From contig CAWFVB010000011.1 of the NCBI GenBank assembly GCA_963819145.1, forward strand, positions 55,234 to 119,233: DNA of 64,000 nt, given 5' to 3'. The translations under genes were made by a program, and so were the position numbers. Positions within the stretch are counted from its first letter, which is position 1. Each line of letters begins with the position of its first letter. This document shows, piece after piece, positions 1 through 64,000 of the stretch. The DNA is from an uncultured Acidobacteriaceae bacterium. GTDB taxonomy: Bacteria > Acidobacteriota > Terriglobia > Terriglobales > Acidobacteriaceae. The notes below the pieces were generated by a model. It saw only the letters and a list, made by a program, of their open reading frames with translations. It did no database searches and had not been told where the DNA came from.

Positions 1-323
1 TTCGGCACCTCATCCGACAGAAAGGGCGGAAAAATGTCGGGCAGGTGAACCTGCTTCGTGCCTTCGAAGTAGCCTTTAGAAAAGTCGAAGTTCTGGCTCA
101 TCACACTGAACTCGACGCGCTCCGCGCCAAGGATGTGGCGAATCTGGCGCAGCATCTCGTCCACCCGCACATCCGAACCCATATTGCGAGTGCCGTTGTA
201 TCCGGCGAAGAGCAAGTTCAGTTTGTCGCCCGGCTGCCAGGGCGTTCCTCCGCCCAGCATCCATCGGGCCTTGGCGCGCTCGATGTTGCCGCTGACCCAC
301 GCCTCCAGGACGAAATCCATCAT
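1..323 (-). CDS. N-terminal part of a polysaccharide pyruvyl-transferase-like protein (runs off the window edge)
   Basis: Absent from the ORF track because it has no stop in the window. My translation from ATG at 323: [66 protein letters not shown]... The [17 protein letters not shown] segment resembles the N-terminal G-Y-x-G-x-x-N-x-G-D signature of PS_pyruv_trans proteins. The ATG overlaps the TGA of the upstream reductase gene (ATGA). Confidence 0.4.
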
Positions 324-1453
324 GCGGCGCTACCTCCGCGAGCCGCGGGCCAGGGCTCGTACTTGTACTCGAAATGATTCTCACGGCTGAACTTGAGCAG
401 CGGAAAACTATACTGCGAAAACGGAACCGGCTTGCGCCCCAATTCGGAGGTCACGCGCGAGTTATCGAACACCGTGTTCCACACCAGATAGGGCATGAAG
501 ACCTTCATTAGCGCCGCGCCGTGCCCCAGCGAACCTTTGCGATTCGACAGGAAGTTCACCGAGCCCGAGAAAGGTTTCTCTGCAAACGGAACAAATACGG
601 GAGCGCGTTTCTGCTGCGCCTCGGACAGCGCCTTGGTCAATTCGCGGAACGTCTGCGACGAGGTCCCGGACGAAAGATGATAGGTCTCGAACTGCGGTTT
701 CTCTTTCTGGTGCAGAGTCGCGATCGCGTCGGCGACGAAGTCCACATTTACGATGTCAATCTTGTCAGTGGGCCGGAACGGCAGCACGGGCAAGCCGGCG
801 AGGAACACGAATGCCTTGACCATATCGAACTGAGTGGTCTCTGCGTGGCGGCTATCGCCCAGAACAATGCTGGGGCGAAAAACCGTTTTCGGAGTGTCGG
901 GCAGCAACACTCGGGTCATGTGCTCGCAGAATTTCTTGGTGCGGGCGTAGGGATCGTAGTCGGAACGGTCCCACTCGATGGAACGATCTTCGCTGACGAC
1001 TTCATTGCTGCGCTTGCCTGCAACCGCGACCGTACTCACTTCGCTGAAGCGCCGCAGACCGTGGTAGTGCTCGGCGTGCCGCGCCAGGGTCAGCACTTCG
1101 AGCGTGCCGCGCAGGTTCACGTTCAGGCAGCTTTTTTCCGACTTGCGGTTCAGGGAAGCTGCGCAATGAATCACCGAATCGGTGGTGTGCACCAGGCGAT
1201 CGTACTCATCGCGATCGAGGCCGAAGGAGGCGGAGGTCAGATCTCCGCAGAAGATTCGCACCTTCGTTTGCAAGTATTCATAAAATCGCGGGAAATCCAG
1301 ATGCAATTGCAAGGCACGCCAAAGGCGCATCTGCGCTTCCTGCGGATCGCGAGCGCGCACCAGCAGGTTCAAAGCGGCTTCGTGGCCTTGCAGCAGGTTG
1401 GCAGCGACGTGCGCGCCGATGTATCCGGTTGATCCGGTCAGGAATATCGCCAC
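320..1453 (-). CDS. NAD(P)-dependent thioester / fatty-acyl reductase family protein (SDR, NAD_binding_4 type)
   Basis: 377-aa ORF. Rossmann motif [13 protein letters not shown] and catalytic YxxxK (YARTK). Overall likeness to terminal thioester-reductase/FAR domains. 16-nt overlap with the upstream gene and ATGA overlap with the downstream gene. Confidence 0.8.
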
Positions 1454-3780
1454 GTTGCTCCATTGGTCCCGGTCTTCACGGTGTCTCCGTTGGCGGGTGC
1501 AAGTTGAAGAGTGCGAGGAGGGCGGGTCTCCAGGGGCCGCCCCTCAATGAGCGGATAGGTCCAGCGGCGTAGCGCCGGAATGTGAATGTTGATCCAGTAT
1601 TCCCACCAGTCCAGCGAACGAGTGTCGTAGGCAAAGTCAGCCTGCTCTTCGGGCACGAGCGCATGCGAAAGTTTCTCGATGTTTTCGGCCGTGAAATCAT
1701 GTTCGTTCAACAGGATAAAGGGCTCGAACAACTCAATGAGCTTTTCCAGGCGCTCCAGATTGCGTTCGGTTTTGACCAGCGGCGCCTTCTTTAACGGTAG
1801 CGGCGACATGATGCGTTGGATGGACTTCACGATCGCCTTCTGGGCGGGCGCGGACATGCGGTTATAGCGCGTTTTCGAAACCGGGATCGCATCAAACCTC
1901 AGACGCAGCCAGGACTCCAGCCCTTCCTGCGCGCGGTAGTGCTTGCGGTGCGCCAGCGAGGTCAACTCGATCGAGCGACCCATGTCGCAGGGGTTGGTCA
2001 CCGAGGTCGCGAGTTGGTAGAGCGGGTCGTGCCTCCGTTCCATGACGGCCGCGGCAATCAGAGTCATGCCCGCACAAATGGCATCCACGGGAATAATATC
2101 GAGCCGTTTGCTCTCGTTTGAAGGCAACTGCCGAAAATATGTGCCCAACAGATAGGAGAGCGACGCCGACGTATTGATGCCCTCATTCCATCCACGAAAA
2201 GGCTTCGACACCGAGGTCTCGACAATTGCTGGACGCACCACCGCCACTGGCAAACCGGAGCCGTGTTGAATCATCAGCGACTCAGCCAGGCTTTTGGTGA
2301 GGGTGTAAGTGTTCGGCCAGCCTAATTCCTTTGCGCGACGGGTTCCAGCCTCGGTCAGGTAGGTCTTCAGCCAGCGGACGCGGCCTTTACGGATCTGATT
2401 GTCCAAGGCCGCACCGTGCAGGTCCTTCGCCGCATGCTCCTTGGACTGTGCTTGCATGCGCAGGTCGGAAGTGACTTCTTCACTCTCGGCCTGAGATTCA
2501 GCCTGCTTCACCAACTCGTGAAGCGAGTTCCACTCCTTTTCGGCGTCGAATCCGGGCAAGCCATGCGGATTGTAGTTCGGAGTCAGCTTTTCGCTGACTC
2601 GCCCATCCTGTTCACCGGCCACGTAGCAGGTGGAGAGATGCAGGAGTCCGGTATGGTCGGTCGACCGGACAAACTCGAGGATGTTCAAAGCCGCGTCGGT
2701 GTTGGTGCTGAGAGCGTCGCGCAGGTCGGGATTGAAGTCCGTCAGGCCAGAACTGTTGATAATCAGGTCCAGATTCTTCTGCAAACGGCGGGCGGTGTCG
2801 TCGCTCAGTCCGAGCCCCGGTTGGGTGACGTCTCCTTCGACGACCTCAATCTTTTCGCGTAAAAACTCGGGGAGTCCGTCTCCATGCTTTTCAAACAATG
2901 GATCGAAGACGGGCGATTCTTCCACCATTTTCTCGAAGCGTCGCTCTGCCGGGTTCGACTTCTGCCGCCGGATCAGCAGGAAGATTCGCTTCACTTCGGG
3001 CAAATCCAGAAGCGTGTTGGCCAGCCAGACCTTACCAATAAAACCGGTGACCCCGATCAGCATCACCTGCTTGCCGGAGAATGCCCGCCGCACGGAAAAC
3101 CCGGGCGCCTGTCTCTGACCGTCAAAATGAACGACGGGCCGCACCAGGCCCGGCGCCTGCCGCTCGGCTGGAATCACCGCCGCCCGCAGCGCTTCGACGG
3201 AAATGTCCAGTTGCCGCGCCAGAGTTTTCGGAGCGCGGCGCCCGTCCGGATTCTCCTCCCGGATGCGGGCGAAGGCTCCGCGCGGCCGGATGACGGGCTC
3301 GATCAAGCGGCCCGTTGCGGTGCCGTCGTGGAACTCCAGGCGATTACAGACGATCCGCTTCACGCCGAGATGCTGTGCCAGCGGGCGCATCACGTGCTCC
3401 AGTCCCTGGCTTACGAGCACGACCTCTGCCCCGCCTTGCACCAGTTCCTGCACTTTTTGGACTCCCCGCTCTTTCAATCGCGGCTTCAACTTGTAAAGAA
3501 AGAACTCTTCCCCCAGCAGATCAAGGCGGTCGCGAGTGACTCCGCGCAAAACGGTATGCACCGCCCGTGTGGCGAACTTGCGGTTTGTGGAATAGAGAAA
3601 CGGACGCAGGAGCGCCATCACGAAGATCTGTCCGCGGCGCCGGAAGCGCTCTGCGAACGTCTGGGCATTCCAGGTAAAGAACGCCACTGGCTCGACGACG
3701 GTGAGGTCGAGCAGGCTCCCCTCTACTCGCCAGTAGACGGTGGGTGCGGCCGTACTGGGATTGTGGTTTTGCTGTTCCAA
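1438..3780 (-). CDS. Fusion of a degenerate HAD-IB-like domain with a fatty acyl-CoA/ACP reductase (FAR, male-sterility type) domain
   Basis: 780-aa ORF. The N-terminal ~200 aa resemble HAD-IB (VVLVSQG...[21 protein letters not shown]). From residue ~235 there is a FAR-like Rossmann motif ([26 protein letters not shown]) and YxxxK (YTLTK), then a FAR C-terminal-like region. Confidence 0.8.
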
Positions 3781-3884
3781 AATGTCTTGGTTCCTACTGC
3801 GGACGACCGGCCTAGACTTCAGACGAAGTTCCTATTGTAAACAATTGAGAGGATAGAACGAAGCCATAGTAGCGCCCCCCGCTT

Positions 3885-3905
3885 GCGAGGCCACGACCGC
3901 CTCGC
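3885..3905 (-). terminator. GC-rich hairpin downstream of the MFS gene (possible terminator, no U-tract)
   Basis: Perfect 7-bp inverted repeat gcgaggc (3885-3891) / gcctcgc (3899-3905) with a 7-nt loop, 29 nt past the MFS stop. No T-run follows on the minus strand. Confidence 0.2.
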
Positions 3906-3933
3906 GACAGCCGGCAAGATGCCGGCGCTACGG

Positions 3934-5226
3934 TTAGGCGTCAGCCGTTGTCCTTGGCTGTCTGCCAACGATCAGCGCCGTCGCACCGCTGATTGCGACG
4001 GTCCCGGCAATCGCCAGCAGCCCTCCGCGAAACCCACTGTGCGCCGTCCGAAAAAGTCCAATGATGTCGGGACCATAATATCCGCCAAGATTGGCGAGGG
4101 AGTTGATCAGGGCGATTCCGGCTGCCGCCGAAAGGCCGACCAGGCGCGAGGTCGCCATCGCCCAGAAGGGTCCCACCATCGACTCGGTGCAGACCAGACC
4201 CAAGCCAATTCCCGCCACGACCACAACTGCGGAACTGCCGTATCCCGCAACGACCAGGGCTGTGGCCCCCAGAAAAGCCGGAATTGCCGTGTGCCATCGA
4301 CGTTCCCCGGTGCGATCGGAGTGCATGCCGACCAGAACCATGACGACAGCCGCCGCCACGAATGGAATCGCGGCTACTAGGCCGGTTCGGATGTAACCCA
4401 ACCCTGACTGACTCTGGATGATGCTCGGCAGCCAGAGAGTGACTCCGTACATGGTGGTGGAAACTCCGAAATAGACAAGCGACAGCATCCAAATTCTGGG
4501 GCTGAGGACGACCTGCCAGAGGCTCCCTTGTGTCAGAGCCGATTCTGCCCGATGCTCGTAAGCCAATTTCTCGAGCAGCCACGTTCGTTCGTCCCCTTTC
4601 AACCAGCGTGCCTGTTGCGGTGTATCGAACAAAACCCAAGCCACGGTTGCTCCCAGGATGATGGCGGGAATACCCTCCATCAGGAACATCCACTGCCAGC
4701 CCGAAAGGCCTTTGCCGCTCAGCCCGAGCAAGGCTCCGGAAACCGGACTGCCGACGACACCCGCGATCGGATTCGCAGTCATGAACCAGGCTACGGCACG
4801 CGCCCGGGCGCTGGCCGGGAACCAGTGCTTCATGTAGAGGATCATGCCGGGGAAGAATCCGGCCTCGGCAGCGCCGAGCATGAAACGCATGGCGTAGAAA
4901 CTGATGGGTCCGCGGATAAAAACCATCAGGCACGAAATCACTCCCCAGGTCACCATCAAGCCGGAAATCCAGCGCCGGACGCCGAACTTTTCGAGCACTA
5001 GGTTGCTGGGAAGCTGGAATAGAAAGTACCCGGCGAAGAACATGCCGGCGGCACGGCCGTAGACGCGATCCGTCAAACCGAGTTGCCCCCGCATTTGCAG
5101 CACGGCGAAGCTGACGTTGATTCGATCGAGATAGGCAACGATGTAGAGCAGGAAGAGAAACGGCATCAGCCGCCACATCAGTCGGGAGATGACGGCGGAT
5201 TCGAGTCGGTCGGGGATAGTTTCCAA
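3934..5226 (-). CDS. MFS transporter, anion:cation symporter (ACS) type, probable sugar-acid (gluconate/hexuronate-like) permease
   Basis: Tracked ORF is 3934..5517, but its first ~100 codons overlap gntK and look non-coding. The conserved ACS N-terminus ESAVISRLMWRLMPFLFLLYIVAYLDRINVSFA needs a start upstream of the ATG at 5178. A TTG at 5226 fits. There are 12 TM-like segments. The start is uncertain (5226 or 5178). Confidence 0.8.
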   Translation of the reverse strand: METIPDRLESAVISRLMWRLMPFLFLLYIVAYLDRINVSFAVLQMRGQLGLTDRVYGRAAGMFFAGYFLFQLPSNLVLEKFGVRRWISGLMVTWGVISCLMVFIRGPISFYAMRFMLGAAEAGFFPGMILYMKHWFPASARARAVAWFMTANPIAGVVGSPVSGALLGLSGKGLSGWQWMFLMEGIPAIILGATVAWVLFDTPQQARWLKGDERTWLLEKLAYEHRAESALTQGSLWQVVLSPRIWMLSLVYFGVSTTMYGVTLWLPSIIQSQSGLGYIRTGLVAAIPFVAAAVVMVLVGMHSDRTGERRWHTAIPAFLGATALVVAGYGSSAVVVVAGIGLGLVCTESMVGPFWAMATSRLVGLSAAAGIALINSLANLGGYYGPDIIGLFRTAHSGFRGGLLAIAGTVAISGATALIVGRQPRTTADA

Positions 5227-5264
5227 GGGACAGTCCGGATCTCGAACAGCAAGTTCCGAGGATT

Positions 5265-5750
5265 CTACGCTAAGCGAAGCTTTTCCCGAATGTTGGCTAC
5301 TATCTGTGGCGGGGTGGAAGCAATATCGGCGACCACGGCGTCTTCGGGTTCTTCCAGGTCGTCGAACTGACTGGCCAGAATCGCCACGCCGGCGAAGTGT
5401 AGTTCGCGCGCACGCAGGCGCTGCGCGATCAAGTCCGCACTGCCTTTGAGATAGACGAAGCGGACTTGCGGCCCGACCGCGAGTTCTTGCCGGTAGCGGC
5501 GCTTCAGGGCTGAGCATGCTAGGACGACATTGCGCCCCTCGGCAGTCCAGTTCGTGATGGCTTCACGAAGGCGCTGCAGCCACGGCTGGCGATCTTCATC
5601 GGTGAGCGAAATGCCCTGTCGAATCTTCTCCACATTTGCTGGCGGATGAAAATCGTCCGCGTCGGCAAATTTCCATCCCAGTTGCCCCGCCAACAAAAGC
5701 CCCACGGTGGTCTTACCCGCGCCGACAACTCCCATCACAATCACGATCAT
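5265..5750 (-). CDS. gntK: Gluconokinase
   Basis: 161 aa. P-loop GVVGAGKTTVG followed by FADADDFHP..N..K, typical of GntK/IdnK thermoresistant gluconokinases. Confidence 0.9.
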   Translation of the reverse strand: MIVIVMGVVGAGKTTVGLLLAGQLGWKFADADDFHPPANVEKIRQGISLTDEDRQPWLQRLREAITNWTAEGRNVVLACSALKRRYRQELAVGPQVRFVYLKGSADLIAQRLRARELHFAGVAILASQFDDLEEPEDAVVADIASTPPQIVANIREKLRLA

Positions 5751-5766
5751 GGCGCAGATTCCTAAT

Positions 5767-6801
5767 TTATTTCTTGAGATATTTTTTCTCCACGCCGGTT
5801 CGGCTGTTGGTGATGGAGAACGAGCCGTCCGCTTCGGCTGACACCTTGAGGAACTTCCCTTCGCAAGGTTCTTTCACGTTCGCGATGCGCTCCTCGGCGA
5901 CGTTGTGGTCCCGGTCCGATTCTTCTGCATAGTGAAGCTGCCACAAGTCTTCAAGACCCGGAGAATCGTGGACGATCTGCCAGGCCGCGGGACTCGACCC
6001 CTTACGAGGACCGTTGTTAATAATGGCCACGCGGGGATGGAGTGCCCATACCAAGGCTTTCGGATTCGAAAGATCGGCACCATGATGCGTCACAAGGAAC
6101 AGATCGACCGAGCCCAGCAGATTGTTGGGACAGGCAAGTTCCAGCTCTTTCTTCTTGGTCAGGTCGCCGAGATCGAGGAACCGGAAGCGGCCGAAGGTGA
6201 TCAGGACGCCAAGGGAGCGGGCATTCTCGGTGTTATCTGCCGGCGCGTCAGGCTCCGCGGCACAATAATGGTTCGCCAATCCGGCTCCGGGCAACGGGCT
6301 CGCGATGTGCTCTCCGGCGGACGTCAAGGCACGAACTTCCATGCCTTTGATCGGCAGCCCCCAGCCCGGCTTTACGACGACGTGGGCATGCCCGGCGATA
6401 GCCTTCTCATAGGCCGCGTAGTCGGTGCGAGTCACCTCAGAATCCTCCAGATTCGGCCCATGGTCCACGAAGGTGCCGACCTTTATGCCATCCAGGAGTT
6501 GCGGGACGCCGCCGACGTGGTCGCGATGGTAGTGCGTGATCAGAACGTAGTCGAGCTGGGTGATTCCGGCTTGATGCGCGGCTGCCACGATGCGGTCGGC
6601 GTCGCGGCCTTCGGAGCCGGACCAGCCAGCATCAATCAGCAGCGATTGGCCCGAGGGGCTCACGACCAGGGTCGCTTGCCCACCCTCGACGTCAATGGAG
6701 TAGATCAGAAGCGGCTTGGTGGTGGCCGCTGGAGCTCCGGTGCACGGGAGGCTCGCAAGGCAGACACAAAGGCAGACAGCGGCAATCAGGACTTGACGCA
6801 T
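5767..6801 (-). CDS. Secreted MBL-fold metallo-hydrolase
   Basis: 344 aa. N-terminal signal peptide (MRQVLIAAVCLCVCLASLPCTGAPA) and HxHxDH motif (ITHYHRDHVGG). Confidence 0.85.
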   Translation of the reverse strand: MRQVLIAAVCLCVCLASLPCTGAPAATTKPLLIYSIDVEGGQATLVVSPSGQSLLIDAGWSGSEGRDADRIVAAAHQAGITQLDYVLITHYHRDHVGGVPQLLDGIKVGTFVDHGPNLEDSEVTRTDYAAYEKAIAGHAHVVVKPGWGLPIKGMEVRALTSAGEHIASPLPGAGLANHYCAAEPDAPADNTENARSLGVLITFGRFRFLDLGDLTKKKELELACPNNLLGSVDLFLVTHHGADLSNPKALVWALHPRVAIINNGPRKGSSPAAWQIVHDSPGLEDLWQLHYAEESDRDHNVAEERIANVKEPCEGKFLKVSAEADGSFSITNSRTGVEKKYLKK

Positions 6802-6901
6802 AGGTTCACACCTGATCGGGAGATGTTGCCGAAGATTATGCCATGCGGCAGGGAGTAAATTCGCAGAGGCCTCAGTAATTTTTTGGTCCGTCCCGTGGGA
6901 C

Positions 6902-7048
6902 TTACTTGCTTACTGGCACGACCGCGGAACTCCCGGCATGCGACGGGTGACTCGAGGCATCAACCGGCTGATAGACCATCGCAAAAACGATCAACACGCC
7001 GAGGAAGATCGAAAAGACCAGCAACCGAACTTTTTCGGTAGATCTCAT
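6902..7048 (-). CDS. Possible 48-aa single-pass membrane protein (below the ORF-track length cutoff)
   Basis: My translation: MRSTEKVRLLVFSIFLGVLIVFAMVYQPVDASSHPSHAGSSAVVPVSK*. GGAG lies 8 nt upstream of the ATG, and there is one clear hydrophobic helix. No homology evidence. Confidence 0.3.
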   Translation of the reverse strand: MRSTEKVRLLVFSIFLGVLIVFAMVYQPVDASSHPSHAGSSAVVPVSK

Positions 7049-7210
7049 ATAAAGACTCCGTATTTAGGACCTGCCAAAATATTATTTCGCACCCAGCGTC
7101 GTGGCTGTGAGTTGGATCACCGCCGGCAGTGACTTCGGTAATGGCGGCTGGGCCGCGCAAGAGAACCGCCAGACGTTAGGCGCAGATGGGAGGGGTTCGT
7201 CGTAGAATGC

Positions 7211-8254
7211 GTGCGAGGACACGACTTGAAGCTAAACGAGGATCCCCATCGCCGGCTGAACGCACTGACCAACGAGTGGGTGCTGGTTTCTCCTCAGCGT
7301 GCCACGCGACCCTGGCAGGGAGAAGTGACGTGGCTGGAAGAGAAAGCGGAACCCGCCTATGACCCGAATTGCTACCTCTGCCCCGGAAACACTCGGGCGG
7401 GAGGGATTGCCAATCCTCCTTACTCTTCGACATTCGTCTTTGAAAACGACTTCGCTGCTCTGAAGCCCCAAGTCGCCTGTGATCGTCGCGACGTCGAAAA
7501 CAAGGGATTGCTCGTCGCCGAGTCCGAGCCGGGTATTTGCCGTGTTCAATGTTTTTCTCCCCGCCACGACCTGACGTTGGCAACCATGGGACTGGCTGAG
7601 ATTGAGTTGGTGGTTCGCACCTGGATGGGACAGTTCCGGGAGTTAGGTGCCCTGGACTCCATCGACCACGTGCAGATATTTGAAAACCGCGGGGCGATGA
7701 TGGGCGCCAGCAATCCGCATCCCCATTGCCAGATCTGGGCGACCGCTTCGATTCCGGACGCGCCTGCGAAGGAACTCCTCGCACAGAGTGCGTACCGGAA
7801 GGCGAATGACGCTTGCTTGCTGTGCGATTACATGGGATTGGAAGATCAGCAGCAGGTGCGGGTCGTGTGGCAGAATGCGGGGTTTGTTGCACTGGTGCCC
7901 TTCTGGGCCCTGTGGCCATTTGAGATCCTGGTGTGCAGCCGCCGGCACATGGGAAACATGCAGGAATTCACCGCGGAGGATGTCCGCACTCTCAGTGAAA
8001 TTCTTCACCGCGTCACTTCGACCTACGACAAGGTTTTCGGAGTCCCTTTCCCTTATTCGATGGGCTTCCACCAGACGCCGACCGATGGCCAGGATCACCC
8101 GGAATGGCACTTCCATGGGCATTTCTATCCGCCGCTGCTGCGCTCCGCGACGGTCCGGAAGTTTATGGTGGGGTTCGAGATGCTGGGAACTCCCCAACGC
8201 GATATCACTCCCGAAATCGCCGCTGAACGGCTTCGCAAACTGGCGTGTCAGTAG
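7211..8254 (+). CDS. galT: Galactose-1-phosphate uridylyltransferase
   Basis: 347 aa. Zn-site CYLCPGN, active-site HPHCQ (SNPHPHCQIWA), and full-length similarity to class I GalT. Confidence 0.93.
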   Translation: MRGHDLKLNEDPHRRLNALTNEWVLVSPQRATRPWQGEVTWLEEKAEPAYDPNCYLCPGNTRAGGIANPPYSSTFVFENDFAALKPQVACDRRDVENKGLLVAESEPGICRVQCFSPRHDLTLATMGLAEIELVVRTWMGQFRELGALDSIDHVQIFENRGAMMGASNPHPHCQIWATASIPDAPAKELLAQSAYRKANDACLLCDYMGLEDQQQVRVVWQNAGFVALVPFWALWPFEILVCSRRHMGNMQEFTAEDVRTLSEILHRVTSTYDKVFGVPFPYSMGFHQTPTDGQDHPEWHFHGHFYPPLLRSATVRKFMVGFEMLGTPQRDITPEIAAERLRKLACQ

Positions 8255-8265
8255 TCACGTGCCCA

Positions 8266-8285
8266 AATCACAGGCCACTGTGATT
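8266..8285 (+). terminator. Hairpin just after galT (possible terminator, weak U-tract)
   Basis: Perfect 8-bp inverted repeat aatcacag (8266-8273) / ctgtgatt (8278-8285) with a 4-nt loop, 12 nt past the galT stop. Confidence 0.3.
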
Positions 8286-8328
8286 CCAATCGTCGTCCCC
8301 ACCTCTACCCCAAGCTAGCCTTAGGAGT

Positions 8329-8907
8329 TTGGGCGGGGACCCTCGTATGCGGGAGACCATCAAGCGCCTTTGGCCGGAGGTCGACTGGATTCAAGATCCC
8401 CAATTGCGCGAACAGGTTGTCGAGACCTGGATCAAAGCGCTGGAACGCAGCACCCTCAAGGCCGATGATCTGAACCAGATTCCGTTCACCCTGCTGGTTC
8501 CGAACTGTCCCATCACTTTCATGGAACACAAACGCTGCGTTGTGCATATCGCACGCGACAGTGCCGCGGCCATGCAAGATTTCATGGGTCGCGCCCTGCC
8601 CGTGCACATGGACACGGTGATCGCAGGCGCGATCCTGGCCGACGTAGGCAAACTGCTGGAGTACGAACTCGGCCCCGATGGGAAGAGCCGGCAAAGCGAG
8701 CGCGGGGAGGCGTTGCGCCATCCATTTACCGGAGTCGCGCTGGCGCTGGAGTGTGGAGTGCCGGAAGCCGTTTGCCACATCATCGCCTCTCATGCCGCCG
8801 AAGGCGACCTGGTCAAGCGAACCACAGAAGCCTTTATCGTGCATCACGCCGACTTCATGGCGTTCCTGCCGTTCAAGAATCCGAAAAACATCAAGGTACC
8901 GAAATAA
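8329..8907 (+). CDS. HD-domain protein (metal-dependent phosphohydrolase superfamily)
   Basis: 192 aa. H...HD-like pattern (VVHIARDS...ILADVGK...ASHAAEGD) typical of HD-domain proteins. An alternative ATG lies at 8347. The gene ends 10 nt before the PrpD-like gene. Confidence 0.7.
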   Translation: MGGDPRMRETIKRLWPEVDWIQDPQLREQVVETWIKALERSTLKADDLNQIPFTLLVPNCPITFMEHKRCVVHIARDSAAAMQDFMGRALPVHMDTVIAGAILADVGKLLEYELGPDGKSRQSERGEALRHPFTGVALALECGVPEAVCHIIASHAAEGDLVKRTTEAFIVHHADFMAFLPFKNPKNIKVPK

Positions 8908-8917
8908 GGAGAGAGCC

Positions 8918-10396
8918 TTGTCCACGAAGCCGATTTCACCTGCTAAAGAAACAGTCACGGCCAAGATATCGCGCTGGGCGGCCGGTCTGCAGTATAAGGA
9001 TCTCTCCTCCGAAGCCATCTACCAAGCCAAACGCTTTCTGCTTGATTCGCTGGGCTGCGCTTTGGGTGGATACCAGCAGCACGACGTAAAGATCGCGCTG
9101 GAAGTTCTCGATGAAGTCGCCGGCATGGGGCTGGCTACGGTGGTCGGCACTGGCCGTCACGTTGATCCGGTATCGGCTTCGCTGGCCAACGGCCTCATGA
9201 TTCGTTGCATGGATTACAACGACATTTACTGGAAGCAGGATCCTTCGCATCCTTCGGACATTTTCCCCGCAGCGATCGCGGGGTGCGAGCACCTGGGCAG
9301 CAACGGCAAGGAACTCATTGTCGGACTCATTCTCGGGCACGAGTTCGAGATGCGCTTCTGCGAGGCAGCATTCCCGGGAATTCGCGAGCGTGGCTGGCAT
9401 CACGCCACCCTCACGGCGTTCGTTTCACCCATCGTCGCGGGACGCACGATGCAACTCACCTGGGAACAAATCCAGCACGCGATCGGAATCTCTGCCAGCC
9501 GCCACTGCACTCTGGGCGCAGTCACCGCCGGCAAGCTGACCATGATGAAGAACACGGTCGATCCGATGGCCACGCAAAGTGGAGTGTTCGCCGCCCTGCT
9601 TGCGGTAAAGGGCTACACGGGCCCGGAGCACGTGATCGACGGCAAAGAAGGACTGGCGCACGTCTTCGGCCCGCAGTGGAAGCTAGAACTCCTGACCGAC
9701 GGTTTGGGAGAGTCGTGGCGCATTACGCAATGCGGCATGAAGGCGTTTCCAACCGAGGCTCTGACCCATACACCGATTTCGGCAGTGCTCGACCTGGTCA
9801 AGACAAACAACGTGCATCCGGAGCAGGTGGAGAAAATTCAGATTCGCTCGCTCGCCCGGGCAGCCGACATTCTCTCCGACCCCAGCAAGTACGATCCGCG
9901 CAACAAAGAAACCGCAGACCATTCGTTGCCATACGTGATCGCAGCGGCGCTGGTCGAACGTCAGGTCACTCCCGCTCAGTTCACGATCGAGAAAATCACC
10001 AACCCGAGGATTCGGGAGCAACTGAACAAGATCGAGGTGGTCGCGGATCCCGAGATTGAAAAGGTATTTCCAGCACTACAGAGGGTGATTGTGAATATCA
10101 ATACAACCGATGGACGGACATTCAGCAAGCAACTGGATTATCCCAAAGGCGATCCACGCAATCCCTTGACCGATCAAGAAGTCGAGGAAAAGTTCTCGGC
10201 GCTCGCGGACGGAGTGCTCTCGAAGAGCGCACAGAAGCGAGTACAGGATGCGGTCTGGAACCTGGAACGAGTCGGCTCGGTGAGCGAACTGATGACGCTG
10301 ATGGAAGCTGACGTTCGCAAAGCGAAGCCCGCGGTCGCGAAGAGAAGAATAAAGCCACGTGCGAAACAGAAGAGTCGCAAGCCTGTGCTCGCATAG
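8918..10396 (+). CDS. MmgE/PrpD family dehydratase (2-methylcitrate-dehydratase-like)
   Basis: Tracked ORF 8678..10396 overlaps the HD gene. The PrpD-like sequence begins at TAKISRWAAGLQYKDLSSEAIYQAKRFLLDSLGCALGG. An in-frame TTG at 8918 follows AAGGAG by 6 nt. Confidence 0.85.
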   Translation: MSTKPISPAKETVTAKISRWAAGLQYKDLSSEAIYQAKRFLLDSLGCALGGYQQHDVKIALEVLDEVAGMGLATVVGTGRHVDPVSASLANGLMIRCMDYNDIYWKQDPSHPSDIFPAAIAGCEHLGSNGKELIVGLILGHEFEMRFCEAAFPGIRERGWHHATLTAFVSPIVAGRTMQLTWEQIQHAIGISASRHCTLGAVTAGKLTMMKNTVDPMATQSGVFAALLAVKGYTGPEHVIDGKEGLAHVFGPQWKLELLTDGLGESWRITQCGMKAFPTEALTHTPISAVLDLVKTNNVHPEQVEKIQIRSLARAADILSDPSKYDPRNKETADHSLPYVIAAALVERQVTPAQFTIEKITNPRIREQLNKIEVVADPEIEKVFPALQRVIVNINTTDGRTFSKQLDYPKGDPRNPLTDQEVEEKFSALADGVLSKSAQKRVQDAVWNLERVGSVSELMTLMEADVRKAKPAVAKRRIKPRAKQKSRKPVLA

Positions 10397-10425
10397 AGCG
10401 CCGACACCGAACGTGGCCGCAGCAG

Positions 10426-12417
10426 TTGGAGTCCACCATGCCGCAGACAATTGTCGAAAAGATCGCGCAAGCCCACCTCGCCGATGGCCCGAACAGACCG
10501 GTGCGCGCAGGCGATTTCGTTTCCATCCGGCCGCTTCATGTGATGACGCACGACAACACGTCGGCCGTGATGACCAAGTTCAAGGCTATCGGCGCCAAGA
10601 GAATATTCGACCCGAAGCAACTTGTCTTTGCCCTCGATCACGATATTCAGAATCACGACGAGGCCAATCTGAAGAAATATCGCTTGATCGAAGTCTTCGC
10701 CAAGGAGCACGGAGTCGACTTCTATCCGGCGGGCTCGGGCATCGGTCACCAGATCATGATCGAGCGAGGATATGTGGTGCCGGGATCGTTCGTAGTTGCC
10801 TCCGATTCCCACTCCAACATGTATGGCGCATTGGGCGCGGTAGGCACGCCGATCGTGCGCACCGATGCCGCGGCCGCATGGGCCACCGGCGAATTCTGGT
10901 GGCAGGTGCCGCGTACGATTCAGGTCGTCTTCGAAGGCAAGCTGGCCGAGGGTGTCAGCGGCAAAGACGTGATCATTACTCTGTGCGGGCTCTATAACCA
11001 CGACGAGGCGCTGAACGCCGCGGTTGAATTCTGCGGGCCGGGCGTAGCGAGCCTTCCGATGGATGCGCGCTTTTCCATTTCCAATATGAGCACGGAATGG
11101 GGGCCGCTTGTGGGCTGGTTTCCCGTGGACGAGGTCACGATCCATTACCTGCGCGGTGTTCGCCAGCAGCTGCGGGAGCAGGGTGTCGAGCGATTCACCG
11201 AAAAGGACATCGAGAGATGGCATGCCGCTCCGCCGCAACCCGATCCTGACGCGGAATATTCCGCACGAATTGTCCTCGATCTGAGCCAAGTCGTGCCGCA
11301 TGTCTCCGGCCCCGACTCGGTTCAGACCATGCAATCGGCGGCCGGGATCGAAAAGAAGAAGATCGCGATTCAAAAGGCCTATCTGGTTTCCTGCGTGAAC
11401 TCCCGCGTCGAGGACCTTGAAGCCGCAGCCTGGGTCTTGTGCGGAAAAAAAGTCGCGCCGACAGTAGAGCTTTACGTTGGAGCGGCGAGCGCGTGGACGC
11501 AGCATGAGGCCGAGAAGCGCGGCGTATGGCAGGCGCTGCTCGATGCTGGAGCGATTCCCCTACCGCCGAGCTGTGGACCCTGCATCGGACTCGGAACCGG
11601 ACTGCTGGAAAAAGGCGAAGTCGGCATCTCGGCCACCAACCGCAACTTCAAAGGCCGGATGGGATCGCGCGATGCCCAGTGCTATCTCGCCAGTCCGGAA
11701 GTTGTTGCAGCATCGGCGATTGCGGGCTACATCACCGGGCCGAGGCGGTTCGCGGAGCGCAATGTCGCTCGCCAGTATCAGGAATTCTTCACCGGCGGGC
11801 ACCACGCCGAGCATGTGGAAATTCTGTCCGGATTCCCGGAGCGGGTGAACGGACGCCTTGTGTTCGTGCCGCAGGACAACGTCAACACCGACGCGATTTA
11901 CGGCAAGGACTACACATACCGCGACGACATGACGCCGGAGATGATGGCTCGGGTCATTATGGAGAACTATGACCCGCAATTCGCCGCGCGAACTCGGGGC
12001 GGTGACATCCTTGTCAGTGGATTCAACTTCGGCACTGGATCGAGCCGCGAACAGGCGGTCACCTGCCTGAAGGCCAAAGGCATCTCCCTGGTTATCGCGG
12101 CCAGCTTTTCGCAAACCTACCTCCGTAACGCTTACAACAACGGCTTTTTGTGCATCGAGGTGCCCGGGCTGGTGAAGTGCCTGCGCCAACAACTCGCAAC
12201 CGAGGCCTACGAAAAAACGATCATCCCTGGCGAGAACATAGAGATTGATTTCACTTCCGGCACAGTTGCATGGCGCGGGGAGCGCTTTGCTTTCCCACCG
12301 CTCGGCGATGTGCCGCAATCGTTGGTAATTGCCGGTGGAGCTGAGAATGTAGTCGCAAAGAAGCTCCAGCTGATTCAGAAAGAGCATCCAGAACAGGCTT
12401 TCGTCTCAGGAGATTAA
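10426..12417 (+). CDS. Aconitase-family hydratase with fused large and small subunits (Lys4-type homoaconitase / LeuCD-like)
   Basis: 663 aa. VMTHDNT, LDHDIQN, GIGHQIM, VASDSHSNMYGALG and CGPCIG motifs of the catalytic domain, plus a C-terminal swivel (LeuD-like) domain with GFNFGTGSSREQA. Confidence 0.9.
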   Translation: MESTMPQTIVEKIAQAHLADGPNRPVRAGDFVSIRPLHVMTHDNTSAVMTKFKAIGAKRIFDPKQLVFALDHDIQNHDEANLKKYRLIEVFAKEHGVDFYPAGSGIGHQIMIERGYVVPGSFVVASDSHSNMYGALGAVGTPIVRTDAAAAWATGEFWWQVPRTIQVVFEGKLAEGVSGKDVIITLCGLYNHDEALNAAVEFCGPGVASLPMDARFSISNMSTEWGPLVGWFPVDEVTIHYLRGVRQQLREQGVERFTEKDIERWHAAPPQPDPDAEYSARIVLDLSQVVPHVSGPDSVQTMQSAAGIEKKKIAIQKAYLVSCVNSRVEDLEAAAWVLCGKKVAPTVELYVGAASAWTQHEAEKRGVWQALLDAGAIPLPPSCGPCIGLGTGLLEKGEVGISATNRNFKGRMGSRDAQCYLASPEVVAASAIAGYITGPRRFAERNVARQYQEFFTGGHHAEHVEILSGFPERVNGRLVFVPQDNVNTDAIYGKDYTYRDDMTPEMMARVIMENYDPQFAARTRGGDILVSGFNFGTGSSREQAVTCLKAKGISLVIAASFSQTYLRNAYNNGFLCIEVPGLVKCLRQQLATEAYEKTIIPGENIEIDFTSGTVAWRGERFAFPPLGDVPQSLVIAGGAENVVAKKLQLIQKEHPEQAFVSGD

Positions 12418-12422
12418 CGAAG

Positions 12423-13667
12423 ATGGCAAAACATACCGTGGTGACAATGCCGGGAGATGGAATCGGCAATCAGGTTCTTCCCGAGGCTGTCCGGATTCTG
12501 AAAGCAGTTGGGCTCGACGCCGAGTACGTCCATGCCGATATCGGCTGGGACTGTTGGTGCCGCGAAGGCAACGCCCTGCCGCAGCGCACCGTAGAACTGC
12601 TGGCCAAACACAGACTTGGACTCTTTGGAGCCATCACGTCCAAGCCCAAGAAGCAGGCTGAAGCCGATCTGCGGCCGGAACTTCGAGGCAAGGGTTACTC
12701 GTATTTCAGCCCCATCGTCACCATGCGACAGCGGTTTCATCTCGACACGTGTATTCGGCCTTGCATTTCGTTTCCCGGCAATCCGCTGAACTTCATTCGT
12801 AAGCACGCCGGCGGAGGTTTCGACGAACCGCTGGTCAACGTCGTCGTCTTCCGGCAAAACACCGAAGGGCTTTATGCCGGTGTGGAGTGGACGAATCCGC
12901 CGGAACAGATTCAGGCCGCGCTCGCGACGCATCCCAAATTCAAACCGTTCGGCTCTATTGCCGGACCAGACCTCGCCGTCTCGGTTCGCGTAATTACACG
13001 GAGCGCAGCGCGCAAGATTTGCACGGCTGCTTTCGAGTGGGCAAAGAAATACGGCTATAAATCCGTAACCATCTGCGAGAAGCCGAACGTGCTGCGCGAA
13101 ACCTCCGGCATGATGGAAGAGGAAGCAAAATCTGTGGCGAAGGAGTATCCGGGCATCGCATTGTGGTCTACCAACATTGACGCACAGACGATGTGGCTGA
13201 CCAAGAACCCGGAAGACTACGGTGTTGTCGTGGCCTCGAACCTGTTTGGCGACGTGATCTCCGATGCATTCGCAGGCTTGATCGGAGGCCTGGGCTTCGC
13301 CGCATCCGGCAACATTGGGGATGAAGTAGCAGTTTTCGAGCCGACTCATGGGTCCGCGCCGAAATATGCGGAACTCGATCCGCCGATCGTGAACCCGATC
13401 GCCATGTTTCTCTCGGCGGTAATGATGCTGGAGCATGTCGGCGAAATCGAGAAAGCTCGGCGCATCCGGGAAGCCATCGCGGCCGTCGTGATGGAGGGCA
13501 GGGTCCGCACTTATGACATGATGCGCATCCCGGGCGGGGCCAAAGCCATCAGTCAGGGCGCGGCCAGTACGGTGCAGATGACGGACGCGGTTTTAGCGAA
13601 GTTGGCGCAGCCCTCGAATTTCACCGAGGAGCGTGCCGAGTTTGCGGAAGTGGGAAGCGATATATAG
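12423..13667 (+). CDS. Isocitrate/isopropylmalate/homoisocitrate dehydrogenase family protein
   Basis: 414 aa. N-terminal MPGDGIGNQV, VFRQNTEGLYAG, NLFGDVISD and EPTHGSAPK motifs of beta-decarboxylating dehydrogenases. Confidence 0.9.
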   Translation: MAKHTVVTMPGDGIGNQVLPEAVRILKAVGLDAEYVHADIGWDCWCREGNALPQRTVELLAKHRLGLFGAITSKPKKQAEADLRPELRGKGYSYFSPIVTMRQRFHLDTCIRPCISFPGNPLNFIRKHAGGGFDEPLVNVVVFRQNTEGLYAGVEWTNPPEQIQAALATHPKFKPFGSIAGPDLAVSVRVITRSAARKICTAAFEWAKKYGYKSVTICEKPNVLRETSGMMEEEAKSVAKEYPGIALWSTNIDAQTMWLTKNPEDYGVVVASNLFGDVISDAFAGLIGGLGFAASGNIGDEVAVFEPTHGSAPKYAELDPPIVNPIAMFLSAVMMLEHVGEIEKARRIREAIAAVVMEGRVRTYDMMRIPGGAKAISQGAASTVQMTDAVLAKLAQPSNFTEERAEFAEVGSDI

Positions 13668-13672
13668 CGGCG

Positions 13673-14887
13673 GTGGATCTCATGACGGTGGCAATCGAAA
13701 CTCGTACAGGCGAAGCCGGACACTGGGGCGCCGACATTCGCTCTGATCTTCATGTGCGGATCGAACCCAGTGAACGCGGGGGTACGCATATTGAACTCGA
13801 GTCGCGCGTCGAGCCTTACTATGGCGACTCGATTCGAAGGCAGACCGAAGAAGTGCTCGAAGCGCTCGGCGTTCGGCACGCGCATGTTCTGATTCACGAT
13901 GAGGGTGCGCTGCCTTTCGTGATTGCGGCGCGCATCGAAGCGGCAGTCCGGCGGGCGGGACTGGGCGAAGGCACGCGCGTGCTCCCGGAGAAAATCGCGC
14001 TGCCCGAGTCTTCCGCCCGCGACAGGCTCCGGCGGTCGCGACTCTATCTTCCCGGCAGTGAGCCGAAGTACTTCATCAACGCCGCACTCCACGGGGCTGA
14101 CGCCATCATTCTCGACCTCGAGGACTCAGTACACGCCAGCGAGAAGGACGCTGCCCGCCTGCTTGTGCGCAACGCGCTGCGCGCCGTGGATTTTCTGCAG
14201 TGCGAACGCATGGTGCGAATCAACCAAATCCCACTCGGATTGGAGGATCTCGACGAGATTGTGCCCGAATCTCCCGACCTCATCCTGATTCCCAAGGTTG
14301 AGGACCCGGCTCAGATCATCGAAGCGGGCAAGCGTATTGCCACAATCAAAGCAGACTACGGCATCACGCGTTCGGTCTGGTTGATGCCGATTCTTGAGTC
14401 CGCGCTTGGCATCGAGAATGCGTTCGCGATCGCCCAGGCAAGCGATAAGATTGTCGCGTTGACGATTGGACTGGAAGACTACACCGCCGACCTTGGCGTG
14501 GTGAAGAGTTCGACCGGCGCGGAATCGCTCTATGCCAGGCAGCGAGTGGTAAACGCGGCTCACGCCTCCGGAGTGCAAGCCATCGATTCCGTCTTCGGCG
14601 ATGTCGGCGACTTGGAGGGCCTGCGCGCCTGGAGCATGAATTCCCGCACCCTGGGTTTTGAAGGAATGGGTTGTGTCCATCCTCTGCAGATAGCGATGAT
14701 TCACGACGCGTTCGCTCCTACATCGTCTGAAATCGAAAAAGCCCGAAGAATCGTCGCCGCTTACAACGACGCGCAACAGAAGGGCCTGGGGGTAGTGAGC
14801 CTCGGCTCGAAAATGGTCGACGCTCCGGTAGTGCAGAGGGCTCTGAAACTAATGGCTCGCGCTCGGGCAATGGGTCTCGTGGACTAA
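13673..14887 (+). CDS. citE: Citrate-lyase gamma (acyl-carrier, CitD) fused to beta (citryl-ACP lyase, CitE) subunit
   Basis: 404 aa. Residues 1-100 align to CitD: IRSDLHVRIEPS matches the prosthetic-group Ser region, and HDEGALPFVIAARIEAA matches DDKGALDCILRARLEA. The remainder is HpcH/CitE-like (SRLYLPGSEPKY...ADAIILDLEDSV). Confidence 0.85.
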   Translation: MDLMTVAIETRTGEAGHWGADIRSDLHVRIEPSERGGTHIELESRVEPYYGDSIRRQTEEVLEALGVRHAHVLIHDEGALPFVIAARIEAAVRRAGLGEGTRVLPEKIALPESSARDRLRRSRLYLPGSEPKYFINAALHGADAIILDLEDSVHASEKDAARLLVRNALRAVDFLQCERMVRINQIPLGLEDLDEIVPESPDLILIPKVEDPAQIIEAGKRIATIKADYGITRSVWLMPILESALGIENAFAIAQASDKIVALTIGLEDYTADLGVVKSSTGAESLYARQRVVNAAHASGVQAIDSVFGDVGDLEGLRAWSMNSRTLGFEGMGCVHPLQIAMIHDAFAPTSSEIEKARRIVAAYNDAQQKGLGVVSLGSKMVDAPVVQRALKLMARARAMGLVD

Positions 14888-14913
14888 AGACCCGTGCAGG
14901 AAGAGGAAACATC

Positions 14914-16482
14914 GTGCCAATCCTGGACAAGACTGAAATAGCCGCAAACGCCGCAGGGCGCATGGTGCCGGAGAGTGTCAACGGCCGCTCGCAAGTTCCC
15001 TACATGGGCGTCGGGAAATACTGCCCGCTCGATGGCAAAGCCTCACCCCCGATCCGCAGCGCAGCAGATTATCCGACGAACGGCGACAAACGGGTGCCCG
15101 ATTTCGAAACCGCGCTGCGCAAGTGCGGACTGCGGGACGGTATGGTCGTGTCGTCGCATCATCACCTTCGCGATGGCGACCGCGTCGCTCTCATGGCTCT
15201 CGAGACCGCGGCTAGAATGAAAGTCAAGGATCTGATGTGGTTTCCCAGCGCTTCGTTCCCTTCACAAAAAAGCGCGATTGAGTTGATGGAATCGGGAGTA
15301 ATCGACCACATCGAAGGCAGCATGAACGGGCCACTCGGCGACTACTGCACACAGGGCAAGATGCGCGGGATGGGGGTTCTGCGATCGCACGGTGGACGCT
15401 GGCAGGCGATTCAGGACGGAGAGGTGCACATTGACATCGCGGTCATCGCCGCACCGTCGGCCGATCCTTTCGGCAACTGCGATGGCTCGCATGGAAAATC
15501 GGCTTGCGGTTCCCTGGGCTTCGCCCTGGCCGACTCCATCTACGCGGACCACGTCATTGTCGTAACCGACAATCTGGTTCCCTTCCCCTGCGTTCCGTGG
15601 CAGATTCAAGGCAACAACGTGGACTATGTGGTGGAGGTCGATTCTATCGGCGATCCAGCGAGGATTGTCTCTGGCACGACGCAAGTCACACGCTCGCCCG
15701 ACCGCTTGCGCATCGCGGAATTCGTCGCCCGATTCCTGCGCGATGCGGGCATCATGCGAAACGGGTTTTCGTTTCAGGCCGGCGCTGGAGGAATCGCACT
15801 GGCCTTCATCAGCTACCTCAAGGAGATGATGAAGCAAGCGGGAGTGAAGGCGCGCTTCGTGCGCGGCGGCTCGACCAAGCACCTGGTGGAACTGCTGGAA
15901 GAAGGACTCTGCGACTACATTCTCGACGGGCAAACGTTCGACCTTGACGGCGTGCGGTCCCTGGCGAACAACCCGCGCCACATTGCGACTTCGCCGTTTA
16001 CTTCGTACAACTACCATGGCAAGGGAAATTTCGCGTCGCTGGTGGATGCGGTGGTGCTGGGCGCGACCGAAGTGGATACGAATTTCAACGCCAACGTAGT
16101 AACTCATTCCGACGGCCGGCTTCTGCACGGCATTGGCGGATGGCAGAACTGCCTCGCAGCCGGATGCACGATTCTCGCTGTACCCTCGTTTCGCGACAGA
16201 ATTCCCGTGATTGTGGACGAAGTAACAACGCTGTGTGGACCGGGCGAGCTGATCGATGTCGTCGTAACCGAGCGCGGCATCGCCATCAACCCGCGGCGGG
16301 CAGATCTCATGGAGGCAGTGAAACACTCGAAGCTGCCGATCCGCCCTCTACAGGAAATCAAGAGGGAGGTCGAGCGCATCTGCGGCGGAAAGCCTCATAA
16401 ACCGAAGCCCGGGAATCGGCCGGTTGCCGTCGTTAAGTGGGTGGATGGCACGGTGCTCGATACGGTCTGGCAGATTCGGTGA
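14914..16482 (+). CDS. citF: Citrate lyase alpha subunit (citrate CoA/ACP-transferase)
   Basis: 522 aa with full-length CitF-like sequence (VVSSHHHLRDGD, FQAGAGGIALA, GGWQNC...). Confidence 0.9.
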   Translation: MPILDKTEIAANAAGRMVPESVNGRSQVPYMGVGKYCPLDGKASPPIRSAADYPTNGDKRVPDFETALRKCGLRDGMVVSSHHHLRDGDRVALMALETAARMKVKDLMWFPSASFPSQKSAIELMESGVIDHIEGSMNGPLGDYCTQGKMRGMGVLRSHGGRWQAIQDGEVHIDIAVIAAPSADPFGNCDGSHGKSACGSLGFALADSIYADHVIVVTDNLVPFPCVPWQIQGNNVDYVVEVDSIGDPARIVSGTTQVTRSPDRLRIAEFVARFLRDAGIMRNGFSFQAGAGGIALAFISYLKEMMKQAGVKARFVRGGSTKHLVELLEEGLCDYILDGQTFDLDGVRSLANNPRHIATSPFTSYNYHGKGNFASLVDAVVLGATEVDTNFNANVVTHSDGRLLHGIGGWQNCLAAGCTILAVPSFRDRIPVIVDEVTTLCGPGELIDVVVTERGIAINPRRADLMEAVKHSKLPIRPLQEIKREVERICGGKPHKPKPGNRPVAVVKWVDGTVLDTVWQIR

Positions 16483-16636
16483 CGCGGACGCATCGTTCGT
16501 CCTGACAATGCGGGCGTTCCCAGCACAAGCCGGACTCCACCCGGAGTCTCTGTATCGATATTCGCCGCGCAGGTTCTATAATTCCCATTCTCAGAAACTG
16601 ATTATTTGGAATTGCTGAAAATCCCAGGAGGCTCTC

Positions 16637-18940
16637 TTGACGCCAACCCGCTTACTCACTTCTTGCTGCGTTGTTGTTTTCATTGCACAACTGAGCTGGG
16701 CACAATCCTCATCCATGAAAACGGTTGACCCTGCGCAGCTCTCGGGGTACACAGCTCAATCTTCGAAGCCGGAGCGGGAGTGGGAGAAGAAATTTCGGGA
16801 CGGCATCGTTGCCGAAAACTTGCGTCAGAACATGCAGCGCTTGAGCGCTCGTCCGCACCACGTGGGCTCGCCCTACGACAAAGACAATGCCGAGTGGATT
16901 CTCTCGAAGTTCAAAGAATGGGGATTTGATGCGCACATCGAAACCTTCCAGGTGCTGTTCCCGACGCCCAAAGAGCGCGTGGTGGAAATGATGGAGCCCA
17001 CGAAGTTCCGCGCGAAGCTGCAGGAGCCGGCGGTTGCCGGCGACCCGACCTCCAATCAGACTGCCGAGCAGTTGCCGACCTACAACGCCTACTCGATCGA
17101 CGGAGACGTGACGGCGCCGCTGGTCTATGTGAACTATGGCAACCGCGACGATTACGAGCAACTCGACCGCCTGGGGATTTCGGTCAAGGGCGCGATCGTC
17201 ATCGCCCGCTACGGCGAAGGCTGGCGCGGCATCAAGCCGAAAGTCGCGGCGGAGCACGGCGCGATCGGCTGCATCATCTATTCCGATCCCAAGGACGACG
17301 GCTACTTCAACGGCGACGATTATCCCAAGGGCGGGTGGCGGCCGCGAGGAAGGCGTTCAGCGCGGCAGCGTCATGGACACCGACTATCCCGGCGATCCTC
17401 TGACGCCCGGAGTTGGCGCGACGGCCGACGCCAAGCGGCTCGACATCAATGACGCGAAGACGATCACCAAGATTCCGGTGCTGCCGATTTCCTACGGCGA
17501 TGCCTTGCCGCTGCTTTCCGCGCTCGCAGGGACCGGTTGCGCCCGAAAGCATGGCGAGGCGCGTTGCCCATCACCTATCACGTCGGTCCCGGGCCCGCGC
17601 AAAGTCCATCTGAAGGTCGCATCGAACTGGGATCTGAAGCCGGTCAACGACGTCATCGCCACCATGCGCGGGTCGCGAGGCCCCGGATCAGTGGGTGATC
17701 CGCGGCAATCACTACGACGCCTGGGTCAACGGCGCCGATGATCCAATGTCGGGCATGTCAGCGGTTCTGGAAGAGGCGCGCGATGCTGGGCGAACTGCAC
17801 AAGCAGGGATGGAATCCGAAGCGAACCATCATCTATTGCGCGTGGGACGGCGAAGAGCCGGGACTGCTGGGTTCGACCGAGTGGGTCGAGACTCACGGCG
17901 ACGAACTGCAGAAGCACGCCGTCGCCTACATCAATTCCGACAGCAACGGCCGCGGATTCTTTCACGCTGCGGGATCGCACGATCTCGAAAAGCTCATCAA
18001 CGATGTGATTCGCGAGATCAAAGATCCGGAGAAAGATATCTCGGTGTGGCAGCGAGCGCGTCTGCCGCGCATCGCGAACGCGAAGAATCCGGAGGAACGC
18101 GGCGAAATTCGGAAGCGGGCTGAACTGGCGATCGGCGCGCTGGGAGACGGTTCCGACTACGCTTCGTTCCTCGACCATGCCGGCATCTCGGCGCTGAACA
18201 TCGGCTACGGCGGAGAAAACGACGCCGATGCGTACCATTCGATCTACGACGACTTCTACTGGTACACGAAGTTCGTCGACACCGATTTCTCCTACGGACG
18301 CGCACTGGCGCAGACCGGAGGCACAGCCGTCCTGCGTCTGGCGGATGCCGAACTGATTCCCTACGAATACGTTGCGAATGGCCGACACTATCGCCAAATA
18401 CGTGTCCGAACTGGAGAAACTGCTCAAAGACAAGCAGGACGAGATCAAGGAGCGCAACCTGGAATTGAAAGAAGGAGTTTTCACGGCCGTCGCCGATCCG
18501 CGCAAGACTTCTGTGCCTCCACCACGCGAAGCCGAGCCTCCGTACATGAATTTCGCGCCGCTGAAGAATGGCGTGGATGCCATCAAGAAAGCGCGGACCG
18601 TTACCAGGCTGCGGCCGCGAAAGCACAAACCGAAGGCGCGACGCCGCTCTCCGCGCGAGCACTGGACTCGCTGAACACCGATCTCCTGTTGATCCAGCGC
18701 ACGTTCCTCACCGAGCGTGGACTCCCCGAGCGGCCATGGTTCAAGCACCAGGTCTACGCGCCGGGAGCGTATACCGGCTACGGAGCCAAGCCACTCGCGG
18801 CCGTCCGCGAGTATATGGACGAAAAGAAATGGGCTGAGGCCGATGCTCAAGTTCCCGGCGTGGCGAAAGTGCTGGAGGATGTTGCCGCGGCCATTGGAAA
18901 AGCGGCCGATGAACTGGAATCGGCTGAATCGGGCCGGTAA
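16637..18940 (+). pseudogene. Secreted M28-family peptidase of the glutamate-carboxypeptidase-II / transferrin-receptor-like type, multiply frameshifted
   Basis: One protein reads through ORFs 16637..17452, 17136..17741, 17413..17613, 17695..18123, 17738..18940 and 18372..18674. It has a signal peptide, a PA domain, an M28 core (VIRGNHYDAW, CAWDGEEPGLLGSTEW, YINSDS) and a TfR-like dimerisation domain. There are at least 8 frame changes (about 17345, 17529, 17551, 17600, 17676, 17782, 18365-18380, 18600). Confidence 0.8.
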
Positions 18941-18981
18941 ACGCGCATCCGCTGGTTATCGAATCGCGACAGAGGGAACCT

Positions 18982-19434
18982 CTACTCGGCGGCAAAACCG
19001 GAGGTCCCGATCCAGGACTGGGCGAGGAACTGCAGGTTCTTTCTGTAGGTGCGGGTAACCATGTACTCCTTCCCCTGAACGCGGAGCACGTACTCGCCCG
19101 CCACTGGTTTGATCTCTTCGACCCAAGCCGCATTCACCACGACGGAGCGGTGAATCCGGACAAACCCGTGACCATTGAGCTTCTGTTCCATCGTGGAGAG
19201 GGACTCGCGCAACCGGTGCGAGCTTGAAACCTGATAGAGGGCAACATAGTTTCCTTTGGCTTCGACCGCGATCACTTCCGCGGGATCGATCAACAGGATT
19301 CTCCCCTGGGATTTGATGGCGATCCGCGCAGAGGCTGGCCTGCCGAGCGTGGCGGAAGGTGACCACATGGCGATGCGGTTTCCGCCGCGGCTGCTGTCAC
19401 GGTTTTCAGTGTTGTTGTTGCGTCCCAGGTCCAT
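18982..19434 (-). CDS. Stand-alone LytTR DNA-binding domain protein (no receiver domain)
   Basis: LytTR signature ILLIDPAEVIAVEAKGNYVALYQ...FVRIHRSVVVN. Start taken at ATG 19434 (alternative 19365). The tracked ORF extends to 19473. Confidence 0.75.
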   Translation of the reverse strand: MDLGRNNNTENRDSSRGGNRIAMWSPSATLGRPASARIAIKSQGRILLIDPAEVIAVEAKGNYVALYQVSSSHRLRESLSTMEQKLNGHGFVRIHRSVVVNAAWVEEIKPVAGEYVLRVQGKEYMVTRTYRKNLQFLAQSWIGTSGFAAE

Positions 19435-19541
19435 CACAACCCTCACGGCCGTCAATCGGCAACACCAGTTCATACCCGAAAGTGGTCAGACACAATACCC
19501 ACTTGACGGGATTTGGACATAGCCATTATGATCCGCTCGAA

Positions 19542-21025
19542 ATGAAAAGAGTGGCCTCCGGCATTCTCCCCGTGATTGCGGTCGACCGGCAGGCCCCGAA
19601 ACCCCTGCACCGGCAGATTTACGACGGCTATCGCACGGCCATTGTGGAGGGCAGCCTGCGCCCGGGGCAGCGAATTCCCTCGACTCGGGTCCTGGCGTCC
19701 GAGCTGAGCGTTTCACGGTTTCCTGTTCTGAACGCTTACGCGCAACTCCTGGCGGAGGGGTACTTCGAGAGTCGGGTGGGAGCGGGAACGGTCGTCTCAA
19801 ATTCCCTGCCCGACCAGTTCACGTCGAGTCCACTCGCGCCTCCCGCTCGGCTTACGGCAACTCGCTCCGGACCCCGACCCATAGCCCAGCGAACTTCCGT
19901 ACTCCCTCTCTTCGAGAAGGCCCCGTGGCTGGGAGGATGGGGAGCGTTTGGAGTGGGGCAAGTGGCGTTCGATCACTTTCCATTGCACGTCTGGACCGTC
20001 TGATCTCTCGCTGCAGCCGAAGAATGAACGCCCAGTCATGCCATTACGGCGACCAGGCGGGTGACCACGCTCTCCGGGAAACGATCGCAGGCTATTTAAG
20101 AACGGCGCGATCGCTCCATTGTGAGGCGGAGCAAATCATGATTGTCAGCGGTTCCCAGCAGGCGCTGGAGCTCTCGGCTCGCGTTCTGCTCGACCCGGGA
20201 AGTCATGTGTGGATGGAAGAGCCGGGGTACCGGCTGGCAAGAGTTGTCTTTGCCTTGAATGGGTGCCGGCTCGTGCCGGTTCCGGTAGACGAGGAAGGCA
20301 TGAACATAGGCGCCGGGATCAAGCGTTATCGGAATGCCCGGGCCGCGTTTGTCACGCCGTCTCATCAATTTCCACTCGGCGCAACTCTGAGCGCGTCGCG
20401 GCGCTTCCAACTGCTCGATTGGGCGCAGAGCTCGGGGTCGTGGATCATCGAAGATGATTACGACAGCGAGTACCGCTATGAAAGCTCGCCGATCGCCTCC
20501 TTGCAGGGTCTCGACGCCAACGGCCGCGTGATCTACGTTGGAACTTTCAGCAAGGTGCTGTTTCCATCTCTGCGTCTAGGGTACCTTGTCGTTCCCCGAG
20601 ATCTGCTTGACCGTTTTCTATCGGTGCGACGGGCCATGGACCTGGGCCCGCCGGCCTTCCATCAGGAAGTGCTCGCGAACTTTATTGGCGAAGGGCACTT
20701 TGCGCGCCACATTCGTAGAATGCGGGTTCTCTATCACGAGCGCAGGAGCGCTCTGGCAGCGAGCATCCGCAAGGAGTTCGGCGACATGGTCGAAGTGCAC
20801 GGGAGTGAAGCAGGCATGCATCTCACGATCACGTTGCAAAAGGGAGGAAACGACATGGAAATCGCCAAACGCGCCGCCCGACAGAACGTCTGGATATGGC
20901 CTCTCTCATTTTTTTACATGGGGGAAGCGCCGCGACAGGGCTTCATCCTGGGCTTTGGCAGTACCCCGACAGAGGAAATTCCCCGGGCCCTCCACAAGCT
21001 GCGCAACTTGATCCTTGGAAAATGA
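19542..21025 (+). pseudogene. MocR/PdxR-family regulator (GntR wHTH fused to a PLP aminotransferase-like domain), frame break near 19995
   Basis: The N-terminal wHTH (PLHRQIYDGYRTAIVEGSLRPGQRIPSTRVLASELSVSRFPVLNAYAQL) is in ORF 19359..20003. The AAT-like domain (GDQAGDHALRE..., FSKVLFPSLRLGY) is in ORF 19925..21025. The junction FPLHVW|RLISR is interrupted at tgg-ac-cgt. Confidence 0.8.
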
Positions 21026-21046
21026 ACGCTGAAGACCCACTGAAGT

Positions 21047-21892
21047 TCAGCTTGTTGGCTTCCGCAGCGCAGCTCCCAGCAGTCTGCCAGGGCCGCCTTC
21101 TTGCACAAAAGCAATGAGCCTGATGTTCTTCGGGTCCGTCCCGGGCTTGAGTTTCAGCTGAACATCCTCTGCGAAGGTCTTCCCCTTCGGCAGCTTTCCT
21201 ATCTTTGTGAGCTGCTGCACGACCGCGACGTGGGTCAGGCGCCGGCCACCATTTTCTCCGTGCAAAACCTGCGACTCGACATGATCGAGAGCGACCGCTA
21301 CGAACACGTCGGCATTGTGTTTTTCGAGATTGGTATCGGTATCAATGTGCGCTCGCAGCACGGTCGGATCGCCGGCATCCACGCTCACATCGCCGATGCG
21401 CACGGCAACTTTCGGTGCGGCTGCCGCACTCCGAAGAACCTTCTGAATCTGCTGCGGATCGTTGACATGAACTTCGGTGGTTCCGTCCACAATGAGTTGG
21501 GGTGTGTACGGAGTACTGAGTCCAAGATTGCGTACATAGGCACTCTGGCGTTCGGTTAGCTGCGACGAGGAGTTTGGGTCTTTCCAGCCGTCATGGTCCC
21601 AGTAATCCACGTGCTCGCTCAGAACAATGAGTTGGGCGCCCGGAATGGGCTGGTAGGTATCGAGTTTCTGCACGAGCCCGTCTGCCGGAGGACAGCTGGA
21701 GCACCCTTCCGAAGTGAACAACTCGATTAGAACGGGATGAGTTTCGGTGCTTGAGGTTTCAACCTTCGCGGCTTGACCTTCAGTTTGCCGGCCCCGCCCC
21801 CCGGCCGCAGGCTGCGGCTGGAGGAATAACAGGCCGCAGAACGAGCCCACACACAACAGCAATGACGCGAAGCTGCGTCGAGACATGAACAT
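21047..21892 (-). CDS. Secreted DUF1223 (thioredoxin-fold) protein
   Basis: 281 aa. Signal peptide and the DUF1223 hallmark ELFTSEGCSSCPPAD. Confidence 0.85.
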   Translation of the reverse strand: MFMSRRSFASLLLCVGSFCGLLFLQPQPAAGGRGRQTEGQAAKVETSSTETHPVLIELFTSEGCSSCPPADGLVQKLDTYQPIPGAQLIVLSEHVDYWDHDGWKDPNSSSQLTERQSAYVRNLGLSTPYTPQLIVDGTTEVHVNDPQQIQKVLRSAAAAPKVAVRIGDVSVDAGDPTVLRAHIDTDTNLEKHNADVFVAVALDHVESQVLHGENGGRRLTHVAVVQQLTKIGKLPKGKTFAEDVQLKLKPGTDPKNIRLIAFVQEGGPGRLLGAALRKPTS

Positions 21893-22022
21893 ATTATTGG
21901 ACCAGAACTATCGCGATGGCAATAGCCACTTTCGCCGAGTCGTGCTGACCACGCTCAGCTGTTCATGTCGTTGCCGCTTGCGAACTATCGAATGAGGAAT
22001 TGATAATGCAGAGAGGAACCTT

Positions 22023-22493
22023 ATGACTCGGACTTTGATGTACGGCAAACTCCTCGTTCCCCTTGCGCTAGCCTTGATTGCGATGGCCTCCATTGCCTCT
22101 GCACAAGCGAGCCTTATACCGTCGTCGCGACTGATCAACCCTGAAGATCTGGTCAAGCTTCTACAGTCTGCGAAGGGCGAGAAACCGGTGATGATTCAAG
22201 TTGGCTCCCACGTACTTTACTCGCAGGCTCATGTTCCAGGATCAGAGTATATCGGCCCTGCTCCCAGCGAAGGCGGGCTGCAGCAGTTGCGGAAACGTGT
22301 CGAGTCTCTGCCTCGAGGGAAGTTCATCGTTCTTTATTGTGGATGCTGCCCGTGGAATCACTGCCCCAACGTGAAACCCGCCGACGATGCCTTGCACGCG
22401 ATGGGCTTCACAAATGTGAAGGTTCTTTATATCGCCAACAACTTCGGTGCAGACTGGGTGGACAAGGGCTTTCCCACTGCGAAGGGTGACTAG
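22023..22493 (+). CDS. Periplasmic rhodanese-like protein with a Cys-rich active-site loop
   Basis: 156 aa. Signal peptide. Rhodanese-like C-terminal pattern IVLYCGCCPWNHCPNV...GFTNVKVLY...W...GFP. Confidence 0.6.
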   Translation: MTRTLMYGKLLVPLALALIAMASIASAQASLIPSSRLINPEDLVKLLQSAKGEKPVMIQVGSHVLYSQAHVPGSEYIGPAPSEGGLQQLRKRVESLPRGKFIVLYCGCCPWNHCPNVKPADDALHAMGFTNVKVLYIANNFGADWVDKGFPTAKGD

Positions 22494-22522
22494 AGGCGGA
22501 GCGTTCTGTTGCGGATCATCTT

Positions 22523-23059
22523 GTGAACAAGAACCTGCTCATTGGGATCGTGACCGTTGCGGTCGCCGTCGGAGTTTATTGCCTTGCACGTGCCCCCGGG
22601 ACCGGGCACCGGCGTGCAGGTTCCGCAGAGCATGCTCTCGCTCCTAATTTTTCGCTGCCCAACTTGGATAACACCCAACTCGACCTCTCCAGTTACCGGG
22701 GCAAGATCGTTCTACTGAATTTTTGGGCGACGTGGTGTGTTCCGTGCCGCGAGGAAATCCCGCATTTTGTGGAATTGCAAAATAAGTACCGCGATCAGGG
22801 TCTCCAGATCATTGGCGTCTCGATGGACGATGGGCCCGAGCCAGTGCGAGATTTCTCCCAGCGCTTCAAGATGAACTATCCGGTTGTGATGGGTAACGCC
22901 AACATCGGCGAACTCTACGGAGGAGTGCTGGGCTTACCCATTGCATTTGTCATCGGGCGCGATGGTCGCATTTACTCCAAGCACGTCGGCGCGACTGACA
23001 TCGCAACCTTCGAACATGAACTCGTGAGACTGCTGCAGAACCAGAAGCAGAACGGCTGA
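22523..23059 (+). CDS. TlpA/ResA-family thiol:disulfide oxidoreductase (redoxin)
   Basis: 178 aa. Membrane anchor and FWATWCVPCREEIP (CxxC) thioredoxin-fold motif. Confidence 0.9.
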   Translation: MNKNLLIGIVTVAVAVGVYCLARAPGTGHRRAGSAEHALAPNFSLPNLDNTQLDLSSYRGKIVLLNFWATWCVPCREEIPHFVELQNKYRDQGLQIIGVSMDDGPEPVRDFSQRFKMNYPVVMGNANIGELYGGVLGLPIAFVIGRDGRIYSKHVGATDIATFEHELVRLLQNQKQNG

Positions 23060-23115
23060 TCGCCGCGTGCGCTGCTATCCTAGCTGTGCGATTCCCGGAT
23101 CCGTTCGTCGGGATC

Positions 23116-24775
23116 ATGTTGGAGGATCACGTGCCATTGAAGCGCGAAGCCGGTTGGTACAAAGACGCGATCATTTACCAGATCCATGTCCGCGCTTTCT
23201 CTGACAGCAACGGCGATGGCATCGGCGATTTTCAGGGTCTCGCCCAGAAGCTGGATTACGTGCAGGAGCTGGGCGTCAACGCAATCTGGCTGATGCCCTT
23301 TTTCCCCTCGCCTTTGCGCGACGACGGTTACGACATCTCCGATTACAGAGCGGTTCATCCCAAGCTACGGAACGCTGGAAGATTTCAAGACATTCCTCGC
23401 GGATGCGCATGACCGCGGCATCCGCGTGATCATCGAGATGGTCGCGAACCACACTTCCGACCAGCATCCCTGGTTCCAGGAAGTCGCGGAGCTCGCAAGA
23501 CAATCCCAAGCGCGACTGGTATGTGTGGAGCGACACCGATGCCAAATATCGCGGAACCCGAATCATTTTCCTCGATACCGAAATGTCGAACTGGGCCTGG
23601 GATCCGATTTCCAAGTCCTACTACTGGCATCGCTTCTTCAGCCACCAGCCGGATCTGAATTACGACAATCCCGCGGTGCGCGAAGAGATGTGGAACGTCA
23701 TGACAGTTCTGGCTGGAACTCGGAGTCGACGGCTTCCGGCTGGATGCCGTGCCGTACCTGATCGAGCGCGAGGGGACTTCCTGCGAGAACCTGCCCGAGA
23801 CTCACGAGGTGATCCGGGAACTGCGCAAGAAAGTCGACGAGCAATTCCCGGGCACGATGCTGCTGGCGGAAGCCAACCAGTGGCCGGCCGATCTTCGTCC
23901 GTACTTCGGCGAATGGCGATGAATTCCACATGGCGTTCAATTTTCCCCTGATGCCGCGAATGTTCATGGGACTGCGGCTGGAGGACCGCAAGCCGATCAC
24001 CGAAATTCTGCAGCAGACGCCTGAGATTCCCGCCTCCTGCCAGTGGTGCCTCTTTCTGCGCAACCATGACGAGTTGACGCTGGAGATGGTCACCGATATC
24101 GAGCGCGATTACATGTATGACAACTACGCCCGCGACAAGACGATGCGGCTGAATCTCGGCATCCGCCGGCGCCTGGCTCCGCTGCTCGACAACGATCGGC
24201 GGCGAATCGAATTGATGAACGGCATGCTGATGTCGCTGCCCGGCACTCCCATCATCTATTACGGAGACGAGATCGGCATGGGCGACAACATTCATCTGGG
24301 AGATCGCAACGGAGTGCGAACTCCGATGCAGTGGAGCGGCGGCTGGAATGGAGGCTTTTCTACGGCCGATCCGGAAAGTCTCTATTCGCCGCCGATTCTC
24401 AACCCCGTTTATGGATACCAGGCGGTGAACGTGTTATCGCAAAAGCGCACCGAACATTCTTTGCTCTCCTGGATGAAGCACATCATGCGGATTCGCCGTT
24501 CCACTCCGGTCTTCGGCTCGGGCTCGATCGAATTTCTGTACCCGGCGAATCACCGCGTGCTGGCCTATATCCGGCAATTGGGCAAGGAGACGGTTCTGGT
24601 GGTCAACAATCTCTCCAGCGCCGCGCAAGCGGTCGAACTGGATCTGCGCCGCTACAAAGGAAATATTCTGATTGAGATGTTTGGCAGGAATATTTTTCCG
24701 CGCATCGGCGATCTGCCTTACCTTTTGACCATGGGTCCTTACCAGTTTTACTGGTTCCGGCTGCGACGGATCTGA
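23116..24775 (+). pseudogene. treS: Trehalose synthase / maltose alpha-D-glucosyltransferase (GH13), four +1 frame breaks
   Basis: Continuous TreS sequence across ORFs 23086.., 23426.., 23523.., an untracked frame ([33 protein letters not shown]) and 23930..24775. GH13 motifs are present: [26 protein letters not shown]. Breaks lie near 23365, 23483, 23706 and 23914. Length is 1660 = 3n+4. Confidence 0.85.
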
Positions 24776-24886
24776 AAATCAGGTGGCGGGTTTCAGGTGG
24801 TGGGTGATGGGTCAGGGAGTTTGCCACATCGCGAGATTCTCCTAACCCTAAGACCTGCTCCCTTATGACCGGCCTCGGAGGGTGAA

Positions 24887-26161
24887 TTGGCGGAAGAGAC
24901 GCTTTTGACCGATGACTTTCTTCGCCAGCTCATCAACGTTGGCGAGGTGGACATCGTCGTAGGCCTGCCCACCCATAACAATGCCAAAACCATCGAGTCC
25001 GTCCTCCGGGCGATTCAGGCCGGCATTCTCAAGTGTTTTCCGCGCGAACGAGCGGTAATCATCAATGCCGATGGCGGATCGCAGGACGGAACTCCGGAAC
25101 TGGTAATGGGCGCCTCGATCGACGACGTGTGGAAAGCGTCCAAAGTGTATGCGCTGCGCACTCTTGCACTCCATCAGCACCCAGCTATGCGCGCACTCCC
25201 GAGCCTGGAACTGCGCTGCGCACGATTCTGGCCGCCGCCGACCTGCTGCGCGCCAAGGCGTGCGTAGTGGTTTCACCCGATTCCACGACCATAGAACCCG
25301 ACTGGCTTCAGCGGCTGGTCCGCCCGATCTACAGTGACAACTTTGATCTGGTTGCGCCCATCTATCGCCGGCAGAAATTCGAAGGCGTGCTCATGCGAAA
25401 TCTGCTGTACCCCATGACGCGCGCGATCTACGGTTTTCGGGTCCGCGAGCCCTACGCCTCGGAATTCGCCGTCTCCGGCCGCCTTGCCACCGATTTTCTG
25501 GCTCCAACGAAGTCTGGAACGACGAGTGGGGCAAGACCGGCGCCGAAACCTACCTCACGATCACGGCCATGACGGGCAAATACCGTCGTGTGCCAGTCTT
25601 TCCTCGGGGACTAAGGCTCAACCGAGTCGGAGTGCCAGCGATCTGGTTGCGGCCATGCGCCGGACGGTGGGCGCTCTGTTCTCGTCCCTGGATAGGAATT
25701 TTCCGCAGTGGAGTACGATCGCGGGCTCTCAGCCTGTGCCGACTTTAGGCGAGCAATCAGAAGCCATGCCGGAGCCGGCGCGTGTCGACCGCAAACGTCT
25801 GCGGGAGATGTTCGCCACCGGCGTCGCCGAATTGGAACCTGTTTTCCGCTCGATTCTCTCAGCGTCGACCCTGGCCGAACTGCAAAGAATCGCGACGCTC
25901 GAATTCGGCGCTTTCAATTACCCCGCCGACCTGTGGGCCAAAACGGTGTTTGAGTTTGCGGCTTCTTATCACAAATCCGTCATCAATCGTGACCACATCG
26001 TCCAGGCCCTGGTTCCTCTGTATCGCGGAAGGACTTTGGCTTTTCTCCTGGAAAATCGCGATGATTCCGGGCGAAACATCGAGAGAAATGTGGAATCTCT
26101 ATGTGGCGAGTTCGAGCGACTGAAGCCATACCTGCTCGAAGTTTGGGCTGACAGAAAGTGA
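24887..26161 (+). pseudogene. GT-A-fold glycosyltransferase (glucosylglycerate-synthase-like family), multiply frameshifted
   Basis: The N-terminus LTDDFLRQLINVGEVDIVVGLPTHNNAKTIESVLRAIQAG...INADGGSQDGT is typical of GT-A. The sequence continues through ORFs 25149.., 25033.., an untracked frame (VWNDEWGKTGAETYLTITAMTGKY) and 25484..26161. About six +1 shifts. The family assignment is tentative. Confidence 0.55.
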
Positions 26162-26168
26162 GGCGCTT

Positions 26169-26855
26169 ATGCGGGAAATCATCATCACCGAACTGACCCA
26201 AGCCTTGCAGGAACTGGCCAGAGGCTTTGCACACTACCTGCCGCGAATGGCTGTGATGTTAATCATCGCTTTCGTTGGATGGATCATCGCCTACGTGTTG
26301 AAGGTGGTGGTGCGGAGCATCCTGCGCCTGACAAAGTTTTCCAAACTCTCGGAAAACGCAGGCGCCACCCAACTTCTGAACCAGGCGGCACTTGCCGTCC
26401 TCCACGGAATTGTTGAGCCGGTTTGTTTTTTGGGTGGCTTGGGTCGGGTTCATTCTTCTGGGCGTGAGCGTACTTGGGATCGTCGGGTTGCAGGAATACA
26501 TCTCGCGGTTCTTTCTCTTCCTGCCTCGGTTGTTCGTGGCACTGGTGATTCTTTTCTTGGATCTTTAGCGGCCAGCTTCTTCTCGCGCGCGGCCCTGCTG
26601 GCAGCGGTCAATGCAAACTTCCGGTCTTCGCGACTGCTGAGTGTCTCCATCCGGGTCATCATCAGTATCTTCGCCCTGTCCATGATGTTCGAAGTGCTGG
26701 GCGTCGGGGAAGAGACGATGATGATCGCGTTCGGGACTGCATTTGGGGCGGTGATGCTCGGTTTGGCGCTCGCCTTCGGCATCGGAGGCAAGGATCTGGC
26801 GCGCGAGTTCCTGGAGAAAGCGGCTCGCAGGGAAAAAGGAAGAGAAGGAGGATGA
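26169..26855 (+). pseudogene. Conserved TM-helix-repeat membrane protein (mechanosensitive-channel-associated TM_helix type), internal frame detour
   Basis: The tracked 228-aa ORF is non-membrane-like in the middle. The alternative frame between about 26395 and 26560 reads PSSTELLSRFVFWVAWVGFILLGVSVLGIVGLQEYISRFFLFLPRLFVALVILFL, restoring helices. Confidence 0.5.
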
Positions 26856-26917
26856 GTTGTCGCCTTTATAGAGACACACTTTTATCGCTGTCCCGCGACC
26901 ACCGGGTTGATCGCAGC

Positions 26918-28495
26918 CTAGCCGCTACCGAGCGCGCTTCTAACTTTGCGGGCCAGAGCGGTGTAATCAACTTTCGCGTTATGACGCTTGTCGACCGGAA
27001 CATGGTCCAGGCGGACCACTTCATCCAGTTGCGCCCAGGTAAGAGAACTCCGTATCGCCTCGAGCGAGACAGCCCCTTCGGCCTCAATCGCGAGTACACG
27101 GCGCCCGTCGATCGCGGCCAAGGCGGCTCGCCGAATCGCGGGAGTCTGCATCGCCGCGCACTCCACTGCGAAGGGATACAGTGTGCCTCGCGCGTCCCCG
27201 ATTTTTCCGTTGCACCGGCCGAGCAGCCAAAGCCGGCCGGCCGAGTCCATGTAGCCCAGGTCGCCAGTCCGATGCCAGCGTGTGCCTTCAACCCCGAACT
27301 TGGTCTCTGTGTCGCCTTCTCCATTGACGTAGCCGGACAGGACATGGCCACCGGAAACCACGATCTCACCCGGTGTCCCGCCCTCCACCACAAGGCGCTC
27401 GAACGACTGGGCACTCAGAGGCGGAATCGGTGCGCCCCATTGATCGCGAATAATGCGCAAAGTAAGCGAAGACACTGTCCGTCCCGCGAGAAGCCCCATA
27501 CCCTGCTCCATCGCATGGAAGTCATCCCTTGAGATGCTTGAGAGCGCAATCTCCGCCATGGGCTCGGCTTCGGTCGAGCCGTAGACAGCGGTGATTTCAG
27601 CTTGTGGGCAGTATGCCTTCGCCTTACGGAGAAGGCTCGGAAATACCGGAGCCCCGCCCACGTAGATTCTCGCGAGCTCGGAAATTGTGGTCCCGGTGCG
27701 CTCGCACTCGTCCAACAGTCGAGACAAGAGTGCTGGCGATGCTGCGGTCGTTTCTATATTGTGGCGGCGAATCTGCGCCAACACTGGCCCGGGAACGATC
27801 TGGCCAGGCAACTTCAGATCGGCGTCCGGCAGGACGCTCGTGACGCCCGAAGCCAGGTTCGCGAGCACAAAAACTGGCAGGGTGGTCAGGTCTGTCCGGC
27901 CCGGTTGCAGCGCAAGACTGGCCTCGAGCGCTCGATGTTGCGCCAGCAAGAAGCCGTGCGTGCGCAACGCGGCTTTCGGTTGCCCAGTACTGCCGCTTGT
28001 GAAGGTGACCAGGGCAGGCGCCTCCGCAGGGAGCGGGACAATCTCCAATGCAGGAGTCGATTTTGTGCGCAATCGCAGTCGTTGCGTTCCAGGAAACCAC
28101 TCCGAGCAAAACGCTTTGGGAAGCCGACGGAGCGCTGGTATTGTCCAGCGCAATAGCTGCGCGCGTTGGCTACCGAAGAAGGCCGCCGGTGGAAAAATCT
28201 TGCAGCAGCGTTCCACATTCTCCCGCCCGGCGGAGGGATCGAGGAAAATTGCGATACACCCCAGGCGGAACAACGCAACCAGAACCAGGTAGAGCTCCGC
28301 GGATACTGGATGCAGCAGAAGAACACCGTCGCCCGGCTTGAGATTCGCGGCCCTGAGCTGATCTGCGACATCCGCGGTCGCGTTCTCGAATTCGCGGAAA
28401 CTAAAGGAGCGGTCACGACCGCGACGAACATCGACAATTGCCGCATTGTCGCCAAGTTCCGCCGCGCGCTGCAACAGGATCTCGGCGATATTCAC
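26918..28495 (-). CDS. AMP-dependent synthetase/ligase (adenylate-forming enzyme, acyl-CoA-synthetase-like)
   Basis: C-terminal 525 aa of the tracked 857-aa ORF, from GTG at 28495 (VNIAEILLQRAAELGDNAAIVD). Contains the AMP-binding core TFTSGSTGQPKA, YGSTEAEP, WHRTGDLG and the terminal K (NAKVDY). See the finding on the hidden gene boundary. Confidence 0.8.
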   Translation of the reverse strand: MNIAEILLQRAAELGDNAAIVDVRRGRDRSFSFREFENATADVADQLRAANLKPGDGVLLLHPVSAELYLVLVALFRLGCIAIFLDPSAGRENVERCCKIFPPAAFFGSQRAQLLRWTIPALRRLPKAFCSEWFPGTQRLRLRTKSTPALEIVPLPAEAPALVTFTSGSTGQPKAALRTHGFLLAQHRALEASLALQPGRTDLTTLPVFVLANLASGVTSVLPDADLKLPGQIVPGPVLAQIRRHNIETTAASPALLSRLLDECERTGTTISELARIYVGGAPVFPSLLRKAKAYCPQAEITAVYGSTEAEPMAEIALSSISRDDFHAMEQGMGLLAGRTVSSLTLRIIRDQWGAPIPPLSAQSFERLVVEGGTPGEIVVSGGHVLSGYVNGEGDTETKFGVEGTRWHRTGDLGYMDSAGRLWLLGRCNGKIGDARGTLYPFAVECAAMQTPAIRRAALAAIDGRRVLAIEAEGAVSLEAIRSSLTWAQLDEVVRLDHVPVDKRHNAKVDYTALARKVRSALGSG

Positions 28496-29491
28496 TTTGC
28501 CAGATCCTTGGAATAGAGAGTGTATTTGCGCATCACGGTGGCAGAGTGGCGGCTGATATTGAGTGAGATGTTGTCTTCGAACATGAGCGCGTGAATGCAG
28601 CGGCGAAAGCCCATTCTTCAGACCAATTTGGTGCGCGCGCGCCACCAACAACGTTCCCAGACCTCGAATTTCCGGCTGTGGAAGAATGGAAACGGTCTTG
28701 ATGATAAACGTGTCCACCTCGACGCCGCGGGCCTTCTGCGCCAGGTCGGGGATAGCGAACAGGTAGCCAATACATTGCGCGGAGCGCTCGGCAATCAGCA
28801 CAAGTTCAGGGCGAGCCATAGGCAAAACAGGTTCGTACATTGCGACAAACTCAGTTTGAGGAATCTCGGTGTAGAGGAAATTCTGCTGGAATGACACCCG
28901 GCTTACCGCATAAATCGCCGGAAGGTCGCGCCTGAGGTCGGCATTCGCCATGCGAATCACAACTCCCGCCTCTCCAATCCTTGCTTCGACCGCATCTAAT
29001 CGCGGGTCTGGACGCGACAGATCTGCGTTCAGCGCCGAGAAATAGTTCGCCAGCGGCGAAAACCCCGATTCCTCAAATTGCCGCGGCCATTCCGAGGGAT
29101 TCGTTGGTTCAAGAAAAAACGGCGGCTCGTTTCCCCGCTGCGTGACGAAGCGGTAACTGCGCCAGGTGTTTCCATTCATGGGACCGATCGCCAGTGTGCA
29201 TCCTGCGGCGCGCAACCGATTCTCCGCCTCTGCCAAAACGGCGGACGCAGAGAAATCGTCTGCCGCGGCATAGTGTCCAATCACTCCGACACGGTGCTGT
29301 TGGTAGGATGGCGAGTGTTTCCACCACAGTGAACAACGGGCCTGTACGTCCCCGCCGTCGGAGAGGGCGCAGAGATGAATATCAGCGTGCTGCGTTTCGA
29401 AATCCGACGAATTGAAGCGTGGCAGAGTTGCAGCCTCCACCAAGCTGTCGATTTCGGAAGCTCTAGCGCAATGAACGACTCGCATCGTCAA
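28492..29491 (-). pseudogene. Tandem-GNAT-like N-acyltransferase, single +1 frame break near 28611
   Basis: N-terminal 290 aa of the 857-aa ORF up to ...RGLGTLLVARAHQIGLKNG. Shifting +1 at aatGGGctt gives GFRRCIHALMFEDNISLNISRHSATVMRKYTLYSKDLAK*, a canonical GNAT C-terminus. It ends at a TGA that overlaps the GTG of the ligase (GTGA). Confidence 0.7.
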
Positions 29492-29518
29492 GTATCCTGA
29501 CTGCCAGAGTTGCGAGCA

Positions 29519-30802
29519 TCACGATGCCAGCCTGCCGCAGCCAGCGGCCGCCGCTGGCCGGATATACGCCGTCCCGGCGTGGTTCAAACAAGTAAAATAT
29601 TCCGAACACGGCGGCACAAACCAGCAGCCCAGCCCCCGCCTCGAGCAGCGATGACGCTGGAACCGCGCTTCAATCAGCACGTATGGCGCAAACATCAAAC
29701 ACCATGAGACCAGGACGCAGGCACCCATCACCAGCCGCACCGAGGAGTATCGAGAATAGAGCAAGCTCCACGCGATGAGGGCAAGGTGAATGGCGAACGA
29801 TAGTGTGTACGGAAACAGCAAGCCCGGTTGCTGCCAGATCCGAAAGAGAAAAAGCCACACCAGTCCGGCCGATGACACGCATAAAACAGCCCGGAGATTG
29901 TGTGTACGGTTCGCCTCCGTAATCCCTGCGGGGAGGGACGACGCCACAAATACTATGGCCGGCGGTATCAGCCACTGCCATCCTCCCAGGGCCCACGAAA
30001 CGTACAGGACCAATGCCGAAGCCAGCAACCCGCTGCCCTGCAGTGTGGTCTTGCGGCCATAGGCGGTCACAAAAATGACCAGCGCAACCAACACCCGAAA
30101 TCGGTTCCACAGTTGGCCCAAAGGCATTGCCAAATAGAGTTTCAGGAGAATGAACACGCCGAGGGGAATAAAGATATTGTCGAGCCCTCGCCAGGCAATC
30201 GCCTCGAGCAACATTACGATCAGGCCAATGTTGAGCGAGATCAGCAGAGTCTCGATCCGGCCGGCATCCGAAAACACGAGCAAAGCTACGTGTACGCTGA
30301 AAAAAGCCGCGCCGAAGAAAGCAATCGAGCCCTCCATGCTCTTTGTAGCTCCAGTGGCCCTGAATCCGTGCTTACCGTATTCGGCACCCGTCAGCGCGGC
30401 CACCGTATCTGCCAGCGTCAGGACAACCAAGGGGACGGCGTACACCAGTTTTCCGCCATTCGCGAGTTGATAGAGCAACGCGACTGACATGGGAAAATAG
30501 ATTTCTCCCCAGGACTCGCGCGCAACGTCATCCAGCACTCCCGACATTTGCTTGCGAATCGGTCCCAAATATCGAATGGCCAGCAGCAGCGCGATCGAGG
30601 CCCCGCAGAGAATGAAAACCGGCGCCTTGCTGGAGAAAATCCACGGCAGGCTGATCGAGAGAATTCCCGTCCCGATGTGCGCCAACTTGCGAATCCACTC
30701 GCCGTCGGCACCCATCCACTTGCGGTAGAGGCGCAGAAACAGCAGCATCGCCAGCGCGCAAGCCAGCACGATTAGAAGGGCCACCGTGTCGTGGATAGTC
30801 AT
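29519..30802 (-). CDS. Polytopic membrane protein with an N-terminal CTP-transferase-1 / polyprenol (dolichol, phytol) kinase-like domain
   Basis: 427 aa. RKLAHIGTG and KSMEGSIAFF motifs resemble the CdsA / dolichol-kinase / VTE5 family, followed by about 6 extra TM helices. ATGA overlap with the upstream gene. The last ~45 codons look frame-shifted (see findings). Confidence 0.65.
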   Translation of the reverse strand: MTIHDTVALLIVLACALAMLLFLRLYRKWMGADGEWIRKLAHIGTGILSISLPWIFSSKAPVFILCGASIALLLAIRYLGPIRKQMSGVLDDVARESWGEIYFPMSVALLYQLANGGKLVYAVPLVVLTLADTVAALTGAEYGKHGFRATGATKSMEGSIAFFGAAFFSVHVALLVFSDAGRIETLLISLNIGLIVMLLEAIAWRGLDNIFIPLGVFILLKLYLAMPLGQLWNRFRVLVALVIFVTAYGRKTTLQGSGLLASALVLYVSWALGGWQWLIPPAIVFVASSLPAGITEANRTHNLRAVLCVSSAGLVWLFLFRIWQQPGLLFPYTLSFAIHLALIAWSLLYSRYSSVRLVMGACVLVSWCLMFAPYVLIEARFQRHRCSRRGLGCWFVPPCSEYFTCLNHAGTAYIRPAAAAGCGRLAS

Positions 30803-31914
30803 GCGACCTCCTCGACCACGAGCGCACTGTAGAAGAAGGCCTGATCGCGGGCGAACAATTGCTCGCTCAATTCGGAGAGCGGGCGCAGGACTGCTGCGAG
30901 CGATTCAGGGCGACGGCGCGGCGCCAGCATGTTCCAGTAAGCGAGACGGGCGCCAGGGAGAGCGCTCGACACGATCAACCGCAGCAATTCCTCGTAGGAC
31001 GACGGCGACATGTACTCGAAAATGTCGCTCAGGTTGAAGCAGTCAAACTTCTGATCACCTTGGAGTGATTCTTCCAGTGACGAGCATCTCCAAAGCAGCC
31101 GGTCAAGATTGCGCCGAATCGGCTCGAAGTTCTCTTCGCGCAGGGCGACGGGGAGCACGGCCGGAAGGCCAGGCCGCGACCCGGGATTGTGATAGCCGGT
31201 CAGTATCCAATGAATGTAGGGATTCGCCGCCGGTTCCAGCACGGTCAGGGCGTATTCGGTGCGCTTGAGAATTCGATCGGCGACGCTGCCGTCCACGTAG
31301 CGAAAGAACTCCGGATCACGGCCCAGCAGGCCCATCACGGTCCGGGAAAAGAATACGCGGAACATGAGACGCCAGCGGAGATTGTTCCACCGATTGTCGT
31401 AGAACGAGCGCCGCTCCGGCGCCGATTTTGGCAGCAGCAGTTCGCGAACGCGCCCGCGAGAGTGAACCAGCGGCATGACACGATCGCGGAATATTTTGAA
31501 ATAGTGCTCGAACTTGCCAACCGAACCAATTCCTGCCGAAATCAAGCGCGGCCGTTCATCCCAGAAAGCAAGCGCATTGGCCGACAGATGCTTGCGGCAG
31601 GCTTGATAGAGGCGCAGGCGATCGTTGCTCTCGACGGACCCGACCAGCGCGAGCAACTCCCCGTGTTGGAGCGTGCGATAGGCCGCCACACGCAGTTCCA
31701 GGCACGAAAGCTGTGCCGCGCTGAGATCCAGCGCGAGCACACTCTCGGGGTGACGCGACAAGAGCGCCAGCGTATTGTCGCCGGCCGAAGCGATCGAGAG
31801 ACAACGCTTTCCGGGACCAGGATCGAGCGCGGCAAGCAAAACGTCGGCATCTTCCCAGCACTGTGCGTAACGAATGCCCGAAAAATCGGCGCGGTCTGCC
31901 GCTTCGCTACGCAT
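30799..31914 (-). CDS. DUF3419 family protein (BtaA-like, SAM-dependent 3-amino-3-carboxypropyl-transferase family)
   Basis: The sequence IRYAQCWEDADVLLAALDPGPGKRCLSIASAGDNTLALL...LDLSAAQLSCLELR is characteristic of DUF3419/BtaA. Start taken at ATG 31914 (MRSEAADR), 8 nt inside the upstream gene. The tracked ORF starts at 31974. Confidence 0.8.
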   Translation of the reverse strand: MRSEAADRADFSGIRYAQCWEDADVLLAALDPGPGKRCLSIASAGDNTLALLSRHPESVLALDLSAAQLSCLELRVAAYRTLQHGELLALVGSVESNDRLRLYQACRKHLSANALAFWDERPRLISAGIGSVGKFEHYFKIFRDRVMPLVHSRGRVRELLLPKSAPERRSFYDNRWNNLRWRLMFRVFFSRTVMGLLGRDPEFFRYVDGSVADRILKRTEYALTVLEPAANPYIHWILTGYHNPGSRPGLPAVLPVALREENFEPIRRNLDRLLWRCSSLEESLQGDQKFDCFNLSDIFEYMSPSSYEELLRLIVSSALPGARLAYWNMLAPRRRPESLAAVLRPLSELSEQLFARDQAFFYSALVVEEVA

Positions 31915-34573
31915 CAGCTTTCCTCGGAACGAGCCGGCGGACGATTCCCGCGGAGCCGTCCAACTCGACCACATCCCCGTCCTGAATCCATTCGAGTAGT
32001 CCGGGAATCGAGATCACGGCTGGAATTCCAAGTTCACGGGAAACGATAGCCGAGTGCGAAAGCAAGCTTCCGCGCTCGACGAGCAGGCCGCTCGCCGAGG
32101 GGAAGAGCATGATCCAGCCGGGATCGGTGTGGTCGGCGACCAGAATACAGCCCGCCGTCAAGCGCGCATTCTTGGGATCACGCACCACTCTCGCCGTTCC
32201 CCTCACAATGCCAGGACAACATCCCAGACCTGTCCTCTCTTCACCTCCGGCGGCAGCGCTTACACTTGGTCTGCTCGATCGATAATTTTGCGCATGGTAT
32301 ACCGGGCCGCGAGTCTCAAAGCGATCTGAGGGAGCCTCGCCTTCCCGGTAGACCGAAAACTCCTTCTTCCTCACTGCCACCAAAGTCCGCAGATCGGCGG
32401 TGCTCGCGGTTCCGTCGTTGAAGGCGAGGATTTCGCCCACTTCCAGGTAGAAGACATCGCGCGCGTCATCGAGCCGTCCGATGGCTTCGAGGCGGCGACC
32501 TGTCTCCAGGAAAAGCCGGCGGATGGTCCCAAACAATCGCGTTCGCTCAAAACGAAGGTTCTCACGGTTGCGGACGCGCTTGCGCGCCTGGCGCATGACC
32601 CAAAACAAGATTCGCCTGCGAAAGGGTGAACCCGCAAGCGCTTTCCGCATCTTTTCTTCGGCCTTGTATTTGTCCTGACCCTCGGGGATTTTCTCCGCGG
32701 GCGGTGTGCGTGTAATCGAAGCGGCGCGCGCGACTTCTGCGATGTTTCGCAACAAGACCAGAGGATCGTCGTGTAGAGTCTCGCTCTCCAGTTTCAGCTC
32801 CTCCAGACAACGATCGCCAAACTTGGCTAGATAAGCGTCGAAGAGCGCAGAGAATTCCGGATACTTTCGCACGACTTGCAACGCTCTGGCCCCGGGAGCC
32901 TCACGAAGAACTGTCACCAGTTCGGGATGAGCGGCTGCGACCACAGCCATTTCGCGCACGCGCACAGCGGGTTCCAGGCTGATGATATCTCCCTCACCGC
33001 GAATCGCGTCGTTCGCCAGCATTCCGTTGTCGTCCCCGCACCAGCGTGTGGTGAGCTTGCGAAAAGCGCCATGGAAGCTCATGGCGAAGAAATCATTGAC
33101 CAGGGGAGCGTCCCAGCGTAACAACAACTGCTGCTCAAGTTTGTAATAATGCGCCACCAGTTCATCGAGGCGCATATCTTCGAACGGCGGCTGTGGAGAA
33201 GCCAGCGCCTGATTCAGCCGTACATAAAACTCTTCGATTTGTCTGTCCAAAGTGATGTAGTTTCCCACAAGCCCAGCGGCCATTCCCACGCTGCGGAGCC
33301 CGTCGGCAATTCGATCCCGCGTGCTGGCTTCGGCCAATTCGCGGACGATCTCCTCAGGAAGACTCTCGCGAACCCCCATCATCTGTTCCATGAAGCGGCG
33401 ATTGAGCGTAAAACCCGGCAGCAGCGCCAACACTCGGTACCAATTCAGTAAGTTGTAGTAGATGCGGCCTTGAATGAGTCCCAGCATTCGTCTAAAAGTG
33501 CCTTCGTTGGCCGCGATCCTTGCCGTGGAAACATGCATGATGCGGCAAAACTGCCGGTACACGCCCTCATAGATGAAACGCGCGAACGAAAATGTCAGTG
33601 GGGTTGTAACGCCGTTATAACTCTCTGTGATGTTGCTGTTGTCCCAGAGATTGAGCGCGCCCTCGGGGTCGGCCAGATCACGAAGGGTAGTGATCGGGCG
33701 TGACTGCAATAGAAACAGTTGCTCGCCCTCGATGGCCCACTCTATATCCTGGGGCCGTCCGAATGCATGGGCAGCGCGTCGTGCAAGGGCCGCCACCGCG
33801 ATGGCCTGTTCGTCCGTTAGTGCCGGCTGCAAGGCGTCGGCATCACTTAATGTCACGGCCGAGACCCCGTCGGCGGCGGCAGGGTCAAAGCGATGAGAGA
33901 TATTCTTTCGCACGATCGCTCGGTCAACGATTGTCCCTGCGCGATCGACCTTGAACACGTCCGCAGCCGCTTCGCCACCGACCAGCGCCGTTCCTAGCCC
34001 GGGCACGGCCGAAACCACCGCCAGCGAGCGCTGTCCGCTGACAGGGTCAGCACTGAAGGCTACGCCGGAGACGTCCGCGACGACCATCTTTTGTACAAGT
34101 ACCGCAGGGGCGGTAAGCAACGCGCTCGGCAGTCCATGCTGGCGGCGATATTCGAGAATGCGCTCACTGAACCCAGAGCGCCAGACGTCCGCGACTTTGC
34201 TGCCGATTCCGTCCGCGGATACGAAAAGAAAAGTGTCAAATTGCCCAGCGAACGAATGCTGCGATCCGTCTTCGTCGACTGCCGACGAACGCACCGCAAA
34301 ACGGCCTCCTTCGCCAGACAAGTCCCGCAATGCATCGCTCACGCCGTGCTGAATCTCGTCCGAAGGCATAACCGCGAGCAGGGCTGCGCGTGTCTGCTCA
34401 GGATGCTCGGATGCGAGAGCGACGAGTTGTTCTTTCGTCAAGCTGGCGGCAAACGCGGACGGGGGAATCACGAACCAGGGAGGAATGGGAAGCCGCGCCT
34501 GCTCTAATCGCCAGAGCGATAGTGCCTTGCCGCCGAGTTCCCGTAGTCCACCCTCGCGCAAAGCCCAACTCAC
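31907..34573 (-). CDS. PEP-utilising enzyme with rifampicin-phosphotransferase-like domain order (N-terminal PPDK_N ATP-grasp, large middle domain, C-terminal phosphohistidine swivel)
   Basis: N-terminus GGKALSLWRLEQARLPIPPWFVIP and FAVRSSAVDEDG (PPDK_N). C-terminus TDPGWIMLFPSASGLLVERGSLLSHSAIVSRELGIPAV (mobile His domain). The GTG at 34573 overlaps the UbiA TGA (GTGA). The tracked ORF's extra 92 codons lie inside the UbiA gene. Confidence 0.85.
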   Translation of the reverse strand: MSWALREGGLRELGGKALSLWRLEQARLPIPPWFVIPPSAFAASLTKEQLVALASEHPEQTRAALLAVMPSDEIQHGVSDALRDLSGEGGRFAVRSSAVDEDGSQHSFAGQFDTFLFVSADGIGSKVADVWRSGFSERILEYRRQHGLPSALLTAPAVLVQKMVVADVSGVAFSADPVSGQRSLAVVSAVPGLGTALVGGEAAADVFKVDRAGTIVDRAIVRKNISHRFDPAAADGVSAVTLSDADALQPALTDEQAIAVAALARRAAHAFGRPQDIEWAIEGEQLFLLQSRPITTLRDLADPEGALNLWDNSNITESYNGVTTPLTFSFARFIYEGVYRQFCRIMHVSTARIAANEGTFRRMLGLIQGRIYYNLLNWYRVLALLPGFTLNRRFMEQMMGVRESLPEEIVRELAEASTRDRIADGLRSVGMAAGLVGNYITLDRQIEEFYVRLNQALASPQPPFEDMRLDELVAHYYKLEQQLLLRWDAPLVNDFFAMSFHGAFRKLTTRWCGDDNGMLANDAIRGEGDIISLEPAVRVREMAVVAAAHPELVTVLREAPGARALQVVRKYPEFSALFDAYLAKFGDRCLEELKLESETLHDDPLVLLRNIAEVARAASITRTPPAEKIPEGQDKYKAEEKMRKALAGSPFRRRILFWVMRQARKRVRNRENLRFERTRLFGTIRRLFLETGRRLEAIGRLDDARDVFYLEVGEILAFNDGTASTADLRTLVAVRKKEFSVYREGEAPSDRFETRGPVYHAQNYRSSRPSVSAAAGGEERTGLGCCPGIVRGTARVVRDPKNARLTAGCILVADHTDPGWIMLFPSASGLLVERGSLLSHSAIVSRELGIPAVISIPGLLEWIQDGDVVELDGSAGIVRRLVPRKADA

Positions 34574-35490
34574 GCTGCACCCCACTGCCGCAAAACCATC
34601 GGAATGAATCCCAGGCTCAGGTACATCAACAGGCTCCAGACACCTGACATTGCCTCGATCCACTTCCCGCGCTTCGGCACACTCCCTTGCAGAAAATAGG
34701 CTCCAACACCCGCTGCAGCGATGAACAGTGTCACCAACAGGATCAGGATAGGACGAGAAAATCCGATACCGCGAGCTGCGACGTAGGCAAAACCTGCTGT
34801 ACAAGCGATCATCGCAAGCCAAGCTATGACGGCATTGCGCCGTCCCCAAAGGAAGGTATAGGTTTCCACTCCGTTTTCCTCGTCCTGTGGTGAGCGAATC
34901 TTCCGTCCGATCTCAACCACCATGCCGTTGAAGAAACTGACGAGCAGGAACCATAGCAAACCGCGGGGAGGTCGGACTCCGCCGGCGGGAACCCACTCGC
35001 AAGAAGTGGTGTACAGGTCAACCAGAGGCATGATGGCCATGTGCGTAACCATATATGTGATCGGTCGCGCCTTTAGCCACCGCCGCGCGAAGAATTCTTT
35101 GCTCATCAAGCCGAGATAGAGCCAGGTAAGAAGCAGCAGCATAATGAGCCTTGGCGCCAGCCAGAGGGCAAGTGCCAACTGGATTCCGATGCAACCCGCC
35201 CATACCCAACCAAGATCACGAAGACTAACTAACCCGCGTGGGACCGGGCGATAAGGGCGAAAGCGCGAGTCCTCTTCGAAATCCTTGAATTCGTCGGCGA
35301 TGCGAAGCTGGAGAAAGAACAGGAACGAACTGGCGAAGGCCACCACGCAAGATCGCCAGCCTGGCAGGTGATGCATGCCTCGGATCAGCGCCGAGTAACT
35401 CACCGCCGAGAGACTGAACGCCGCTATTAGCGGAGAGTGGGCGAATACAGGAAAGCGCTCGCGCTGGTAAATCCACCAGCGGTTAGCCAT
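34570..35490 (-). CDS. UbiA-family intramembrane prenyltransferase
   Basis: 306 aa with about 8 TM helices. Both Asp-rich motifs are present: RIADEFKDFEEDSRFRPYRPVPRG and IRSPQDEENGVETY. Confidence 0.85.
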   Translation of the reverse strand: MANRWWIYQRERFPVFAHSPLIAAFSLSAVSYSALIRGMHHLPGWRSCVVAFASSFLFFLQLRIADEFKDFEEDSRFRPYRPVPRGLVSLRDLGWVWAGCIGIQLALALWLAPRLIMLLLLTWLYLGLMSKEFFARRWLKARPITYMVTHMAIMPLVDLYTTSCEWVPAGGVRPPRGLLWFLLVSFFNGMVVEIGRKIRSPQDEENGVETYTFLWGRRNAVIAWLAMIACTAGFAYVAARGIGFSRPILILLVTLFIAAAGVGAYFLQGSVPKRGKWIEAMSGVWSLLMYLSLGFIPMVLRQWGAA

Positions 35491-35925
35491 GATCCACCTG
35501 GCCTCGGCAAACGGCGCCGCGAGCTAGCTTCTCGGGCGCCCGAGCGAAATCATGGGAACAAATCGCACCGGTCAACGAGATTTCTCCGGCGACATAGATT
35601 CCGCCAAAGCACGAGCATGCCACGCGCCGGCCACACCCAGACCCTGCAGGCACGCGTGTTGAGTTGGGAGCGACTGTGCGAACTCGGGCGCAGACTTATT
35701 TTCGAGGAGATGCTTCAGGGGTTTGCCTGCTCGCTCTTCACTGCTTGCCACCCGTTTTCTCCTGGAGCACTGAGATCGGTTTTCGGCCCGCGCCGTAGAC
35801 AACAATGCTTGGGAGTATAGTGCACGAACAGGAAGGAATCGAATCGCGAAGCACATCGGAAGACAACAGCCTACGTCGCCCGCGCACGGGCCGGCTCCGG
35901 CCGCGAGAACAGCCTTGGAGTGATA

Positions 35926-37311
35926 CTACCTGGGGTTTTCAGCCATTGGGAGCCGCACTTGAAAGTTCGTGTTTCCAGGCTTCGAATGCACCTGAATATT
36001 CCCGCGGTGCTTCCTCACGATGCGTTGGACTGTGTCGAGCCCGAGCCCCGTTCCTTCTCCCACGCCCTTGGTCGTAAAGAAAGGCTCAAAAATATGGGTC
36101 TCGATTTCCGGCGCAATCCCCGGTCCGTTGTCGCCGATCTCCACCACGACGCTGTTCTCCTCGCGATACGCGCGAACTCGCAGCTCACCTTTTCCGCGCA
36201 TGGCGTCAATAGCGTTGTCAATCAGGTTAGTCCAGACCTGGTTGAGCTCGCTCCCGAAGGAATTCACCAGCAGGGGAACCTTCTGGTAGTCCCGCAGCAC
36301 CACAACGCCATGTTTGAGTTTGTGGTTCATGATGATCAGCGTAGTTTCCAGGCTCTTCACAATATCAACGTTCTGCACAGGAGCCTGATCCATGAATGTG
36401 TACTGCTTGATCGCGGCTACCAGGTCGGAGATTCGCGATGCACTGCTCTCGATTTCGCTCAGCAGATTCGCAATCTCCACTGACGCCGCAATCCTCACCA
36501 GCGCAGCCCGGGCAGTTTCCGCATCGAGGGTTCCGAACAGCGATTCCAGCATCTCAGGCTTGACGCTCTTCCGCGCCAAATCCGCAGCCAGTTGCCACAA
36601 ATCATTTTGTCCATGACTGCGCAGCAACGAATCCAGTTGTTCCTCGAGGTCGCTGGTGGTCAGGGGATCCGGTGGAGGTTCGTTGCGCGCAACGAAAAAG
36701 GCTTCCAGCTTTTCGATTTCCGCCTTCTGCTCCGGGGTCAGAACACGTCTTCCCAGCTCCAGGCTGGCGTCCCTTATCTTCTTCAAAATGTCGCGCAGCT
36801 GGCTCGCGGCACGTTTTGCTGCGGAAGCTGGATTGTTGAGCTCATGCGCCAATCCAGCTGAAAGTTTGCCTAACCCAGCCAGCCGGTCGCGCTGTTGCTC
36901 GAGCCGCGTCGTCTCGCGAATGCGGTCGGACATCAAGCCCACCAGGCGCTTGGTCAACTCCGGCATCTTTTGCACGAGATCCGGAAACTGGGAAGCGGGA
37001 AATCGTAATGCGTGACTGTCGGTCTCGGCTCGCAGGCTCACCGTAAACTGCTTCATTCTCGAAAACGGCAGCACTCCGGTGACGTCCCCCGGGCTGATGG
37101 TGAAGGTGACGGTATCGCCGGCAAATTCGCCGCGGCCCTGAATCTGTCCCTCCAACAGTAGAAACATCGCGTCGGCCGGATCGCCTTGACGCGAGTAACT
37201 GCCGCCCGCCGCGAGCCGAAGTTCCTGCGATTGGCTGATGAACCAGGTGATCTGGTCCGGCGGTAAATCCGCGAAGATTGGGAAGCGAAGCAGCTCCGAG
37301 TTATCGACCAT
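35926..37311 (-). CDS. Sensor histidine kinase with an N-terminal cyclic-nucleotide-binding (cNMP) domain
   Basis: 461 aa. cNMP-like beta-roll (FPIFADLPPDQITWF...GDPADAMFLLLEGQI), HisKA H-box (LSAGLAHELNNP) and HATPase_c (N, G1, G2 boxes: DNAIDAM, GDNGPGI, GTGLGL). Confidence 0.85.
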   Translation of the reverse strand: MVDNSELLRFPIFADLPPDQITWFISQSQELRLAAGGSYSRQGDPADAMFLLLEGQIQGRGEFAGDTVTFTISPGDVTGVLPFSRMKQFTVSLRAETDSHALRFPASQFPDLVQKMPELTKRLVGLMSDRIRETTRLEQQRDRLAGLGKLSAGLAHELNNPASAAKRAASQLRDILKKIRDASLELGRRVLTPEQKAEIEKLEAFFVARNEPPPDPLTTSDLEEQLDSLLRSHGQNDLWQLAADLARKSVKPEMLESLFGTLDAETARAALVRIAASVEIANLLSEIESSASRISDLVAAIKQYTFMDQAPVQNVDIVKSLETTLIIMNHKLKHGVVVLRDYQKVPLLVNSFGSELNQVWTNLIDNAIDAMRGKGELRVRAYREENSVVVEIGDNGPGIAPEIETHIFEPFFTTKGVGEGTGLGLDTVQRIVRKHRGNIQVHSKPGNTNFQVRLPMAENPR

Positions 37312-38983
37312 TTATACTTTGCTCAAATACTGATGGATGAATTGCACCGCTACAGATCCTTCGCCTACTCCGGAAGCCACGCGTTTGACCGAGCCGTGCC
37401 GCACATCGCCCACGGAAAAAATTCCGGGAACGTTGGTCTCCAAGAGAAACGGGTCGCGTTCGAGCGTCCAGCCGCTTGGGGCGCTCCCCGCTTTGGATCA
37501 GGTCCGGACCGGTCAGAATGAAGCCGCGGTCGTCCCGCTCGACGATGCCCGCCAACCAATCTGTTCGAGGCAACGCTCCAATAAAGATAAACATGGAACT
37601 TGCCGGCACTCTCTCCACCTTATTCGTGTCCGAGCAAAGAACGGAGATCTCCTCCAGGTGCACTTCGCCATGGACCTCGGCGACGCTGGCATGCGTCCAC
37701 AGCTGAATATTCGAGGTCTCTTTGATCTGGTCAATCAGATATTGCGACATCGTGCTGGCAAGCGAGTCGCCGCGAACCAGGATTACGACGCGCTCTGCGT
37801 ATTTCGAAAAATTCATCGCTGCCTGGCCGGCTGAATTCGCGCCGCCCACCACATATACCATCTCGCCCTTGCAAGACAGCGCCTCGGTTGCGCCGCCGCC
37901 GTAGTAGACTCCCGCGCCCTGCAACCGGTCGATCCCCGGCGCTTCCAGCCGCCGCCATTGCACTCCGCTGGCAATCATCAGCGCGTGGCAGGAAATCTCG
38001 TTGCCATCGGCCAACTTGATAATCCTGTAGGATCCCTCGGTGCGAATACCGACTGCCTCCTGAGGCGCCAGGATTTCCACTCCAAAACGCTGGGCCTGCA
38101 CCACACCACGACGTGCGAGATCGCCGCCGCTAAGTCCGCTGGGGAACCCTAGATAGTTCTCGATCCGCGAACTCATTCCCGCCTGCCCACCCGGCGCCTC
38201 GCGCTCAATCATTACTGTGTGCAAGCCTTCCGAGGCCCCATAGACCGCGGCCGCCAAACCAGCCGGTCCTCCACCCACAATTGCGAGATCATAAAAACTG
38301 GTTTGCGCGCGCGTACGCAGCCCGACCTTTTGCGCGACTTCAGTCGGAACGCTTTTGAGAAGTTTTGTTCCGTCTGGAAACAGGACGATGGGAAGCTCAC
38401 TCGCATCCGATCCCAGCGCCTCAAGGAGGCGCTTGGTCTCAGGGTCGTTGGCCGAGCCCTCAACGTCGATCCATTGATAGGGAACGTGGCTGCGTGCCAG
38501 AAAATCCCGCAGTTCATACGATCGCGGCGACCATCGCGTTCCCAATACGCGGATTCCCTCGAACGCCGGATGGTATGAGGCCCTCCAATCATCGAGCAAG
38601 TCATCCATTTGGGGGTACAGATGCTCGGCGGGAGGATCCCACGGTTTCATGAAAAAATAATCCAGATTCGCCTGGTTAATGGCGTTGATCGCTGCGTTCG
38701 TGTCCGCATACGCGGTGAGTAGTGCCCGCTTTGCATCGGGAAAAATCTGTCTGGCTTCCTGCAGAAAGCCAATACCGTCCATCCGAGGCATACGCTGGTC
38801 GGCGAGGAGAAGGGCGACTCCGTTATTGCGCACCTTAATCCCCTTGAGTAGTTCTAGAGCCCCTTCGGGCGAGTCACTGGCGATGACGCGATAATCGGCC
38901 CCATAGTGTGATCGCAGATCACGCTCAATGGCCCGCAACACATCGGGGTCGTCGTCCACCGTCAGGAGTATCGGTTTCGCCAT
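37301..38983 (-). CDS. Response-regulator receiver fused to a glutaredoxin-like domain and a thioredoxin-reductase-like flavoprotein. The C-terminal ~50 codons are out of frame.
   Basis: REC domain (ILLTVDDDPDVL...LLADQRMPRMDG...K), FAD motif (DLAIVGGGPAGLAAAVYGASEG) and NAD motif (VVGGANSAGQAA). Removing one c at about 37474 gives the canonical end GWTLERDPFLLETNVPGIFSVGDVRHGSVKRVASGVGEGSVAVQFIHQYLSKV*, stopping at 37312 directly before the kinase ATG. Start taken at ATG 38983. Confidence 0.85.
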   Translation of the reverse strand: MAKPILLTVDDDPDVLRAIERDLRSHYGADYRVIASDSPEGALELLKGIKVRNNGVALLLADQRMPRMDGIGFLQEARQIFPDAKRALLTAYADTNAAINAINQANLDYFFMKPWDPPAEHLYPQMDDLLDDWRASYHPAFEGIRVLGTRWSPRSYELRDFLARSHVPYQWIDVEGSANDPETKRLLEALGSDASELPIVLFPDGTKLLKSVPTEVAQKVGLRTRAQTSFYDLAIVGGGPAGLAAAVYGASEGLHTVMIEREAPGGQAGMSSRIENYLGFPSGLSGGDLARRGVVQAQRFGVEILAPQEAVGIRTEGSYRIIKLADGNEISCHALMIASGVQWRRLEAPGIDRLQGAGVYYGGGATEALSCKGEMVYVVGGANSAGQAAMNFSKYAERVVILVRGDSLASTMSQYLIDQIKETSNIQLWTHASVAEVHGEVHLEEISVLCSDTNKVERVPASSMFIFIGALPRTDWLAGIVERDDRGFILTGPDLIQSGERPKRLDARTRPVSLGDQRSRNFFRGRCAARLGQTRGFRSRRRICSGAIHPSVFEQSINGR

Positions 38984-39099
38984 GCTTACTCGCAGATCGC
39001 AGATAAAGAAAAGCCAATTCCACAAAACGCCAGGCTTCGATGCTCTCTGCGATTAGATACCGGAGCTGGCGTTCCAGGTGCGGACTATCTTTTGAGTTT

Positions 39100-39372
39100 T
39101 CAGGCTACAAGTTCACCGGGTTCGATTTCGTCCACGTAGCACCAGATCCAGTTTTCCCCGGGCTCAATGGAACGGATCAACGGGTGCTGCGTTTTGTGGA
39201 AATGCTTGGTAGCATGCTTGTTCTTCGACGAATCGCAACATCCGACGTGCCCGCAAATCAGGCACAAGCGCAAGTGAACCCAGGTGTCTCCCATTTTGAC
39301 GCATTCCTCGCAAACGTGAGTTTTGGTTGTTCTGAACTTGATCTGATCCAGGTGAGTACATTGGTCCGCCAT
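39100..39372 (-). CDS. UBP-type zinc-finger (zf-UBP) domain protein
   Basis: MADQCTHLDQIK...CEECVKMGDTWVHLRLCLICGHVGCCDSSKNKHATKHF..HP fits zf-UBP. GGAGGG lies 4 nt upstream of ATG 39372. The tracked ORF starts at 39408. Confidence 0.8.
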   Translation of the reverse strand: MADQCTHLDQIKFRTTKTHVCEECVKMGDTWVHLRLCLICGHVGCCDSSKNKHATKHFHKTQHPLIRSIEPGENWIWCYVDEIEPGELVA

Positions 39373-39458
39373 CGATCCCTCCGAGAGAAAGTAGTCATTA
39401 TCCGTCAAGTGACCTCCGTTACGTAAGACGGGCCAGAATCACAGAACTGGCCGCTTTC

Positions 39459-39713
39459 TTGACCGAGAATAGTGGTGGAGGTCTTCCATTCGTGTTACGT
39501 CTTGATTACTTATCCTGTGTGCTTACCATCGCGTCCACGATCCTGGTGGGACGCCGTTGCTGGGAAGGTTGGGCTTTGGCCGCTGTAAATAGCGTACTCA
39601 TTTGCGTCATCGGCATCAGGACCGCACAATTGGGCTTCGTGCCAGCGAATCTTTTCTGCATCGTAGTCAGTGCCGTGAACCTGCGTGCGTGGCGGCGAAC
39701 AAGCGCTTCCTAG
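39459..39713 (+). CDS. Hypothetical small membrane protein (2-3 TM helices)
   Basis: 84-aa ORF with hydrophobic segments (LSCVLTIASTILV, ALAAVNSVLICVIGI, LFCIVVSAVNL). No family recognised. Confidence 0.35.
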   Translation: MTENSGGGLPFVLRLDYLSCVLTIASTILVGRRCWEGWALAAVNSVLICVIGIRTAQLGFVPANLFCIVVSAVNLRAWRRTSAS

Positions 39714-39762
39714 CCACAACCGATCGCTCTCTCAACCTGATTTCCTCTTCGGGAGCAAGAGC

Positions 39763-40732
39763 TCACTCCGCGATCAGCAAGCTCTCAGCGAAGGGCCACT
39801 GCTCATCAATCCATTGCGCTTCGCAGCAGAACCCGGCGTCCCGGGCTGTCTGGACAATCTCCTCAGCGGAGTACTTGTGGCTGCTTTCAGTCCATATCGT
39901 CTCCCCCTCCAGGAATTCGATTGCGATCTCCGCCGCAGGAATGCTCACTGTCTGCCGCCGCTTCGATCGCAGATGCATCTCAACGCTACGCGCGGCGTGA
40001 TTGATCTTAGCCACATGCTCAAACTGGCCGAGGTCAAAACTCAGCGTCGAGCTCGCGGTTGATGCGAGCGAGCAGATTCAGGTTGAAAGCCGCCGTCACA
40101 CCCAGTTCATCGTCGTAAGCATGCAACAACTGCGCGGCAGGCTTCTGCAGGTCCGTTCCCAACAGGAGAGAATCTCCAGGCTCGAGAATGCGTCGAACAT
40201 CGGCCAGGAACTTCATACCCGCCGGCAGATCAAAGTTTCCAATGGTGCTGCCCAGAAACAAAACGAGCATATGCTGGCCGCTCTTGCGGTAGGCAGCGAC
40301 TTCAAGCAGCCCATCGAGATACTCCCGCTCAAATCCGACAATGCTGATCGAATCGATGTCTCTGAGTTCGCGCTCGCACATGGCCAAGGCCGCTCGAGAT
40401 ATCTCGACCGGATAGTAGAACGTCCGCTGGCGGCGGCAGAGCGCTTCGAGCACCCAGCGGGTCTTCTTGCCGCTGCCGCTACCCAGCTCCGCCACGGAAA
40501 CAGGTCCAGGAATACGGTCCACGATCTCGTCCCCGTGGCGTCGCAGCAGGCGTTCGTCCGCCCTTGTGAGTCCGTACTCTGGTAGATGGCTGATCACTTC
40601 AAAAAGAGCGGATCCTACGTCATCGTAAAAATATTTGGATGGAAGTTCTTTTTGCCCGTGCAGGGTGAGCCCCGCGCGAACGTCGGAAGCAAATTCGTAA
40701 GTCGCATTTGTCGAAATCGCATGGACGAGCAT
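39763..40732 (-). pseudogene. egtD: L-histidine N-alpha-methyltransferase (ergothioneine biosynthesis), one frame break near 40015-40034
   Basis: ORF 40034..40831 (KYFYDDVGSALFEVISHLPEYGLTRAD..., AELGSGSGKKT, FLGSTIGNF) continues in ORF 39763..40014 (IWTESSHKYS...). ATG 40732 is preceded by GGAG. Length is 970 = 3n+1. Confidence 0.85.
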
Positions 40733-40743
40733 TCTCTGACTCC

Positions 40744-42083
40744 TTAGGATCTCTTCACGCAGCGGAATCCCGCATACACGTATTGGTATTGCGTTTGGAA
40801 CCAGTTGCGAAACGTGGGCCGCAGCATGCACGCAGCCGTGCGCGACGAGCCTCCCTTCAGGACGAAGTGCTTACCATCGAAAAAATCAGCCGAGTAACCG
40901 CGGTAGAACGGGAATGGCTCGAACCCGGGAAAGGGCGCGAAGACTGTGGAGGTCCACTCCCATCCATTGCCCAACATACCGTCAACGCCGAAGGCGCTCC
41001 GGCCTGCCGGAAAAGCATTGACTGGCGTCGGATTCCAACGGTTGAGGTCGAAGTTTCCAACGCTTGAGTGCGGTGCTTCCGCGCCCCACGGAGAACGACC
41101 TTTCTTTTCCATCGGTCGCGCCATATGCGGCGCGATGCCACTCCTCTTCTGTCGGGAGGGACTTCCCTGCCCAGCACGCATAGGCCGCCGCTTCTGCGTG
41201 ACTCACATACACGGGCCAGTCCAAAGGCAGAGCGATCTCTTCGAACATTGTGCGATAAAGCCACCGGCCGTCCACCTTCTTCCAGAACACAGGCTGATGC
41301 ACATTCTGAGAAGCTCTCCAGATCCAATCATCGTCGCTCCAGAAAGCGCGGTTGTCATAGCCTCCTGCGCGCATAAATTCCAGGTAGTCCTGGTTCGTCA
41401 CCATGTATTGGTCAATCTCAAACCCAGGCACCTGGGCCGTCTGGCGTTCATACTCGTTGTCCCAACCAAAAATCCTGTCATCATGCGACAGACCAAGCGT
41501 CGCCAGCCCGGAGGAAATTTCAACGATCTGATGGCACCACGGGCGAAACGATCGGGCAAGGCGGATCCATCTGCCGATTTTTCCGGTCCGTCGGCAACTG
41601 ATGCAGCATGTAGGCCAGCGTTTCAGCGTGCATGAGCCGGTGCTCGATGGCAACGTTCAGCAGGACATCGAGCGAAAAGCCGTCTCGAGTGCGTGCGCCT
41701 GACTCCAGAATCCCGCCAGCCAACTTCTCATCGAGATTGGCTCGGATTGTGTTCACGTACTCTTTCACCCTTTGCAGCGATGGCCAATCCGATGCTTGAT
41801 CGGTGGGCAAGCCCCCGCCCACTGGATCAATCCCAAACGCAAACAACCGGTCGAATTCAGCATGGAAGGATTTAAGGCCGAAAACGTTCTCATGCAGCAG
41901 GTTCCAATCAAACGCCTCGAGATGACCTAGATAGAAAATGATCCGATGCCGCTCGGGAATTGGCCGTTCATAGATCGAGTCCGGCAGGACCACATTGAAG
42001 AAAGCATCGCTGCGCCCGCGAGCATCCGAGACCCGCTCCAGCAGTTCATTCCGGACAGCGACATCTCCTTCGGCAGCGACCAT
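40744..42083 (-). pseudogene. egtB: Hercynine oxygenase / sulfoxide synthase (DinB_2 plus FGE-sulfatase domains), two frame breaks
   Basis: The N-terminal DinB-like part is in ORF 41520..42083 (IFYLGHLEAFDWN). The middle is in 40982..41653 (FGWDNEYE..., VSHAEAAAYACWAGKSLPTEEEW). The C-terminus is in 40744..41181 (GNGWEWTST..., GGSSRT...). Breaks near 41560 and 41095. Length is 1340 = 3n+2. Confidence 0.85.
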
Positions 42084-42235
42084 TGGAGCCCCCCCCGGTG
42101 AGCGAGTTAGACGACTCGGCGATAGAACAGCGCGGGCAGAAAAGCGGCAACGGGCCCGCTGAATGGGTATTTAGATGTCGAGAGGCTGCAGAAGGTGCAG
42201 GCGAAATTAATCTTTCTGAAGCTATGGATGAGGGC

Positions 42236-43140
42236 TCACGGAACGAGGTTTTCGCGTTTCAACCACTCGTTTACCACTTCCCTTGGGTCGCGGTGCTGGC
42301 CGTCCACGGCGTAATTGAGCCGCTGCATCTCCTCGTCGGAGATCTTTCCTGCAAGCCCCGCTAGCGCCTGAGCCACCTCCGGATGTTGCTGCAGAATCTT
42401 CTCGCGTATCACTGGCACGGCCTCATACGGAGGAAAATAATGCCGGTCATCCTCAAGAACAAACAAATCCAGAGCCGGAATCAGCCCGTCGGTCGCGTTG
42501 CCGGCCGCCATGTCGATCTGGTGATCCTTAAGCGCCCGCGCCAGCAGGCCCAAATCCATCACGCGCGGTTGTTCCGCGAAGTGGAGCCCATAGGTGGCGG
42601 CCAGACCTCGATATCCGTCAGGCCTTTCCATGAACTCGTAGCCGAATCCCGCCCGCCATTGTGGAGCGAAGGCAGCCGCCTGGGACAGAGTCTTGATGTT
42701 CAAGCGGCGGGCGTCCTCACCCCGGATCTCCATCGCGAAAGTGTCATTGAAGCCGAAGGCCGGTCCTAAGGTCAGCCCGAAGCGGTGTTCATATTCGCTC
42801 TTGACCCGCTGATAAACCTCCGTCCTTATCGCCCCGGCTTTTTGCTTTGAGGATGGCGGTCAGCGCCGTGCCGGTGTATTCCGGATACATGTCGATTCGC
42901 CCGGCCAGAATCGCCTGCTGGCAAATGTAGGTTCCCGCCAGATAGAAACGCCGTTCCACTTTCAGATTGAGTGTGAGCCTCGATCTGCTGCGCCATGAGT
43001 TCGCCCAAGAGGAAGGACTCGGTGAAATTCTTGGAGCCGATGACGATGCGATCGGAATGCGACGGAGAACAGGACAGGAAGCAGCAGAGCCGCCGTCAAC
43101 AGCGACCAGAAGGCGCAGAACCTCGATTGAGAATCCTCAT
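42236..43140 (-). pseudogene. Quaternary-amine (glycine-betaine/choline/ergothioneine-type) ABC substrate-binding protein, multiply frameshifted
   Basis: OpuBC/ProX-like sequence across ORFs 42962..43288 (signal peptide FWSLLTAALLLPVLF), 42826..43008 (LGELMAQQIEAHT) and 42236..42733 (FGYEFMERPDGYRGL...GNATDGLI...FVLEDDRHYFPPYEAVPV). ATG 43140 overlaps the permease TGA (ATGA). Confidence 0.75.
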
Positions 43141-43769
43141 TGTGCGCGCAAACGCCTCTCCAGCCATCCCAGTCCGAGGTCCGCCCCCAGCGCCAGGATC
43201 GCGGCTGGAATCGCCCCAGCCAGAATGACTCTGTCGTCGACCATCGCCAGGCCACGAAAAATGAATTCTCCCAGCCCTCCAGCGCCAATCGCCGCAGCGA
43301 TCGTAGCCAGCCCCACCGAGATGACCACTGCTACCCGCACGCCCGAAAGGATCACACTGATGCGCCAGCGGCAGTTCCACTTGAAACAAGAGCTGTGATC
43401 CGTGAGCCCCATGCCCCGTCCGGCCTCCACCACGGCAGCGATCGACTCCGCGGATTCCTGTGTATGTATTCCGAATAATGGGCAGCAGAGCATAAAGGGT
43501 CAGCGCCAGAATCGCCAGCCGATCCGCACGTTCGCCCAGCCAGGGCACGGGCAGCAGAAATCCGAAGAGGGCAAGACTCGGGATTGTCTGGATAATGTTG
43601 GCGCTCGCCAGCACTGGCTTGTTGAGGCCGGGCCGATGCGCGATCACGATGCCCAACGGGATGCCGATCAGCGCCGCGAGCAGCGTGGAAAGCCCGACCA
43701 GCCAGAGATGTTCCAGCGTGAGTTCCAGCACCTGCCCGTGGTTCTGCAAATGAATCGAAAAACGTTCAT
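43137..43769 (-). pseudogene. ABC permease (BPD_transp_1, OpuBB/ProW-like), frameshifted
   Basis: LEHLWLVGLSTLLAALIGIPLGI...IIQTIPSLALFGFLLP (ORF 43096..43839) continues in ORF 43137..43493 (ILSGVRVAVVISVGLATIAAAIGAGGLGEFIFRG...). The start at ATG 43769 is tentative. Confidence 0.7.
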
Positions 43770-44559
43770 GACGTGCCTCGATTCTGCCGCGGACTCCAGA
43801 CCGATCTCCGATATGCCCGTGACGTAGGCGGACGCCCATGGATCGGCGGACCGCAAGAATTCCTGCGGCGCCAGCACCGTGACCAGCCGCCCCGCTTCCA
43901 TCAGTGCGATGCGCGATCCGAGCCGCAGAGCCTCACGAAGGTCATGCGTCACGAAAACCACAGTCTTGTGGAGTCGCTGCTGCAGCGAAAGAAATTCGCG
44001 CTGCAATTCGTCGCGCGTAAGCGGGTCGAGCGCGCCGAAAGGCTCGTCCATCAGCAGTATCTCGGGGTCTGCGGCCAACGCCCGCGCCACACCGACCCGC
44101 TGCCGCTGCCCTCCCGAAAGCTGGTGTGGATAACGCGATGCCAAGTCTGGCGCGAGCCCCACCAGCTGCAGCAACTCCTCCCACGCGCGCGCGAATCCGT
44201 TCCTCGGGCCAACCTTCGATTCTGGGGACCAGGCCGATGTTCCGTTCGACGGTGAAATGGGGAAACAGGCCGACGTCCTGGATCACGTAGCCGATACTGC
44301 GCCGCAGGCGAATGACGTCGCCGTCCGCGTTTAGGCACGCCTTTCACGCGCACTTCTCCGGCCGTAGGCAGACAACAGACGATTGACCAGCTTGAGGGTT
44401 GTGGTCTTTGCCAGAGCCGCTTCGCCCCAGCAGAACAAGAGTCTCCCCTCGCTCGACTCGCAGATTAAACCCGGAAAGCACTTGTGTCTCGGCCACGGGG
44501 TAGGAAACATCGCGGAATTCAATGACTGGACGTGCGGCTGTAGGTTGCATTTGCGCCAA
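43766..44559 (-). pseudogene. ABC ATPase (OpuBA/ProV-like, no CBS tail), multiply frameshifted
   Basis: Walker A is split between frames (LLGRSGSGK | TTTLKLVNRLL). The Q-loop region IGYVIQDVGLFPHFTVERNI is in ORF 43942..44286. LSGGQRQRVGVARAL and ILLMDEPFGALD are in ORF 43668..44174. Confidence 0.75.
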
Positions 44560-44625
44560 GCATACCGGAGTTCAAACCAAGACCCAACGTCATTTCGATG
44601 GCCCGGTTGAGTCATCAGGCAATCG

Positions 44626-45090
44626 CTAATCTTCGTCCAGATATTCCTCTGGTACATCATCTTCCGGCACTTCATGAGTGTGGACTTCTTCCCCTTCGGC
44701 GTTGTCGGCGTCTTCCACTCCCTTGACAACGCCGGCTTCGAACGCGTTCCCTTCCTCCAGCAACTCGTCCACACTCTTCGAATCCGCACCTTCGACTCGG
44801 GTCAATCCCTGCAGATCTCCGGCCTCCTCGCCCGAACGCGCATTTCGGCTCTCCCGCGAGAACGCTCTGGAACTCGGCTGGTTTCTTCGAACCTCCCTTT
44901 TGGGAGCGATCGCTGTCGCCACTTTCTTCCTGCCTTTCGTTCTTGCGGCCGAGCGCTTCTGAGCCAACTTCTTCGCAGGCTTTTTCTTGGCGGTCTTCTT
45001 CGGTCGAGAAGTCTTCCTGGTGACGATCTTCTTCGGTTTCGATTGCTTCTTGCTGGATTTCTTTTTGGAGGGTTTCTTTTTGGCAGCCAT
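44626..45090 (-). CDS. Bipartite charged protein: Lys-rich histone-H1-like N-terminal half, acidic C-terminal half
   Basis: From ATG 45090: MAAKKKPSKKKSSKKQSKPKKIV...KKKPAKKLAQKR..., then GDLQGLTRVEGADSKSVDELLEEGNAFEAGVVKGVEDADNAEGEEVHTHEVPEDDVPEEYLDED. No enzyme motif. Confidence 0.6.
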   Translation of the reverse strand: MAAKKKPSKKKSSKKQSKPKKIVTRKTSRPKKTAKKKPAKKLAQKRSAARTKGRKKVATAIAPKREVRRNQPSSRAFSRESRNARSGEEAGDLQGLTRVEGADSKSVDELLEEGNAFEAGVVKGVEDADNAEGEEVHTHEVPEDDVPEEYLDED

Positions 45091-45168
45091 AGACGCACAG
45101 TTTACCACCGGTTTATAAGCATGGCAGGTTGAACGATTTCTCGGTTCACCCAAGTGCGGCCTTTTGCT

Positions 45169-46758
45169 CTACATGCTTTCTTTCGGCCGCGCAAAGATCA
45201 GGTGCCGCACCTCTGGGTCGCTGGCCAGGTAGCCGCGCAGCTTTTGCTCCAGTTCGTGATCGGCTCGCGTTTCCCGCTCATGCTGCCGTTGATGCTCCGC
45301 CCACGAATCCACCAGGAATATCTCCAAATAGCGATCTCCAGCTTCGACATCGTGGAAGATTCCCCATTGCGAGGCTCCATCGCGTCGCCTTGCTCGTTCA
45401 TAGTGATGGATCGCCTTCACAAAATCCTCTCTGCGTTCGGGGATCACTACATATTCGACTGTAACGAGTACCGGGCCTCCCTTAAGCTCCGCATCCACCT
45501 CTTTGACAACCACCGGCATCCGCCAGTGGTTCCACGGACTCAGATCCAGTGTAGCGGCGGGAAGCTTCGCGAACAGCGCAAGAAAAGTCGTCCCGATAGC
45601 TCCAACCCCAGCCCACAAGAGCGCGCTTCTAACGCCCTCTCGTTGGGCGATGGCGCCCCAGGCTGCGCTCCCGAACGCCATGCTCCCCTGAGACACCAGG
45701 ATGAAAACGGCGAGGACTCGTGCCCGCACCCAGTCGGGCGCAAGATTCTGAATCAACGCATTCACAATCGAAGTGAAGAGAATCCAGGCCCCGCCTCCGA
45801 TCAGGATCACCGGACCAAGGGTACCCAGCCTGTGCAGAACGCCGGTCGCCACGAGAGCGAGACCGAGGATTGCGACGCCGACCGAAACCACCGTTTCAGT
45901 CGAACACCGTGCGCGAAGAGGCTGCATCACGAGCGCGCCAAGAACCGCGCCGGCTCCAAAACATCCAAGAAGCAACCCGTAGCCTGTCGCACTTCCGCTT
46001 GCGCCTTTGGCAACCGTAGGCAACAGCGCAAACAGGGCACTGGCGAAGAACATGCCTGCGCCGGTTCGAAGCATCAAGGCGCGGATCGAGGGTGAGTTAT
46101 GGATGTATCGGATTGCTGCTACCGTGGCCCCGCCGAAGGTTTCTGCTGGCGCAGTTCGCTTTTGAATTGGCCTTTTCCATCGTGCGATGACCCAAATGAC
46201 TCCCAGGAACGACGCCAAGTTGACCACAAACGCCGCCGCCACGCCGACCGCCGAAATCAGTAATCCCGCCAGCGCAGGCCCTACTGCCCGAGCCAGGTTG
46301 AACTCGATTCCGTTAAGCGCCGAGGCAGCCACCAGGTCCTCTTTAGGCACCAGTTCCGGGAGAACCGCTCGCCATGCCGGAGTCTCGAAGGCATCTCCGG
46401 CCGAGAGCGCGAATGTCAGCCCGAGCAGCAACCAGGGTGTGATGAAACCGCCGATGGTCAGCACCGCGAGCGCCAACGCGACGCAAATCATCCACCCCTC
46501 TGTAAAGAGAATCAGTTTGCGGCGGTCGACAATATCGCCTGCGGATCCTGCGGGAATTGCCAGAAGAAAGTATGGAAGCGACGAGGCCGTTTGCGTGAGG
46601 GCCACATACATCGGCCCTGCACCCAGCGAGATCATCAACCACGCGGCGCCTACGGTCTGCATGAAGGTGCCGATGTCCGAGACAACATCTGCGATCAACA
46701 GATTCCGGAAGACCGGCGCCCGCAGTGGATCCCACAAGCTCGATGAGGGCGGTTTCAC
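45169..46758 (-). CDS. MFS_3 (EntS-like) transporter with a C-terminal ABM / dimeric alpha-beta-barrel domain
   Basis: 12-TM MFS core (FRNLLIADVVSDIGTFMQTVGAAWLM...) plus a ~100-aa tail (VLVTVEYVVIPERREDFVKAIHHYERARRRDGASQWGIFHDVEAGDRYLEIFLVDSWAEHQRQHER). GTG 46758 overlaps the upstream TGA (GTGA). Confidence 0.8.
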   Translation of the reverse strand: MKPPSSSLWDPLRAPVFRNLLIADVVSDIGTFMQTVGAAWLMISLGAGPMYVALTQTASSLPYFLLAIPAGSAGDIVDRRKLILFTEGWMICVALALAVLTIGGFITPWLLLGLTFALSAGDAFETPAWRAVLPELVPKEDLVAASALNGIEFNLARAVGPALAGLLISAVGVAAAFVVNLASFLGVIWVIARWKRPIQKRTAPAETFGGATVAAIRYIHNSPSIRALMLRTGAGMFFASALFALLPTVAKGASGSATGYGLLLGCFGAGAVLGALVMQPLRARCSTETVVSVGVAILGLALVATGVLHRLGTLGPVILIGGGAWILFTSIVNALIQNLAPDWVRARVLAVFILVSQGSMAFGSAAWGAIAQREGVRSALLWAGVGAIGTTFLALFAKLPAATLDLSPWNHWRMPVVVKEVDAELKGGPVLVTVEYVVIPERREDFVKAIHHYERARRRDGASQWGIFHDVEAGDRYLEIFLVDSWAEHQRQHERETRADHELEQKLRGYLASDPEVRHLIFARPKESM

Positions 46759-47681
46759 TTGCTCTCCGGCGCATTCCTCTCGAGCGCATTCCGATCCCAA
46801 TTGCCGAGTTTGGCTCCCGCCTCGTAAGTGCTTTCGCAGAAATCGAGCAATGTTGTACTGGGCGACTTGGCCTTCTGAACGTCCTCATACATCAGAAGAA
46901 ACTCTCCCAGCTGTTGGTGATAGAAAGCGGCTTCGGGACGGACCGTTGCCTGCTTGAATCCCTGCGGCTGAGGCACCGTGTAGGAATAAAATGCAGCGCC
47001 CTTGATATCTCCGCCGCCTGGCCAAAAACCAACGCTGCTTACCTCGTGGGAATAGGCTTCTCGCGTAATGGCGTCGGCACCGGGTCGCTCTGCTGCCTTT
47101 CGACCGGAGAAGCGACTCACCGCAAGATCAAAGCTTCCCCAAAAAAAATGCACTGGGCTGCATTTCCCCAGAAATCCGGATCGGAATCGGTGGAACACCG
47201 CATCCACCGACAACAAGATGCGCCAGAATCTTTCGACTGCCGCGGGATCATAGGACGCGTGCACACGGTCTTGCTCGAAAGCGATTGGATTCGGAATCTC
47301 GACCGGCATCCGCCAGATCTTGACGTCGATCTCCGCGGACCGAAGCGTCATCATGAATTCCTGGTAGAAATCGGCAACCGTCATAGGAACGAGGGGAAGT
47401 GACTCTACGAGTCCAGCGCTCGTCTCAACCACTAGCTGATGCCGTAGGAAGTCGAACCGAATCTCAAACGCCCGTGAACCATACGGAATTCGAGACGTAG
47501 TCAAGCCCCTCGCGGTCACGTACAACGGAACATTCCACCAGTGGTTTACGAGGGGAGTGAGGCGCAGCCGGACCTTTCCCACGATCTGGGTCCACATATG
47601 GAGTGTGTCATAGGTGCCTTTCCAGTCGTCCAGCGGGAGGCTGGGCCAGCATTCCGGTCGATCGGCAGCAAAAGCAGACAT
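46755..47681 (-). CDS. DUF5996-like conserved hypothetical protein
   Basis: 308-aa ORF with good coding character. The motif CSPVHFFWGSFDLAVSRFSGR, as I recall it, is typical of DUF5996. The family name is from memory and not verified. Confidence 0.65.
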   Translation of the reverse strand: MSAFAADRPECWPSLPLDDWKGTYDTLHMWTQIVGKVRLRLTPLVNHWWNVPLYVTARGLTTSRIPYGSRAFEIRFDFLRHQLVVETSAGLVESLPLVPMTVADFYQEFMMTLRSAEIDVKIWRMPVEIPNPIAFEQDRVHASYDPAAVERFWRILLSVDAVFHRFRSGFLGKCSPVHFFWGSFDLAVSRFSGRKAAERPGADAITREAYSHEVSSVGFWPGGGDIKGAAFYSYTVPQPQGFKQATVRPEAAFYHQQLGEFLLMYEDVQKAKSPSTTLLDFCESTYEAGAKLGNWDRNALERNAPESK

Positions 47682-47801
47682 AGTTCGGAACCCCGCATTA
47701 GCCGCAGTCTACCACTGGGCCCACAGCGCAGCGCGAAGCTTCTTGCTGAATTACTCAAAGGTGAGGTCGATTGACGGAATGCGGACCGAAGGTCAACCGA
47801 C

Positions 47802-48575
47802 TTAAAGATTCTTCTCGATCAGATGTTGCAGCCCGGCACGATAACCGCGGCTACTGGACAATTCCTTGCCGCTTTTCAACACCACAATGTATTCACCGCT
47901 GTTGCAAGGTTGCAGTTCCTTGATCTTGTCCACATTTACGATGATCGAGCGGTGGATACGAACGAATTGGCCCGGATCGAGCCGCTCGGAAACACGGCCG
48001 ATCCGCTCCCGCAACAGGTATGAGTCCTTGCCAACGTTCAGCTTTACGTAATTTGCCGCCGCTTCCACCCACTCAATCTCATCCAGGTCAAGAAATACGA
48101 CCCGGCCGCCGGCTTTGATGACCAGGCGTTTCTCGACTGGCGACTTCGGCTTCGCTTCGTTGAGAAAGTCGAGTACGCGGCTCGCCACCTGACTGCCGGT
48201 TGTCTTGAGAATCTCTGCTCGAGCTCGCTCAATCGCGTGATGAAGCCGTTCCTGGTCAAATGGCTTGAGCAAATAATCCAGCGCGTGCGATTCAAATGCG
48301 CGGATTGCGTATTGATCGTAAGCCGTCGTAAAAATGACAACTGGCAGTTTGTCTGGCGGAACACTCTCCAGGACTTCAAAACCATTGGCGCCCGGCATTT
48401 GAATGTCCAGCAGCAACAGATCAGGTTCGTAGTCTTTCAGAGCAGCAATGGTCCGTTGACCGTCGCGGCATTCCGCTACTACGTGCACTCCGGGTTCCGC
48501 GGCAAGTAATATGCGGAGTTTCTTTCTGCCCAATGGCTCATCGTCAGCGATGATCGTGCGGATCTCAGGCACCAT
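47802..48575 (-). CDS. LytR/AlgR-family response regulator (REC plus LytTR)
   Basis: IRTIIADDEPLGRKKL...LLLLDIQMPGANGFEV (REC) and RVVFLDLDEIEWVEAAANYVKL...FVRIHRSIIVN (LytTR). ATG 48575 lies 11 nt inside the kinase gene. Confidence 0.9.
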   Translation of the reverse strand: MVPEIRTIIADDEPLGRKKLRILLAAEPGVHVVAECRDGQRTIAALKDYEPDLLLLDIQMPGANGFEVLESVPPDKLPVVIFTTAYDQYAIRAFESHALDYLLKPFDQERLHHAIERARAEILKTTGSQVASRVLDFLNEAKPKSPVEKRLVIKAGGRVVFLDLDEIEWVEAAANYVKLNVGKDSYLLRERIGRVSERLDPGQFVRIHRSIIVNVDKIKELQPCNSGEYIVVLKSGKELSSSRGYRAGLQHLIEKNL

Positions 48576-49971
48576 CGGAGGATTCTCCAGTCGGCGTTTC
48601 CAGACCTTCAGGGATCGGTCCATGGATCAGTAGACGTGGATCAAGGTGAAAGGGTATCCGCACGCAAACCTCCACACCACAATTCGGGAGTTCGCGCAGA
48701 TCCAGACTCTGCTCACCGCCGTAGAGTGTCTTGAGCCGCTCTCGCGTCGCACGCAAGCCTAATCCTTGCTTTGACTCAACAGTTCCGGCATCGCCAAGTC
48801 CGGGGCCGGTATCGGTTATCTTCAGATAGAGGTTGCGCTCATCATGGGAGGAGATGATTTGGATCTCACCGCCTTCAGCCTGTCTGGAAATGCCGTGCTT
48901 GACGGCATTCTCCACTAAGGGCTGCAGCAGAAGGCTTGGAACCTGAGCATCGAGCGTATCGGGAGCAATGTCGAGCACAAGGCTGAGTCTGTCTTCGAAA
49001 CGTATTTTTTCGATTTCGAGATAGCCATTTACGAATTCCAGCTCCTGGTTCAGCGTTGTGATCTGGGTCGCGTTGTTTTCCAGCGTCAGGCGCAAGAGAT
49101 CACTGAGACGCGTCATCATCTTGTCGGCCGCGCGGACGTCAGTGAGCATGAGCGCAGAAATGGAATGCAGAGTATTGAACAGGAAGTGTGGCTGCAGTTG
49201 GCTTTTCAGCGCTTGCAAATGCGACCTGCCCAACTGGATCTCAAGCTGGGATGTACGAATCTCCCGTTCCCTCAGTGTCTGGTAGTAAGACACTGCGTGG
49301 GCGATGAAAACAACCGGCACGTAGGCGTCGGTGATGTCATCGAATACGCTCGAGAAAAACAACACCCTGAGCCTCGGCCATTGAATTCTGAGCGCGTGCG
49401 TTCCGACATCCCAAATCGGGGATACCCACCTATGTAGCTGCGAATCCCAGATCGCATAGGGAGTTAAGGCCCTCAACGCTACGTGAATAACCGCGAATGC
49501 GATCCCGCAGGCGAGATGTAAAAAGGAACGCTGCACCCAATTGCTACGTTGAAATGGATAGCGGATGCCGAGCGCGAACACAAAAGGAGTCAGCGGAGCA
49601 TAGGTGAGTAGCTCGCTGAACTGGAGAAAAAGGGTTTCTTTGAAATTCGTGCGCATGCTCGCCGCATAGATTTCGTAGACAGTTCCGGCAGCGGCAAAGC
49701 TTAAGAACGTCCATACTCCGAAGCTGATCGCCCAGATCAACGAGGTGCGGTGGCGGGGAATGAGTTCCGGGTCCGGGATAGTGCGATCGGCCAGCGCCAC
49801 CCCCCGCCGCGGCCGCCGAACGAGTTCTCCCCCGCAATTCGGGCACGTGCCCTGGAACCCCGATTCGCAAGCCGGGCAAAAGGTGCACTCGTACGAACAA
49901 ATGTAGGCCTCTCTATCGGACAGGAGGGTTGCCCCACACTTCTCGCACTGGACCTTCATTTCAAGCTGCAT
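48565..49971 (-). CDS. LytS/YehU-type sensor histidine kinase with an N-terminal DUF1272 zinc-ribbon
   Basis: N-terminus MKVQCEKCGATLLSDREAYICSYECTFCPACESGFQGTCPNCGGELVRRPRRG matches the DUF1272 pattern. It is followed by about 5 TM helices, a His_kinase domain (LQPHFLFNTLHSI) and HATPase_c (ENAVKHG, DTGPGL). Start is 49971 or 49959. Confidence 0.85.
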   Translation of the reverse strand: MQLEMKVQCEKCGATLLSDREAYICSYECTFCPACESGFQGTCPNCGGELVRRPRRGVALADRTIPDPELIPRHRTSLIWAISFGVWTFLSFAAAGTVYEIYAASMRTNFKETLFLQFSELLTYAPLTPFVFALGIRYPFQRSNWVQRSFLHLACGIAFAVIHVALRALTPYAIWDSQLHRWVSPIWDVGTHALRIQWPRLRVLFFSSVFDDITDAYVPVVFIAHAVSYYQTLREREIRTSQLEIQLGRSHLQALKSQLQPHFLFNTLHSISALMLTDVRAADKMMTRLSDLLRLTLENNATQITTLNQELEFVNGYLEIEKIRFEDRLSLVLDIAPDTLDAQVPSLLLQPLVENAVKHGISRQAEGGEIQIISSHDERNLYLKITDTGPGLGDAGTVESKQGLGLRATRERLKTLYGGEQSLDLRELPNCGVEVCVRIPFHLDPRLLIHGPIPEGLETPTGESSDGA

Positions 49972-50137
49972 CAGGAACTCAGGGAAGACTGAACCGGTGT
50001 GCGGGTCTCGCAACGTGACGACTGCTTCAGTCTAATACACGCAATCGGTTGGCTCAGCGGGGCCGACCAAAGCTCGTCCCTGATTTCTGTGTATTGGTAA
50101 GCGAATTCACGCCATTCATGGACAGTGATCCCAACAA

Positions 50138-50167
50138 AAAGGCCGCGCCACTTCGGGCGCGGCCTTT
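50138..50167 (-). terminator. Strong intrinsic (bidirectional) terminator after the OMP gene
   Basis: Perfect 12-bp stem aaaggccgcgcc (50138-50149) / ggcgcggccttt (50156-50167) with a 6-nt loop. On the minus strand it is followed by TTTTTGTTGG. It lies 44 nt past the stop at 50211. Confidence 0.8.
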
Positions 50168-50210
50168 GTTCTGCGGGGAGCTACCCAAACCGCGGCGCTC
50201 CCTAGATTGA

Positions 50211-53200
50211 CTAGAATCGGACCCGAAGACCCACTTCGATTTGCCGGTTGCCTCCTGGCTCCTCCTGCGCTGAACCGCCGGCCAGCGTGCCGAAGCCGCC
50301 GAAGTTCGGGGTAGCCCAGTTTCGAAGAAGCCGTTCGGATCCAGGAACTGGTCATGGTTGAAAATGTTAGCGAAGACACCTTGAAGTTCCACGCTAACGC
50401 CCTCCGCCAACCTTGAAGTTCTTCCTGACACTGAGGTCCATATTCCAATAGGGCAGTCCCGGGATGCAGCCAAAACCGCAGTCCTTGGTGTCCAATCCCA
50501 GAATCGGGTTGCGGAAATTGTTCGCCGCGGCCGGTCCTGCCGCGAAAATGTTCGGGAACGGCCGTTGGGCTGCCCGTAAACATGACCGCTCTTAGCTGGT
50601 CCGATGGCCAATGCATTTTCGTTGCCGAAGTAGTTGTTGCCATCCCCGGAACCAAACTCCTGCGCTCCGGCTCCGGCCGCGGTAAAATTTCGTAGGGCGC
50701 GCCGCTGCCGGCGGAGAATACAGAGGAGAACGTCCAGCCGCCCAGCACGCGTCCCAGGAGTCCCGACTGCCCCTTAAAGAACGGCGGCTGGTACACGAAG
50801 AAAAAGTTGTACACGAACTTGCGGTTGAAGGTCTGATAGCCCGTACATGGTCCTCAAGATTGAAGGGATCGTCCGGAGTAAATCCGCTCGTTGCCTGGGC
50901 CAGCGCTCCGGTCCCCAACGCTTTGGAATACGTGAGGTTGGACTGTAGCGTCAATCCCCTCCAGTCGGCCATCTTGAGAGAGACAAAACCACCATTGTAA
51001 TTGCCATGACGGATGCTGGCATTATCCGCCGGGCCCTGATGTCATCTGGGGCGACGTGGCCCCAATGGCGGGGTTGGTGTTGTTCATCATCGTGGTGCCA
51101 ACATTGAGGCCCTGACCGTTAGGCGCATGCGCGACGCAATTCGGTGACACGCCGCCATCCAGATCGCTCCACAGACTCCAGACCGCGCGGTTGAGACTAT
51201 TGGTGCCCGAAGAGGCCCTTTCAGTTACGGCTACGACAGTAGGGGTGCGGCGTTCCCCCGACATACGGAGAACTGCAATAGGGGAGGTGGCATCCCAATC
51301 GCCGCTTCGAAGAACGGTTGTGTCGTGACCGCCGACGGGTTCGGGTCGCCGCTGCCATCCCCGTTGCAGCCGCCACCGGCGAGCCCGCTGATGCCACCGC
51401 ACAATTGCATAACGACGTTCTTGTAGGCCTGGGCGAATTGCTGGCCGCCCTGGGTCATCATGTAGGGTACAGCGTTCAGGTTGACGGGCAGGTATTCGTG
51501 AGCGATCCTGCGTCCGATATAGCCAACCTCCAAAATGACTTTCCTGGACAGCTGCCGCTGCACGGTGAGGTTGAACGAATCCACCTGATTGGGTCGGAAA
51601 TTCGGATCCAGCACAGAGGCGGTGGCGGCCGAGATCCCATTGACTCCGGGAAAATACGGTTGGGGAAGGGTGGCCGCGGCCTGCTGAATTGGCGCGGTCG
51701 CGCCGTCCATGACAATGCGAAAGGCGTTGCTGGCGTTATTGGTCCCGGTGGCGCCGCAAGTTACCGTCACTGAGGCCCGTGCGGCATTGCACGGGTTGGA
51801 GCAAGCCGGGACCGAGCAAAGGCACCAGTACCAGATCCACGCCGTTTAGCCGGCCGAACACGCGCCCATAACCGGCGCGAATGACGGTATCTTCATGGCC
51901 GAAGAATTTGCCCGCAAAAGAATTTTCGTCAAATGCGAGGACTCCAGGCCGCGGCGATACGCGGGCTGAATTCTCCGTAGAAAGGGTTATAGGGATACTT
52001 CTGTCCGTTGCCAACATTGCCCAGCAAGGCAAAACCGATTTCGGGATTGTAGATTTGACCCTGCAGCGCCGCACGCTTGCGAGCCGCCAGGTAGGCGACC
52101 CCGTGGAAATTGGCTGGTCTGACGAGTCCACCAGTTCCACCTGCTTGCCGGTTGGCTTCCACCGGCGGCATCTCCAGCGTCCAGCCGAGTCCATAAGTCA
52201 GGGTAAAGGTCGGCTTCATGTGCCAGGTGTCGCTGAAGTAGACGTTGTAGTAAGGGATGGTGCTTTTGTCGAAAGCCGGGGACCCGAGAGGATTCAACTC
52301 AGATTCGTGCCGGAGCGGGTATAGGCAACCTGTGCGATTGAAACGATGCCGAGACCGCTGCGCTGAGAGAGCTGCAATTGGTGATGGTGACGCCGGGCTG
52401 GGAGCAAAGTGGTATATCTGCTTGCGAGACCCGAACCGGTGGTCCCATTGCCAAGCTTCGTAGACAAATTGATTGTTGATGCCTCCACCGTTGTCGGTGC
52501 GTTGATGGTAATCCCAATTGTGTTCGTAGATGCCGCCAAAGGTGAAGAGGTGGTTGCCCTTCGGAGCATGGAGACATCGTCGCGCAGCATCTGAATCGTG
52601 CCCATCCCAGAAACGGTTGCGCGTGTTCTGCGTGTCCACATTGTAGGGCCCGAGATCATTCACTTGCCCGTATCCCTGGCCGCTAAAATTTCGAGAGCTC
52701 CGGCGCCCAGTGTGGACGATCTGCGTCGGATCTCCCGCTCGCTCCCATTGCCAGTAGTTACGCAGAAAGCTGTAGTGCAGATCGTTGGTGGTATTGGTGC
52801 TGATATTCGTGGTCAACCCCACCGTCCACAAGAAAGCCTGTTGCGGAAGACTGGACAGAGAAGCCGGAGATGCCAAGCTTGTCTCCGGGAAAGAAGCCGC
52901 CAATGTCGACCTGGGCGTCTGCGGCGGCTTTCAGCGCGTACCAGCGATAGCTCGACATGAGGTGCCACTTCGACGAAAAATCATGATCCAGTCGTCCGAC
53001 CGCGAACTTGCTGGTGGTTGGCTGGGCAAGGTTGGCTGAGAATCCCTGAATGTTCGAAAAAGTCCCGGCCAGCGGTTGGTCGCAGAGGTCAGTGTACAGT
53101 GAGCACCATTGCTCTGCGGTTCGTACTTGCTCCAGATCCGCTGAATCAGGGAGTTGATCCCGATTCCTCGCGGGTCGAGAGTGGTTCCCGGGTAAGTAAT

Positions 53201-54358
53201 TCCGTTATAGGTGACAGAGGTTGGATTCAGGTTATACAGAGCGCCCGTTGCGTCATCCGTCAACAGCCCAAGGCGCAAGGTCGGCGACGGGACATTTCTT
53301 ACGATGGTTTCTGAGTTGGGAAAGTTGAACGCCTCATAGTTGGCGAAAAAGTAGGTCTTGCCGCCGAGAAGATTCTTAGGAATGATCGGCCCACCGATGG
53401 CCCCACCGTAACGGCTGTAGTGGAAGCTTGGAATCGGCGTGATTGGGTCATTGTGGTTGTTTTGCCAGGAGTTCGAAGACCAGTTGTTGTCTTTGTAATA
53501 TTCGTAGCCGGTGCCATGCCATGCATCGGTTCCACGCTTGGTGACTACCTTCACTTCTGAACCGGCGGAACTATTGAAGTCTGCGGTCTGACCCGCGGTA
53601 TTTACCTTAAACTCTTCAACACTATCCTGCGGAGTGGGCAAGACACCCGTGGCACCACCCACGCCGGTGCCGCCTTCGGACGGTCCTTGGCTGTTTTGAT
53701 TGGCAACACCGCCGGTCGGGTCGCCGGCAAAACTCTTCGTGTAAACGTTCATGCTGCCATCCATGTCGTTGCTATTGTTGCCGCCGTCGAGCATGAACGT
53801 ACTTTGGTCCATGACCGCTCCCGCGACCGAACCGTCGGGACTCACGCCGGGCTGCAAAGCGACGAACGTGCTGACGTCGCGGCCCAGGCTTGGCAAATTG
53901 TCGATCGTGAGGTTCGTGATCGTATTGCCTACGGTAGCGTTCATGGTCTGCAATTCGTTGCCAACCGCCGTCACTTCCACAACCACGTTGCTGCCGCCTA
54001 CCGCCAAGGCGAGATTCATTGTGACTGAACTTCCAACGGTTACCGTGGCGTGGGCCTTGCTGGTGGAGAACCCTTGCTTCGCAATGGTGAGATCGTAAGC
54101 GCCGGGGGCGACATCCACGAAAATATATCGTCCCGCATCATTCGTGTCAGTCCTCCGTGAATTCTTAGTGGAAGTATCAGTGAGTGTGACGGCGGCGCCG
54201 CTTACGACTGCATTGCTCTGATCGGTCACGGTTCCGACGACCGTGCCGGTGTTGGTCGACTGCGCTCGCGCGGGTAAGGCCCCGCCCAGATAGATCGCCG
54301 CAGCCACAAAGAGAAGAAGGGTCACAACAACCGCGCGGATCTGGTCACTTACACGCAT
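50211..54358 (-). pseudogene. Giant CarboxypepD_reg-like / TonB-dependent-receptor-type outer-membrane protein, heavily frameshifted
   Basis: The N-terminus from ATG 54358 has a signal peptide plus GTVVGTVTDQSNAVVSGAAVTLTDTSTKNSRRTDTNDAGRYIFVDVAPGAYDL (CarboxypepD_reg). Beta-barrel-like sequence continues in ORFs 51929..52903, 51736..52194, 51231..51770, 50592..50972 and 50116..50814. My translation of the end is ...IEVGLRVRF*, the terminal aromatic typical of OMPs. Confidence 0.8.
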
Positions 54359-54952
54359 GGCAAGAAGCCTCCTGGAGATTTTTTGCAAACGCTTCCTGTG
54401 AAAACAAACAAGAAACCTTTGCCGATCCGAAGACAAAACAGACGTTCACTGCGATTGCAAATTGGTGGCCAGGAAAACAAACAACAGGAAGGTGTGGTAC
54501 CAGTGCATGGATTCTGATGACGAATTCGACCGCTCACTCGACGAGCGGGACGAATTATGGAAATACGGAGGAGATGTTTTGTGCGCTGAGAATTGCTCAG
54601 TCTATGTGAATCCGTAGCCGGCGATTCGATTTGTTATGAAACTCGGGAGTTTTGATGTCCATGGGGGAGAAAAACAGTGCCGAAATACAGCTCGCGTTCG
54701 AGCCGCGCGAAAAGGACGACTCTTCTTCATCGGCGCAGGCGAGACATCGACGGTCTGTTGCGTTGTTACGTGGCACCGACGATTCGGCCTGCTTTCGTTT
54801 GAGGAGACCGTTCGCCGCCAGGAAACATCGACCCGAACCACATCGGAATGCATCTGTCCCCAAACTCTTCCATTCCTCCAGAAATGATGGACAATCGCTC
54901 TCAGTTAACACTTTGTGTCGAGTGGAGTCGCACAGAAAACAGGGGGACGATC

Positions 54953-55411
54953 ATGCAGGAAAGTTTGTCAGTACAGCCATCGGGCGGTGTTCAGGTCGAC
55001 AAAGTGCTTGAGGAAATGCACCGCGAATTCAAAACGCTCATGGTGCAGAGAGCGGCGATTCTGAGGCGGATCGGCACGATCAAACAAACCATTCATGGGC
55101 TGGCGAAACTCTTTGGCGAAGACGCAGTCGGCGGGGAGGTGTCGGAACTCGTTGATGGCAAGTCGAGTACACGTACGAGAGGATTCACCAGAACCTGCCG
55201 TCTAGTGCTGATGGAGTCAAAACGACCGATGGCAAGCCAGGAAGTTTGTGAGGAAGTCAAGCGCCGCAGTCCCGACCTGCTGGCTCACCATAAGGATCCC
55301 TTGGCTTCGGTATCAACCGTGCTCAGCCGTCTGGCGAGATATGGCGAGGCGCGCGCCGTTCTTGGCGAACGAGGCCGGCGCGAATGGGAGTGGGTTACAG
55401 AGAGGCTGTGA
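54953..55411 (+). CDS. Hypothetical protein (coiled-coil N-terminus, possible winged-helix C-terminus)
   Basis: In-frame ATG 54953 is preceded by AGGGGGA. The 152-aa protein starts MQESLSVQPSGG...; no family recognised. Confidence 0.45.
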   Translation: MQESLSVQPSGGVQVDKVLEEMHREFKTLMVQRAAILRRIGTIKQTIHGLAKLFGEDAVGGEVSELVDGKSSTRTRGFTRTCRLVLMESKRPMASQEVCEEVKRRSPDLLAHHKDPLASVSTVLSRLARYGEARAVLGERGRREWEWVTERL

Positions 55412-55518
55412 CACTAAGTTTGATTCTGTGATTCTGTTTGCGCCCCTCGATGGGACGCCGAAGAACCGCCCGAGTACGCGTTGGCGATGTAGCCTTCTGC
55501 CTTGCACCAGCGTCGCTG

Positions 55519-56157
55519 TCACTTTGCCGACGCTCGATCGGCTCCGGAGGCGCGACGCCCGCGCCCTCCGAGTTTCTTGCGCGTGAGACTTCTCAGCTTG
55601 GCGCGCGCCCGCGCAATGCGCGCTTTCACCGTCCCCTCCGCCACTCCCAGGAAATCGGTCATTTCCTGGATGGTGAGCCCATCCAGGTGCCGCAGTTGAA
55701 ATGCTTGAAGCAGGGGAGGTGACAACTGCTGGGCTAGCTGCATGATATTTTCCGCGAGGTCAGACCTGCGACATTGCTCTTCAGGACTCGGGCTGTCGTC
55801 GGGCAGCAGTTCGACCAGCGGCAAAACTCCGTGGTCAGAATCGTGCTCGTCGAGGGGAACGTGCAGGTGGCGCGGACGCCGGCGCAATTGCATTCGTGCC
55901 GAATTGATTACGATTGCCGTCAGCCATGTCGACATCCGCGCCTGACCCTTGAATTGTCCGCGGTGCTTATAGGCGGACAACAATGCGTCCTGCACTGCGT
56001 CTTCCGCATCGGCAGCGTTCCCCAAGTGTCGAAAAGCCGTTCGATAAAACAGGGGCCATTGATCCGAGAAGGCAGCATCCATTTCTCGCGCCGTCTTATC
56101 GCTGGAAATGAAATCAAACGTCTGAGTGCTCTCGACCATCGCTGCTGTTGACCCCAT
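55519..56157 (-). CDS. ECF-type RNA polymerase sigma-70 factor
   Basis: Region 2 (DAEDAVQDALLSAYKHRGQF...STWLTAIVINSA) and region 4 (LTIQEMTDFLGVAEGTVKARIARARAKLR). Confidence 0.9.
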   Translation of the reverse strand: MGSTAAMVESTQTFDFISSDKTAREMDAAFSDQWPLFYRTAFRHLGNAADAEDAVQDALLSAYKHRGQFKGQARMSTWLTAIVINSARMQLRRRPRHLHVPLDEHDSDHGVLPLVELLPDDSPSPEEQCRRSDLAENIMQLAQQLSPPLLQAFQLRHLDGLTIQEMTDFLGVAEGTVKARIARARAKLRSLTRKKLGGRGRRASGADRASAK

Positions 56158-56541
56158 ATCTTTCGCTCCCTTTCTCGTCTATTAACCGCCAACATGCCAG
56201 GGCAAACTCTGCTTCGCAACCCTCAAACCCCACAATCGGGCGGCGCAGGAACTATTGGTTCGTCCTGGCATGGTAACGAGAATGAACGCGATCAGGATTT
56301 GCCACCACCCCAAATGCGACAGTATTTGCACTGGATTTTCCTACAGGCGGAGAACGCAGGTGTGATGATGCAGAAATAGTGCTGCGAGTAGAAATGGAGT
56401 CCATATTCCACATCGCCGCGGCGCGGCTCATTGCACACAAGCGGTCCTCCGAGCGCCTCAACGCTGGAGTCCGTAAAATTGAGCCTCCCCTTGGCCAAGG
56501 GCAAGAACACCTATTACAATTCCTGAACTGAGGCAAACCGA

Positions 56542-57171
56542 GTGGGTCCAGCCAAGCCAATCCGCATCCTGAGCGTTGAAGACCATCCCGTTTTTCGTGA
56601 AGGCCTGAGCACGATCATTGGGTCGCAGCAAGACATGGTGATGGTTGCGCAAGCCGGCAACGGAATAGAAGCGGTGGCCGAATTCCGCCGACATCGACCC
56701 GACATCACGCTGATGGACCTGCGCCTTCCCGGAGCCAATGGCACGGATGTTCTGATCGCAATCCGGGGAGAGTTCCCGCAAGCTCGCATCATTATGCTGA
56801 CAAGTTCTGATGGAGATGGCGAGATCCAGCGCGCCATGCGGGCGGGCGCCTCCGGTTACATGCTGAAGAATATGCCGAGAGAAGAATTGTTAGGCGTGAT
56901 TCGTTCGGTGCATACGGGCAAACGGCACGTTCCGCCGCAGGTTGCCGCCAGGCTTGCCGAGCACCTCGGCGACGACGACCTTACCACGCGAGAACTGGAA
57001 GTGCTGCGGCTCATTCGAGACGGCCATCGCAACAAGCAAATCGCCGATCAGCTCGCCATCGCGGAGACGACCGTTAACTTCCACATCAAGAACCTCGTAG
57101 ACAAGTTGGGAGCCAACGATCGGACGCATGCGGTGACGATTGCTGTCAGACGGGGACTGCTTCAAATCTGA
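56542..57171 (+). CDS. NarL/FixJ-family response regulator (REC plus LuxR HTH)
   Basis: [14 protein letters not shown]...[14 protein letters not shown]...K, and [39 protein letters not shown]. Confidence 0.92.
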
Positions 57172-57185
57172 TCCCGTTACCGGCG

Positions 57186-57203
57186 CCTGTAGAAAACTAC
57201 AGG
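57186..57203 (+). other. Small hairpin between the regulator and kinase genes (possible attenuator or processing site)
   Basis: 7-bp stem cctgtag / ctacagg with an aaaa loop, 15 nt after the regulator stop. No U-tract. Confidence 0.2.
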
Positions 57204-57359
57204 GCGCGCGCTGGAGATATTGATGTATCGCAAGGTTCCTGCGACCAGTAAGGTAAGGGCGAGGTGCGAAACTAAGTCGATTGTACTCGCCCGGACTTCT
57301 CGAATCGTGGTGGAGATCCAGTGTTATTCGCTGGTCGCGCTTCGGTGGGAACTCTCTCA

Positions 57360-60300
57360 ATGCTCATGCGCTCATTCGAAGAGCGGCGCGCGAATCTTAC
57401 CAGTGGAATAAAAGAATCGAACATCCTGCGCTCGCTTCTGGTCTGCTTCCTGCTCTTTCAAACGACAATTTCGGCCTGGGCAGTCGATCCCGGGCGTCGT
57501 ATCTCTCAATACGCGCACACCTCCTGGAGCACTCAGGATGGTGTTTTTAGCGGATCTCCCATCGTCACGGCACAGACCCAGGATGGTTACCTTTGGATTG
57601 GGACGAACACAGGCTTGCTCCGATTCGATGGTGTGCACTTTGCGGTCTGGAGTCCGCCAGCCGGCCAAAAACTGCTCGACCCGCGAATCTTCTCCCTGCG
57701 GGGAACCCGTGACGGCAGCCTCTGGATCGGTACGGGATATAGCATTTCCCGTTGGAAAGATGGGCGGTTGACCAACTACCCGCAACTCAGCGGACGGACG
57801 GAAGCCATTGTAGAGGACTCAGAAGGCGCGGTATGGCTCGCCCGCAACCAGGTGACCGACGGAATGGGTCCGCTCTGCCGCATAAAAGACGAGCAATCAC
57901 ACTGCTTCGGAGCGGCGGACGGTATCCCGTTTCCCTTGGCCATCCACCTCGAAAAGAGCAATTCTGAAGATTTGTGGGTCGGCGGATATTCTGAACTCCG
58001 TCGCTGGAAGCCTGGATCCTCGACTGCTTACTTCACAGGAACCTCCCGGCGACCGGAAACATTTGCGACATTAAGGGCAATTGCCACGGGCGCAAATGGA
58101 GCGGTCTGGGCGGCGATTGAGCAATCCAACCTCGTGCTACAACTGAAGCACTTTGAGCACGAAACGTGGGCCACTCGCACTTTTCCAGAGATTGCTGTGA
58201 GCAACTCAGATGTCACCGCGTTATTTGTCGATCGCGACGATGCTCTCTGGATTGGTACGGCTCAACACGGACTCTTTCGCGTGCACGGCAATATTGTCGA
58301 TCATTTTGGGCGGGCTGACGGCCTGTCGGCTGACGCCATTGGAAATTTCTATCAAGACCGCGAAGGAACTATCTGGGTTGTAACCTCGGAGGGGCTCGAC
58401 AATTTCCGCGATCTGCAAGTGGCCAGCTATTCCATGCGCGAAGGGTTGTCCGCCGCTGGCGCCAGCTCGGTGCTGGCTGCGCGCGATGGCACGGTGTGGA
58501 TCGGCAATTTCCAAGCTCTGGACTTCCTGCGGGACGGAAACCTATCAGCAATTCGGACGGGGCATGGTCTGCCGGCGCTCACCGTCACAACGTTGTTTGA
58601 AGACCACGCTGGACGGCTTTGGGCGGGTTTGGGAACGGGGCTCTGGGTATATGAGGGCGGTGTATTTCGCGAAGTCCGGCACTCAGACGGGAGTTCCTTC
58701 GGCATAATCTTTGCCATCACCGAGGACACTCATCACAGCATTTGGGTTCGAGCAGGAACACATCTCGACCGAATCCACGATTTGGAGGTCCAGGAAGAAA
58801 CTGCTTCACCGCAAATCTCCACCGCGTACATATTGGCTGCCGATCCAACTGGCGGGATAGTTCTCGGCCTAGTGAATGGCGATTTGGTCCGGATCAAAGA
58901 CGGCAAATCGCAGACCATTACGTCCGGTGAAGTGGGAAACACGAGCCAAATCAGGGACCTTCAGGTGGAACCGGATGGATCGGTCTGGGGCACAACCGTG
59001 GAGGAAGTCGCTCGATGGAAAGATGGCGTGCGAAGAAATCTGACCACGCGCAACGGGCTGCCATGCGATGGGATATATGCCCTCGTCAGAGATCAACGGG
59101 ATTCGCTCTGGCTGTATTCGCGATGCGGCCTCGTCGAAATAGAAAAGACCCAGCTAGATTATTGGTGGGACCATCCGGATGGAGTTGTAAAAGTTGCTCT
59201 GTTTGACGCCTTCGACGGCGTGCAGCCAGGATTGACTCCCCTGAAGCCACAGGCCACGCGGTCGCCTGACGGGCGCCTGTGGTTTGTGAACGGCCATCTT
59301 CTGCAAGTGATGGACCCCAGTCATCTGCAAAGGAATGCCGTTTTGCCTCCGGTACATGTGGAAGAAGTCATTGCTGACCGAAGAGTCTATTCGCCGCGAG
59401 AAGGCCTGCGCTTGCCGCCTCTAACGCGAGATCTCGAGATTGAGTACACGGCGCTCAGTTTTGTGGCTTCACAAAAGGTGCGCTTTCGTTACAAACTCGA
59501 AGGCCGCGACGCGGCTTGGCAGGATCCTGGGACCAGGCGTCAAGCGTTCTACACTGACCTTCGACCGGGAACGTACCGGTTTCGCGTGATCGCCTCCAAC
59601 AATGACGGAGCCTGGAACGAAGCAGGGGCAACCCTGGATTTCACGGTCGCGCCAGCATTTTATCAGACCAACTGGTTCCGGATTCTGTGCGGCATTCTCG
59701 CGATTCTGGTGGTGTGCGGTATCTACCAGTTGCGAGTGCGCCACATTGCGAGCGTCATCAACGGCCGTTTTGATGAACGATTGGCCGAGCGCACACGCAT
59801 CGCACGCGATCTGCACGACACACTCCTGCAGACGATCCAAGGCAGCAAGTTGGTCGCCGACGATGCACTCAATGAGCCTTCTGACATCCCGCGCATGCGA
59901 CGCGCCCTGCAACAGCTATCCCTTTGGCTTGGGCAGGCGACACAGGAGGGCCGTCTCGCATTGAATTCCTTACGCACTTCTACGATCGAGAGGAACGATC
60001 TTGCGGAAGCGTTCCGGCGGGCGACGACGAACGGCCTCGTCCCAGATTCTATCGAGGTCGCTTTCTCCGTGGTCGGCGATCCAACGGAGATGCACCCCAT
60101 CGTACGGGATGAGGTCTTCCGCATTGGATATGAGGCGATCCGCAATGCCTACGCACACTCGCGGGCTAGCCGATTAGAAGTGGACCTTCGATACACCCAG
60201 GACCTTGTTGTACGGGTGTGCGACAACGGCATAGGCATCAACCCCGATGTCGCAGATAGGGGGAAGGCTGGGCATTTCGGGCTGCAGGGAATGCGGGAGC

Positions 60301-60488
60301 GCGCCGCTCGCATCGCGGGCAAACTTACGGTTGTAAGTTCGCCGAGTTCGGGCACGGAGATCAAGCTGGTTGTGCCCGGCGGTATCATCTATCGCAAGAA
60401 GCCTTTCGAGCGACTGGGCTTGCTTGCGAAAATCAAGGCGATCCTTGAGCGGATGGGCCTGAACAGATCAGAAGCAAGGGACGAGTGA
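57360..60488 (+). CDS. Sensor histidine kinase with a periplasmic two-component-regulator beta-propeller / Y_Y_Y domain, HisKA_3 and HATPase_c
   Basis: Signal/TM segment, repeated propeller blades (LWIGT, GLxRFDG, LWVG...), a TM helix (WFRILCGILAILVVCGIYQL), an H-box (RIARDLHDTLLQTI) and an ATPase domain (CDNGIGI, GLQGMRERA). Start ATG 57360 is preferred over the tracked 57321. Confidence 0.9.
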   Translation: MLMRSFEERRANLTSGIKESNILRSLLVCFLLFQTTISAWAVDPGRRISQYAHTSWSTQDGVFSGSPIVTAQTQDGYLWIGTNTGLLRFDGVHFAVWSPPAGQKLLDPRIFSLRGTRDGSLWIGTGYSISRWKDGRLTNYPQLSGRTEAIVEDSEGAVWLARNQVTDGMGPLCRIKDEQSHCFGAADGIPFPLAIHLEKSNSEDLWVGGYSELRRWKPGSSTAYFTGTSRRPETFATLRAIATGANGAVWAAIEQSNLVLQLKHFEHETWATRTFPEIAVSNSDVTALFVDRDDALWIGTAQHGLFRVHGNIVDHFGRADGLSADAIGNFYQDREGTIWVVTSEGLDNFRDLQVASYSMREGLSAAGASSVLAARDGTVWIGNFQALDFLRDGNLSAIRTGHGLPALTVTTLFEDHAGRLWAGLGTGLWVYEGGVFREVRHSDGSSFGIIFAITEDTHHSIWVRAGTHLDRIHDLEVQEETASPQISTAYILAADPTGGIVLGLVNGDLVRIKDGKSQTITSGEVGNTSQIRDLQVEPDGSVWGTTVEEVARWKDGVRRNLTTRNGLPCDGIYALVRDQRDSLWLYSRCGLVEIEKTQLDYWWDHPDGVVKVALFDAFDGVQPGLTPLKPQATRSPDGRLWFVNGHLLQVMDPSHLQRNAVLPPVHVEEVIADRRVYSPREGLRLPPLTRDLEIEYTALSFVASQKVRFRYKLEGRDAAWQDPGTRRQAFYTDLRPGTYRFRVIASNNDGAWNEAGATLDFTVAPAFYQTNWFRILCGILAILVVCGIYQLRVRHIASVINGRFDERLAERTRIARDLHDTLLQTIQGSKLVADDALNEPSDIPRMRRALQQLSLWLGQATQEGRLALNSLRTSTIERNDLAEAFRRATTNGLVPDSIEVAFSVVGDPTEMHPIVRDEVFRIGYEAIRNAYAHSRASRLEVDLRYTQDLVVRVCDNGIGINPDVADRGKAGHFGLQGMRERAARIAGKLTVVSSPSSGTEIKLVVPGGIIYRKKPFERLGLLAKIKAILERMGLNRSEARDE

Positions 60489-60522
60489 TTCTTCAATAAC
60501 CGAAGTCGTGATCGTACCTGCG

Positions 60523-61179
60523 CTAGGCAGCATATTGAAAAGGCCTGTTTCCGCTGCTCTTCCAGAAGTAGACGAGAATGATCACACTTGCAGCCGCCGC
60601 GTAGGCGCACCACAAGGAAGTGAAGGCGAATCGCTTAACGACCATGACCACCAGCAGTATCGCCAGATTTGCAACACCGAAGATCACCATGTCTTTGATC
60701 TTCGAGAACAAAAGCGTACCGCGCGTCGCTATCACATAAAAAACGGCAACGAAGGTACTGTTCGTGGCCTGATTGACGTACACGATACTGTTGCGTTCGA
60801 TAAAAATCTGGGTTGGGTAGGCAGTTAAGGCCCAGAGTATATAGAGAGCGGTCAGAGTTCCGATGATGAGAAAAGGCAGCATCCTTCTGCGGCTTTTTAC
60901 ATTCGGCTCGAACAGCACGACGCTGAGAGGCAGTAGAAACGGCAGGAGCCCCTGCGCATACAGCATGAATGCCGCGCCCATGTCGTGAGTGACCTTTGGT
61001 GACAGCATTCCGTCCAGCCCAAGCCATACGAAGCCCTCGATGAACTGGTGAATCGCAAACAGAGTTGGGAGAGATGCAAAGAGAAGCTCGCGCCGGTGTT
61101 TGACTCTGGTCAAAGTCACAACACCAACTGTCGCCAGGACTCCGCTGCCTGTGAAATTAGCTGCCGCTGAAAAACACAT
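60523..61179 (-). CDS. Hypothetical polytopic membrane protein (DUF6629-like, from memory)
   Basis: 218 aa with about 6 TM helices (FAIHQFIEGFVWLGLDG...). It looks somewhat less GC-rich than its neighbours by eye. Confidence 0.55.
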   Translation of the reverse strand: MCFSAAANFTGSGVLATVGVVTLTRVKHRRELLFASLPTLFAIHQFIEGFVWLGLDGMLSPKVTHDMGAAFMLYAQGLLPFLLPLSVVLFEPNVKSRRRMLPFLIIGTLTALYILWALTAYPTQIFIERNSIVYVNQATNSTFVAVFYVIATRGTLLFSKIKDMVIFGVANLAILLVVMVVKRFAFTSLWCAYAAAASVIILVYFWKSSGNRPFQYAA

Positions 61180-61267
61180 CTCTGGCCCCTAAATTCATTG
61201 TCTCGATTGCTCAACCGACAGAGAAGACGACCTCTTGGCTGATTTGCTACATGCGCGTCAGCCGGAT

Positions 61268-62078
61268 CTATGGCTTCACAGGCGAGGCCAGCGCTACCGC
61301 GGCCTCGGCGGTCAGCAACAGGAACGTGAACGTCTCTTGCAAGTACAGGTGCACGGCCGTGTCGCTGTGCTTCAAATAGCCGATGGAGACATCCTGGCCG
61401 ATATGCAGACCGAAATCGCCCCCTCGGGTGGTCACGACAAATGCGCCTTGGATGGCGGGCGCCCAGATGATCTTTCCGTCGACAAGCCGCTTCACGTGTT
61501 CCAGCACCGGATATCCTTGATCGCTAGTCTCGGCCAGCGCGGTATGGGCATCGGCTCCCAGGAGCACGGCGTAGGGGCCATTCACGCCAACGAGCCGCAA
61601 GCGGCTCAGTCCCTGTGCAATGACATCTGGGTACTTGCGGACGTCACTCGGGAGCGTCATCTTCGGATTGCTTGTCCCTTGACGGATCCCCATGATTCCA
61701 GCGGCTTCATAGCCTTCGAATATGGCGGCGTCCTCGGCGAAGGCAAGACTGCGCGCCGCATCCTTCGCCGGTTGCCAGTCTGAGTCGTTTGCGCCGCGTG
61801 CGACATCGTCGATCGCCTGGCGGTTCAGTTCAAAATGGAATACGCACCTCGACCAGCGCCTTGACCTCGCGCTGCCTGGCAACGATGCCTTCCCGCGGGG
61901 CCGAGATCGTCCGCAGATGTCCGGTCCCGACGGCGGAGAGGTCTAATCCCGCCGGCCCGTGCACGTCGACAACACGCCGCCCCGCAAGGTGGCGTTTGAG
62001 CGTGCGCGTCGTCTCCTGTTCGATCTGAGCCCACGCTACCTCAGAGATGGGGGCAAGCTCGCGATGCAGATTATTCAC
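61268..62078 (-). pseudogene. Family-1 encapsulin shell protein (linocin M18-like, HK97 fold), one frame break at a T4 run (plus-strand 61832-61835)
   Basis: ORF 61830..62078 (MNNLHRELAPISEVAWAQIEQETTRTLKRHLAGRRVVDVHGPAG...EVRIPF) joins ORF 61268..61882 (ELNRQAIDDVARGANDSDW...GGDFGLHIGQDVSIGYLKHSDTAVHLYLQETFTF). Length is 811 = 3n+1. Confidence 0.85.
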
Positions 62079-63165
62079 GGGGGATATCTCCTTTCAGTGA
62101 ACCGATTTCCAGCGACCCATCGTTCCCTCTAGGCACGGATGGCGCGGGCTCGAGTGAAGTCGAAACAGTGGAAGGCGCCGCGGTCGAGGCCGGATCCTCA
62201 GTTAAATCTTCCAGAAATGTGGCCGTGGGCACGAAGAACAGGTTTCCAGTGACAGCACGGCTGAAGTCGAGGAGCCGGTCATAGTTCCCGGGTGGACGGC
62301 CAACAAACATGTTCTCGAGCATTTGTTCGATCGTGCGGGGCGAACGGCTGTAGCCAATAAAATAAGTGCCAAATTCAGCAGAGCCAGGGCTTCCAAAGGG
62401 CATATTGTCGCGCAGGATCTTGATCTCTTTTCCGTCCTGGACGATCGTCGTCAGAGCGTTGTGCGCGCAGGTCGGCTTGATGGAATCGTCCAGTTCGATG
62501 TCAGACAGCTTAGTCCGGCCGATAATTCGTTCCTGTGCCTCAGTCGACAGGGCGTTCCAACCGTCAAGATCGTGAAGATATTTCTGCACGATGACATAGC
62601 TGCCCCCCGCGAAAGCAGCGTCCTCCTCGCCGATGAACACAGCCTCTGCCGCCGCATCGCCCCTCGGATTCTCCGTTCCGTCGACAAAACCGACGAGATC
62701 GCGATCGTCGAAGTAACGGAATCCGTGGACCTCATCCACCGGCGAAACTGCAGAGCCAATTCGCGCCATGATCTGAGTCGCCAGTTCAAAACATAAATCC
62801 ATGCGTTTGGCGCGGATATGAAACAGCAAATCACCCGGAGTCGAGACTGCGTGGCGCTCCCCGGCACGAATCTCGCGGAAGGGATGCAGGTGCGCGGGAC
62901 GGGGCGCATCAAAAAGCCTGGGCCATGCGTCCGCCCCAAACCCAACGACGCAGGAAAGACCGGCTTCAATGTCGCGAAATTCCACGGCGCGCAGCACTGC
63001 AGCGAGGTCTGCGCAGAACGAACGAATGATCGCGCGATTGTCGGAGCCCGGTTTTATGGTGACGACCAGAAAGATCGCGGCGCGGGTGAGTGGTGCGACC
63101 ACCGCCTGCGCAACGCTGCGCGTGCCCCCTGCGATCTCTCGTGTTCTGATCAGATCGGATTCCAT
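62071..63165 (-). CDS. Dye-decolorizing (DyP-type) peroxidase with a C-terminal encapsulin targeting peptide
   Basis: 364 aa. DyP GxxDG motif (LVGFVDGTENPRG) and a Pro/Ser-rich linker, then DGSLEIGSLKG, matching the encapsulin cargo-loading consensus. 8-nt overlap with the encapsulin gene. Confidence 0.9.
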   Translation of the reverse strand: MESDLIRTREIAGGTRSVAQAVVAPLTRAAIFLVVTIKPGSDNRAIIRSFCADLAAVLRAVEFRDIEAGLSCVVGFGADAWPRLFDAPRPAHLHPFREIRAGERHAVSTPGDLLFHIRAKRMDLCFELATQIMARIGSAVSPVDEVHGFRYFDDRDLVGFVDGTENPRGDAAAEAVFIGEEDAAFAGGSYVIVQKYLHDLDGWNALSTEAQERIIGRTKLSDIELDDSIKPTCAHNALTTIVQDGKEIKILRDNMPFGSPGSAEFGTYFIGYSRSPRTIEQMLENMFVGRPPGNYDRLLDFSRAVTGNLFFVPTATFLEDLTEDPASTAAPSTVSTSLEPAPSVPRGNDGSLEIGSLKGDIPRE

Positions 63166-63324
63166 TAGCCGTCATCTCATCGGGACTCACTGAGTCTCGC
63201 CCCTTGAGCCAGTGGACTCCGCTTGCGAACAATCCGAAAAGCTTACCATCGGCCCCCGATGAACGTCCATGTTGCCGAAGCACACGTCACCAGAAGCATT
63301 TGGCATGCACGAATTTAACAAGAA

Positions 63325-63342
63325 TGTGACAGTTCTGTGACA
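63325..63342. promoter_or_regulatory. Direct repeat TGTGACA-N4-TGTGACA (11-bp periodicity) in the DyP / wHTH divergent intergenic region
   Basis: Exact 7-mers at 63325-63331 and 63336-63342. Direct repeats one helical turn apart are the usual operator geometry for OmpR/PhoB-type winged-helix proteins, and one is encoded 60 nt downstream. Confidence 0.3.
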
Positions 63343-63401
63343 AGCCTCCAGGACCACCCGCCTAAGTTATGCGAAGACGTTGATTTCTTGACACGCTCGA
63401 C

Positions 63402-63767
63402 ATGACAAGCTTTCAAGTCAGCAAAATCAGCCAAGCTGCGCGGTTCGGCGAGATCTTCCTGGATTTCAGAAAGATGGAACTCTCACGCGCTGATCAGCCC
63501 GTTGCGTTGACTCTTCTGGAGTTCAAAGTCTTGAAGTTCCTGGTTTCCCGGCCGGAAATGGTCATTTCACGACAAAAATTGATCAGTGCAGTCTGGCCCA
63601 GAAGGAAGCGTTCCAGTCATCGCACCGTGGACAACTGCATCGCGAAACTTCGACGGAAGATAGAAAGCGATCCTGACTGCCCTGCGTTTCTCCAAACAGT
63701 TCACGGAGTCGGCTACAAGTTCGTGCCTAACGAGAGAACGACAACTCTTTCACTAGGGATTCGCTGA
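63402..63767 (+). CDS. Stand-alone OmpR/PhoB-type winged-helix DNA-binding protein (Trans_reg_C only, no receiver)
   Basis: 121 aa. FGEIFLDFRKMELSRADQPVALTLLEFKVLKFLVSRPEMVISRQKLISAVW...HRTVDNCIAKLRRKIE...LQTVHGVGYKF. Confidence 0.8.
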   Translation: MTSFQVSKISQAARFGEIFLDFRKMELSRADQPVALTLLEFKVLKFLVSRPEMVISRQKLISAVWPRRKRSSHRTVDNCIAKLRRKIESDPDCPAFLQTVHGVGYKFVPNERTTTLSLGIR

Positions 63768-63795
63768 ATAAAAAGGGGCGTTTAGGAGTTGTACA

Positions 63796-64000
63796 TGGGA
63801 ACGGCTACTCTGAAAAAGATCGGCATGCATTTGGTGGCCTTGGGGAGCATCTTGGCCATCGTACAACCGGCACTTGGGATTCCCGCTTTCGCCCGCAAGT
63901 ACGGCCTGCCGTGCTCCGCCTGTCACGAGGCCTGGCCGATGCTCAACAATTTTGGCCAGACGTTCAAGGACAACGGGTATCAACTAGGCAACGGTAGAGA
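63796..64000 (+). CDS. N-terminal part of a secreted protein with a CxxCH motif (runs off the window)
   Basis: My translation: MGTATLKKIGMHLVALGSILAIVQPALGIPAFARKYGLPCSACHEAWPMLNNFGQTFKDNGYQLGNGR... It has a signal peptide followed by CSACH. Confidence 0.5.

Follow-up and report, generated by a model that had tools for sequence, protein, structure and literature searches.

The window analysed here, a 64,000-nucleotide stretch from an uncultured Acidobacteriaceae bacterium, carries at one edge the beginning of an operon on the minus strand, with a transporter gene upstream of it. The following features were identified:

1..323, minus strand: pyruvyl-transferase-like GT-B gene, first 107 codons, cut by the window edge
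320..1453, minus strand: stand-alone thioester reductase of the R-domain type, 377 aa (Pfam, NCBIfam)
1438..3780, minus strand: fusion gene of a degenerate HAD domain and a FAR, 780 aa, with which the conserved part of the operon begins (ORF and Pfam)
1561..1764, minus strand: C-terminal Sterile domain of the FAR, aa 673-740 (Pfam PF03015, 40 bits, cut-off 35.4)
2071..3057, minus strand: Rossmann/catalytic domain of the FAR, aa 242-570 (Pfam PF07993, 180 bits; GVTGFIGK and YTLTK intact)
3247..3741, minus strand: degenerate HAD-IB-like (ElbB-type) domain, aa 14-178 (hhalign, alignment A2, 151 orthologues)
3934..5220, minus strand: ACS-family MFS transporter (HpaX/DgoT-like; Pfam MFS_1), a facultative upstream neighbour

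The 780-aa ORF starts with TTG, about 10 nt after an AGGA. The 377-aa ORF starts with GTG and overlaps it by 16 nt (GTG...TGA), and an ATGA junction at 320-323 couples the 377-aa gene to the third gene, which in full encodes 469 aa (contig C11:54147-55556). The preliminary description of this DNA had reported a 780-aa HAD-IB-like and FAR fusion, the overlap with a 377-aa NAD_binding_4 reductase and the ATGA coupling. The ORF and its Pfam HAD, NAD_binding_4 and Sterile matches agree with the fusion, and both junctions can be read directly in the sequence. The operon of three genes described there is real, but those are only three of at least eight, because the window cuts the operon, which continues past the edge in the order degenerate HAD-FAR fusion, R-domain reductase, pyruvyl-transferase-like GT-B protein, acyl-CoA ligase, crotonase, ACP, ElbD-type ligase, and YegS/DAGK-type lipid kinase.

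In Myxococcus xanthus, ether-lipid synthesis involves ElbD and ElbB, which belong to the elbA-E genes: ElbB is HAD-like, ElbD is a FAR-ligase-ACP-AGPAT protein, and ElbE is an SDR (PMC9131029). The 780-aa protein of the window matched Pfam HAD (PF12710, aa 25-175, 53 bits), NAD_binding_4 (180 bits) and Sterile (40 bits), and the best 120 of its more than 5,700 homologues share the same four Pfam domains. Its AF2 model (pLDDT 89.9, pTM 0.89) was most similar to the rice FAR DPW (7eoz, Foldseek E 5e-31, TM 0.83), with whose C-terminus the Sterile region aligns, and the full-length model returned SDR/FAR matches only. The FAR family features, a Rossmann motif, YxxxK and a Sterile domain, are all present: GVTGFIGK lies at residues 243-250 and YTLTK at 492-496, and G243, G246, K250, Y492 and K496 are near-invariant in an alignment of 67 FARs. 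The protein shares NAD_binding_4, Sterile, TGFIGK and YxxxK with DPW and with bacterial stand-alone FARs but has, in addition, a pseudo-HAD domain of 230 aa at its N-terminus. The FAR P0190 is also extended at the N-terminus, but this extension is not a HAD (hhalign probability 0.5%). In a FastTree phylogeny of 117 FAR domains, the fusion formed a separate clade (SH-like support 97), and its FAR grouped with stand-alone FARs outside the ElbD branch. The FAR is therefore not a split-off N-terminus of ElbD, and the operon is not simply a split ElbD. These features suggest that the 780-aa protein is an active alcohol-forming FAR with a pseudo-phosphatase N-terminus.

In hhalign, the N-terminal domain matched stand-alone ElbB-like HADs with a probability of 99.4% (E 2e-21), and its WRVEGSL was paired with (F/Y)D(L/V)(E/D)GTL of these proteins. 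Both hhalign and MAFFT placed R18 at the nucleophile Asp of HADs and E20 at D+2, and the motif I of HAD subfamily IB, DxDx(T/V), is absent; R18 and E20 are invariant in 151/151 orthologues. The Ser/Thr of motif II is retained, with S124 in LVSQGL pairing with VVTGAL/LVSGSI of ElbB-like proteins. The position of the motif III Lys is taken by A169, within conserved RPRG and then variable residues, and the hhalign alignment ends before motif IV, whose region varies among the 151 orthologues and shows no acidic pair that is conserved; the motif III/IV signature of subfamily IB is thus missing from the domain. The profile matches stop at position 161, short of the full lengths of 189 (Pfam) and 202 (TIGR01490), with 53.4 bits for PF12710 against a cut-off of 27 and 52.6 bits for TIGR01490 against a cut-off of 98.3. 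Judged by these profiles, the domain is a homologue of HAD subfamily IB (PF12710/TIGR01490), not a regular member. DSSP analysis of the AF2 model found S1, the cap helices, S2 and the S3 hairpin; S4/S5 strands are missing from the modelled HAD core. The loss of the nucleophile and of motif IV, suspected in the preliminary description, is thus borne out by profile-profile alignment, and the motif III Lys is lost too. D25 of LLDLT was rejected as a shifted nucleophile because it varies among homologues, with N as the consensus residue at this position in the seven-family alignment A6.

The cap and hairpin elements common to ElbB-like proteins are preserved in the domain, which has also acquired a group of invariant arginines; its invariant residues include R18, R45, R48, R49, R67, R72, R79, R85, R147, R158 and R167. 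Mean identity is 74% in the HAD domain, 78% in the FAR part and 55% in the linker; by this measure the HAD domain is under strong purifying selection. Since it is about as conserved as the reductase, the domain appears to be a retained pseudo-phosphatase.

The 377-aa protein matched Pfam NAD_binding_4 with 142 bits and scored 125.9 bits against TIGR01746, below the 213-bit cut-off of that family. Among solved structures, it comes closest to the MxaA R domain (E 3e-19), a PKS TR and CAR R domains. The protein resembles the R domains of NRPS, PKS and CAR enzymes (MxaA 4u7w, CAR 5mso; E 3e-19 to 3e-13) and has the Rossmann and YxxxK motifs, but differs from them in standing alone, without a fused carrier or adenylation domain. 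It is not of the ElbE type, as blastp gave no match to the ElbE-like SDR at 1e-5. The two reductases are therefore of different types, FAR with Sterile domain and stand-alone R domain, which speaks against the earlier suggestion that tandem FARs act in series from thioester to aldehyde to alcohol. With two ligases and two reductase types in the operon, two different thioester substrates fit better than one relay.

The third gene had been described as pyruvyl-transferase-like, and the whole protein justifies this wording. It passes the cut-off of PS_pyruv_trans (PF04230, 28.8 bits, cut-off 25.3) and aligns over nearly the full length of the CsaB model TIGR03609 (E 3e-15), with 56 bits against an equivalog cut-off of 213. 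Its AF2 model (pLDDT 85.6) has a GT-B fold, with PimA (Z 21.9), the pyruvyltransferase Pvg1p (Z 15.6) and MGD1 among the best matches, and the fold search does not separate pyruvyl transferase from glycosyltransferase. When solved structures were searched with a profile of this family's alignment, nothing meaningful was returned. The invariant S345-R346-x-H348 resembles the R-x-H of pyruvyl transferases and is a candidate for a PEP-binding stretch. The protein has the Pfam gathering score, the near-complete CsaB alignment and the Pvg1p-like GT-B fold in common with the PF04230 enzymes CsaB and Pvg1p, but it is very distant from them. Its 469 aa include a helix at the N-terminus and, at the C-terminus, a long helical extension, and the operon that encodes it is of the lipid type and not one for polysaccharides. 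The sequence scores behind the pyruvyl-transferase call are weak.

Among the remaining products, the ACP has 80 aa with a GIDSL motif and a PF00550 match of 3e-11, the crotonase is hydratase-competent, as both catalytic Glu residues align with those of EchA8, and AMP570 is the ligase closest to the ElbD ligase domain (30% identity, E 1e-70). The operon contains no acyltransferase, no Lar_N ElbC-like gene, no KS, C or amino-acid A domain, and no dehydrogenase or desaturase to supply an enoyl substrate. Synteny was assessed in 80 metagenome loci, each gene being counted only in loci long enough to show it. Downstream of the fusion gene, the 377-aa reductase (SDR) was present in 64/64 loci, the pyruvyl-transferase-like gene (PSPT) in 48/48, AMP555 in 38/39, ECH and ACP each in 34/35, AMP570 in 26/29 and the kinase in 22/26. 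The same gene order was found in six genomes of five families, and the operon, which recurs in many soil Acidobacteria, is single-copy. The PSPT marker occurs in 46 of 121 sampled Terriglobia genomes, including nearly all of three families. The upstream MFS gene, which scored 304 bits for HpaX and 300 bits for D-galactonate transporter in NCBIfam, both under the cut-off, was rejected as a core member because it lies directly upstream on the same strand in only 48/126 loci. A promoter and terminator scan gave no excess of sites over shuffled sequence, and a literature search found no published account of the operon. A scan of genome contigs returned close relatives only. Contigs labelled 'Verrucomicrobiia' (L015) and 'Binatus' (L003) are 90-95% identical to the window's contig, and these labels look like binning or labelling artefacts.

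In Acidobacteria, the elb cluster is present in only some subdivision-4 genomes, and the ether route elsewhere is described as unclear (PMC11868695, PMC10087280). The comparison with elb was made on acidobacterial elb-like loci found by synteny (L102-L105), in place of the M. xanthus sequences themselves. By profile and genome-wide searches, the nearest relatives of the degenerate HAD domain are stand-alone ElbB-like HADs adjoining ElbD genes in other Acidobacteria: the ElbD-adjacent HAD was the best genome-wide match of the domain in three ElbD-bearing genomes and the sole match at E<=0.01 in two of these. In the reverse search, the L102 HAD best matched the degenerate domain, and the L104 protein did so by a small margin over another HAD of the genome. 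The stand-alone ElbD-adjacent HADs are catalytically complete, with DxDGT or DxEGT, a DSxxD motif IV and a full-length PF12710 match. As in elb, an ElbB-type HAD is linked to reductase and ligase genes, and the acidobacterial elb loci share with the operon FAR and Sterile domains, an ElbD-type ligase, an ACP and a YegS-type kinase, which adjoins ElbD in two loci. In contrast to elb, the HAD of the operon is catalytically dead and fused to the FAR, the domains that make up the single multidomain ElbD polypeptide are encoded by separate genes, and the AGPAT domain as well as the neighbouring Lar_N-type ElbC and epimerase-type SDR ElbE are lacking; the pyruvyl-transferase-like enzyme, the second ligase, the crotonase and the R-domain reductase are extras of the operon. 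Neither a full-length ElbD nor a Lar_N ElbC-like gene was found in this genome, which is 84% complete; its one ElbE-like match lies on C27, outside the operon, and five genomes with ElbD yielded no homologue of PSPT. We interpret the operon as a rebuilt relative of the elb ether-lipid cluster that lacks an acyltransferase. The two acyl ligases, ACP, crotonase and lipid kinase, together with HAD relatives adjoining ElbD genes, also favour the lipid context proposed earlier over an NRPS/PKS one.

Taken as a whole, the data are best explained by a FAR with an ElbB-type pseudo-phosphatase that opens a conserved operon for a putative lipid pathway, to which we assign a probability of about 0.55; the product is probably a fatty-alcohol-based, possibly ether, membrane lipid. 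In such a pathway, the ElbD-type ligase would load a fatty acid on the ACP and one of the reductases would make a fatty alcohol. The pyruvyl-transferase-like enzyme could then join this alcohol to the C3 unit of phosphoenolpyruvate (PEP), giving an enol ether, the other ligase would act with the crotonase and the remaining reductase to turn the C3 unit into a glycerol-type backbone, and the lipid kinase would phosphorylate the product for phospholipid synthesis. In its most specific form this would be a new oxygen-tolerant route to glycerol ether lipids, in which the FAR alcohol and PEP yield an alkyl enolpyruvyl ether, activation by the second ligase, crotonase hydration and R-domain reduction lead to O-alkyl-glycerol and phosphorylation by the lipid kinase follows, while the dead ElbB-type domain holds the ACP or the phosphorylated lipid; we put this forward tentatively, with a low probability.

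A classical elb-like route is an alternative that we regard as unlikely. In this case, the operon would do no more than provide acyl-ACP together with a fatty alcohol or aldehyde. Formation of the ether bond and glycerol backbone would follow the Myxococcus scheme with an acyltransferase in trans, and the pyruvyl-transferase-like enzyme would only decorate a head group or glycolipid. The ElbB-like HAD domain and the ElbD-ligase-like AMP570 are compatible with this, as are the lipid-acting glycosyltransferases PimA and MGD1 among the best structural matches of the GT-B protein. Proteins combining ligase, ACP and acyltransferase are encoded elsewhere in the genome (C2:318318-320789, C35:372879-375468), but such matches occur in many sampled Acidobacteriota genomes with or without the operon and are thus unspecific. 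Furthermore, this route offers no function for the second ligase, crotonase and second reductase, whose conservation equals that of the other genes, and a Lar_N ElbC-like gene was not found in this genome. Similarly doubtful is a product other than an ether lipid, for example an alkane-1,3-diol, a 3-hydroxy fatty alcohol that crotonase and reductases would form and the pyruvyl transferase would cap as a pyruvate ketal, or an alkyl phosphate or wax-type lipid. Pyruvyl transferases of the CsaB/Pvg1p family normally form ketals on 1,3-diols of sugars, the crotonase is hydratase-competent, two reductases and a lipid kinase are at hand, and the FAR of the fusion clusters with stand-alone FARs. On the other hand, a dehydrogenase or desaturase that could provide the enoyl substrate is missing from the operon, and the ElbB-like and ElbD-ligase-like parts, with no overlap with ElbD in the checked genomes, point circumstantially to an ether-lipid theme.

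For the HAD domain within the preferred reading, the loss of catalytic residues under purifying selection makes a binding or docking role, as suggested in the preliminary description, the sensible reading. From its conservation and charge, it may bind an anionic partner instead of acting as a hydrolase, candidates being the acidic ACP, the phosphate of phosphopantetheine or CoA, or a phospholipid head group. That the domain has remained catalytic, as a phosphatase, phosphotransferase or mutase relying on non-canonical residues such as E20 and the arginines, is highly improbable: E20, S124 and many pocket-side residues are invariant and the ElbB-like proteins of one family likewise have Glu at D+2, but the phospho-Asp nucleophile is Arg in all orthologues, the motif III Lys is gone, motif IV cannot be aligned, the model lacks S4/S5 strands, and HAD proteins are not known to function once the Asp nucleophile is gone. 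Plant sn-2 glycerol-3-phosphate acyltransferases (GPATs) have an N-terminal HAD-like phosphatase domain, which is active in GPAT4/6/8 and degenerate in GPAT5/7. They resemble the fusion in that a HAD-IB-like domain is joined to a lipid-synthesis enzyme and some members keep a catalytically dead one; the partner in the window is, however, a reductase, not an acyltransferase, and the lineage is bacterial. PF23270 (HAD_RAM2_N), which we take to be the Pfam family of the plant domain, was not among the Pfam matches of the 780-aa protein and matched one ElbB-like protein weakly (E 0.0013).

The degenerate HAD is a clean case of a pseudo-enzyme domain held under selection. By the Rosetta-stone argument, the fusion physically ties an ElbB-type domain to a reductase, which bears on the role of ElbB. 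Behind the brGDGT palaeoclimate proxies stands the question of how aerobic soil Acidobacteria form the ether bonds of their membrane lipids, and an operon that is strongly conserved, common in Terriglobia, shares parts with elb and does not co-occur with ElbD in a small sample offers a concrete gene set. If the PEP route is true, Terriglobia, which are candidate sources of branched tetraethers, would gain an ether route that needs neither ElbD/AGPS nor PlsA/Ger.

The window (G000:C11:55234-119233, from an assembly of 5.76 Mb that is 84% complete) opens with three genes on the minus strand, and the operon that they begin continues into the genome past the window edge, with six further genes after the two reductases. 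The members are listed below in operon order, followed by a VKOR gene found further downstream.

Genes of the operon; fractions give the metagenome loci that carry the gene among those long enough to show it.
Window 1438-3780, minus: 780-aa ORF, the HAD-FAR fusion; TTG start with AGGA upstream
Window 320-1453, minus: 377-aa ORF, reductase; GTG start; 64/64
Minus, first 107 codons inside the window and the remainder beyond its left edge: pyruvyl-transferase-like (GT-B) gene, third in the operon, 469 aa; 48/48
First acyl-CoA ligase; 38/39
Crotonase, both catalytic Glu residues aligning with EchA8; 34/35
L002:11133-11375 (= G000:C11:51366-51608), minus: 80-aa ACP, GIDSL, PF00550 3e-11; 34/35
Second ligase, closer than the first to the ElbD ligase domain; 26/29
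YegS/DAGK-type lipid kinase; 22/26
VKOR gene, further downstream; 18/23

Direct reading of the junctions showed the 16-nt overlap of the two reductase genes and the ATGA coupling to the pyruvyl-transferase-like gene, both as given in the preliminary description. Extension past the window edge, which that description had suggested, showed this longer operon, whose gene order is identical in six genomes from five acidobacterial families and is kept in essentially all metagenome loci of sufficient length. The ACP gene, which sits between the crotonase gene and that of the second ligase, lies under the usual ORF cut-offs, and the first ligase probably starts in fact at the codon-7 Met. Pfam assigned HAD (PF12710), NAD_binding_4 and Sterile domains to the 780-aa protein and NAD_binding_4 to the 377-aa protein; NCBIfam agreed, with TIGR01490 and TIGR01746 each under its cut-off. 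The closest organism-labelled public homologues mostly bore the label of Candidatus Sulfotelmatobacter or other Terriglobia. Loci L015 and L003 are labelled Verrucomicrobiia and Candidatus Binatus; their pyruvyl-transferase-like protein is 90-95% identical to that of the window, and both labels probably reflect faulty binning or naming, not a presence in other phyla. Between the lipid kinase and VKOR genes of locus L002 lies a membrane-anchored thioredoxin-like gene (CPHC; L002:7927-8351, minus) broken, in this assembly, into two overlapping frames of 86 and 78 aa; its orthologue at L154:20488-20913 is a single intact ORF of 141 aa, and the split reflects either a frameshift or faulty assembly. 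Upstream of the fusion gene, an ACS-family MFS transporter gene (HpaX/DgoT-like, of the organic-anion importer type; window 3934-5220, minus) is separated from it by two GC-rich hairpins without a T-run (~3890-3935). In 48 of 126 loci such an MFS gene immediately precedes the fusion gene on its strand; the start of the 527-aa ORF listed here is probably about 100 codons too early.

The N-terminal HAD domain of the fusion was compared with ElbB-like HAD proteins, which match PF12710 over the full length of the profile and carry motif I as FYDLEGTL or FFDVDGTL and motif IV as SDSMSD or ADSLDD. A profile-profile alignment of the hhalign type (probability 99.4%, E 2e-21, 157 columns) paired R18 with the nucleophilic Asp, E20 with the D+2 position, S22 with Thr, S124 with the motif II Ser/Thr and A169 with the motif III Lys, and stopped short of motif IV. 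Among 151 orthologues, motif I reads (Y/F/H)WR(V/A)EG(S/T)L, where neither R18 nor E20 varies; 'RPRG' takes the place of the Lys region, and the residues around motif IV vary, with no conserved acidic pair. The loss of the nucleophile, proposed from the sequence of this one protein, holds across the orthologues. In the AlphaFold model of the 780-aa protein (pLDDT 89.9, pTM 0.89), strand S1, the helical cap, S2 and the S3 hairpin are present, and a low-confidence loop and short helices occupy the expected S4/S5 positions. The HAD domain is not decaying: over 153 orthologues it averages 74% identity, the reductase 78% and the linker 55%. Eleven of its arginines are at least 98% conserved, and four of these (R67, R79, R85, R158), like the NRLEF...ATGR hairpin, are common to the fusion domain and ElbB-like proteins. 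Because of the motif loss, the model, the conservation and the arginines common to ElbB-like proteins, we read the domain as a pseudo-phosphatase that has retained elements for ligand recognition while acquiring a basic surface. In line with the earlier proposal of a binding or regulatory domain, it would have a putative binding or docking role toward ACP, a phosphopantetheine or CoA phosphate, or a lipid phosphate.

Gene neighborhoods and reciprocal searches also connected this domain with ElbB. In other Acidobacteria, from a phylum sample that includes the unpublished G049, G152 and G024, a full ElbD-type gene (FAR-ligase-ACP-acyltransferase) encodes ~1,450-1,500 aa, and a stand-alone HAD protein adjoins it in three of the four loci examined; a YegS-type kinase also adjoins ElbD in two loci. 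The acidobacterial order of HAD, Lar_N protein, ElbD and epimerase-type SDR agrees with the elbB-C-D-E layout reported for Myxococcus (PMC9131029). When searched with the fusion N-terminal domain, two genomes yielded the ElbD-adjacent HAD as their sole match (at E<=0.01) and a third yielded it as the best match. In the reverse direction, the ElbB-like protein of elb-like locus L102 found the fusion N-terminal domain as its best match in G000 (E 6e-15 vs 4e-5 for another HAD), and that of L104 gave two close matches (E 4e-7 vs 3e-6). The ElbB-like HADs at L102:4650-5351 and L103:14198-14860, from one acidobacterial family, read D-L-E-G-T, with Glu for the second Asp of motif I. The same D+2 Glu is kept in the dead fusion domain, which makes this Glu-bearing subtype a possible source of the fusion.

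The FAR part of the fusion has an intact Rossmann motif and YxxxK; among solved structures it is best matched by DPW, a fatty acyl-CoA reductase of rice. Its relatives at 33-42% identity, among representatives of 50%-identity clusters, are stand-alone FARs, ElbD-like proteins and FAR-acyltransferase fusions. In a FastTree phylogeny of 117 FAR domains, with local support values only and weak deep branches, the HAD-FAR fusions formed one clade (SH-like support 97) among stand-alone FARs. The clade is consistent with the fusion having arisen once, and its position apart from the ElbD branch shows that the FAR is more than an ElbD domain that became detached. Within the FAR domain, a three-helix insertion of ~75 aa with many Glu, Lys and Gln residues (window 2340-2540, fusion aa 413-486) is shorter in P0122, P0123 and P0127, which are fusions of greater divergence. 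The 377-aa protein is a different kind of reductase, not the second of two tandem FAR-type enzymes as it had been described: its best matches among solved structures are terminal R domains, those of MxaA, of a PKS and of carboxylic acid reductases. A third NAD_binding_4 domain (200 bits; G000:C18:144970-145683, minus) lies within a 1,136-aa open frame that may encode a carboxylic-acid-reductase-like or NRPS-like protein.

The pyruvyl-transferase-like protein scored over the Pfam PS_pyruv_trans threshold and aligned along the whole CsaB model with a score far under the CsaB cut-off. Its model (pLDDT 85.6) has a GT-B fold, to which glycosyltransferases acting on lipids and sugars (PimA, Z 21.9) are closer than Pvg1p, the pyruvyl transferase of yeast (Z 15.6). 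The donor may therefore be either PEP or a nucleotide sugar. Of the 121 Terriglobia genomes sampled (a tally including the unpublished G363 and G390), 46 carry the gene, nearly all of them in a single copy; it is near-universal in three families and was not found in several other families of this sample. No homologue was found in five ElbD-bearing genomes, and neither a full ElbD nor a Lar_N gene was found in the 84% complete G000 assembly. These two absences hint, in a small and related sample, that the operon and ElbD are alternative systems. Elsewhere in G000, ligase-ACP-acyltransferase genes, equivalent to ElbD without the reductase, lie at C2:318318-320789 and C35:372879-375468 (27-30% identity to protein P0134); the C35 copy may be frameshifted, since its match falls in two overlapping pieces.

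Full-text literature searches returned nothing relevant on this gene combination and no mention of the HAD-FAR fusion in the elb literature. The operon combines a pair of ligases, a pair of reductases that differ in type, a carrier protein, a hydratase, a putative PEP-type transferase and a lipid kinase, and catalytic motifs are retained in each enzyme. A classical elb-like route with the acyltransferase acting in trans and a non-ether reduced lipid as the product are both live rivals to the route favored here. In that route, a fatty alcohol would be joined to a C3 unit, which would then be converted to a phosphorylated glycerol-type backbone; as far as gene content can indicate, the parts of the operon fit such a pathway.

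Follow-up and report, generated by a model that had tools for sequence, protein, structure and literature searches.

The upper alpha-aminoadipate pathway of fungi (homocitrate synthase Lys20/21, aconitase plus homoaconitase Lys4, homoisocitrate dehydrogenase Lys12) combines a fused Lys4-type hydratase, an isomerisation divided between two enzymes and a dehydrogenase with an SPIV loop. Fungi require both aconitase and Lys4 for homocitrate, and biosynthetic homoisocitrate dehydrogenases (HICDHs) are NAD enzymes. The citrate (pro-3S)-lyase of E. coli and Klebsiella (EC 4.1.3.6) is made up of CitD, CitE and CitF, accompanied by CitC, CitX and CitG. In the citrate-cleaving arm of the reductive TCA cycle, a cluster of ATP-citrate lyase, aconitase and isocitrate dehydrogenase (IDH) carboxylates a 2-oxoacid, isomerises the product and cleaves it to a C2 unit and a shorter 2-oxoacid. 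The methylcitrate cycle (PrpD plus AcnB, or AcnD plus PrpF) splits dehydration and rehydration between PrpD-family and aconitase-family enzymes. Finally, the known fates of 2-oxoadipate derived from lysine include conversion to glutaryl-CoA by 2-oxoadipate/2-oxoglutarate dehydrogenase and conversion to D-2-hydroxyglutarate by the O2-dependent enzyme HglS (10.1101/2020.01.30.927905).

The locus described here lies in a 64,000-nucleotide stretch of DNA from an uncultured soil bacterium of the Acidobacteriaceae (the window). It comprises six plus-strand open reading frames spanning 8347-16482 (Table 1), all intact as judged from the ORF calls and comparison with homologues, with intergenic gaps of 10, 29, 5, 5 and 26 nt in gene order. 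These coordinates agree with an earlier, sequence-only reading, which had described six same-strand genes separated by 5-29 nt. All six frames are full length relative to their homologues, frame breaks being present in neighbouring genes of the window, and a signal scan of the operon found no promoter- or terminator-like signals above chance inside it. Pfam and NCBIfam profile searches, by which the families were assigned, confirmed the enzyme families of the sequence-only reading and amended its gene list in two places: the first gene, left unnamed there, encodes an HD-domain protein, and CitD and CitE are encoded by a single fused gene. Overall, that interpretation was partly supported.

Table 1. 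Genes of the operon and their family assignments
Feature	Coordinates	Strand	Basis
HD-domain protein, 186 aa, atypical	8347..8907	+	PF01966 25.6 bits, TIGR00277 31.9 bits
MmgE/PrpD-family protein (N and C domains), 492 aa	8918..10396	+	PF03972 241 bits, PF19305 164 bits
Fused aconitase-family hydratase, Lys4 type, 663 aa	10426..12417	+	Aconitase and Aconitase_C in one chain; TIGR00139
Iso_dh-family beta-decarboxylating dehydrogenase, 414 aa	12423..13667	+	PF00180 249 bits
CitD-CitE fusion, 404 aa	13673..14887	+	PF06857 70.7 bits, PF03328 176 bits
CitF-type acyl-transferase (lyase alpha subunit), 522 aa	14914..16482	+	PF04223 432 bits

Unlike the fungal pathway, the operon contains no homocitrate synthase and has a CitF/CitD-CitE lyase instead; its gene content thus agrees with the earlier proposal of a citrate-lyase-type enzyme in the position of a Claisen synthase. 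The three lyase families occur in the carrier-beta-alpha order of CitDEF, but CitD and CitE are fused (PF06857 at residues 23-95, PF03328 at residues 121-337; 401 aa if translation begins at the ATG at 13682), and the lyase genes lie within a hydratase/dehydrogenase operon rather than a citrate-fermentation operon. Both catalytic subunits fall below the citrate-lyase equivalog cut-offs, the fusion with 273 against 443 bits (TIGR01588, citE) and CitF just under, with 482 against 501 bits (TIGR01584). Ser14 of E. coli CitD, the canonical prosthetic-group serine, aligns with Arg23, a conserved serine following one residue later, and a search of 11 fusion-bearing genomes for CitC, CitG and CitX gave no hit. 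Accordingly, while the lyase families named in the sequence-only reading hold, the dependence on ACP that it assumed is doubtful. The fusion is present in 80 GTDB species from many phyla and keeps the RSD motif in 69 of 72 sequences; CitF always adjoins it and is 58-90% identical across phyla.

The hydratase at 10426..12417 scored 736 bits against the fungal homoaconitase equivalog model TIGR00139 (cut-off 529.9), in line with the earlier description of a homoaconitase-like fused protein, and among PDB entries it matches the homoaconitase large subunit 4kp2 best. Its small-domain loop, GKDYTYRDD, is kept in orthologues. The first (de)hydratase of the operon is of the PrpD family and not, as in fungi, an aconitase. 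Its gene has a TTG start preceded by a GGAGAG ribosome-binding site. The label "PrpD-type" proved too specific, since the product reaches only 81-103 bits against NCBIfam PrpD equivalog cut-offs of 458-950, and the solved structures closest to it are those of IDS-epimerase and IRG1/cis-aconitate decarboxylase (139-104 bits), with PrpD at 50-68 bits. The protein is thus not a PrpD orthologue, and the operon also differs from the methylcitrate cycle in missing methylcitrate synthase and methylisocitrate lyase and in adding a dehydrogenase, for which methylisocitrate, a tertiary alcohol, would be unsuitable as a substrate. As in that cycle, however, PrpD-family and aconitase-family enzymes are interchangeable across lineages: the place of the PrpD-family gene is taken in other phyla by a second gene of the aconitase family, so that isomerisation is split over either a PrpD-like and a Lys4-like protein or two HacA-family paralogues. 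This exchange argues for a (de)hydratase role, and the PrpD-family protein is a putative homocitrate/cis-homoaconitate (de)hydratase.

The dehydrogenase reached no NCBIfam equivalog cut-off, those of the HICDH models included. Its predicted substrate loop, GYSYFSPIVTMRQ, aligns with GYSSPIVALRK of S. pombe HICDH (3ty3), the two having SPIV in common, and Y94, S96, P97, I98 and V99 are invariant among 20 orthologues. In a HMMER alignment, isoleucine occupies the position of the NAD-IDH 6lky asparagine that is equivalent to E. coli IDH Asn115. K314 and Y315 align with K344 and Y345 of E. coli IDH, and Y364 and a basic residue also agree with the NADP determinants of that enzyme. The beta-decarboxylating dehydrogenase claimed earlier is therefore an IDH-family enzyme, with what reads as a homoisocitrate-type substrate loop and, unlike its fungal counterpart, NADP-type cofactor residues.

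Loci carrying the module, its genes in varying order, are found in Acidobacteriota, Gemmatimonadota, Planctomycetota, Ignavibacteriota, Bacteroidota, Cloacimonadota and further groups. Some 30 of 80 loci from other species and phyla have the same families clustered, and the six module families are the only ones conserved across 20-kb neighbourhoods. Within the genus of the window, the identical 8 of 18 genomes carry the PrpD-like gene and the IDH-like gene, and a module-type CitF occurs in those 8 plus one; gain and loss here affect the module as a whole. The adjacency of the six genes is far from chance, and the co-conservation across phyla upholds the claim of a self-contained module. Ordinary LeuA, LeuB, LeuC and aconitase (AcnA) and further Iso_dh-family genes are encoded elsewhere in the same genome; the locus is thus neither an ordinary LeuCD/LeuB set beside an unrelated lyase nor a grouping restricted to this genome, the two outcomes that the sequence-only reading had named as counting against it.

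Outside this lineage, genomic association links the module to lysine breakdown. In two Cloacimonadota loci (L051 and L063), genes for saccharopine dehydrogenase (SDH) and a protein resembling lysine-ketoglutarate reductase (LKR) lie immediately 5' of CitDE-CitF, and in a third (L044), LKR-CitDE-CitF-IDH-HD-Acn-Acn form a single same-strand run. LKR adjoins SDH in three of five genomes checked. SDH-type genes were present in 28 of 50 module genomes, a count that ignores shared ancestry. Among 71 Bacteroidales genomes, SDH was found in 29 of 31 with CitF and in 15 of 40 lacking it (odds ratio 24, Fisher p 1e-6, uncorrected and with shared ancestry ignored). Of 38 module genomes outside Terriglobia, 24 encode a P6C/aminoadipate-semialdehyde dehydrogenase (P6C dehydrogenase) scoring above the equivalog cut-off, often adjoining SDH, compared with 1 of 14 control genomes. 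In the genus of the window, a Sacchrp_dh-family gene was found in 7 of the 9 genomes with the module and in none of the 10 without it; the lone form most closely resembles L-lysine 6-dehydrogenase (3abi). None of these co-occurrence counts takes shared ancestry into account. In the genome of the window itself, which is 84% complete, no orthologue of LKR, SDH, P6C dehydrogenase or a lysine-dehydrogenase-like protein turned up, and 12 other Terriglobia yielded no P6C dehydrogenase.

Based on this comparison, we give about even credence to the operon being an uncharacterised "homo" (C7/C6) tricarboxylate module that links 2-oxoadipate with 2-oxoglutarate and acetate; its substrate, its direction, the role of each enzyme and any use of free CoA are what we infer. 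The NADP(H)-type IDH-family enzyme would reductively carboxylate 2-oxoadipate to homoisocitrate, which the Lys4-type hydratase would dehydrate to cis-homoaconitate. The PrpD-family enzyme, or in other phyla the second aconitase-family enzyme, would hydrate this to homocitrate. CitF would then load homocitrate with an acetyl-thioester-activated carrier, which may be free CoA or else some unconventional group borne by the CitD domain, and the CitE domain would split the thioester to 2-oxoglutarate and regenerate the acetyl-thioester, with acetate as the other product set free. The net reaction would be 2-oxoadipate + CO2 + NADPH to 2-oxoglutarate + acetate, that is, the upper alpha-aminoadipate pathway in reverse, with a lyase in lieu of the irreversible homocitrate synthase. 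Among the options raised by the sequence-only reading, a catabolic route for homocitrate or reversed elongation is the one favoured by the comparative evidence, namely, the lysine-gene association. Counting against our reading are the CitF score just below its citrate-lyase cut-off, the lack of a passed HICDH model, the occurrence of CitDE-CitF alone in some acidobacterial genomes and the missing lysine-breakdown genes of the window's own genome.

In contrast to the citrate-cleaving arm of the reductive TCA cycle, this lyase would be ATP-independent and release acetate, not acetyl-CoA, the enzyme signatures are those of the homo series, and the apparent role is heterotrophic or accessory rather than carbon fixation. 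The proposed route would draw on the same 2-oxoadipate as its known fates, supplied by the same saccharopine or lysine-dehydrogenase reactions, but would need neither O2 nor glutaryl-CoA; CO2 would be fixed and 2-oxoglutarate and acetate then recovered, redox-neutrally when combined with the upstream steps. A literature search found no description of such a pathway and nothing under "homocitrate lyase". If the proposal is correct, the module provides an oxygen-independent outlet for lysine-derived 2-oxoadipate.

It is unlikely that the module instead serves the citrate series, as an ATP-independent cleaving arm leading from 2-oxoglutarate and CO2 via isocitrate and citrate to oxaloacetate and acetate, be it in citrate/glutamate fermentation, as an unconventional reductive TCA branch or, run oxidatively, by turning citrate into 2-oxoglutarate alongside citrate fermentation. 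In favour of this, both CitF and CitE carry a citrate-lyase annotation, CitF with its near-cut-off score, and HICDH-type enzymes of Thermus accept isocitrate too. A DASS/CitMHS-type transporter lies close to CitDE in one locus (L049), and CitDE-CitF stands without other module genes in three acidobacterial genomes (G001, G043 and G045), in keeping with a lyase whose substrate is a common metabolite such as citrate. Furthermore, the genome paper on Ignavibacterium album interpreted its CitF and fused CitE/CitD along these lines (PMC3362086), and the ATP-citrate lyase-aconitase-IDH clusters of organisms with a reductive TCA cycle follow the same logic (PMC8542988). However, the hydratase passes the homoaconitase model and no aconitase model, and the dehydrogenase carries the fungal HICDH loop without the Asn115 equivalent. 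A single aconitase would be enough for citrate, yet two enzymes are always retained. The genome of the window already has AcnA and further IDH-family genes, and the association with LKR, SDH and P6C dehydrogenase would be left unexplained.

Operation of the same steps in the opposite direction, as a synthase- and ATP-free elongation from acetate and 2-oxoglutarate via homocitrate to 2-oxoadipate, CO2 and NADPH, would furnish 2-oxoadipate or 2-aminoadipate as a precursor of lysine or of some other product; we regard this as distinctly unlikely. The steps are reversible in principle, and a rough free-energy estimate by analogy with citrate reactions places the net reaction near equilibrium (about zero), so that thermodynamics do not fix the direction. 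At cellular 2-oxoglutarate levels, acetate condensation is far less unfavourable than with oxaloacetate, and LKR and SDH share their families with fungal LYS1 and LYS9, enzymes that work biosynthetically. Against this, LysX was found in none of 19 genomes and a Lys2-type aminoadipate reductase in none of five, so neither known aminoadipate route reaches lysine, and no 2-oxoadipate consumer is conserved in the 20-kb neighbourhoods. Half of the genus lacks the module, though lysine synthesis is needed there too. The degradative direction is thus favoured by the catabolic P6C dehydrogenase, which is common and adjoins SDH, together with the lack of an onward route to lysine, and also by the NADP determinants of the dehydrogenase, given that biosynthetic HICDHs are of the NAD type.

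A different substrate, such as another alkyl-citrate or alkyl-malate (citramalate/methylmalate, a longer (homo)n-citrate or a hydroxycitrate-type compound) or a plant or soil tricarboxylate, with the PrpD-family protein perhaps an isomerase or decarboxylase, is very improbable: the proximity of that protein to an epimerase and decarboxylases, the dehydrogenase's failure to reach a model cut-off, the existence of ACP-type citramalate lyases, one fused CitDE relative beside a class-I fumarase/mesaconase-type gene (L006) and the scarcity of saccharopine genes in Terriglobia carriers speak for it, but the Lys4 equivalog match and invariant SPIV loop favour homoisocitrate, the exchange with an aconitase-family gene indicates a (de)hydratase, and the lysine-gene association backs the C6/C7 series.

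The HD-domain protein, an addition relative to the fungal pathway, has a predicted model (pLDDT 92) that resembles only the generic HD fold. Its "HD" dyad reads A-D (ILADVGK), and most orthologues have A, I or C in place of the dyad histidine. The protein is a constant, conserved member of the module: its orthologue adjoins an IDH-like or Acn gene in module loci, and where a locus lacks the HD gene, an orthologue is encoded elsewhere in 36 of 46 such genomes.

The operon consists of six plus-strand open reading frames (ORFs) at positions 8347 to 16482 of the window, separated by intergenic gaps of 10, 29, 5, 5, and 26 nt. All six genes are intact, whereas frame breaks affect genes further downstream in the window, and a sequence scan for promoter- or terminator-like sites found none above chance inside the operon. 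The host is a Terriglobia acidobacterium with close homologues that bear the name Candidatus Sulfotelmatobacter, represented by a metagenome-assembled genome (MAG) with a completeness of 84% and a contamination of 6.4%. A galT gene in the same orientation precedes the operon at a distance of 92 nt, an arrangement that is not conserved in other genomes. The gene that follows the operon is broken into at least two ORFs.

Table. Coordinates of the operon genes, their neighbors, and related features in other genomes (G, genome; C, contig; L, locus)
Feature	Location	Strand	Length	Remarks
HD-domain protein	window 8347-8907	+	186 aa	Pfam/NCBIfam
MmgE/PrpD-family protein	window 8918-10396	+	492 aa	Pfam/NCBIfam
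Lys4-type hydratase	window 10426-12417	+	663 aa	Aconitase and Aconitase_C in one chain; passes fungal homoaconitase equivalog TIGR00139
Iso_dh-family dehydrogenase	window 12423-13667	+	414 aa	no curated cut-off reached
CitD-CitE fusion (CitDE)	window 13673-14887	+	404 aa	CitD-like carrier domain, residues 23-95; CitE domain, residues 121-337
CitF	window 14914-16482	+	522 aa	
galT	window 7211-8254	+		galactose-1-phosphate uridylyltransferase
PA/peptidase_M28/TFR_dimer protein	window 16637-18940	+		glutamate-carboxypeptidase-II-like; ORFs 16637-17452 and 17738-18940
Second six-gene operon, same MAG (G000)	C20:29106-37974 (L002:6101-15020)	minus (L002)		
Decayed-looking operon copy	G006:C5:183851-191559			
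CitDE-CitF behind decarboxylase operon	L065:5782-12746			Bacteroidales
Apparent joined CitD-CitE-CitF ORFs	L052:9604-12765; L079:9247-12783			
Distant CitDE relative	L006:115-2192			
Lone Sacchrp_dh-family gene	L094:7801-8991 (G010)		396 aa	

An alignment of fused CitD-CitE proteins was scanned against one genome per GTDB species, which yielded 80 loci from Acidobacteriota, Gemmatimonadota, Planctomycetota, Ignavibacteriota, Bacteroidota, and Cloacimonadota and also from Marinimicrobia, Aminicenantes, KSB1, WOR-3, Eisenbacteria, and Krumholzibacteriota. When the six window proteins were mapped onto these loci, all six genes were found together in about 23 of them, in an order that varies by phylum. 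In a second layout (loci L035, L044, L049, L056, and L075), the PrpD-like gene is missing and a pair of fused aconitase paralogues of the HacA/IPMI family, each about 600 aa long, accompanies the HD, dehydrogenase, and lyase genes. In a third layout, seen in Bacteroidales, an mce-mmdABCD methylmalonyl-CoA decarboxylase operon is directly followed by CitDE-CitF, an M20 peptidase gene, the dehydrogenase gene, and the HD gene, and both aconitase paralogues are encoded elsewhere in the genome. Clustering of all ORFs in the 80 loci returned the six module families as the only conserved neighborhood families, and no transporter or regulator was conserved with the module. An HD orthologue was present elsewhere in 36 of the 46 genomes whose locus lacked the HD gene. 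The operon is real, conserved, and uncharacterized, and the self-contained module proposed in the sequence-only reading is confirmed. That reading had named ordinary LeuCD/LeuB genes beside an unrelated lyase, or a lack of co-conservation elsewhere, as grounds for its own refutation. Ordinary leucine or tricarboxylic acid (TCA) cycle genes were ruled out, as LeuA/LeuB, LeuC, AcnA, and two further Iso_dh genes are encoded elsewhere in the genome, and a chance neighbor lyase was ruled out by the joint occurrence of the six genes across loci.

Of 18 genomes of the window's genus, the same 8 carry both the PrpD-like and the dehydrogenase gene, and CitF is present in these 8 and one more; we therefore regard the module as an accessory unit that is gained or lost as a whole. 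CitDE-CitF was found without the rest of the module in three acidobacterial genomes (G001, G043, and G045). The operon copy in one congener (G006) looks decayed, with the PrpD-like gene in two frames, partial matches to CitF and the dehydrogenase, and an in-frame stop within the CitF match, which could reflect pseudogenization or assembly errors. In the Bacteroidales locus L065, and likewise in L043, L059, L060, L077, and L082, the decarboxylase operon straight before CitDE-CitF is of the Na+-pumping type and comprises epimerase, carboxyltransferase, gamma, biotin carrier, and beta components. In L054, L058, L065, and L077, the M20 peptidase gene lies ahead of the genes for the dehydrogenase and the HD protein.

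The MAG itself contains a second complete six-gene operon, on contig C20, with 70 to 87% protein identity to the window operon and an additional DinB_2-family ORF that separates the PrpD-like gene from the aconitase-family gene. This copy is flanked by aroC-fmt-rsmB, of which a syntenic duplicate (80, 60, and 56% identity) lies on contig C10. Because of this duplication, the copy is probably not a true paralogous operon, and C20 probably represents another, related genome that was binned with this MAG.

The fused hydratase scored 736 bits against the fungal homoaconitase model TIGR00139 (cut-off, 529.9), with Aconitase and Aconitase_C in a single 663-aa chain, and the GKDYTYRDD loop of its small domain is retained in orthologues. 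By this curated model it is a member of the Lys4 family, as proposed from sequence inspection. The PrpD-type label did not hold for its partner, which scored 81 to 103 bits against PrpD equivalog models with cut-offs of 458 to 950 and reached only the superfamily domains PF03972 and PF19305. Its nearest PDB matches were IDS-epimerase (139 bits) and IRG1/cis-aconitate decarboxylase (134 to 93 bits), with PrpD at 68 to 50 bits; judged by these scores, the protein is not a PrpD. Isomerization is invariably divided between two enzymes in the module. One aconitase is sufficient for citrate isomerization, and fungi need aconitase plus Lys4 for homocitrate. Because an aconitase-family enzyme replaces the PrpD-family protein in other phyla, we infer that the latter may act as a (de)hydratase for a tertiary alcohol, homocitrate.

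The sequence-only reading had proposed to place the Iso_dh-family protein by the residues that separate homoisocitrate dehydrogenase (HICDH), IPMDH, and IDH. The nearest solved relatives of this protein are NAD-IDH (6lky) and Thermus HICDH, and its best scores remained below the cut-offs of the HICDH models (AksF2, 270 versus 540 bits; AksF, 252 versus 500; iso_homocit_dh, 134 versus 680). Its substrate loop GYSYFSPIV aligns with GYSSPIV of Schizosaccharomyces pombe HICDH (3ty3) and carries the fungal signature, and S96, P97, I98, and V99 are invariant across 20 orthologues from many phyla. The enzyme keeps the Ser of the IDH Ser113/Asn115 pair, which binds the gamma-carboxylate, but Ile replaces the Asn115 equivalent (HMMER alignment to 6lky); Val occupies the position of Thermus HICDH Arg85. 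No IDH model reached its cut-off, and by these residues and scores the protein is not a member of IDH. The family-invariant K314/Y315 match E. coli IDH K344/Y345, where the NAD enzymes (6lky and Thermus) have D-I, and Y364 and a basic residue stand at the positions of E. coli Y391 and R395; these E. coli residues are established determinants of NADP use. We therefore predict an NADP-type enzyme, in contrast to the biosynthetic HICDHs (Lys12 and Thermus), which are NAD enzymes.

CitF scored 432 bits against PF04223 and 482 bits against the equivalog TIGR01584 (cut-off, 501). The CitE domain remained further below its equivalog (TIGR01588, 273 versus 443 bits), and the sole level reached was the fold family PF03328. 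In classical citrate lyase CitDEF (EC 4.1.3.6), CitD is a separate gamma subunit that carries 2'-(5''-phosphoribosyl)-3'-dephospho-CoA on Ser14; the module has a CitD-like domain that forms one chain with CitE. When E. coli CitD was aligned with the fusion by MAFFT and by BLASTP, Ser14 paired with Arg23, Gly15 with Ser24, and Asp16 with Asp25. The canonical prosthetic-group position is thus occupied by a nonserine residue, and a near-invariant Ser lies one residue further on (Ser24 of the RSD motif, kept in 69 of 72 sequences). No match to CitG or CitX was found in the MAG, in five operon-carrying congeners (90 to 100% complete), or in five genomes from other phyla, two of them whole chromosomes, and a search of the MAG for CitC gave a match of 20.7 bits (cut-off, 262). 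We do not class this enzyme with classical citrate lyase. Isolated citrate lyase subunits can work with free acetyl-CoA as a cofactor, and in the simplest mechanism CitF and CitE of the module would use free acetyl-CoA catalytically. In the Ignavibacterium album genome paper, CitF and a fused CitE/CitD were annotated as an ATP-independent citrate lyase that would serve either to ferment citrate or in an unconventional reverse TCA cycle, and no connection was made between the lyase and its neighboring genes (PMC3362086). In some lineages (loci L052 and L079), CitDE and CitF appear to be joined as one ORF of about 930 to 1,180 aa; two proteins of this apparent type (P0177, 943 aa; P0203, 927 aa) would be single-chain lyases. 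A more distant CitDE relative (L006) directly follows a class-I fumarase/mesaconase-type alpha subunit; this position suggests that the branch of the fusion family to which it belongs functions as a citramalate lyase.

Several associations connect the module with lysine catabolism. In two Cloacimonadota loci (L051 and L063), genes for saccharopine dehydrogenase (SDH) and a lysine-ketoglutarate reductase (LKR)-like protein immediately precede CitDE-CitF in the same orientation; the SDH (Sacchrp_dh_NADP plus C, 439 aa) has yeast and Magnaporthe saccharopine reductase as its nearest PDB entries, and the LKR-like protein (431 aa) belongs to AlaDh_PNT. In another (L044), genes for the LKR-like protein, CitDE, CitF, the dehydrogenase, the HD protein, and two aconitase paralogues form one run. 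An SDH-type gene (at least 220 bits) was detected in 28 of 50 module-bearing genomes of other phyla, and LKR adjoins SDH in three of five genomes checked; the stand-alone SDH genes of three genomes had no conserved neighbors. P6C (aminoadipate-semialdehyde) dehydrogenase, a catabolic enzyme, exceeded the equivalog cut-off in 24 of 38 carriers from outside Terriglobia, where its gene often adjoins SDH, compared with 1 of 14 controls and none of 12 other Terriglobia genomes. In an even draw of 71 Bacteroidales genomes, each at least 90% complete, SDH was found in 29 of 31 genomes that have module-type CitF and in 15 of 40 that lack it (odds ratio, 24; Fisher P ~1e-6, uncorrected for shared ancestry). 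An Aldedh gene near CitDE in L049 was considered as an aminoadipate-semialdehyde dehydrogenase and rejected, as it encodes P5C dehydrogenase.

In the window's genus, a Sacchrp_dh-family gene occurs in seven of nine module-bearing genomes and none of ten module-free genomes. Two of these seven (G005 and G015, both 8 to 9% contaminated) have an LKR-SDH-P6C dehydrogenase operon. The other five (G006, G010, G013, G014, and G016) have a lone 396-aa Sacchrp_dh-family gene; its orthologues are also present in G005 and G015, and within the genus it is confined to operon-carrying genomes. The lone protein scored 122 bits against its best solved relative, 3ABI; the match to saccharopine reductase reached 68 bits and that to carboxyspermidine dehydrogenase about 20. 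3ABI is the L-lysine 6-dehydrogenase of Pyrococcus (PMC10413350). In G010, the lone gene adjoins an M61 peptidase gene. LKR, SDH, P6C dehydrogenase, and the lysine-6-dehydrogenase-like gene were not found in the window's own 84% complete MAG.

We infer substrates and direction from gene content, co-conservation, motifs, and these associations, and favor as the most likely reading, at about an even chance, that the operon encodes a homocitrate-type lyase/isomerase/dehydrogenase module resembling the upper aminoadipate pathway in reverse. Lysine biosynthesis by the aminoadipate pathway was rejected in both its forms: the LysW-type route because LysX was not found in 19 genomes of the genus, and the fungal type because no Lys2-type reductase was found in five genomes with both module and SDH (best match, 35 versus 1,030 bits). 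2-Oxoadipate produced by the module could thus not be converted to lysine by either known aminoadipate route. A rough estimate from citrate reactions places the net reaction near equilibrium, so thermodynamics leave the direction undecided; an NADP(H)-type dehydrogenase would fit reductive carboxylation. Given the homo series (homocitrate, cis-homoaconitate, homoisocitrate, and 2-oxoadipate), a degradative direction appears roughly three times as probable as a synthetic one. In that direction, the dehydrogenase would convert 2-oxoadipate, CO2, and NADPH to homoisocitrate, the Lys4-type enzyme would form cis-homoaconitate, and the PrpD-family enzyme would hydrate this to homocitrate; CitF would then generate a homocitryl-thioester, which CitE would cleave to 2-oxoglutarate and an acetyl-thioester, with release of acetate. 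Upstream, lysine would pass through aminoadipate semialdehyde (via LKR/SDH or lysine 6-dehydrogenase) and 2-aminoadipate to 2-oxoadipate, and the sum, Lys + 2-oxoglutarate + CO2 -> 2 Glu + acetate, would be redox neutral and oxygen independent. That the operon forms the core of such a complete, oxygen-independent "reverse aminoadipate" lysine catabolism, with homocitrate cleaved by a cofactor-unconventional relative of citrate lyase, is a tentative proposal to which we give somewhat less than an even chance.

Literature searches found no published description of the gene combination, of a "homocitrate lyase," or of a reverse aminoadipate route. If the proposal is correct, this widespread six-gene module, which occurs in several candidate phyla besides Acidobacteriota, Gemmatimonadota, Planctomycetota, Bacteroidota, Ignavibacteriota, and Cloacimonadota, would represent an undescribed outlet for 2-oxoadipate from lysine that requires neither oxygen nor glutaryl-CoA, a third fate for this compound in many soil, sediment, and digester bacteria. 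It would introduce a new citrate-lyase-like enzyme type and a new PrpD-family homocitrate hydratase, and would imply that 2-oxoacid elongation logic is reversible once a lyase replaces the synthase, as in the reductive TCA cycle. Functions would follow for four large un- or misannotated families, namely, "citrate lyase" fusions without their own cofactor machinery, a PrpD-family clade, bacterial Lys4-like proteins, and an NADP-type HICDH-like clade. Genome-based metabolic models now read the module genes as citrate lyase, aconitase/LeuCD, and IDH/LeuB, which can yield false predictions of citrate fermentation or the reductive TCA cycle.

For the HD protein, Pfam/NCBIfam, a sequence-to-PDB search, a protein atlas, and Foldseek with a confidently predicted structure (pLDDT, 92) returned only a generic HD fold. 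The H...HD...D metal-binding motif of HD-domain phosphohydrolases is incomplete: the dyad is A-D in the window protein, most orthologues have A, I, or C before the D, and the canonical H-D occurs in two distant ones only. The protein is as well conserved as the module enzymes.

Follow-up and report, generated by a model that had tools for sequence, protein, structure and literature searches.

The region at positions 26918-35490 of the 64,000-nucleotide stretch of Acidobacteriaceae DNA analysed here (the window) raises the question of whether its overlapping minus-strand genes serve one pathway and, if so, what that pathway makes. An initial annotation had described six genes as a single operon with no characterised counterpart. 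Consistent with the latter point, full-text literature searches returned no paper on the pathway, no curated family names it, and no NCBIfam model reaches its cut-off for the operon proteins, two of which are annotated as "hypothetical" in RefSeq.

Gene layout and junctions

Minus-strand ORFs were found at the annotated positions (Table 1), and the UbiA, Rph-like, DUF3419 and ligase assignments each exceeded the Pfam gathering cut-offs. The four overlapping junctions were reproduced exactly, namely GTGA at 34570-34573, where the GTG start of the Rph-like gene overlaps the UbiA stop, ATGCGTAG at 31907-31914, ATGA at 30799-30802, and GTGA at 28492-28495, where the GTG start of the ligase lies within the overlap with the GNAT stop. 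Independent gene calls on the Logan contig L001 gave identical overlaps at the operon junctions. The gene announced as convergent at the 3' end of the ligase was likewise present and encodes a mechanosensitive-channel-like protein.

Table 1. Features of the operon region in the window.
Feature	Position	Strand	Basis
Class-I-like HMG-CoA reductase, pseudogene remnant	35486..35820	-	tblastn with intact L003 reductase
UbiA-superfamily membrane prenyltransferase, 306 aa	34570..35490	-	PF01040, 50.9 bits
Rph-like/PigC-like ATP-dependent phosphotransferase, PEP-utilising family, 888 aa	31907..34573	-	PF01326 + PF00391
DUF3419/BtaA-like class-I SAM-dependent transferase, 371 aa	30799..31914	-	PF11899
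Polytopic membrane protein, 437-439 aa (repaired)	29463..30802	-	Full-coverage match to homologues
Tandem-GNAT acyl-CoA N-acyltransferase, 330 aa (repaired)	28492..29485	-	Match to 330-aa homologues
Adenylate-forming (ANL) ligase, 525 aa	26918..28495	-	PF00501, 151 bits
Mechanosensitive-channel-like gene	26169-26855	+	Convergent with ligase

The operon copy in the window has lost its first gene and contains two reading-frame breaks. A separate GNAT gene had been claimed but, as recorded, it is part of an 857-aa ORF (26918-29491) in which the N-terminal part of the GNAT continues into the ligase. This is because one extra base near 28614 (+1) shifts the frame and brings the N-terminal 290 codons into register with the ligase, while the C-terminus, which ends at the TGA of the GTGA overlap, lies in a different frame from the 857-aa ORF. 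The repaired GNAT covers its 330-aa homologues at 100%. The membrane-protein gene carries a +2 insertion near 29665-29668, and its mechanical ORF stops at 29519; once repaired, it ends at 29463 and matches homologues of 439-445 aa with 100% coverage. The junction with the GNAT gene, previously left undefined, thereby becomes a 23-nt overlap with the GNAT ATG (29485), as in the relative L083.

The 435-nt gap reported before the first gene (35491-35925) in fact holds what is left of the two ends of an HMG-CoA reductase gene. The intact L003 reductase (PF00368, 372.7 bits), used as a tblastn query, matched at 35820-35653, 35673-35644 and 35605-35486. Approximately 60 N-terminal and 70 C-terminal codons survive on either side of a central deletion of about 1 kb, with the C-terminal piece out of frame; a three-frame translation yields VASSEERAGK...PTQH joined to ACLQGLGVAGAWHARALAE. 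L083 also carries a remnant, which is further eroded.

Integrity of the window copy

The two frameshifts stem from errors in the assembly or, if genuine, from very recent mutation. We regard it as unlikely that the copy is a decaying, non-functional relic, with the reductase deleted and the GNAT and membrane-protein genes truly frameshifted. The reductase remnant itself is real, as two independent short-read contigs carry it too, without indels over 30250-37064, and the deposited 251-kb contig gives the same shortened 427-aa membrane-protein call. Moreover, the window consists mostly of long intact ORFs, and indels are therefore unevenly spread. Against decay, the membrane-protein part has a dN/dS of 0.07 relative to L083 and the GNAT part one of 0.11, so that any inactivation would be very recent. 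In addition, unrelated neighbours that are intact in L083 are fragmented in the window, for example an alpha-amylase gene (at least four pieces) and an EgtD-like gene (two pieces), a pattern indicative of local faults in the assembly or consensus. Independent copies of the sequence were sought by exact-protein look-ups and one metagenome scan, which returned no match.

Enzyme families

Both Asp-rich motifs of the UbiA protein had been described as intact. The first (ADEFKDFEED) is canonical and aligns with the NDxxDxxxD of E. coli UbiA, whereas the second conserved segment reads NGxVxExGRKxR...EE.GVETY and lacks the canonical DxxxD. The closest solved structure by sequence was the DGGGP synthase 6m31 (E = 0.056), and dN/dS against L083 was 0.07. 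The Rph-like enzyme matched PF01326 (201.5 bits), PF00391 (77.1 bits) and PF27448 (Rph_4th), with the Listeria rifampin phosphotransferase structures 5fbs/5hv1 as top solved structures (208 bits), and the swivel-domain His in GSxLSHSAIV was kept across 48 homologues.

The DUF3419 protein scored 212.4 bits against PF11899, covering positions 4-381 of the 385-position profile, and its SAM motif SIxSAGDN is conserved. It aligned end to end with BtaA from a btaA-btaB pair (E = 8e-24) at just 26% identity, so that the group it moves could differ. The reported lack of a BtaB-type N-methyltransferase was borne out, none being conserved in or beside the cluster across 79 loci; in the genuine pair, such a gene overlaps btaA.

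The polytopic membrane protein showed no match to PF01148, the suggested family, at any E-value tried, nor to any entry in Pfam, NCBIfam or the PDB. The conserved N-terminal half is similar to dolichol/phytol kinases and CdsA, and all 22 invariant residues fall within residues 35-213, while its C-terminal half has no conserved polar residues. With hhalign, the segment ADxxxALxGxxxGKxxY...KSxEGS was aligned with CdsA residues 163-199 (36 columns, P = 0.012, probability 3.6%), and matches to DUF92/VTE6 were marginal (E = 0.021 and 1.3). The 36-column CdsA match and the JGI label of "phytol kinase" on its homologues only hint at the proposed prenol activation by a putative kinase or CTP-transferase.

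PF00583, suggested for the GNAT, was absent in the ORF of the window, weak in all 23 GNAT homologues scanned, and above the cut-off in a Brevibacillus homologue (43.6 bits). Foldseek matched the tandem GNATs FemX, MshD, MAB_4324, VipF and MprF, from E = 4e-7, and the CoA motif RGLG is conserved. For the ligase, in which motifs A3, A5, A7 and A10 are conserved, the closest NCBIfam models were PRK09274 (365.7 bits; cut-off 478) and OleC (206; cut-off 900). Overall, each of the five enzymes examined, whether soluble or membrane-bound, has conserved catalytic motifs.

Distribution, gene order and selection

Gene-neighbourhood analysis revealed that the six-gene order recurs across phyla more than by chance. 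Of 79 species-representative loci, 41 have the six genes in colinear order and two more contain the full set arranged differently; most others are interrupted by contig ends. Carriers belong to at least nine named lineages (Acidobacteriota, Verrucomicrobiota, Chloroflexota, Deinococcota, Gamma- and Alphaproteobacteria, Desulfobacterota, Planctomycetota and Bacillota). The cluster resides on a 136-kb plasmid in Roseinatronobacter and comprises eight genes, with a P450 last, in Brevibacillus laterosporus. A P450 also lies downstream of the ligase in 11 other loci, and its closest NCBIfam models are the terpene-oxidising albaflavenone and pentalenene oxygenases. The reductase gene directly adjoins UbiA upstream in about 33 loci and is the first operon gene in most relatives; it is dispensable in several lineages, so that any role for it in the proposed scheme is tentative. 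The membrane protein, too, is dispensable in some lineages.

One natural fusion of 719 aa joins DUF3419 to GNAT and shares 59% identity with the DUF3419 protein of the window; another, of 787 aa, joins the membrane protein to GNAT (hhalign E = 8.5e-62). The GNAT family numbers 816 representatives among 50%-identity clusters (E <= 1e-30), and soil and freshwater metagenomes are very rich in the family, with more than 2000 clusters at 90% identity. For all six genes, dN/dS was 0.07-0.15 between the window and L083, neither of which has the reductase. The operon genes are inherited together, coupled in translation and in some cases fused, and purifying selection acts on them.

These observations support the prediction that the region is one functionally linked operon, as the cross-phylum synteny and translational coupling suggest. 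The proposed number of six genes did not stand, given that the operon usually begins with a reductase gene and frequently closes with a P450. It has seven to eight genes.

Proposed pathway and alternatives

We consider it somewhat probable that the region represents a conserved operon subject to horizontal transfer, here in a version without the HMG-CoA reductase, and that this operon would assemble a prenyl-bearing amphiphile at the membrane. From the gene neighbourhoods, the full order is HMG-CoA reductase-like, UbiA, Rph/PigC-like phosphotransferase, DUF3419, dolichol/phytol-kinase-like membrane protein, tandem GNAT, ANL ligase and, often, P450. In this genome, the reductase was lost long ago and the remaining six genes were kept under selection. 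The amphiphile would comprise two parts. A first module (reductase, UbiA and phosphotransferase) would supply and transfer the isoprenoid part, with the Rph-like enzyme phosphorylating a donor or acceptor hydroxyl. A second one (DUF3419, membrane protein, GNAT and ligase) would build the polar group: DUF3419 may move a 3-amino-3-carboxypropyl (homoserine-type) group from SAM onto a lipid hydroxyl, and the GNAT may N-acylate the new amine using acyl-CoA made by the ligase. The natural DUF3419-GNAT fusion lends indirect support to this order of steps. Tailoring of the product, probably a prenylated, amino-acid-decorated, N-acylated lipid, may fall to the P450 and, in those lineages that have one, to a sulfotransferase. 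A lipid is suggested by the two integral-membrane enzymes and by a Woeseia locus, where an RND/sterol-sensing-domain transporter occupies the position of the membrane protein. The chemistry predicted by the initial annotation is plausible and partly supported; the annotation assigned no role to the reductase-like gene or the P450. The points weighed against the pathway were the weak kinase assignment, the low identity to BtaA, the non-canonical second UbiA segment, the dispensable reductase and the two genes of the window whose frames are broken as recorded.

That the cluster instead makes a specialised metabolite, such as a meroterpenoid or lipo-amino acid that is secreted or serves in signalling, rather than a bulk membrane-lipid head group, is possible but less likely. 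Such a product would fit the patchy cross-phylum distribution with one plasmid-borne copy, the variable tailoring genes (P450, sulfotransferase, and MFS and RND transporters), the P450 affinities, and the dispensability of the reductase and the membrane protein. However, the core includes two polytopic membrane enzymes, the family abounds in soil and freshwater metagenomes, and selection is strongly purifying; the two readings also overlap, as they share the same enzymology. Tailoring by P450 and sulfotransferase, the patchy distribution and the plasmid-borne copy would suit a specialised metabolite no less than a membrane lipid, and count to that extent against the main reading.

Salvage or conversion of isoprenoid acids and alcohols, with no head-group building, appears improbable. 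Along such a route, the ligase would form an acyl-CoA, the reductase-like enzyme would yield the alcohol, the two kinase-like proteins would phosphorylate it, and UbiA would use the diphosphate. HMG-CoA reductases do turn a thioester into an alcohol in a four-electron reduction, the Rph-like enzyme is a phosphotransferase acting on hydroxyls, the membrane protein bears the JGI label, and the plant VTE5/VTE6/VTE2 route, which combines prenol kinase with a UbiA transferase, provides a precedent. This scheme nevertheless leaves over DUF3419 and GNAT, the most tightly linked members and found as fusions. Moreover, the reductase is often lost while the ligase remains under selection, and the membrane protein lacks conserved polar residues in its C-terminal half and matches DUF92/VTE6 at marginal level. 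An ordinary betaine-lipid (DGTS) locus is scarcely credible: DUF3419 does belong to the BtaA family, but the distant identity, the missing BtaB partner and the six or seven other conserved partners, which have no role in DGTS synthesis, argue against it.

Comparison with known systems

Over its full length, the DUF3419 protein is homologous to BtaA, whose N-terminal SAM motif it shares, and it is plausibly also a transferase onto a lipid hydroxyl. It differs from the BtaA/BtaB system in its sequence divergence, in the absence of BtaB, in its occasional fusion to GNAT and in its setting among prenyltransferase, kinase-like, GNAT and ligase genes; its acceptor is probably not diacylglycerol. Archaeal-type ether-lipid synthesis combines DGGGP synthase with a CarS/CdsA-type CTP-transferase. 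Here, 6m31 was the only solved-structure match of UbiA, NCBIfam DGGGPS models were among its weak matches, and the membrane protein shares the CdsA motif, but these similarities are marginal and GGGP synthase is not conserved in the cluster.

Plant and cyanobacterial phytol salvage employs VTE5 phytol kinase, VTE6 phytyl-phosphate kinase and VTE2 homogentisate phytyltransferase. The operon similarly pairs a kinase-like polytopic membrane protein with a UbiA-family prenyltransferase, but without a PF01148 match or a convincing VTE6/DUF92 domain, and with different other partners. The phosphotransferase shares with Rph and PigC/RedH a three-part architecture of ATP-grasp, central Rph-type and phospho-histidine swivel domains, including the catalytic His, but it scored below all NCBIfam cut-offs and far under those of the Rph, PigC and RedH equivalogs (306.8 vs 999, 308.1 vs 1300, and 342.6 vs 1350, respectively).

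Finally, in fungal siderophore acylation, HMG-CoA reductase yields mevalonate, which is processed by the mevalonyl-CoA ligase SidI and the GNAT transacylase SidF. The operon resembles this system in its combination of reductase, ANL CoA ligase and GNAT, and differs in having no hydratase partner and a reductase that several lineages dispense with. By analogy, the acyl group could derive from mevalonate, and the parallel offers one rationale for the presence of a reductase in the operon.

Gene content and junctions

The cluster was established as a co-inherited, translationally coupled and selected enzyme set. Two of its proteins are integral to the membrane, and its members include a BtaA-like transferase that depends on SAM, a GNAT of the acyl-CoA type and a ligase that activates acids. 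The four overlapping junctions traced in the initial annotation were all found exactly in the window sequence, the convergent gene downstream of the ligase was present, and gene calling done independently on a metagenome contig from short reads, 99.84% identical to the window, gave the same gene overlaps. Four of the six families claimed were recovered by Pfam above the gathering score (UbiA, PPDK_N plus the PEP-utilizers mobile domain, DUF3419 and AMP-binding). The PF01148 assignment of the membrane protein was not borne out by its profile, and PF00583 was detected in homologues of the GNAT and not in the ORF of the window, whose frame is broken. In the recorded sequence, the GNAT, listed initially as a separate gene, has no ORF of its own, as the 857-aa ORF is the start of the GNAT running into the ligase. 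Likewise, what had been read as a 435-nt gap before UbiA is what remains of a wrecked HMG-CoA reductase gene. Scans for promoter and terminator consensus sequences returned sites no more numerous than in shuffled sequence.

Coordinates of the cluster ORFs as recorded and of neighbouring features in the window
Feature	Position	Strand	Remarks
UbiA ORF	34570-35490	minus	306 aa
PEP-type enzyme ORF	31907-34849	minus	888 aa from GTG start at 34573
DUF3419 ORF	30799-31974	minus	371 aa from ATG start at 31914
Membrane-protein ORF	29519-30802	minus	427 aa
GNAT + ligase ORF	26918-29491	minus	857 aa
HMG-CoA reductase remnant	35486-35820	minus	remnants alone, no intact gene in window
Histidine kinase/response regulator pair	35926-39025	minus	
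Fragmented unrelated gene	23086-24775	plus	intact in syntenic contig L083
Fragmented unrelated gene	25033-26161	plus	intact in syntenic contig L083
Fragmented unrelated gene	39763-40831	minus	intact in syntenic contig L083
Fragmented unrelated gene	40946-41653		intact in syntenic contig L083

Frame breaks in the GNAT and the membrane protein

Alignment with the close syntenic relative L083 placed a single extra base in the GNAT near 28614 and two extra bases in the membrane protein near 29665-29668. The true GNAT C-terminus (GFRRCIHALMFEDNISLNIS...KDLAK-stop) lies in a different frame and ends in the GTGA overlap; the repaired protein of 330 aa was covered at 100% by more than 100 homologues of 328-335 aa among the matches listed. 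In the membrane protein, the extra bases shift the frame such that the final 50 residues of the recorded product are out-of-frame junk, and the repaired protein matched homologues of 439-445 aa end to end. Its stop then falls at 29463, giving a 23-nt overlap with the GNAT ATG, as in L083, which resolves the one junction left open in the initial annotation.

The two frameshifts may be assembly errors, as argued by unrelated neighbours that are broken here and intact in L083, including an alpha-amylase in at least four ORFs and an EgtD-like methyltransferase gene in two, and by dN/dS values of 0.11 for the GNAT part and 0.07 for the membrane-protein part. They may also be real lesions, given that long intact ORFs make up most of the window, that the 6.8 kb that could be checked contained zero indel errors, and that the same 427-aa call is made on the deposited 251-kb contig (251,115 bp). 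Exact-protein look-ups, made with the ligase and the downstream gene as well as with the fused ORF and the truncated membrane protein, returned no independent copy of the two sites, and a metagenome scan whose search pattern covered the GNAT frameshift site returned no match.

Fragmentation is limited to approximately 23-30 kb and 39.7-45 kb, with long ORFs elsewhere in the window, and these patches are either local assembly errors or a pseudogene patch. The fragmented set also contains a split glycosyltransferase-like gene, and the pieces of the EgtD-like gene (Methyltransf_33) adjoin a truncated FGE-sulfatase/EgtB-like gene.

Conservation across genomes

Loci were collected by a GNAT-alignment scan of one genome per GTDB species, yielding 79, which were searched by tblastn with the six window proteins. 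The six-gene order recurs: 41 of the 79 loci have UbiA, PEP-type enzyme, DUF3419, membrane protein, GNAT and ligase in colinear order on a single strand, most of the remainder ending at contig ends, and two Desulfobulbales genomes carry all six genes rearranged. No methyltransferase family was recurrent in the 79 loci, in agreement with the reported lack of a BtaB-type N-methyltransferase. Carriers belong to Acidobacteriota, Verrucomicrobiota (Opitutaceae, Akkermansiaceae, Luteolibacter), Chloroflexota and Gammaproteobacteria, including Woeseia, together with one Trueperaceae genome, Desulfobulbus rhabdoformis DSM 8777, one Phycisphaeraceae genome and Phormidium. Two further carriers, a 136-kb plasmid of Roseinatronobacter sp. 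S2 and the genome of Brevibacillus laterosporus B9 (NZ_CP011076.1, 463.4-474.8 kb), came from a protein search of a plasmid collection. In the plasmid record (NZ_CP121116.1; loci L085 and L087), the reductase gene spans the record origin, and an LPS/glycan-type operon (HAD phosphatase, two GT2, WavE family gene) lies just upstream of the cluster in the same orientation.

A cytochrome P450 gene follows the ligase in 11 loci from three phyla as well as in Brevibacillus, in which all eight genes are arranged head to tail on one strand. Two fusions were found, namely a 719-aa DUF3419-GNAT protein (locus L092, 1176-3335), which precedes the ligase in a locus lacking a membrane-protein gene, between the two or elsewhere, and a 787-aa membrane protein-GNAT protein (locus L093, 2366-4729) between DUF3419 and the ligase. 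The cluster divides into two modules, reductase-UbiA-phosphotransferase and DUF3419-membrane protein-GNAT-ligase, which are apart or reordered in some genomes. At the Woeseia locus (L031, 6493-8694), an RND/MMPL transporter with a sterol-sensing domain occupies the membrane protein's usual place, and the rearranged Phycisphaeraceae cluster (L036, 15922-19741) contains an MFS transporter, a P450 and a sulfotransferase.

Upstream in the window, a histidine kinase with a cyclic-nucleotide-binding domain overlaps a response regulator-pyridine-nucleotide-disulphide oxidoreductase fusion. This pair is conserved with L083 (dN/dS 0.03-0.05) and absent from the other cluster loci; it therefore lies outside the cluster and is probably unrelated.

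HMG-CoA reductase

All-against-all clustering of flanking ORFs identified a seventh conserved family directly upstream of UbiA, whose start it often overlaps. This is a class-I-like HMG-CoA reductase, with PF00368 scores of 372.7 bits in locus L003, 360.4 bits in L037 and 393.1 bits in Brevibacillus (L086); the Brevibacillus protein scored 345.4 bits against TIGR00533 (HMG-CoA reductase, NADPH type), under the cut-off of 441.8. In the window remnant, N-terminal codons (VASSEERAGKPLKHLLENKSAPEFAQSL...) are joined directly to C-terminal codons (ACLQGLGVAGAWHARALAE..., then frameshifted AGEISLTGAICSHDFARAPEKLARG). Since two independent short-read assemblies carry the remnant unchanged, with zero indels, and L083 has it in a more eroded state, the deletion is real and old. 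Of note, the 90%-identity cluster that holds the 306-aa window UbiA includes proteins of 431-437 aa named HMG-CoA reductase by JGI, a clustering oddity possibly linked to the overlapping reductase and UbiA genes.

Loss of the reductase has occurred repeatedly, namely in the window, L083, L006 (where a remnant survives), L011, L014, L040, L042 and L081, which favours an accessory role. Between the window and L083, both without the reductase, dN/dS was 0.07-0.15 for all six genes at a dS of about 0.8, so the six genes have kept their function without a clustered reductase. The enzyme might supply mevalonate for the isoprenoid part, might provide a mevalonyl-CoA-type acyl donor by analogy with the fungal SidI/SidF system, which uses such a donor, or might act in optional tailoring by reducing the thioester formed by the ligase.

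Family assignment of the cluster proteins

The window UbiA matched PF01040 with 50.9 bits (gathering cut-off 34.2) over profile positions 12-237 of 250. Both Asp-rich motifs had been described as intact. The first (NDxxDxxxD) is indeed canonical, reading ADEFKDFEED, with D66, E67, D70 and D74 invariant in 18 sequences, and aligns with the first Asp-rich motif of E. coli UbiA. As to the second, no conserved DxxxD was found, and hhalign left that region unaligned to E. coli UbiA; the conserved segment reads NGxVxE193xGRKxR...E204, then EE.GVETY. Invariant N/E/R/K residues occupy the usual place of the second metal-binding motif. The best NCBIfam model was PRK13592 (84.6 bits, cut-off 443), NF009522 (DGGGP synthase) reached 26.5 bits against a cut-off of 353 and thus stayed below equivalog level, and the sole PDB sequence match was the DGGGP synthase 6m31 (E = 0.056). 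The protein belongs to a diverged UbiA subfamily.

The PEP-type enzyme combines an ATP-grasp, an Rph central domain and a His swivel domain, as in rifampicin phosphotransferase/PigC, and matches the solved structures 5fbs/5hv1 with 208 bits. At least 95% of 48 sequences share the swivel-domain His in GSxLSHSAIV. Scores lay under the equivalog cut-offs of Rph (306.8/999), PigC (308.1/1300) and RedH (342.6/1350). PEP synthase (pyruvate, water dikinase) was rejected, with 220.9 bits against the TIGR01418 cut-off of 739.75 and the wrong domain set. PF01326, the Rph-type central domain and PF00391 were the only domains found, the C-terminal PEP/pyruvate-binding TIM-barrel being absent, which points to a small-molecule phosphotransferase or an ATP-dependent activating enzyme rather than a PEP synthase.

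The DUF3419 protein scored 212.4 bits against PF11899 and aligned full-length (residues 11-367) with BtaA of the R. leguminosarum pSK03 btaA-btaB pair at 26% identity (E = 8e-24). Classical DGTS synthesis was rejected, as no BtaB recurs in the 79 loci. DUF3419 is mentioned in a cyanobacterial paper, where it refers to an unrelated flanking gene.

For the membrane protein, PF01148 gave no match at E <= 1 with 22 homologues or at E <= 10 with 10 diverged ones, and no Pfam, NCBIfam or PDB sequence match was obtained. By hhalign, residues 131-166 aligned with residues 163-199 of E. coli CdsA (P = 0.012, probability 3.6%); the segment aligned to the CdsA motif is the invariant ADxxxALxGxxxGKxxY...KSxEGS, in which D132, G139, K154 and G158 are invariant. 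Homologues are named "phytol kinase" or "Dolichol kinase" by JGI. A Foldseek search of the AlphaFold model (pLDDT 82) against the PDB returned transporter noise alone (TM-scores <0.22), and sequence profiles of this protein and of the GNAT yielded nothing usable against the PDB. A fusion of VTE5 and VTE6 (prenol kinase plus prenyl-phosphate kinase, DUF92/VTE6) was considered and dropped because, across phyla, no polar residue is invariant in the C-terminal half, the invariant residues being confined to the N-terminal half; PF01940 matched two diverged members weakly (E = 0.021 and 1.3).

The GNAT fold is duplicated, with Foldseek probabilities of 1.00 and E-values from 4e-7 for a moderate model (pLDDT 68) with low TM-scores; matches included FemX, MshD, MAB_4324, VipF and the MprF C-terminal domain. 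PF00583 was found in 23 of 23 homologues, weakly (best E = 1.4e-7), the Brevibacillus protein scoring 43.6 bits (cut-off 20.7). Within the CoA pyrophosphate-binding motif (R/Q-x-x-G-x-G/A), at least 95% of 70 sequences share the GLG of RGLGTLL. The family comprises 816 representatives of clusters at 50% identity at E <= 1e-30 and 1847 at E <= 1e-10, and more than 2000 clusters at 90% identity.

The ligase matched PF00501 with 151 bits, with motifs A3, A5, A7 and A10 conserved (TFTSGSTGxPK, YGSTEAEP, WHRTGD and the C-terminal Lys). It lay under the equivalog cut-offs of the OleC models (206/900 and 190.5/850) and of PRK09274 (365.7/478), against which the Brevibacillus ligase reached 402.8 bits. 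It is a complete enzyme of the ANL type, with PRK09274 and OleC as its nearest models.

Proposed pathway and significance

The product would be a prenyl-bearing amphiphile assembled at the membrane. UbiA would attach the isoprenoid, with the donor or acceptor phosphorylated or otherwise activated by the Rph-like enzyme and the kinase-like membrane protein. The DUF3419 protein would place a homoserine-type 3-amino-3-carboxypropyl group on a hydroxyl, followed by N-acylation of that amine by the GNAT using the acyl-CoA of the ligase, and a P450 or a sulfotransferase could tailor the product. The DUF3419-GNAT fusion fits two consecutive steps, transfer and N-acylation. Taken as a whole, this scheme is, by a small measure, probable. 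The further proposal is doubtful and put forward tentatively: that the operon makes a bacterial membrane lipid of a new class. Such a homoserine-type amino lipid would have an isoprenoid anchor (prenyl-ether or prenylated-acceptor) and an N-acylated amine, the acid possibly deriving from mevalonate, and some lineages would hydroxylate or sulfate it. It would be widespread among the Acidobacteriota and Verrucomicrobiota of soil and fresh water, with horizontal transfer to seven or more further lineages.

Acidobacteriota and Verrucomicrobiota rank with the most abundant bacteria of soil and fresh water, and to our knowledge much of their lipid and isoprenoid chemistry is still unassigned. The operon is very common and joins a BtaA-like transferase, a prenyltransferase and a putative orphan HMG-CoA reductase-like gene, a linkage that could explain the presence of HMG-CoA reductase in some carriers. 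It points to a new amphiphile, which might be useful as a biomarker or influence the properties of the envelope. The significance of the window copy itself is tempered by its missing reductase and its broken frames as recorded. The cluster is directly testable, as it is found in the cultured Brevibacillus laterosporus B9, on the Roseinatronobacter sp. S2 plasmid, in Luteolibacter spp. and in Desulfobulbus rhabdoformis DSM 8777.

Comparison with known systems

A search of the literature and of curated families found no paper describing the cluster and no family naming it, in line with the initial view that the pathway had not been described. DGTS synthesis is resembled in its BtaA component, whereas the cluster is without BtaB. 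Phytol salvage combined with a UbiA transferase is resembled in part, except that the cluster membrane protein has no PF01148 match. The archaeal DGGGPS/CarS system is likewise partly similar, with cluster scores under the equivalog cut-offs, and so is Rph/PigC chemistry, with scores under every such cut-off. Each taken as a whole, these four systems fail to accommodate the cluster, which is rated as a bacterial operon for lipid/isoprenoid biosynthesis whose gene set is without precedent.
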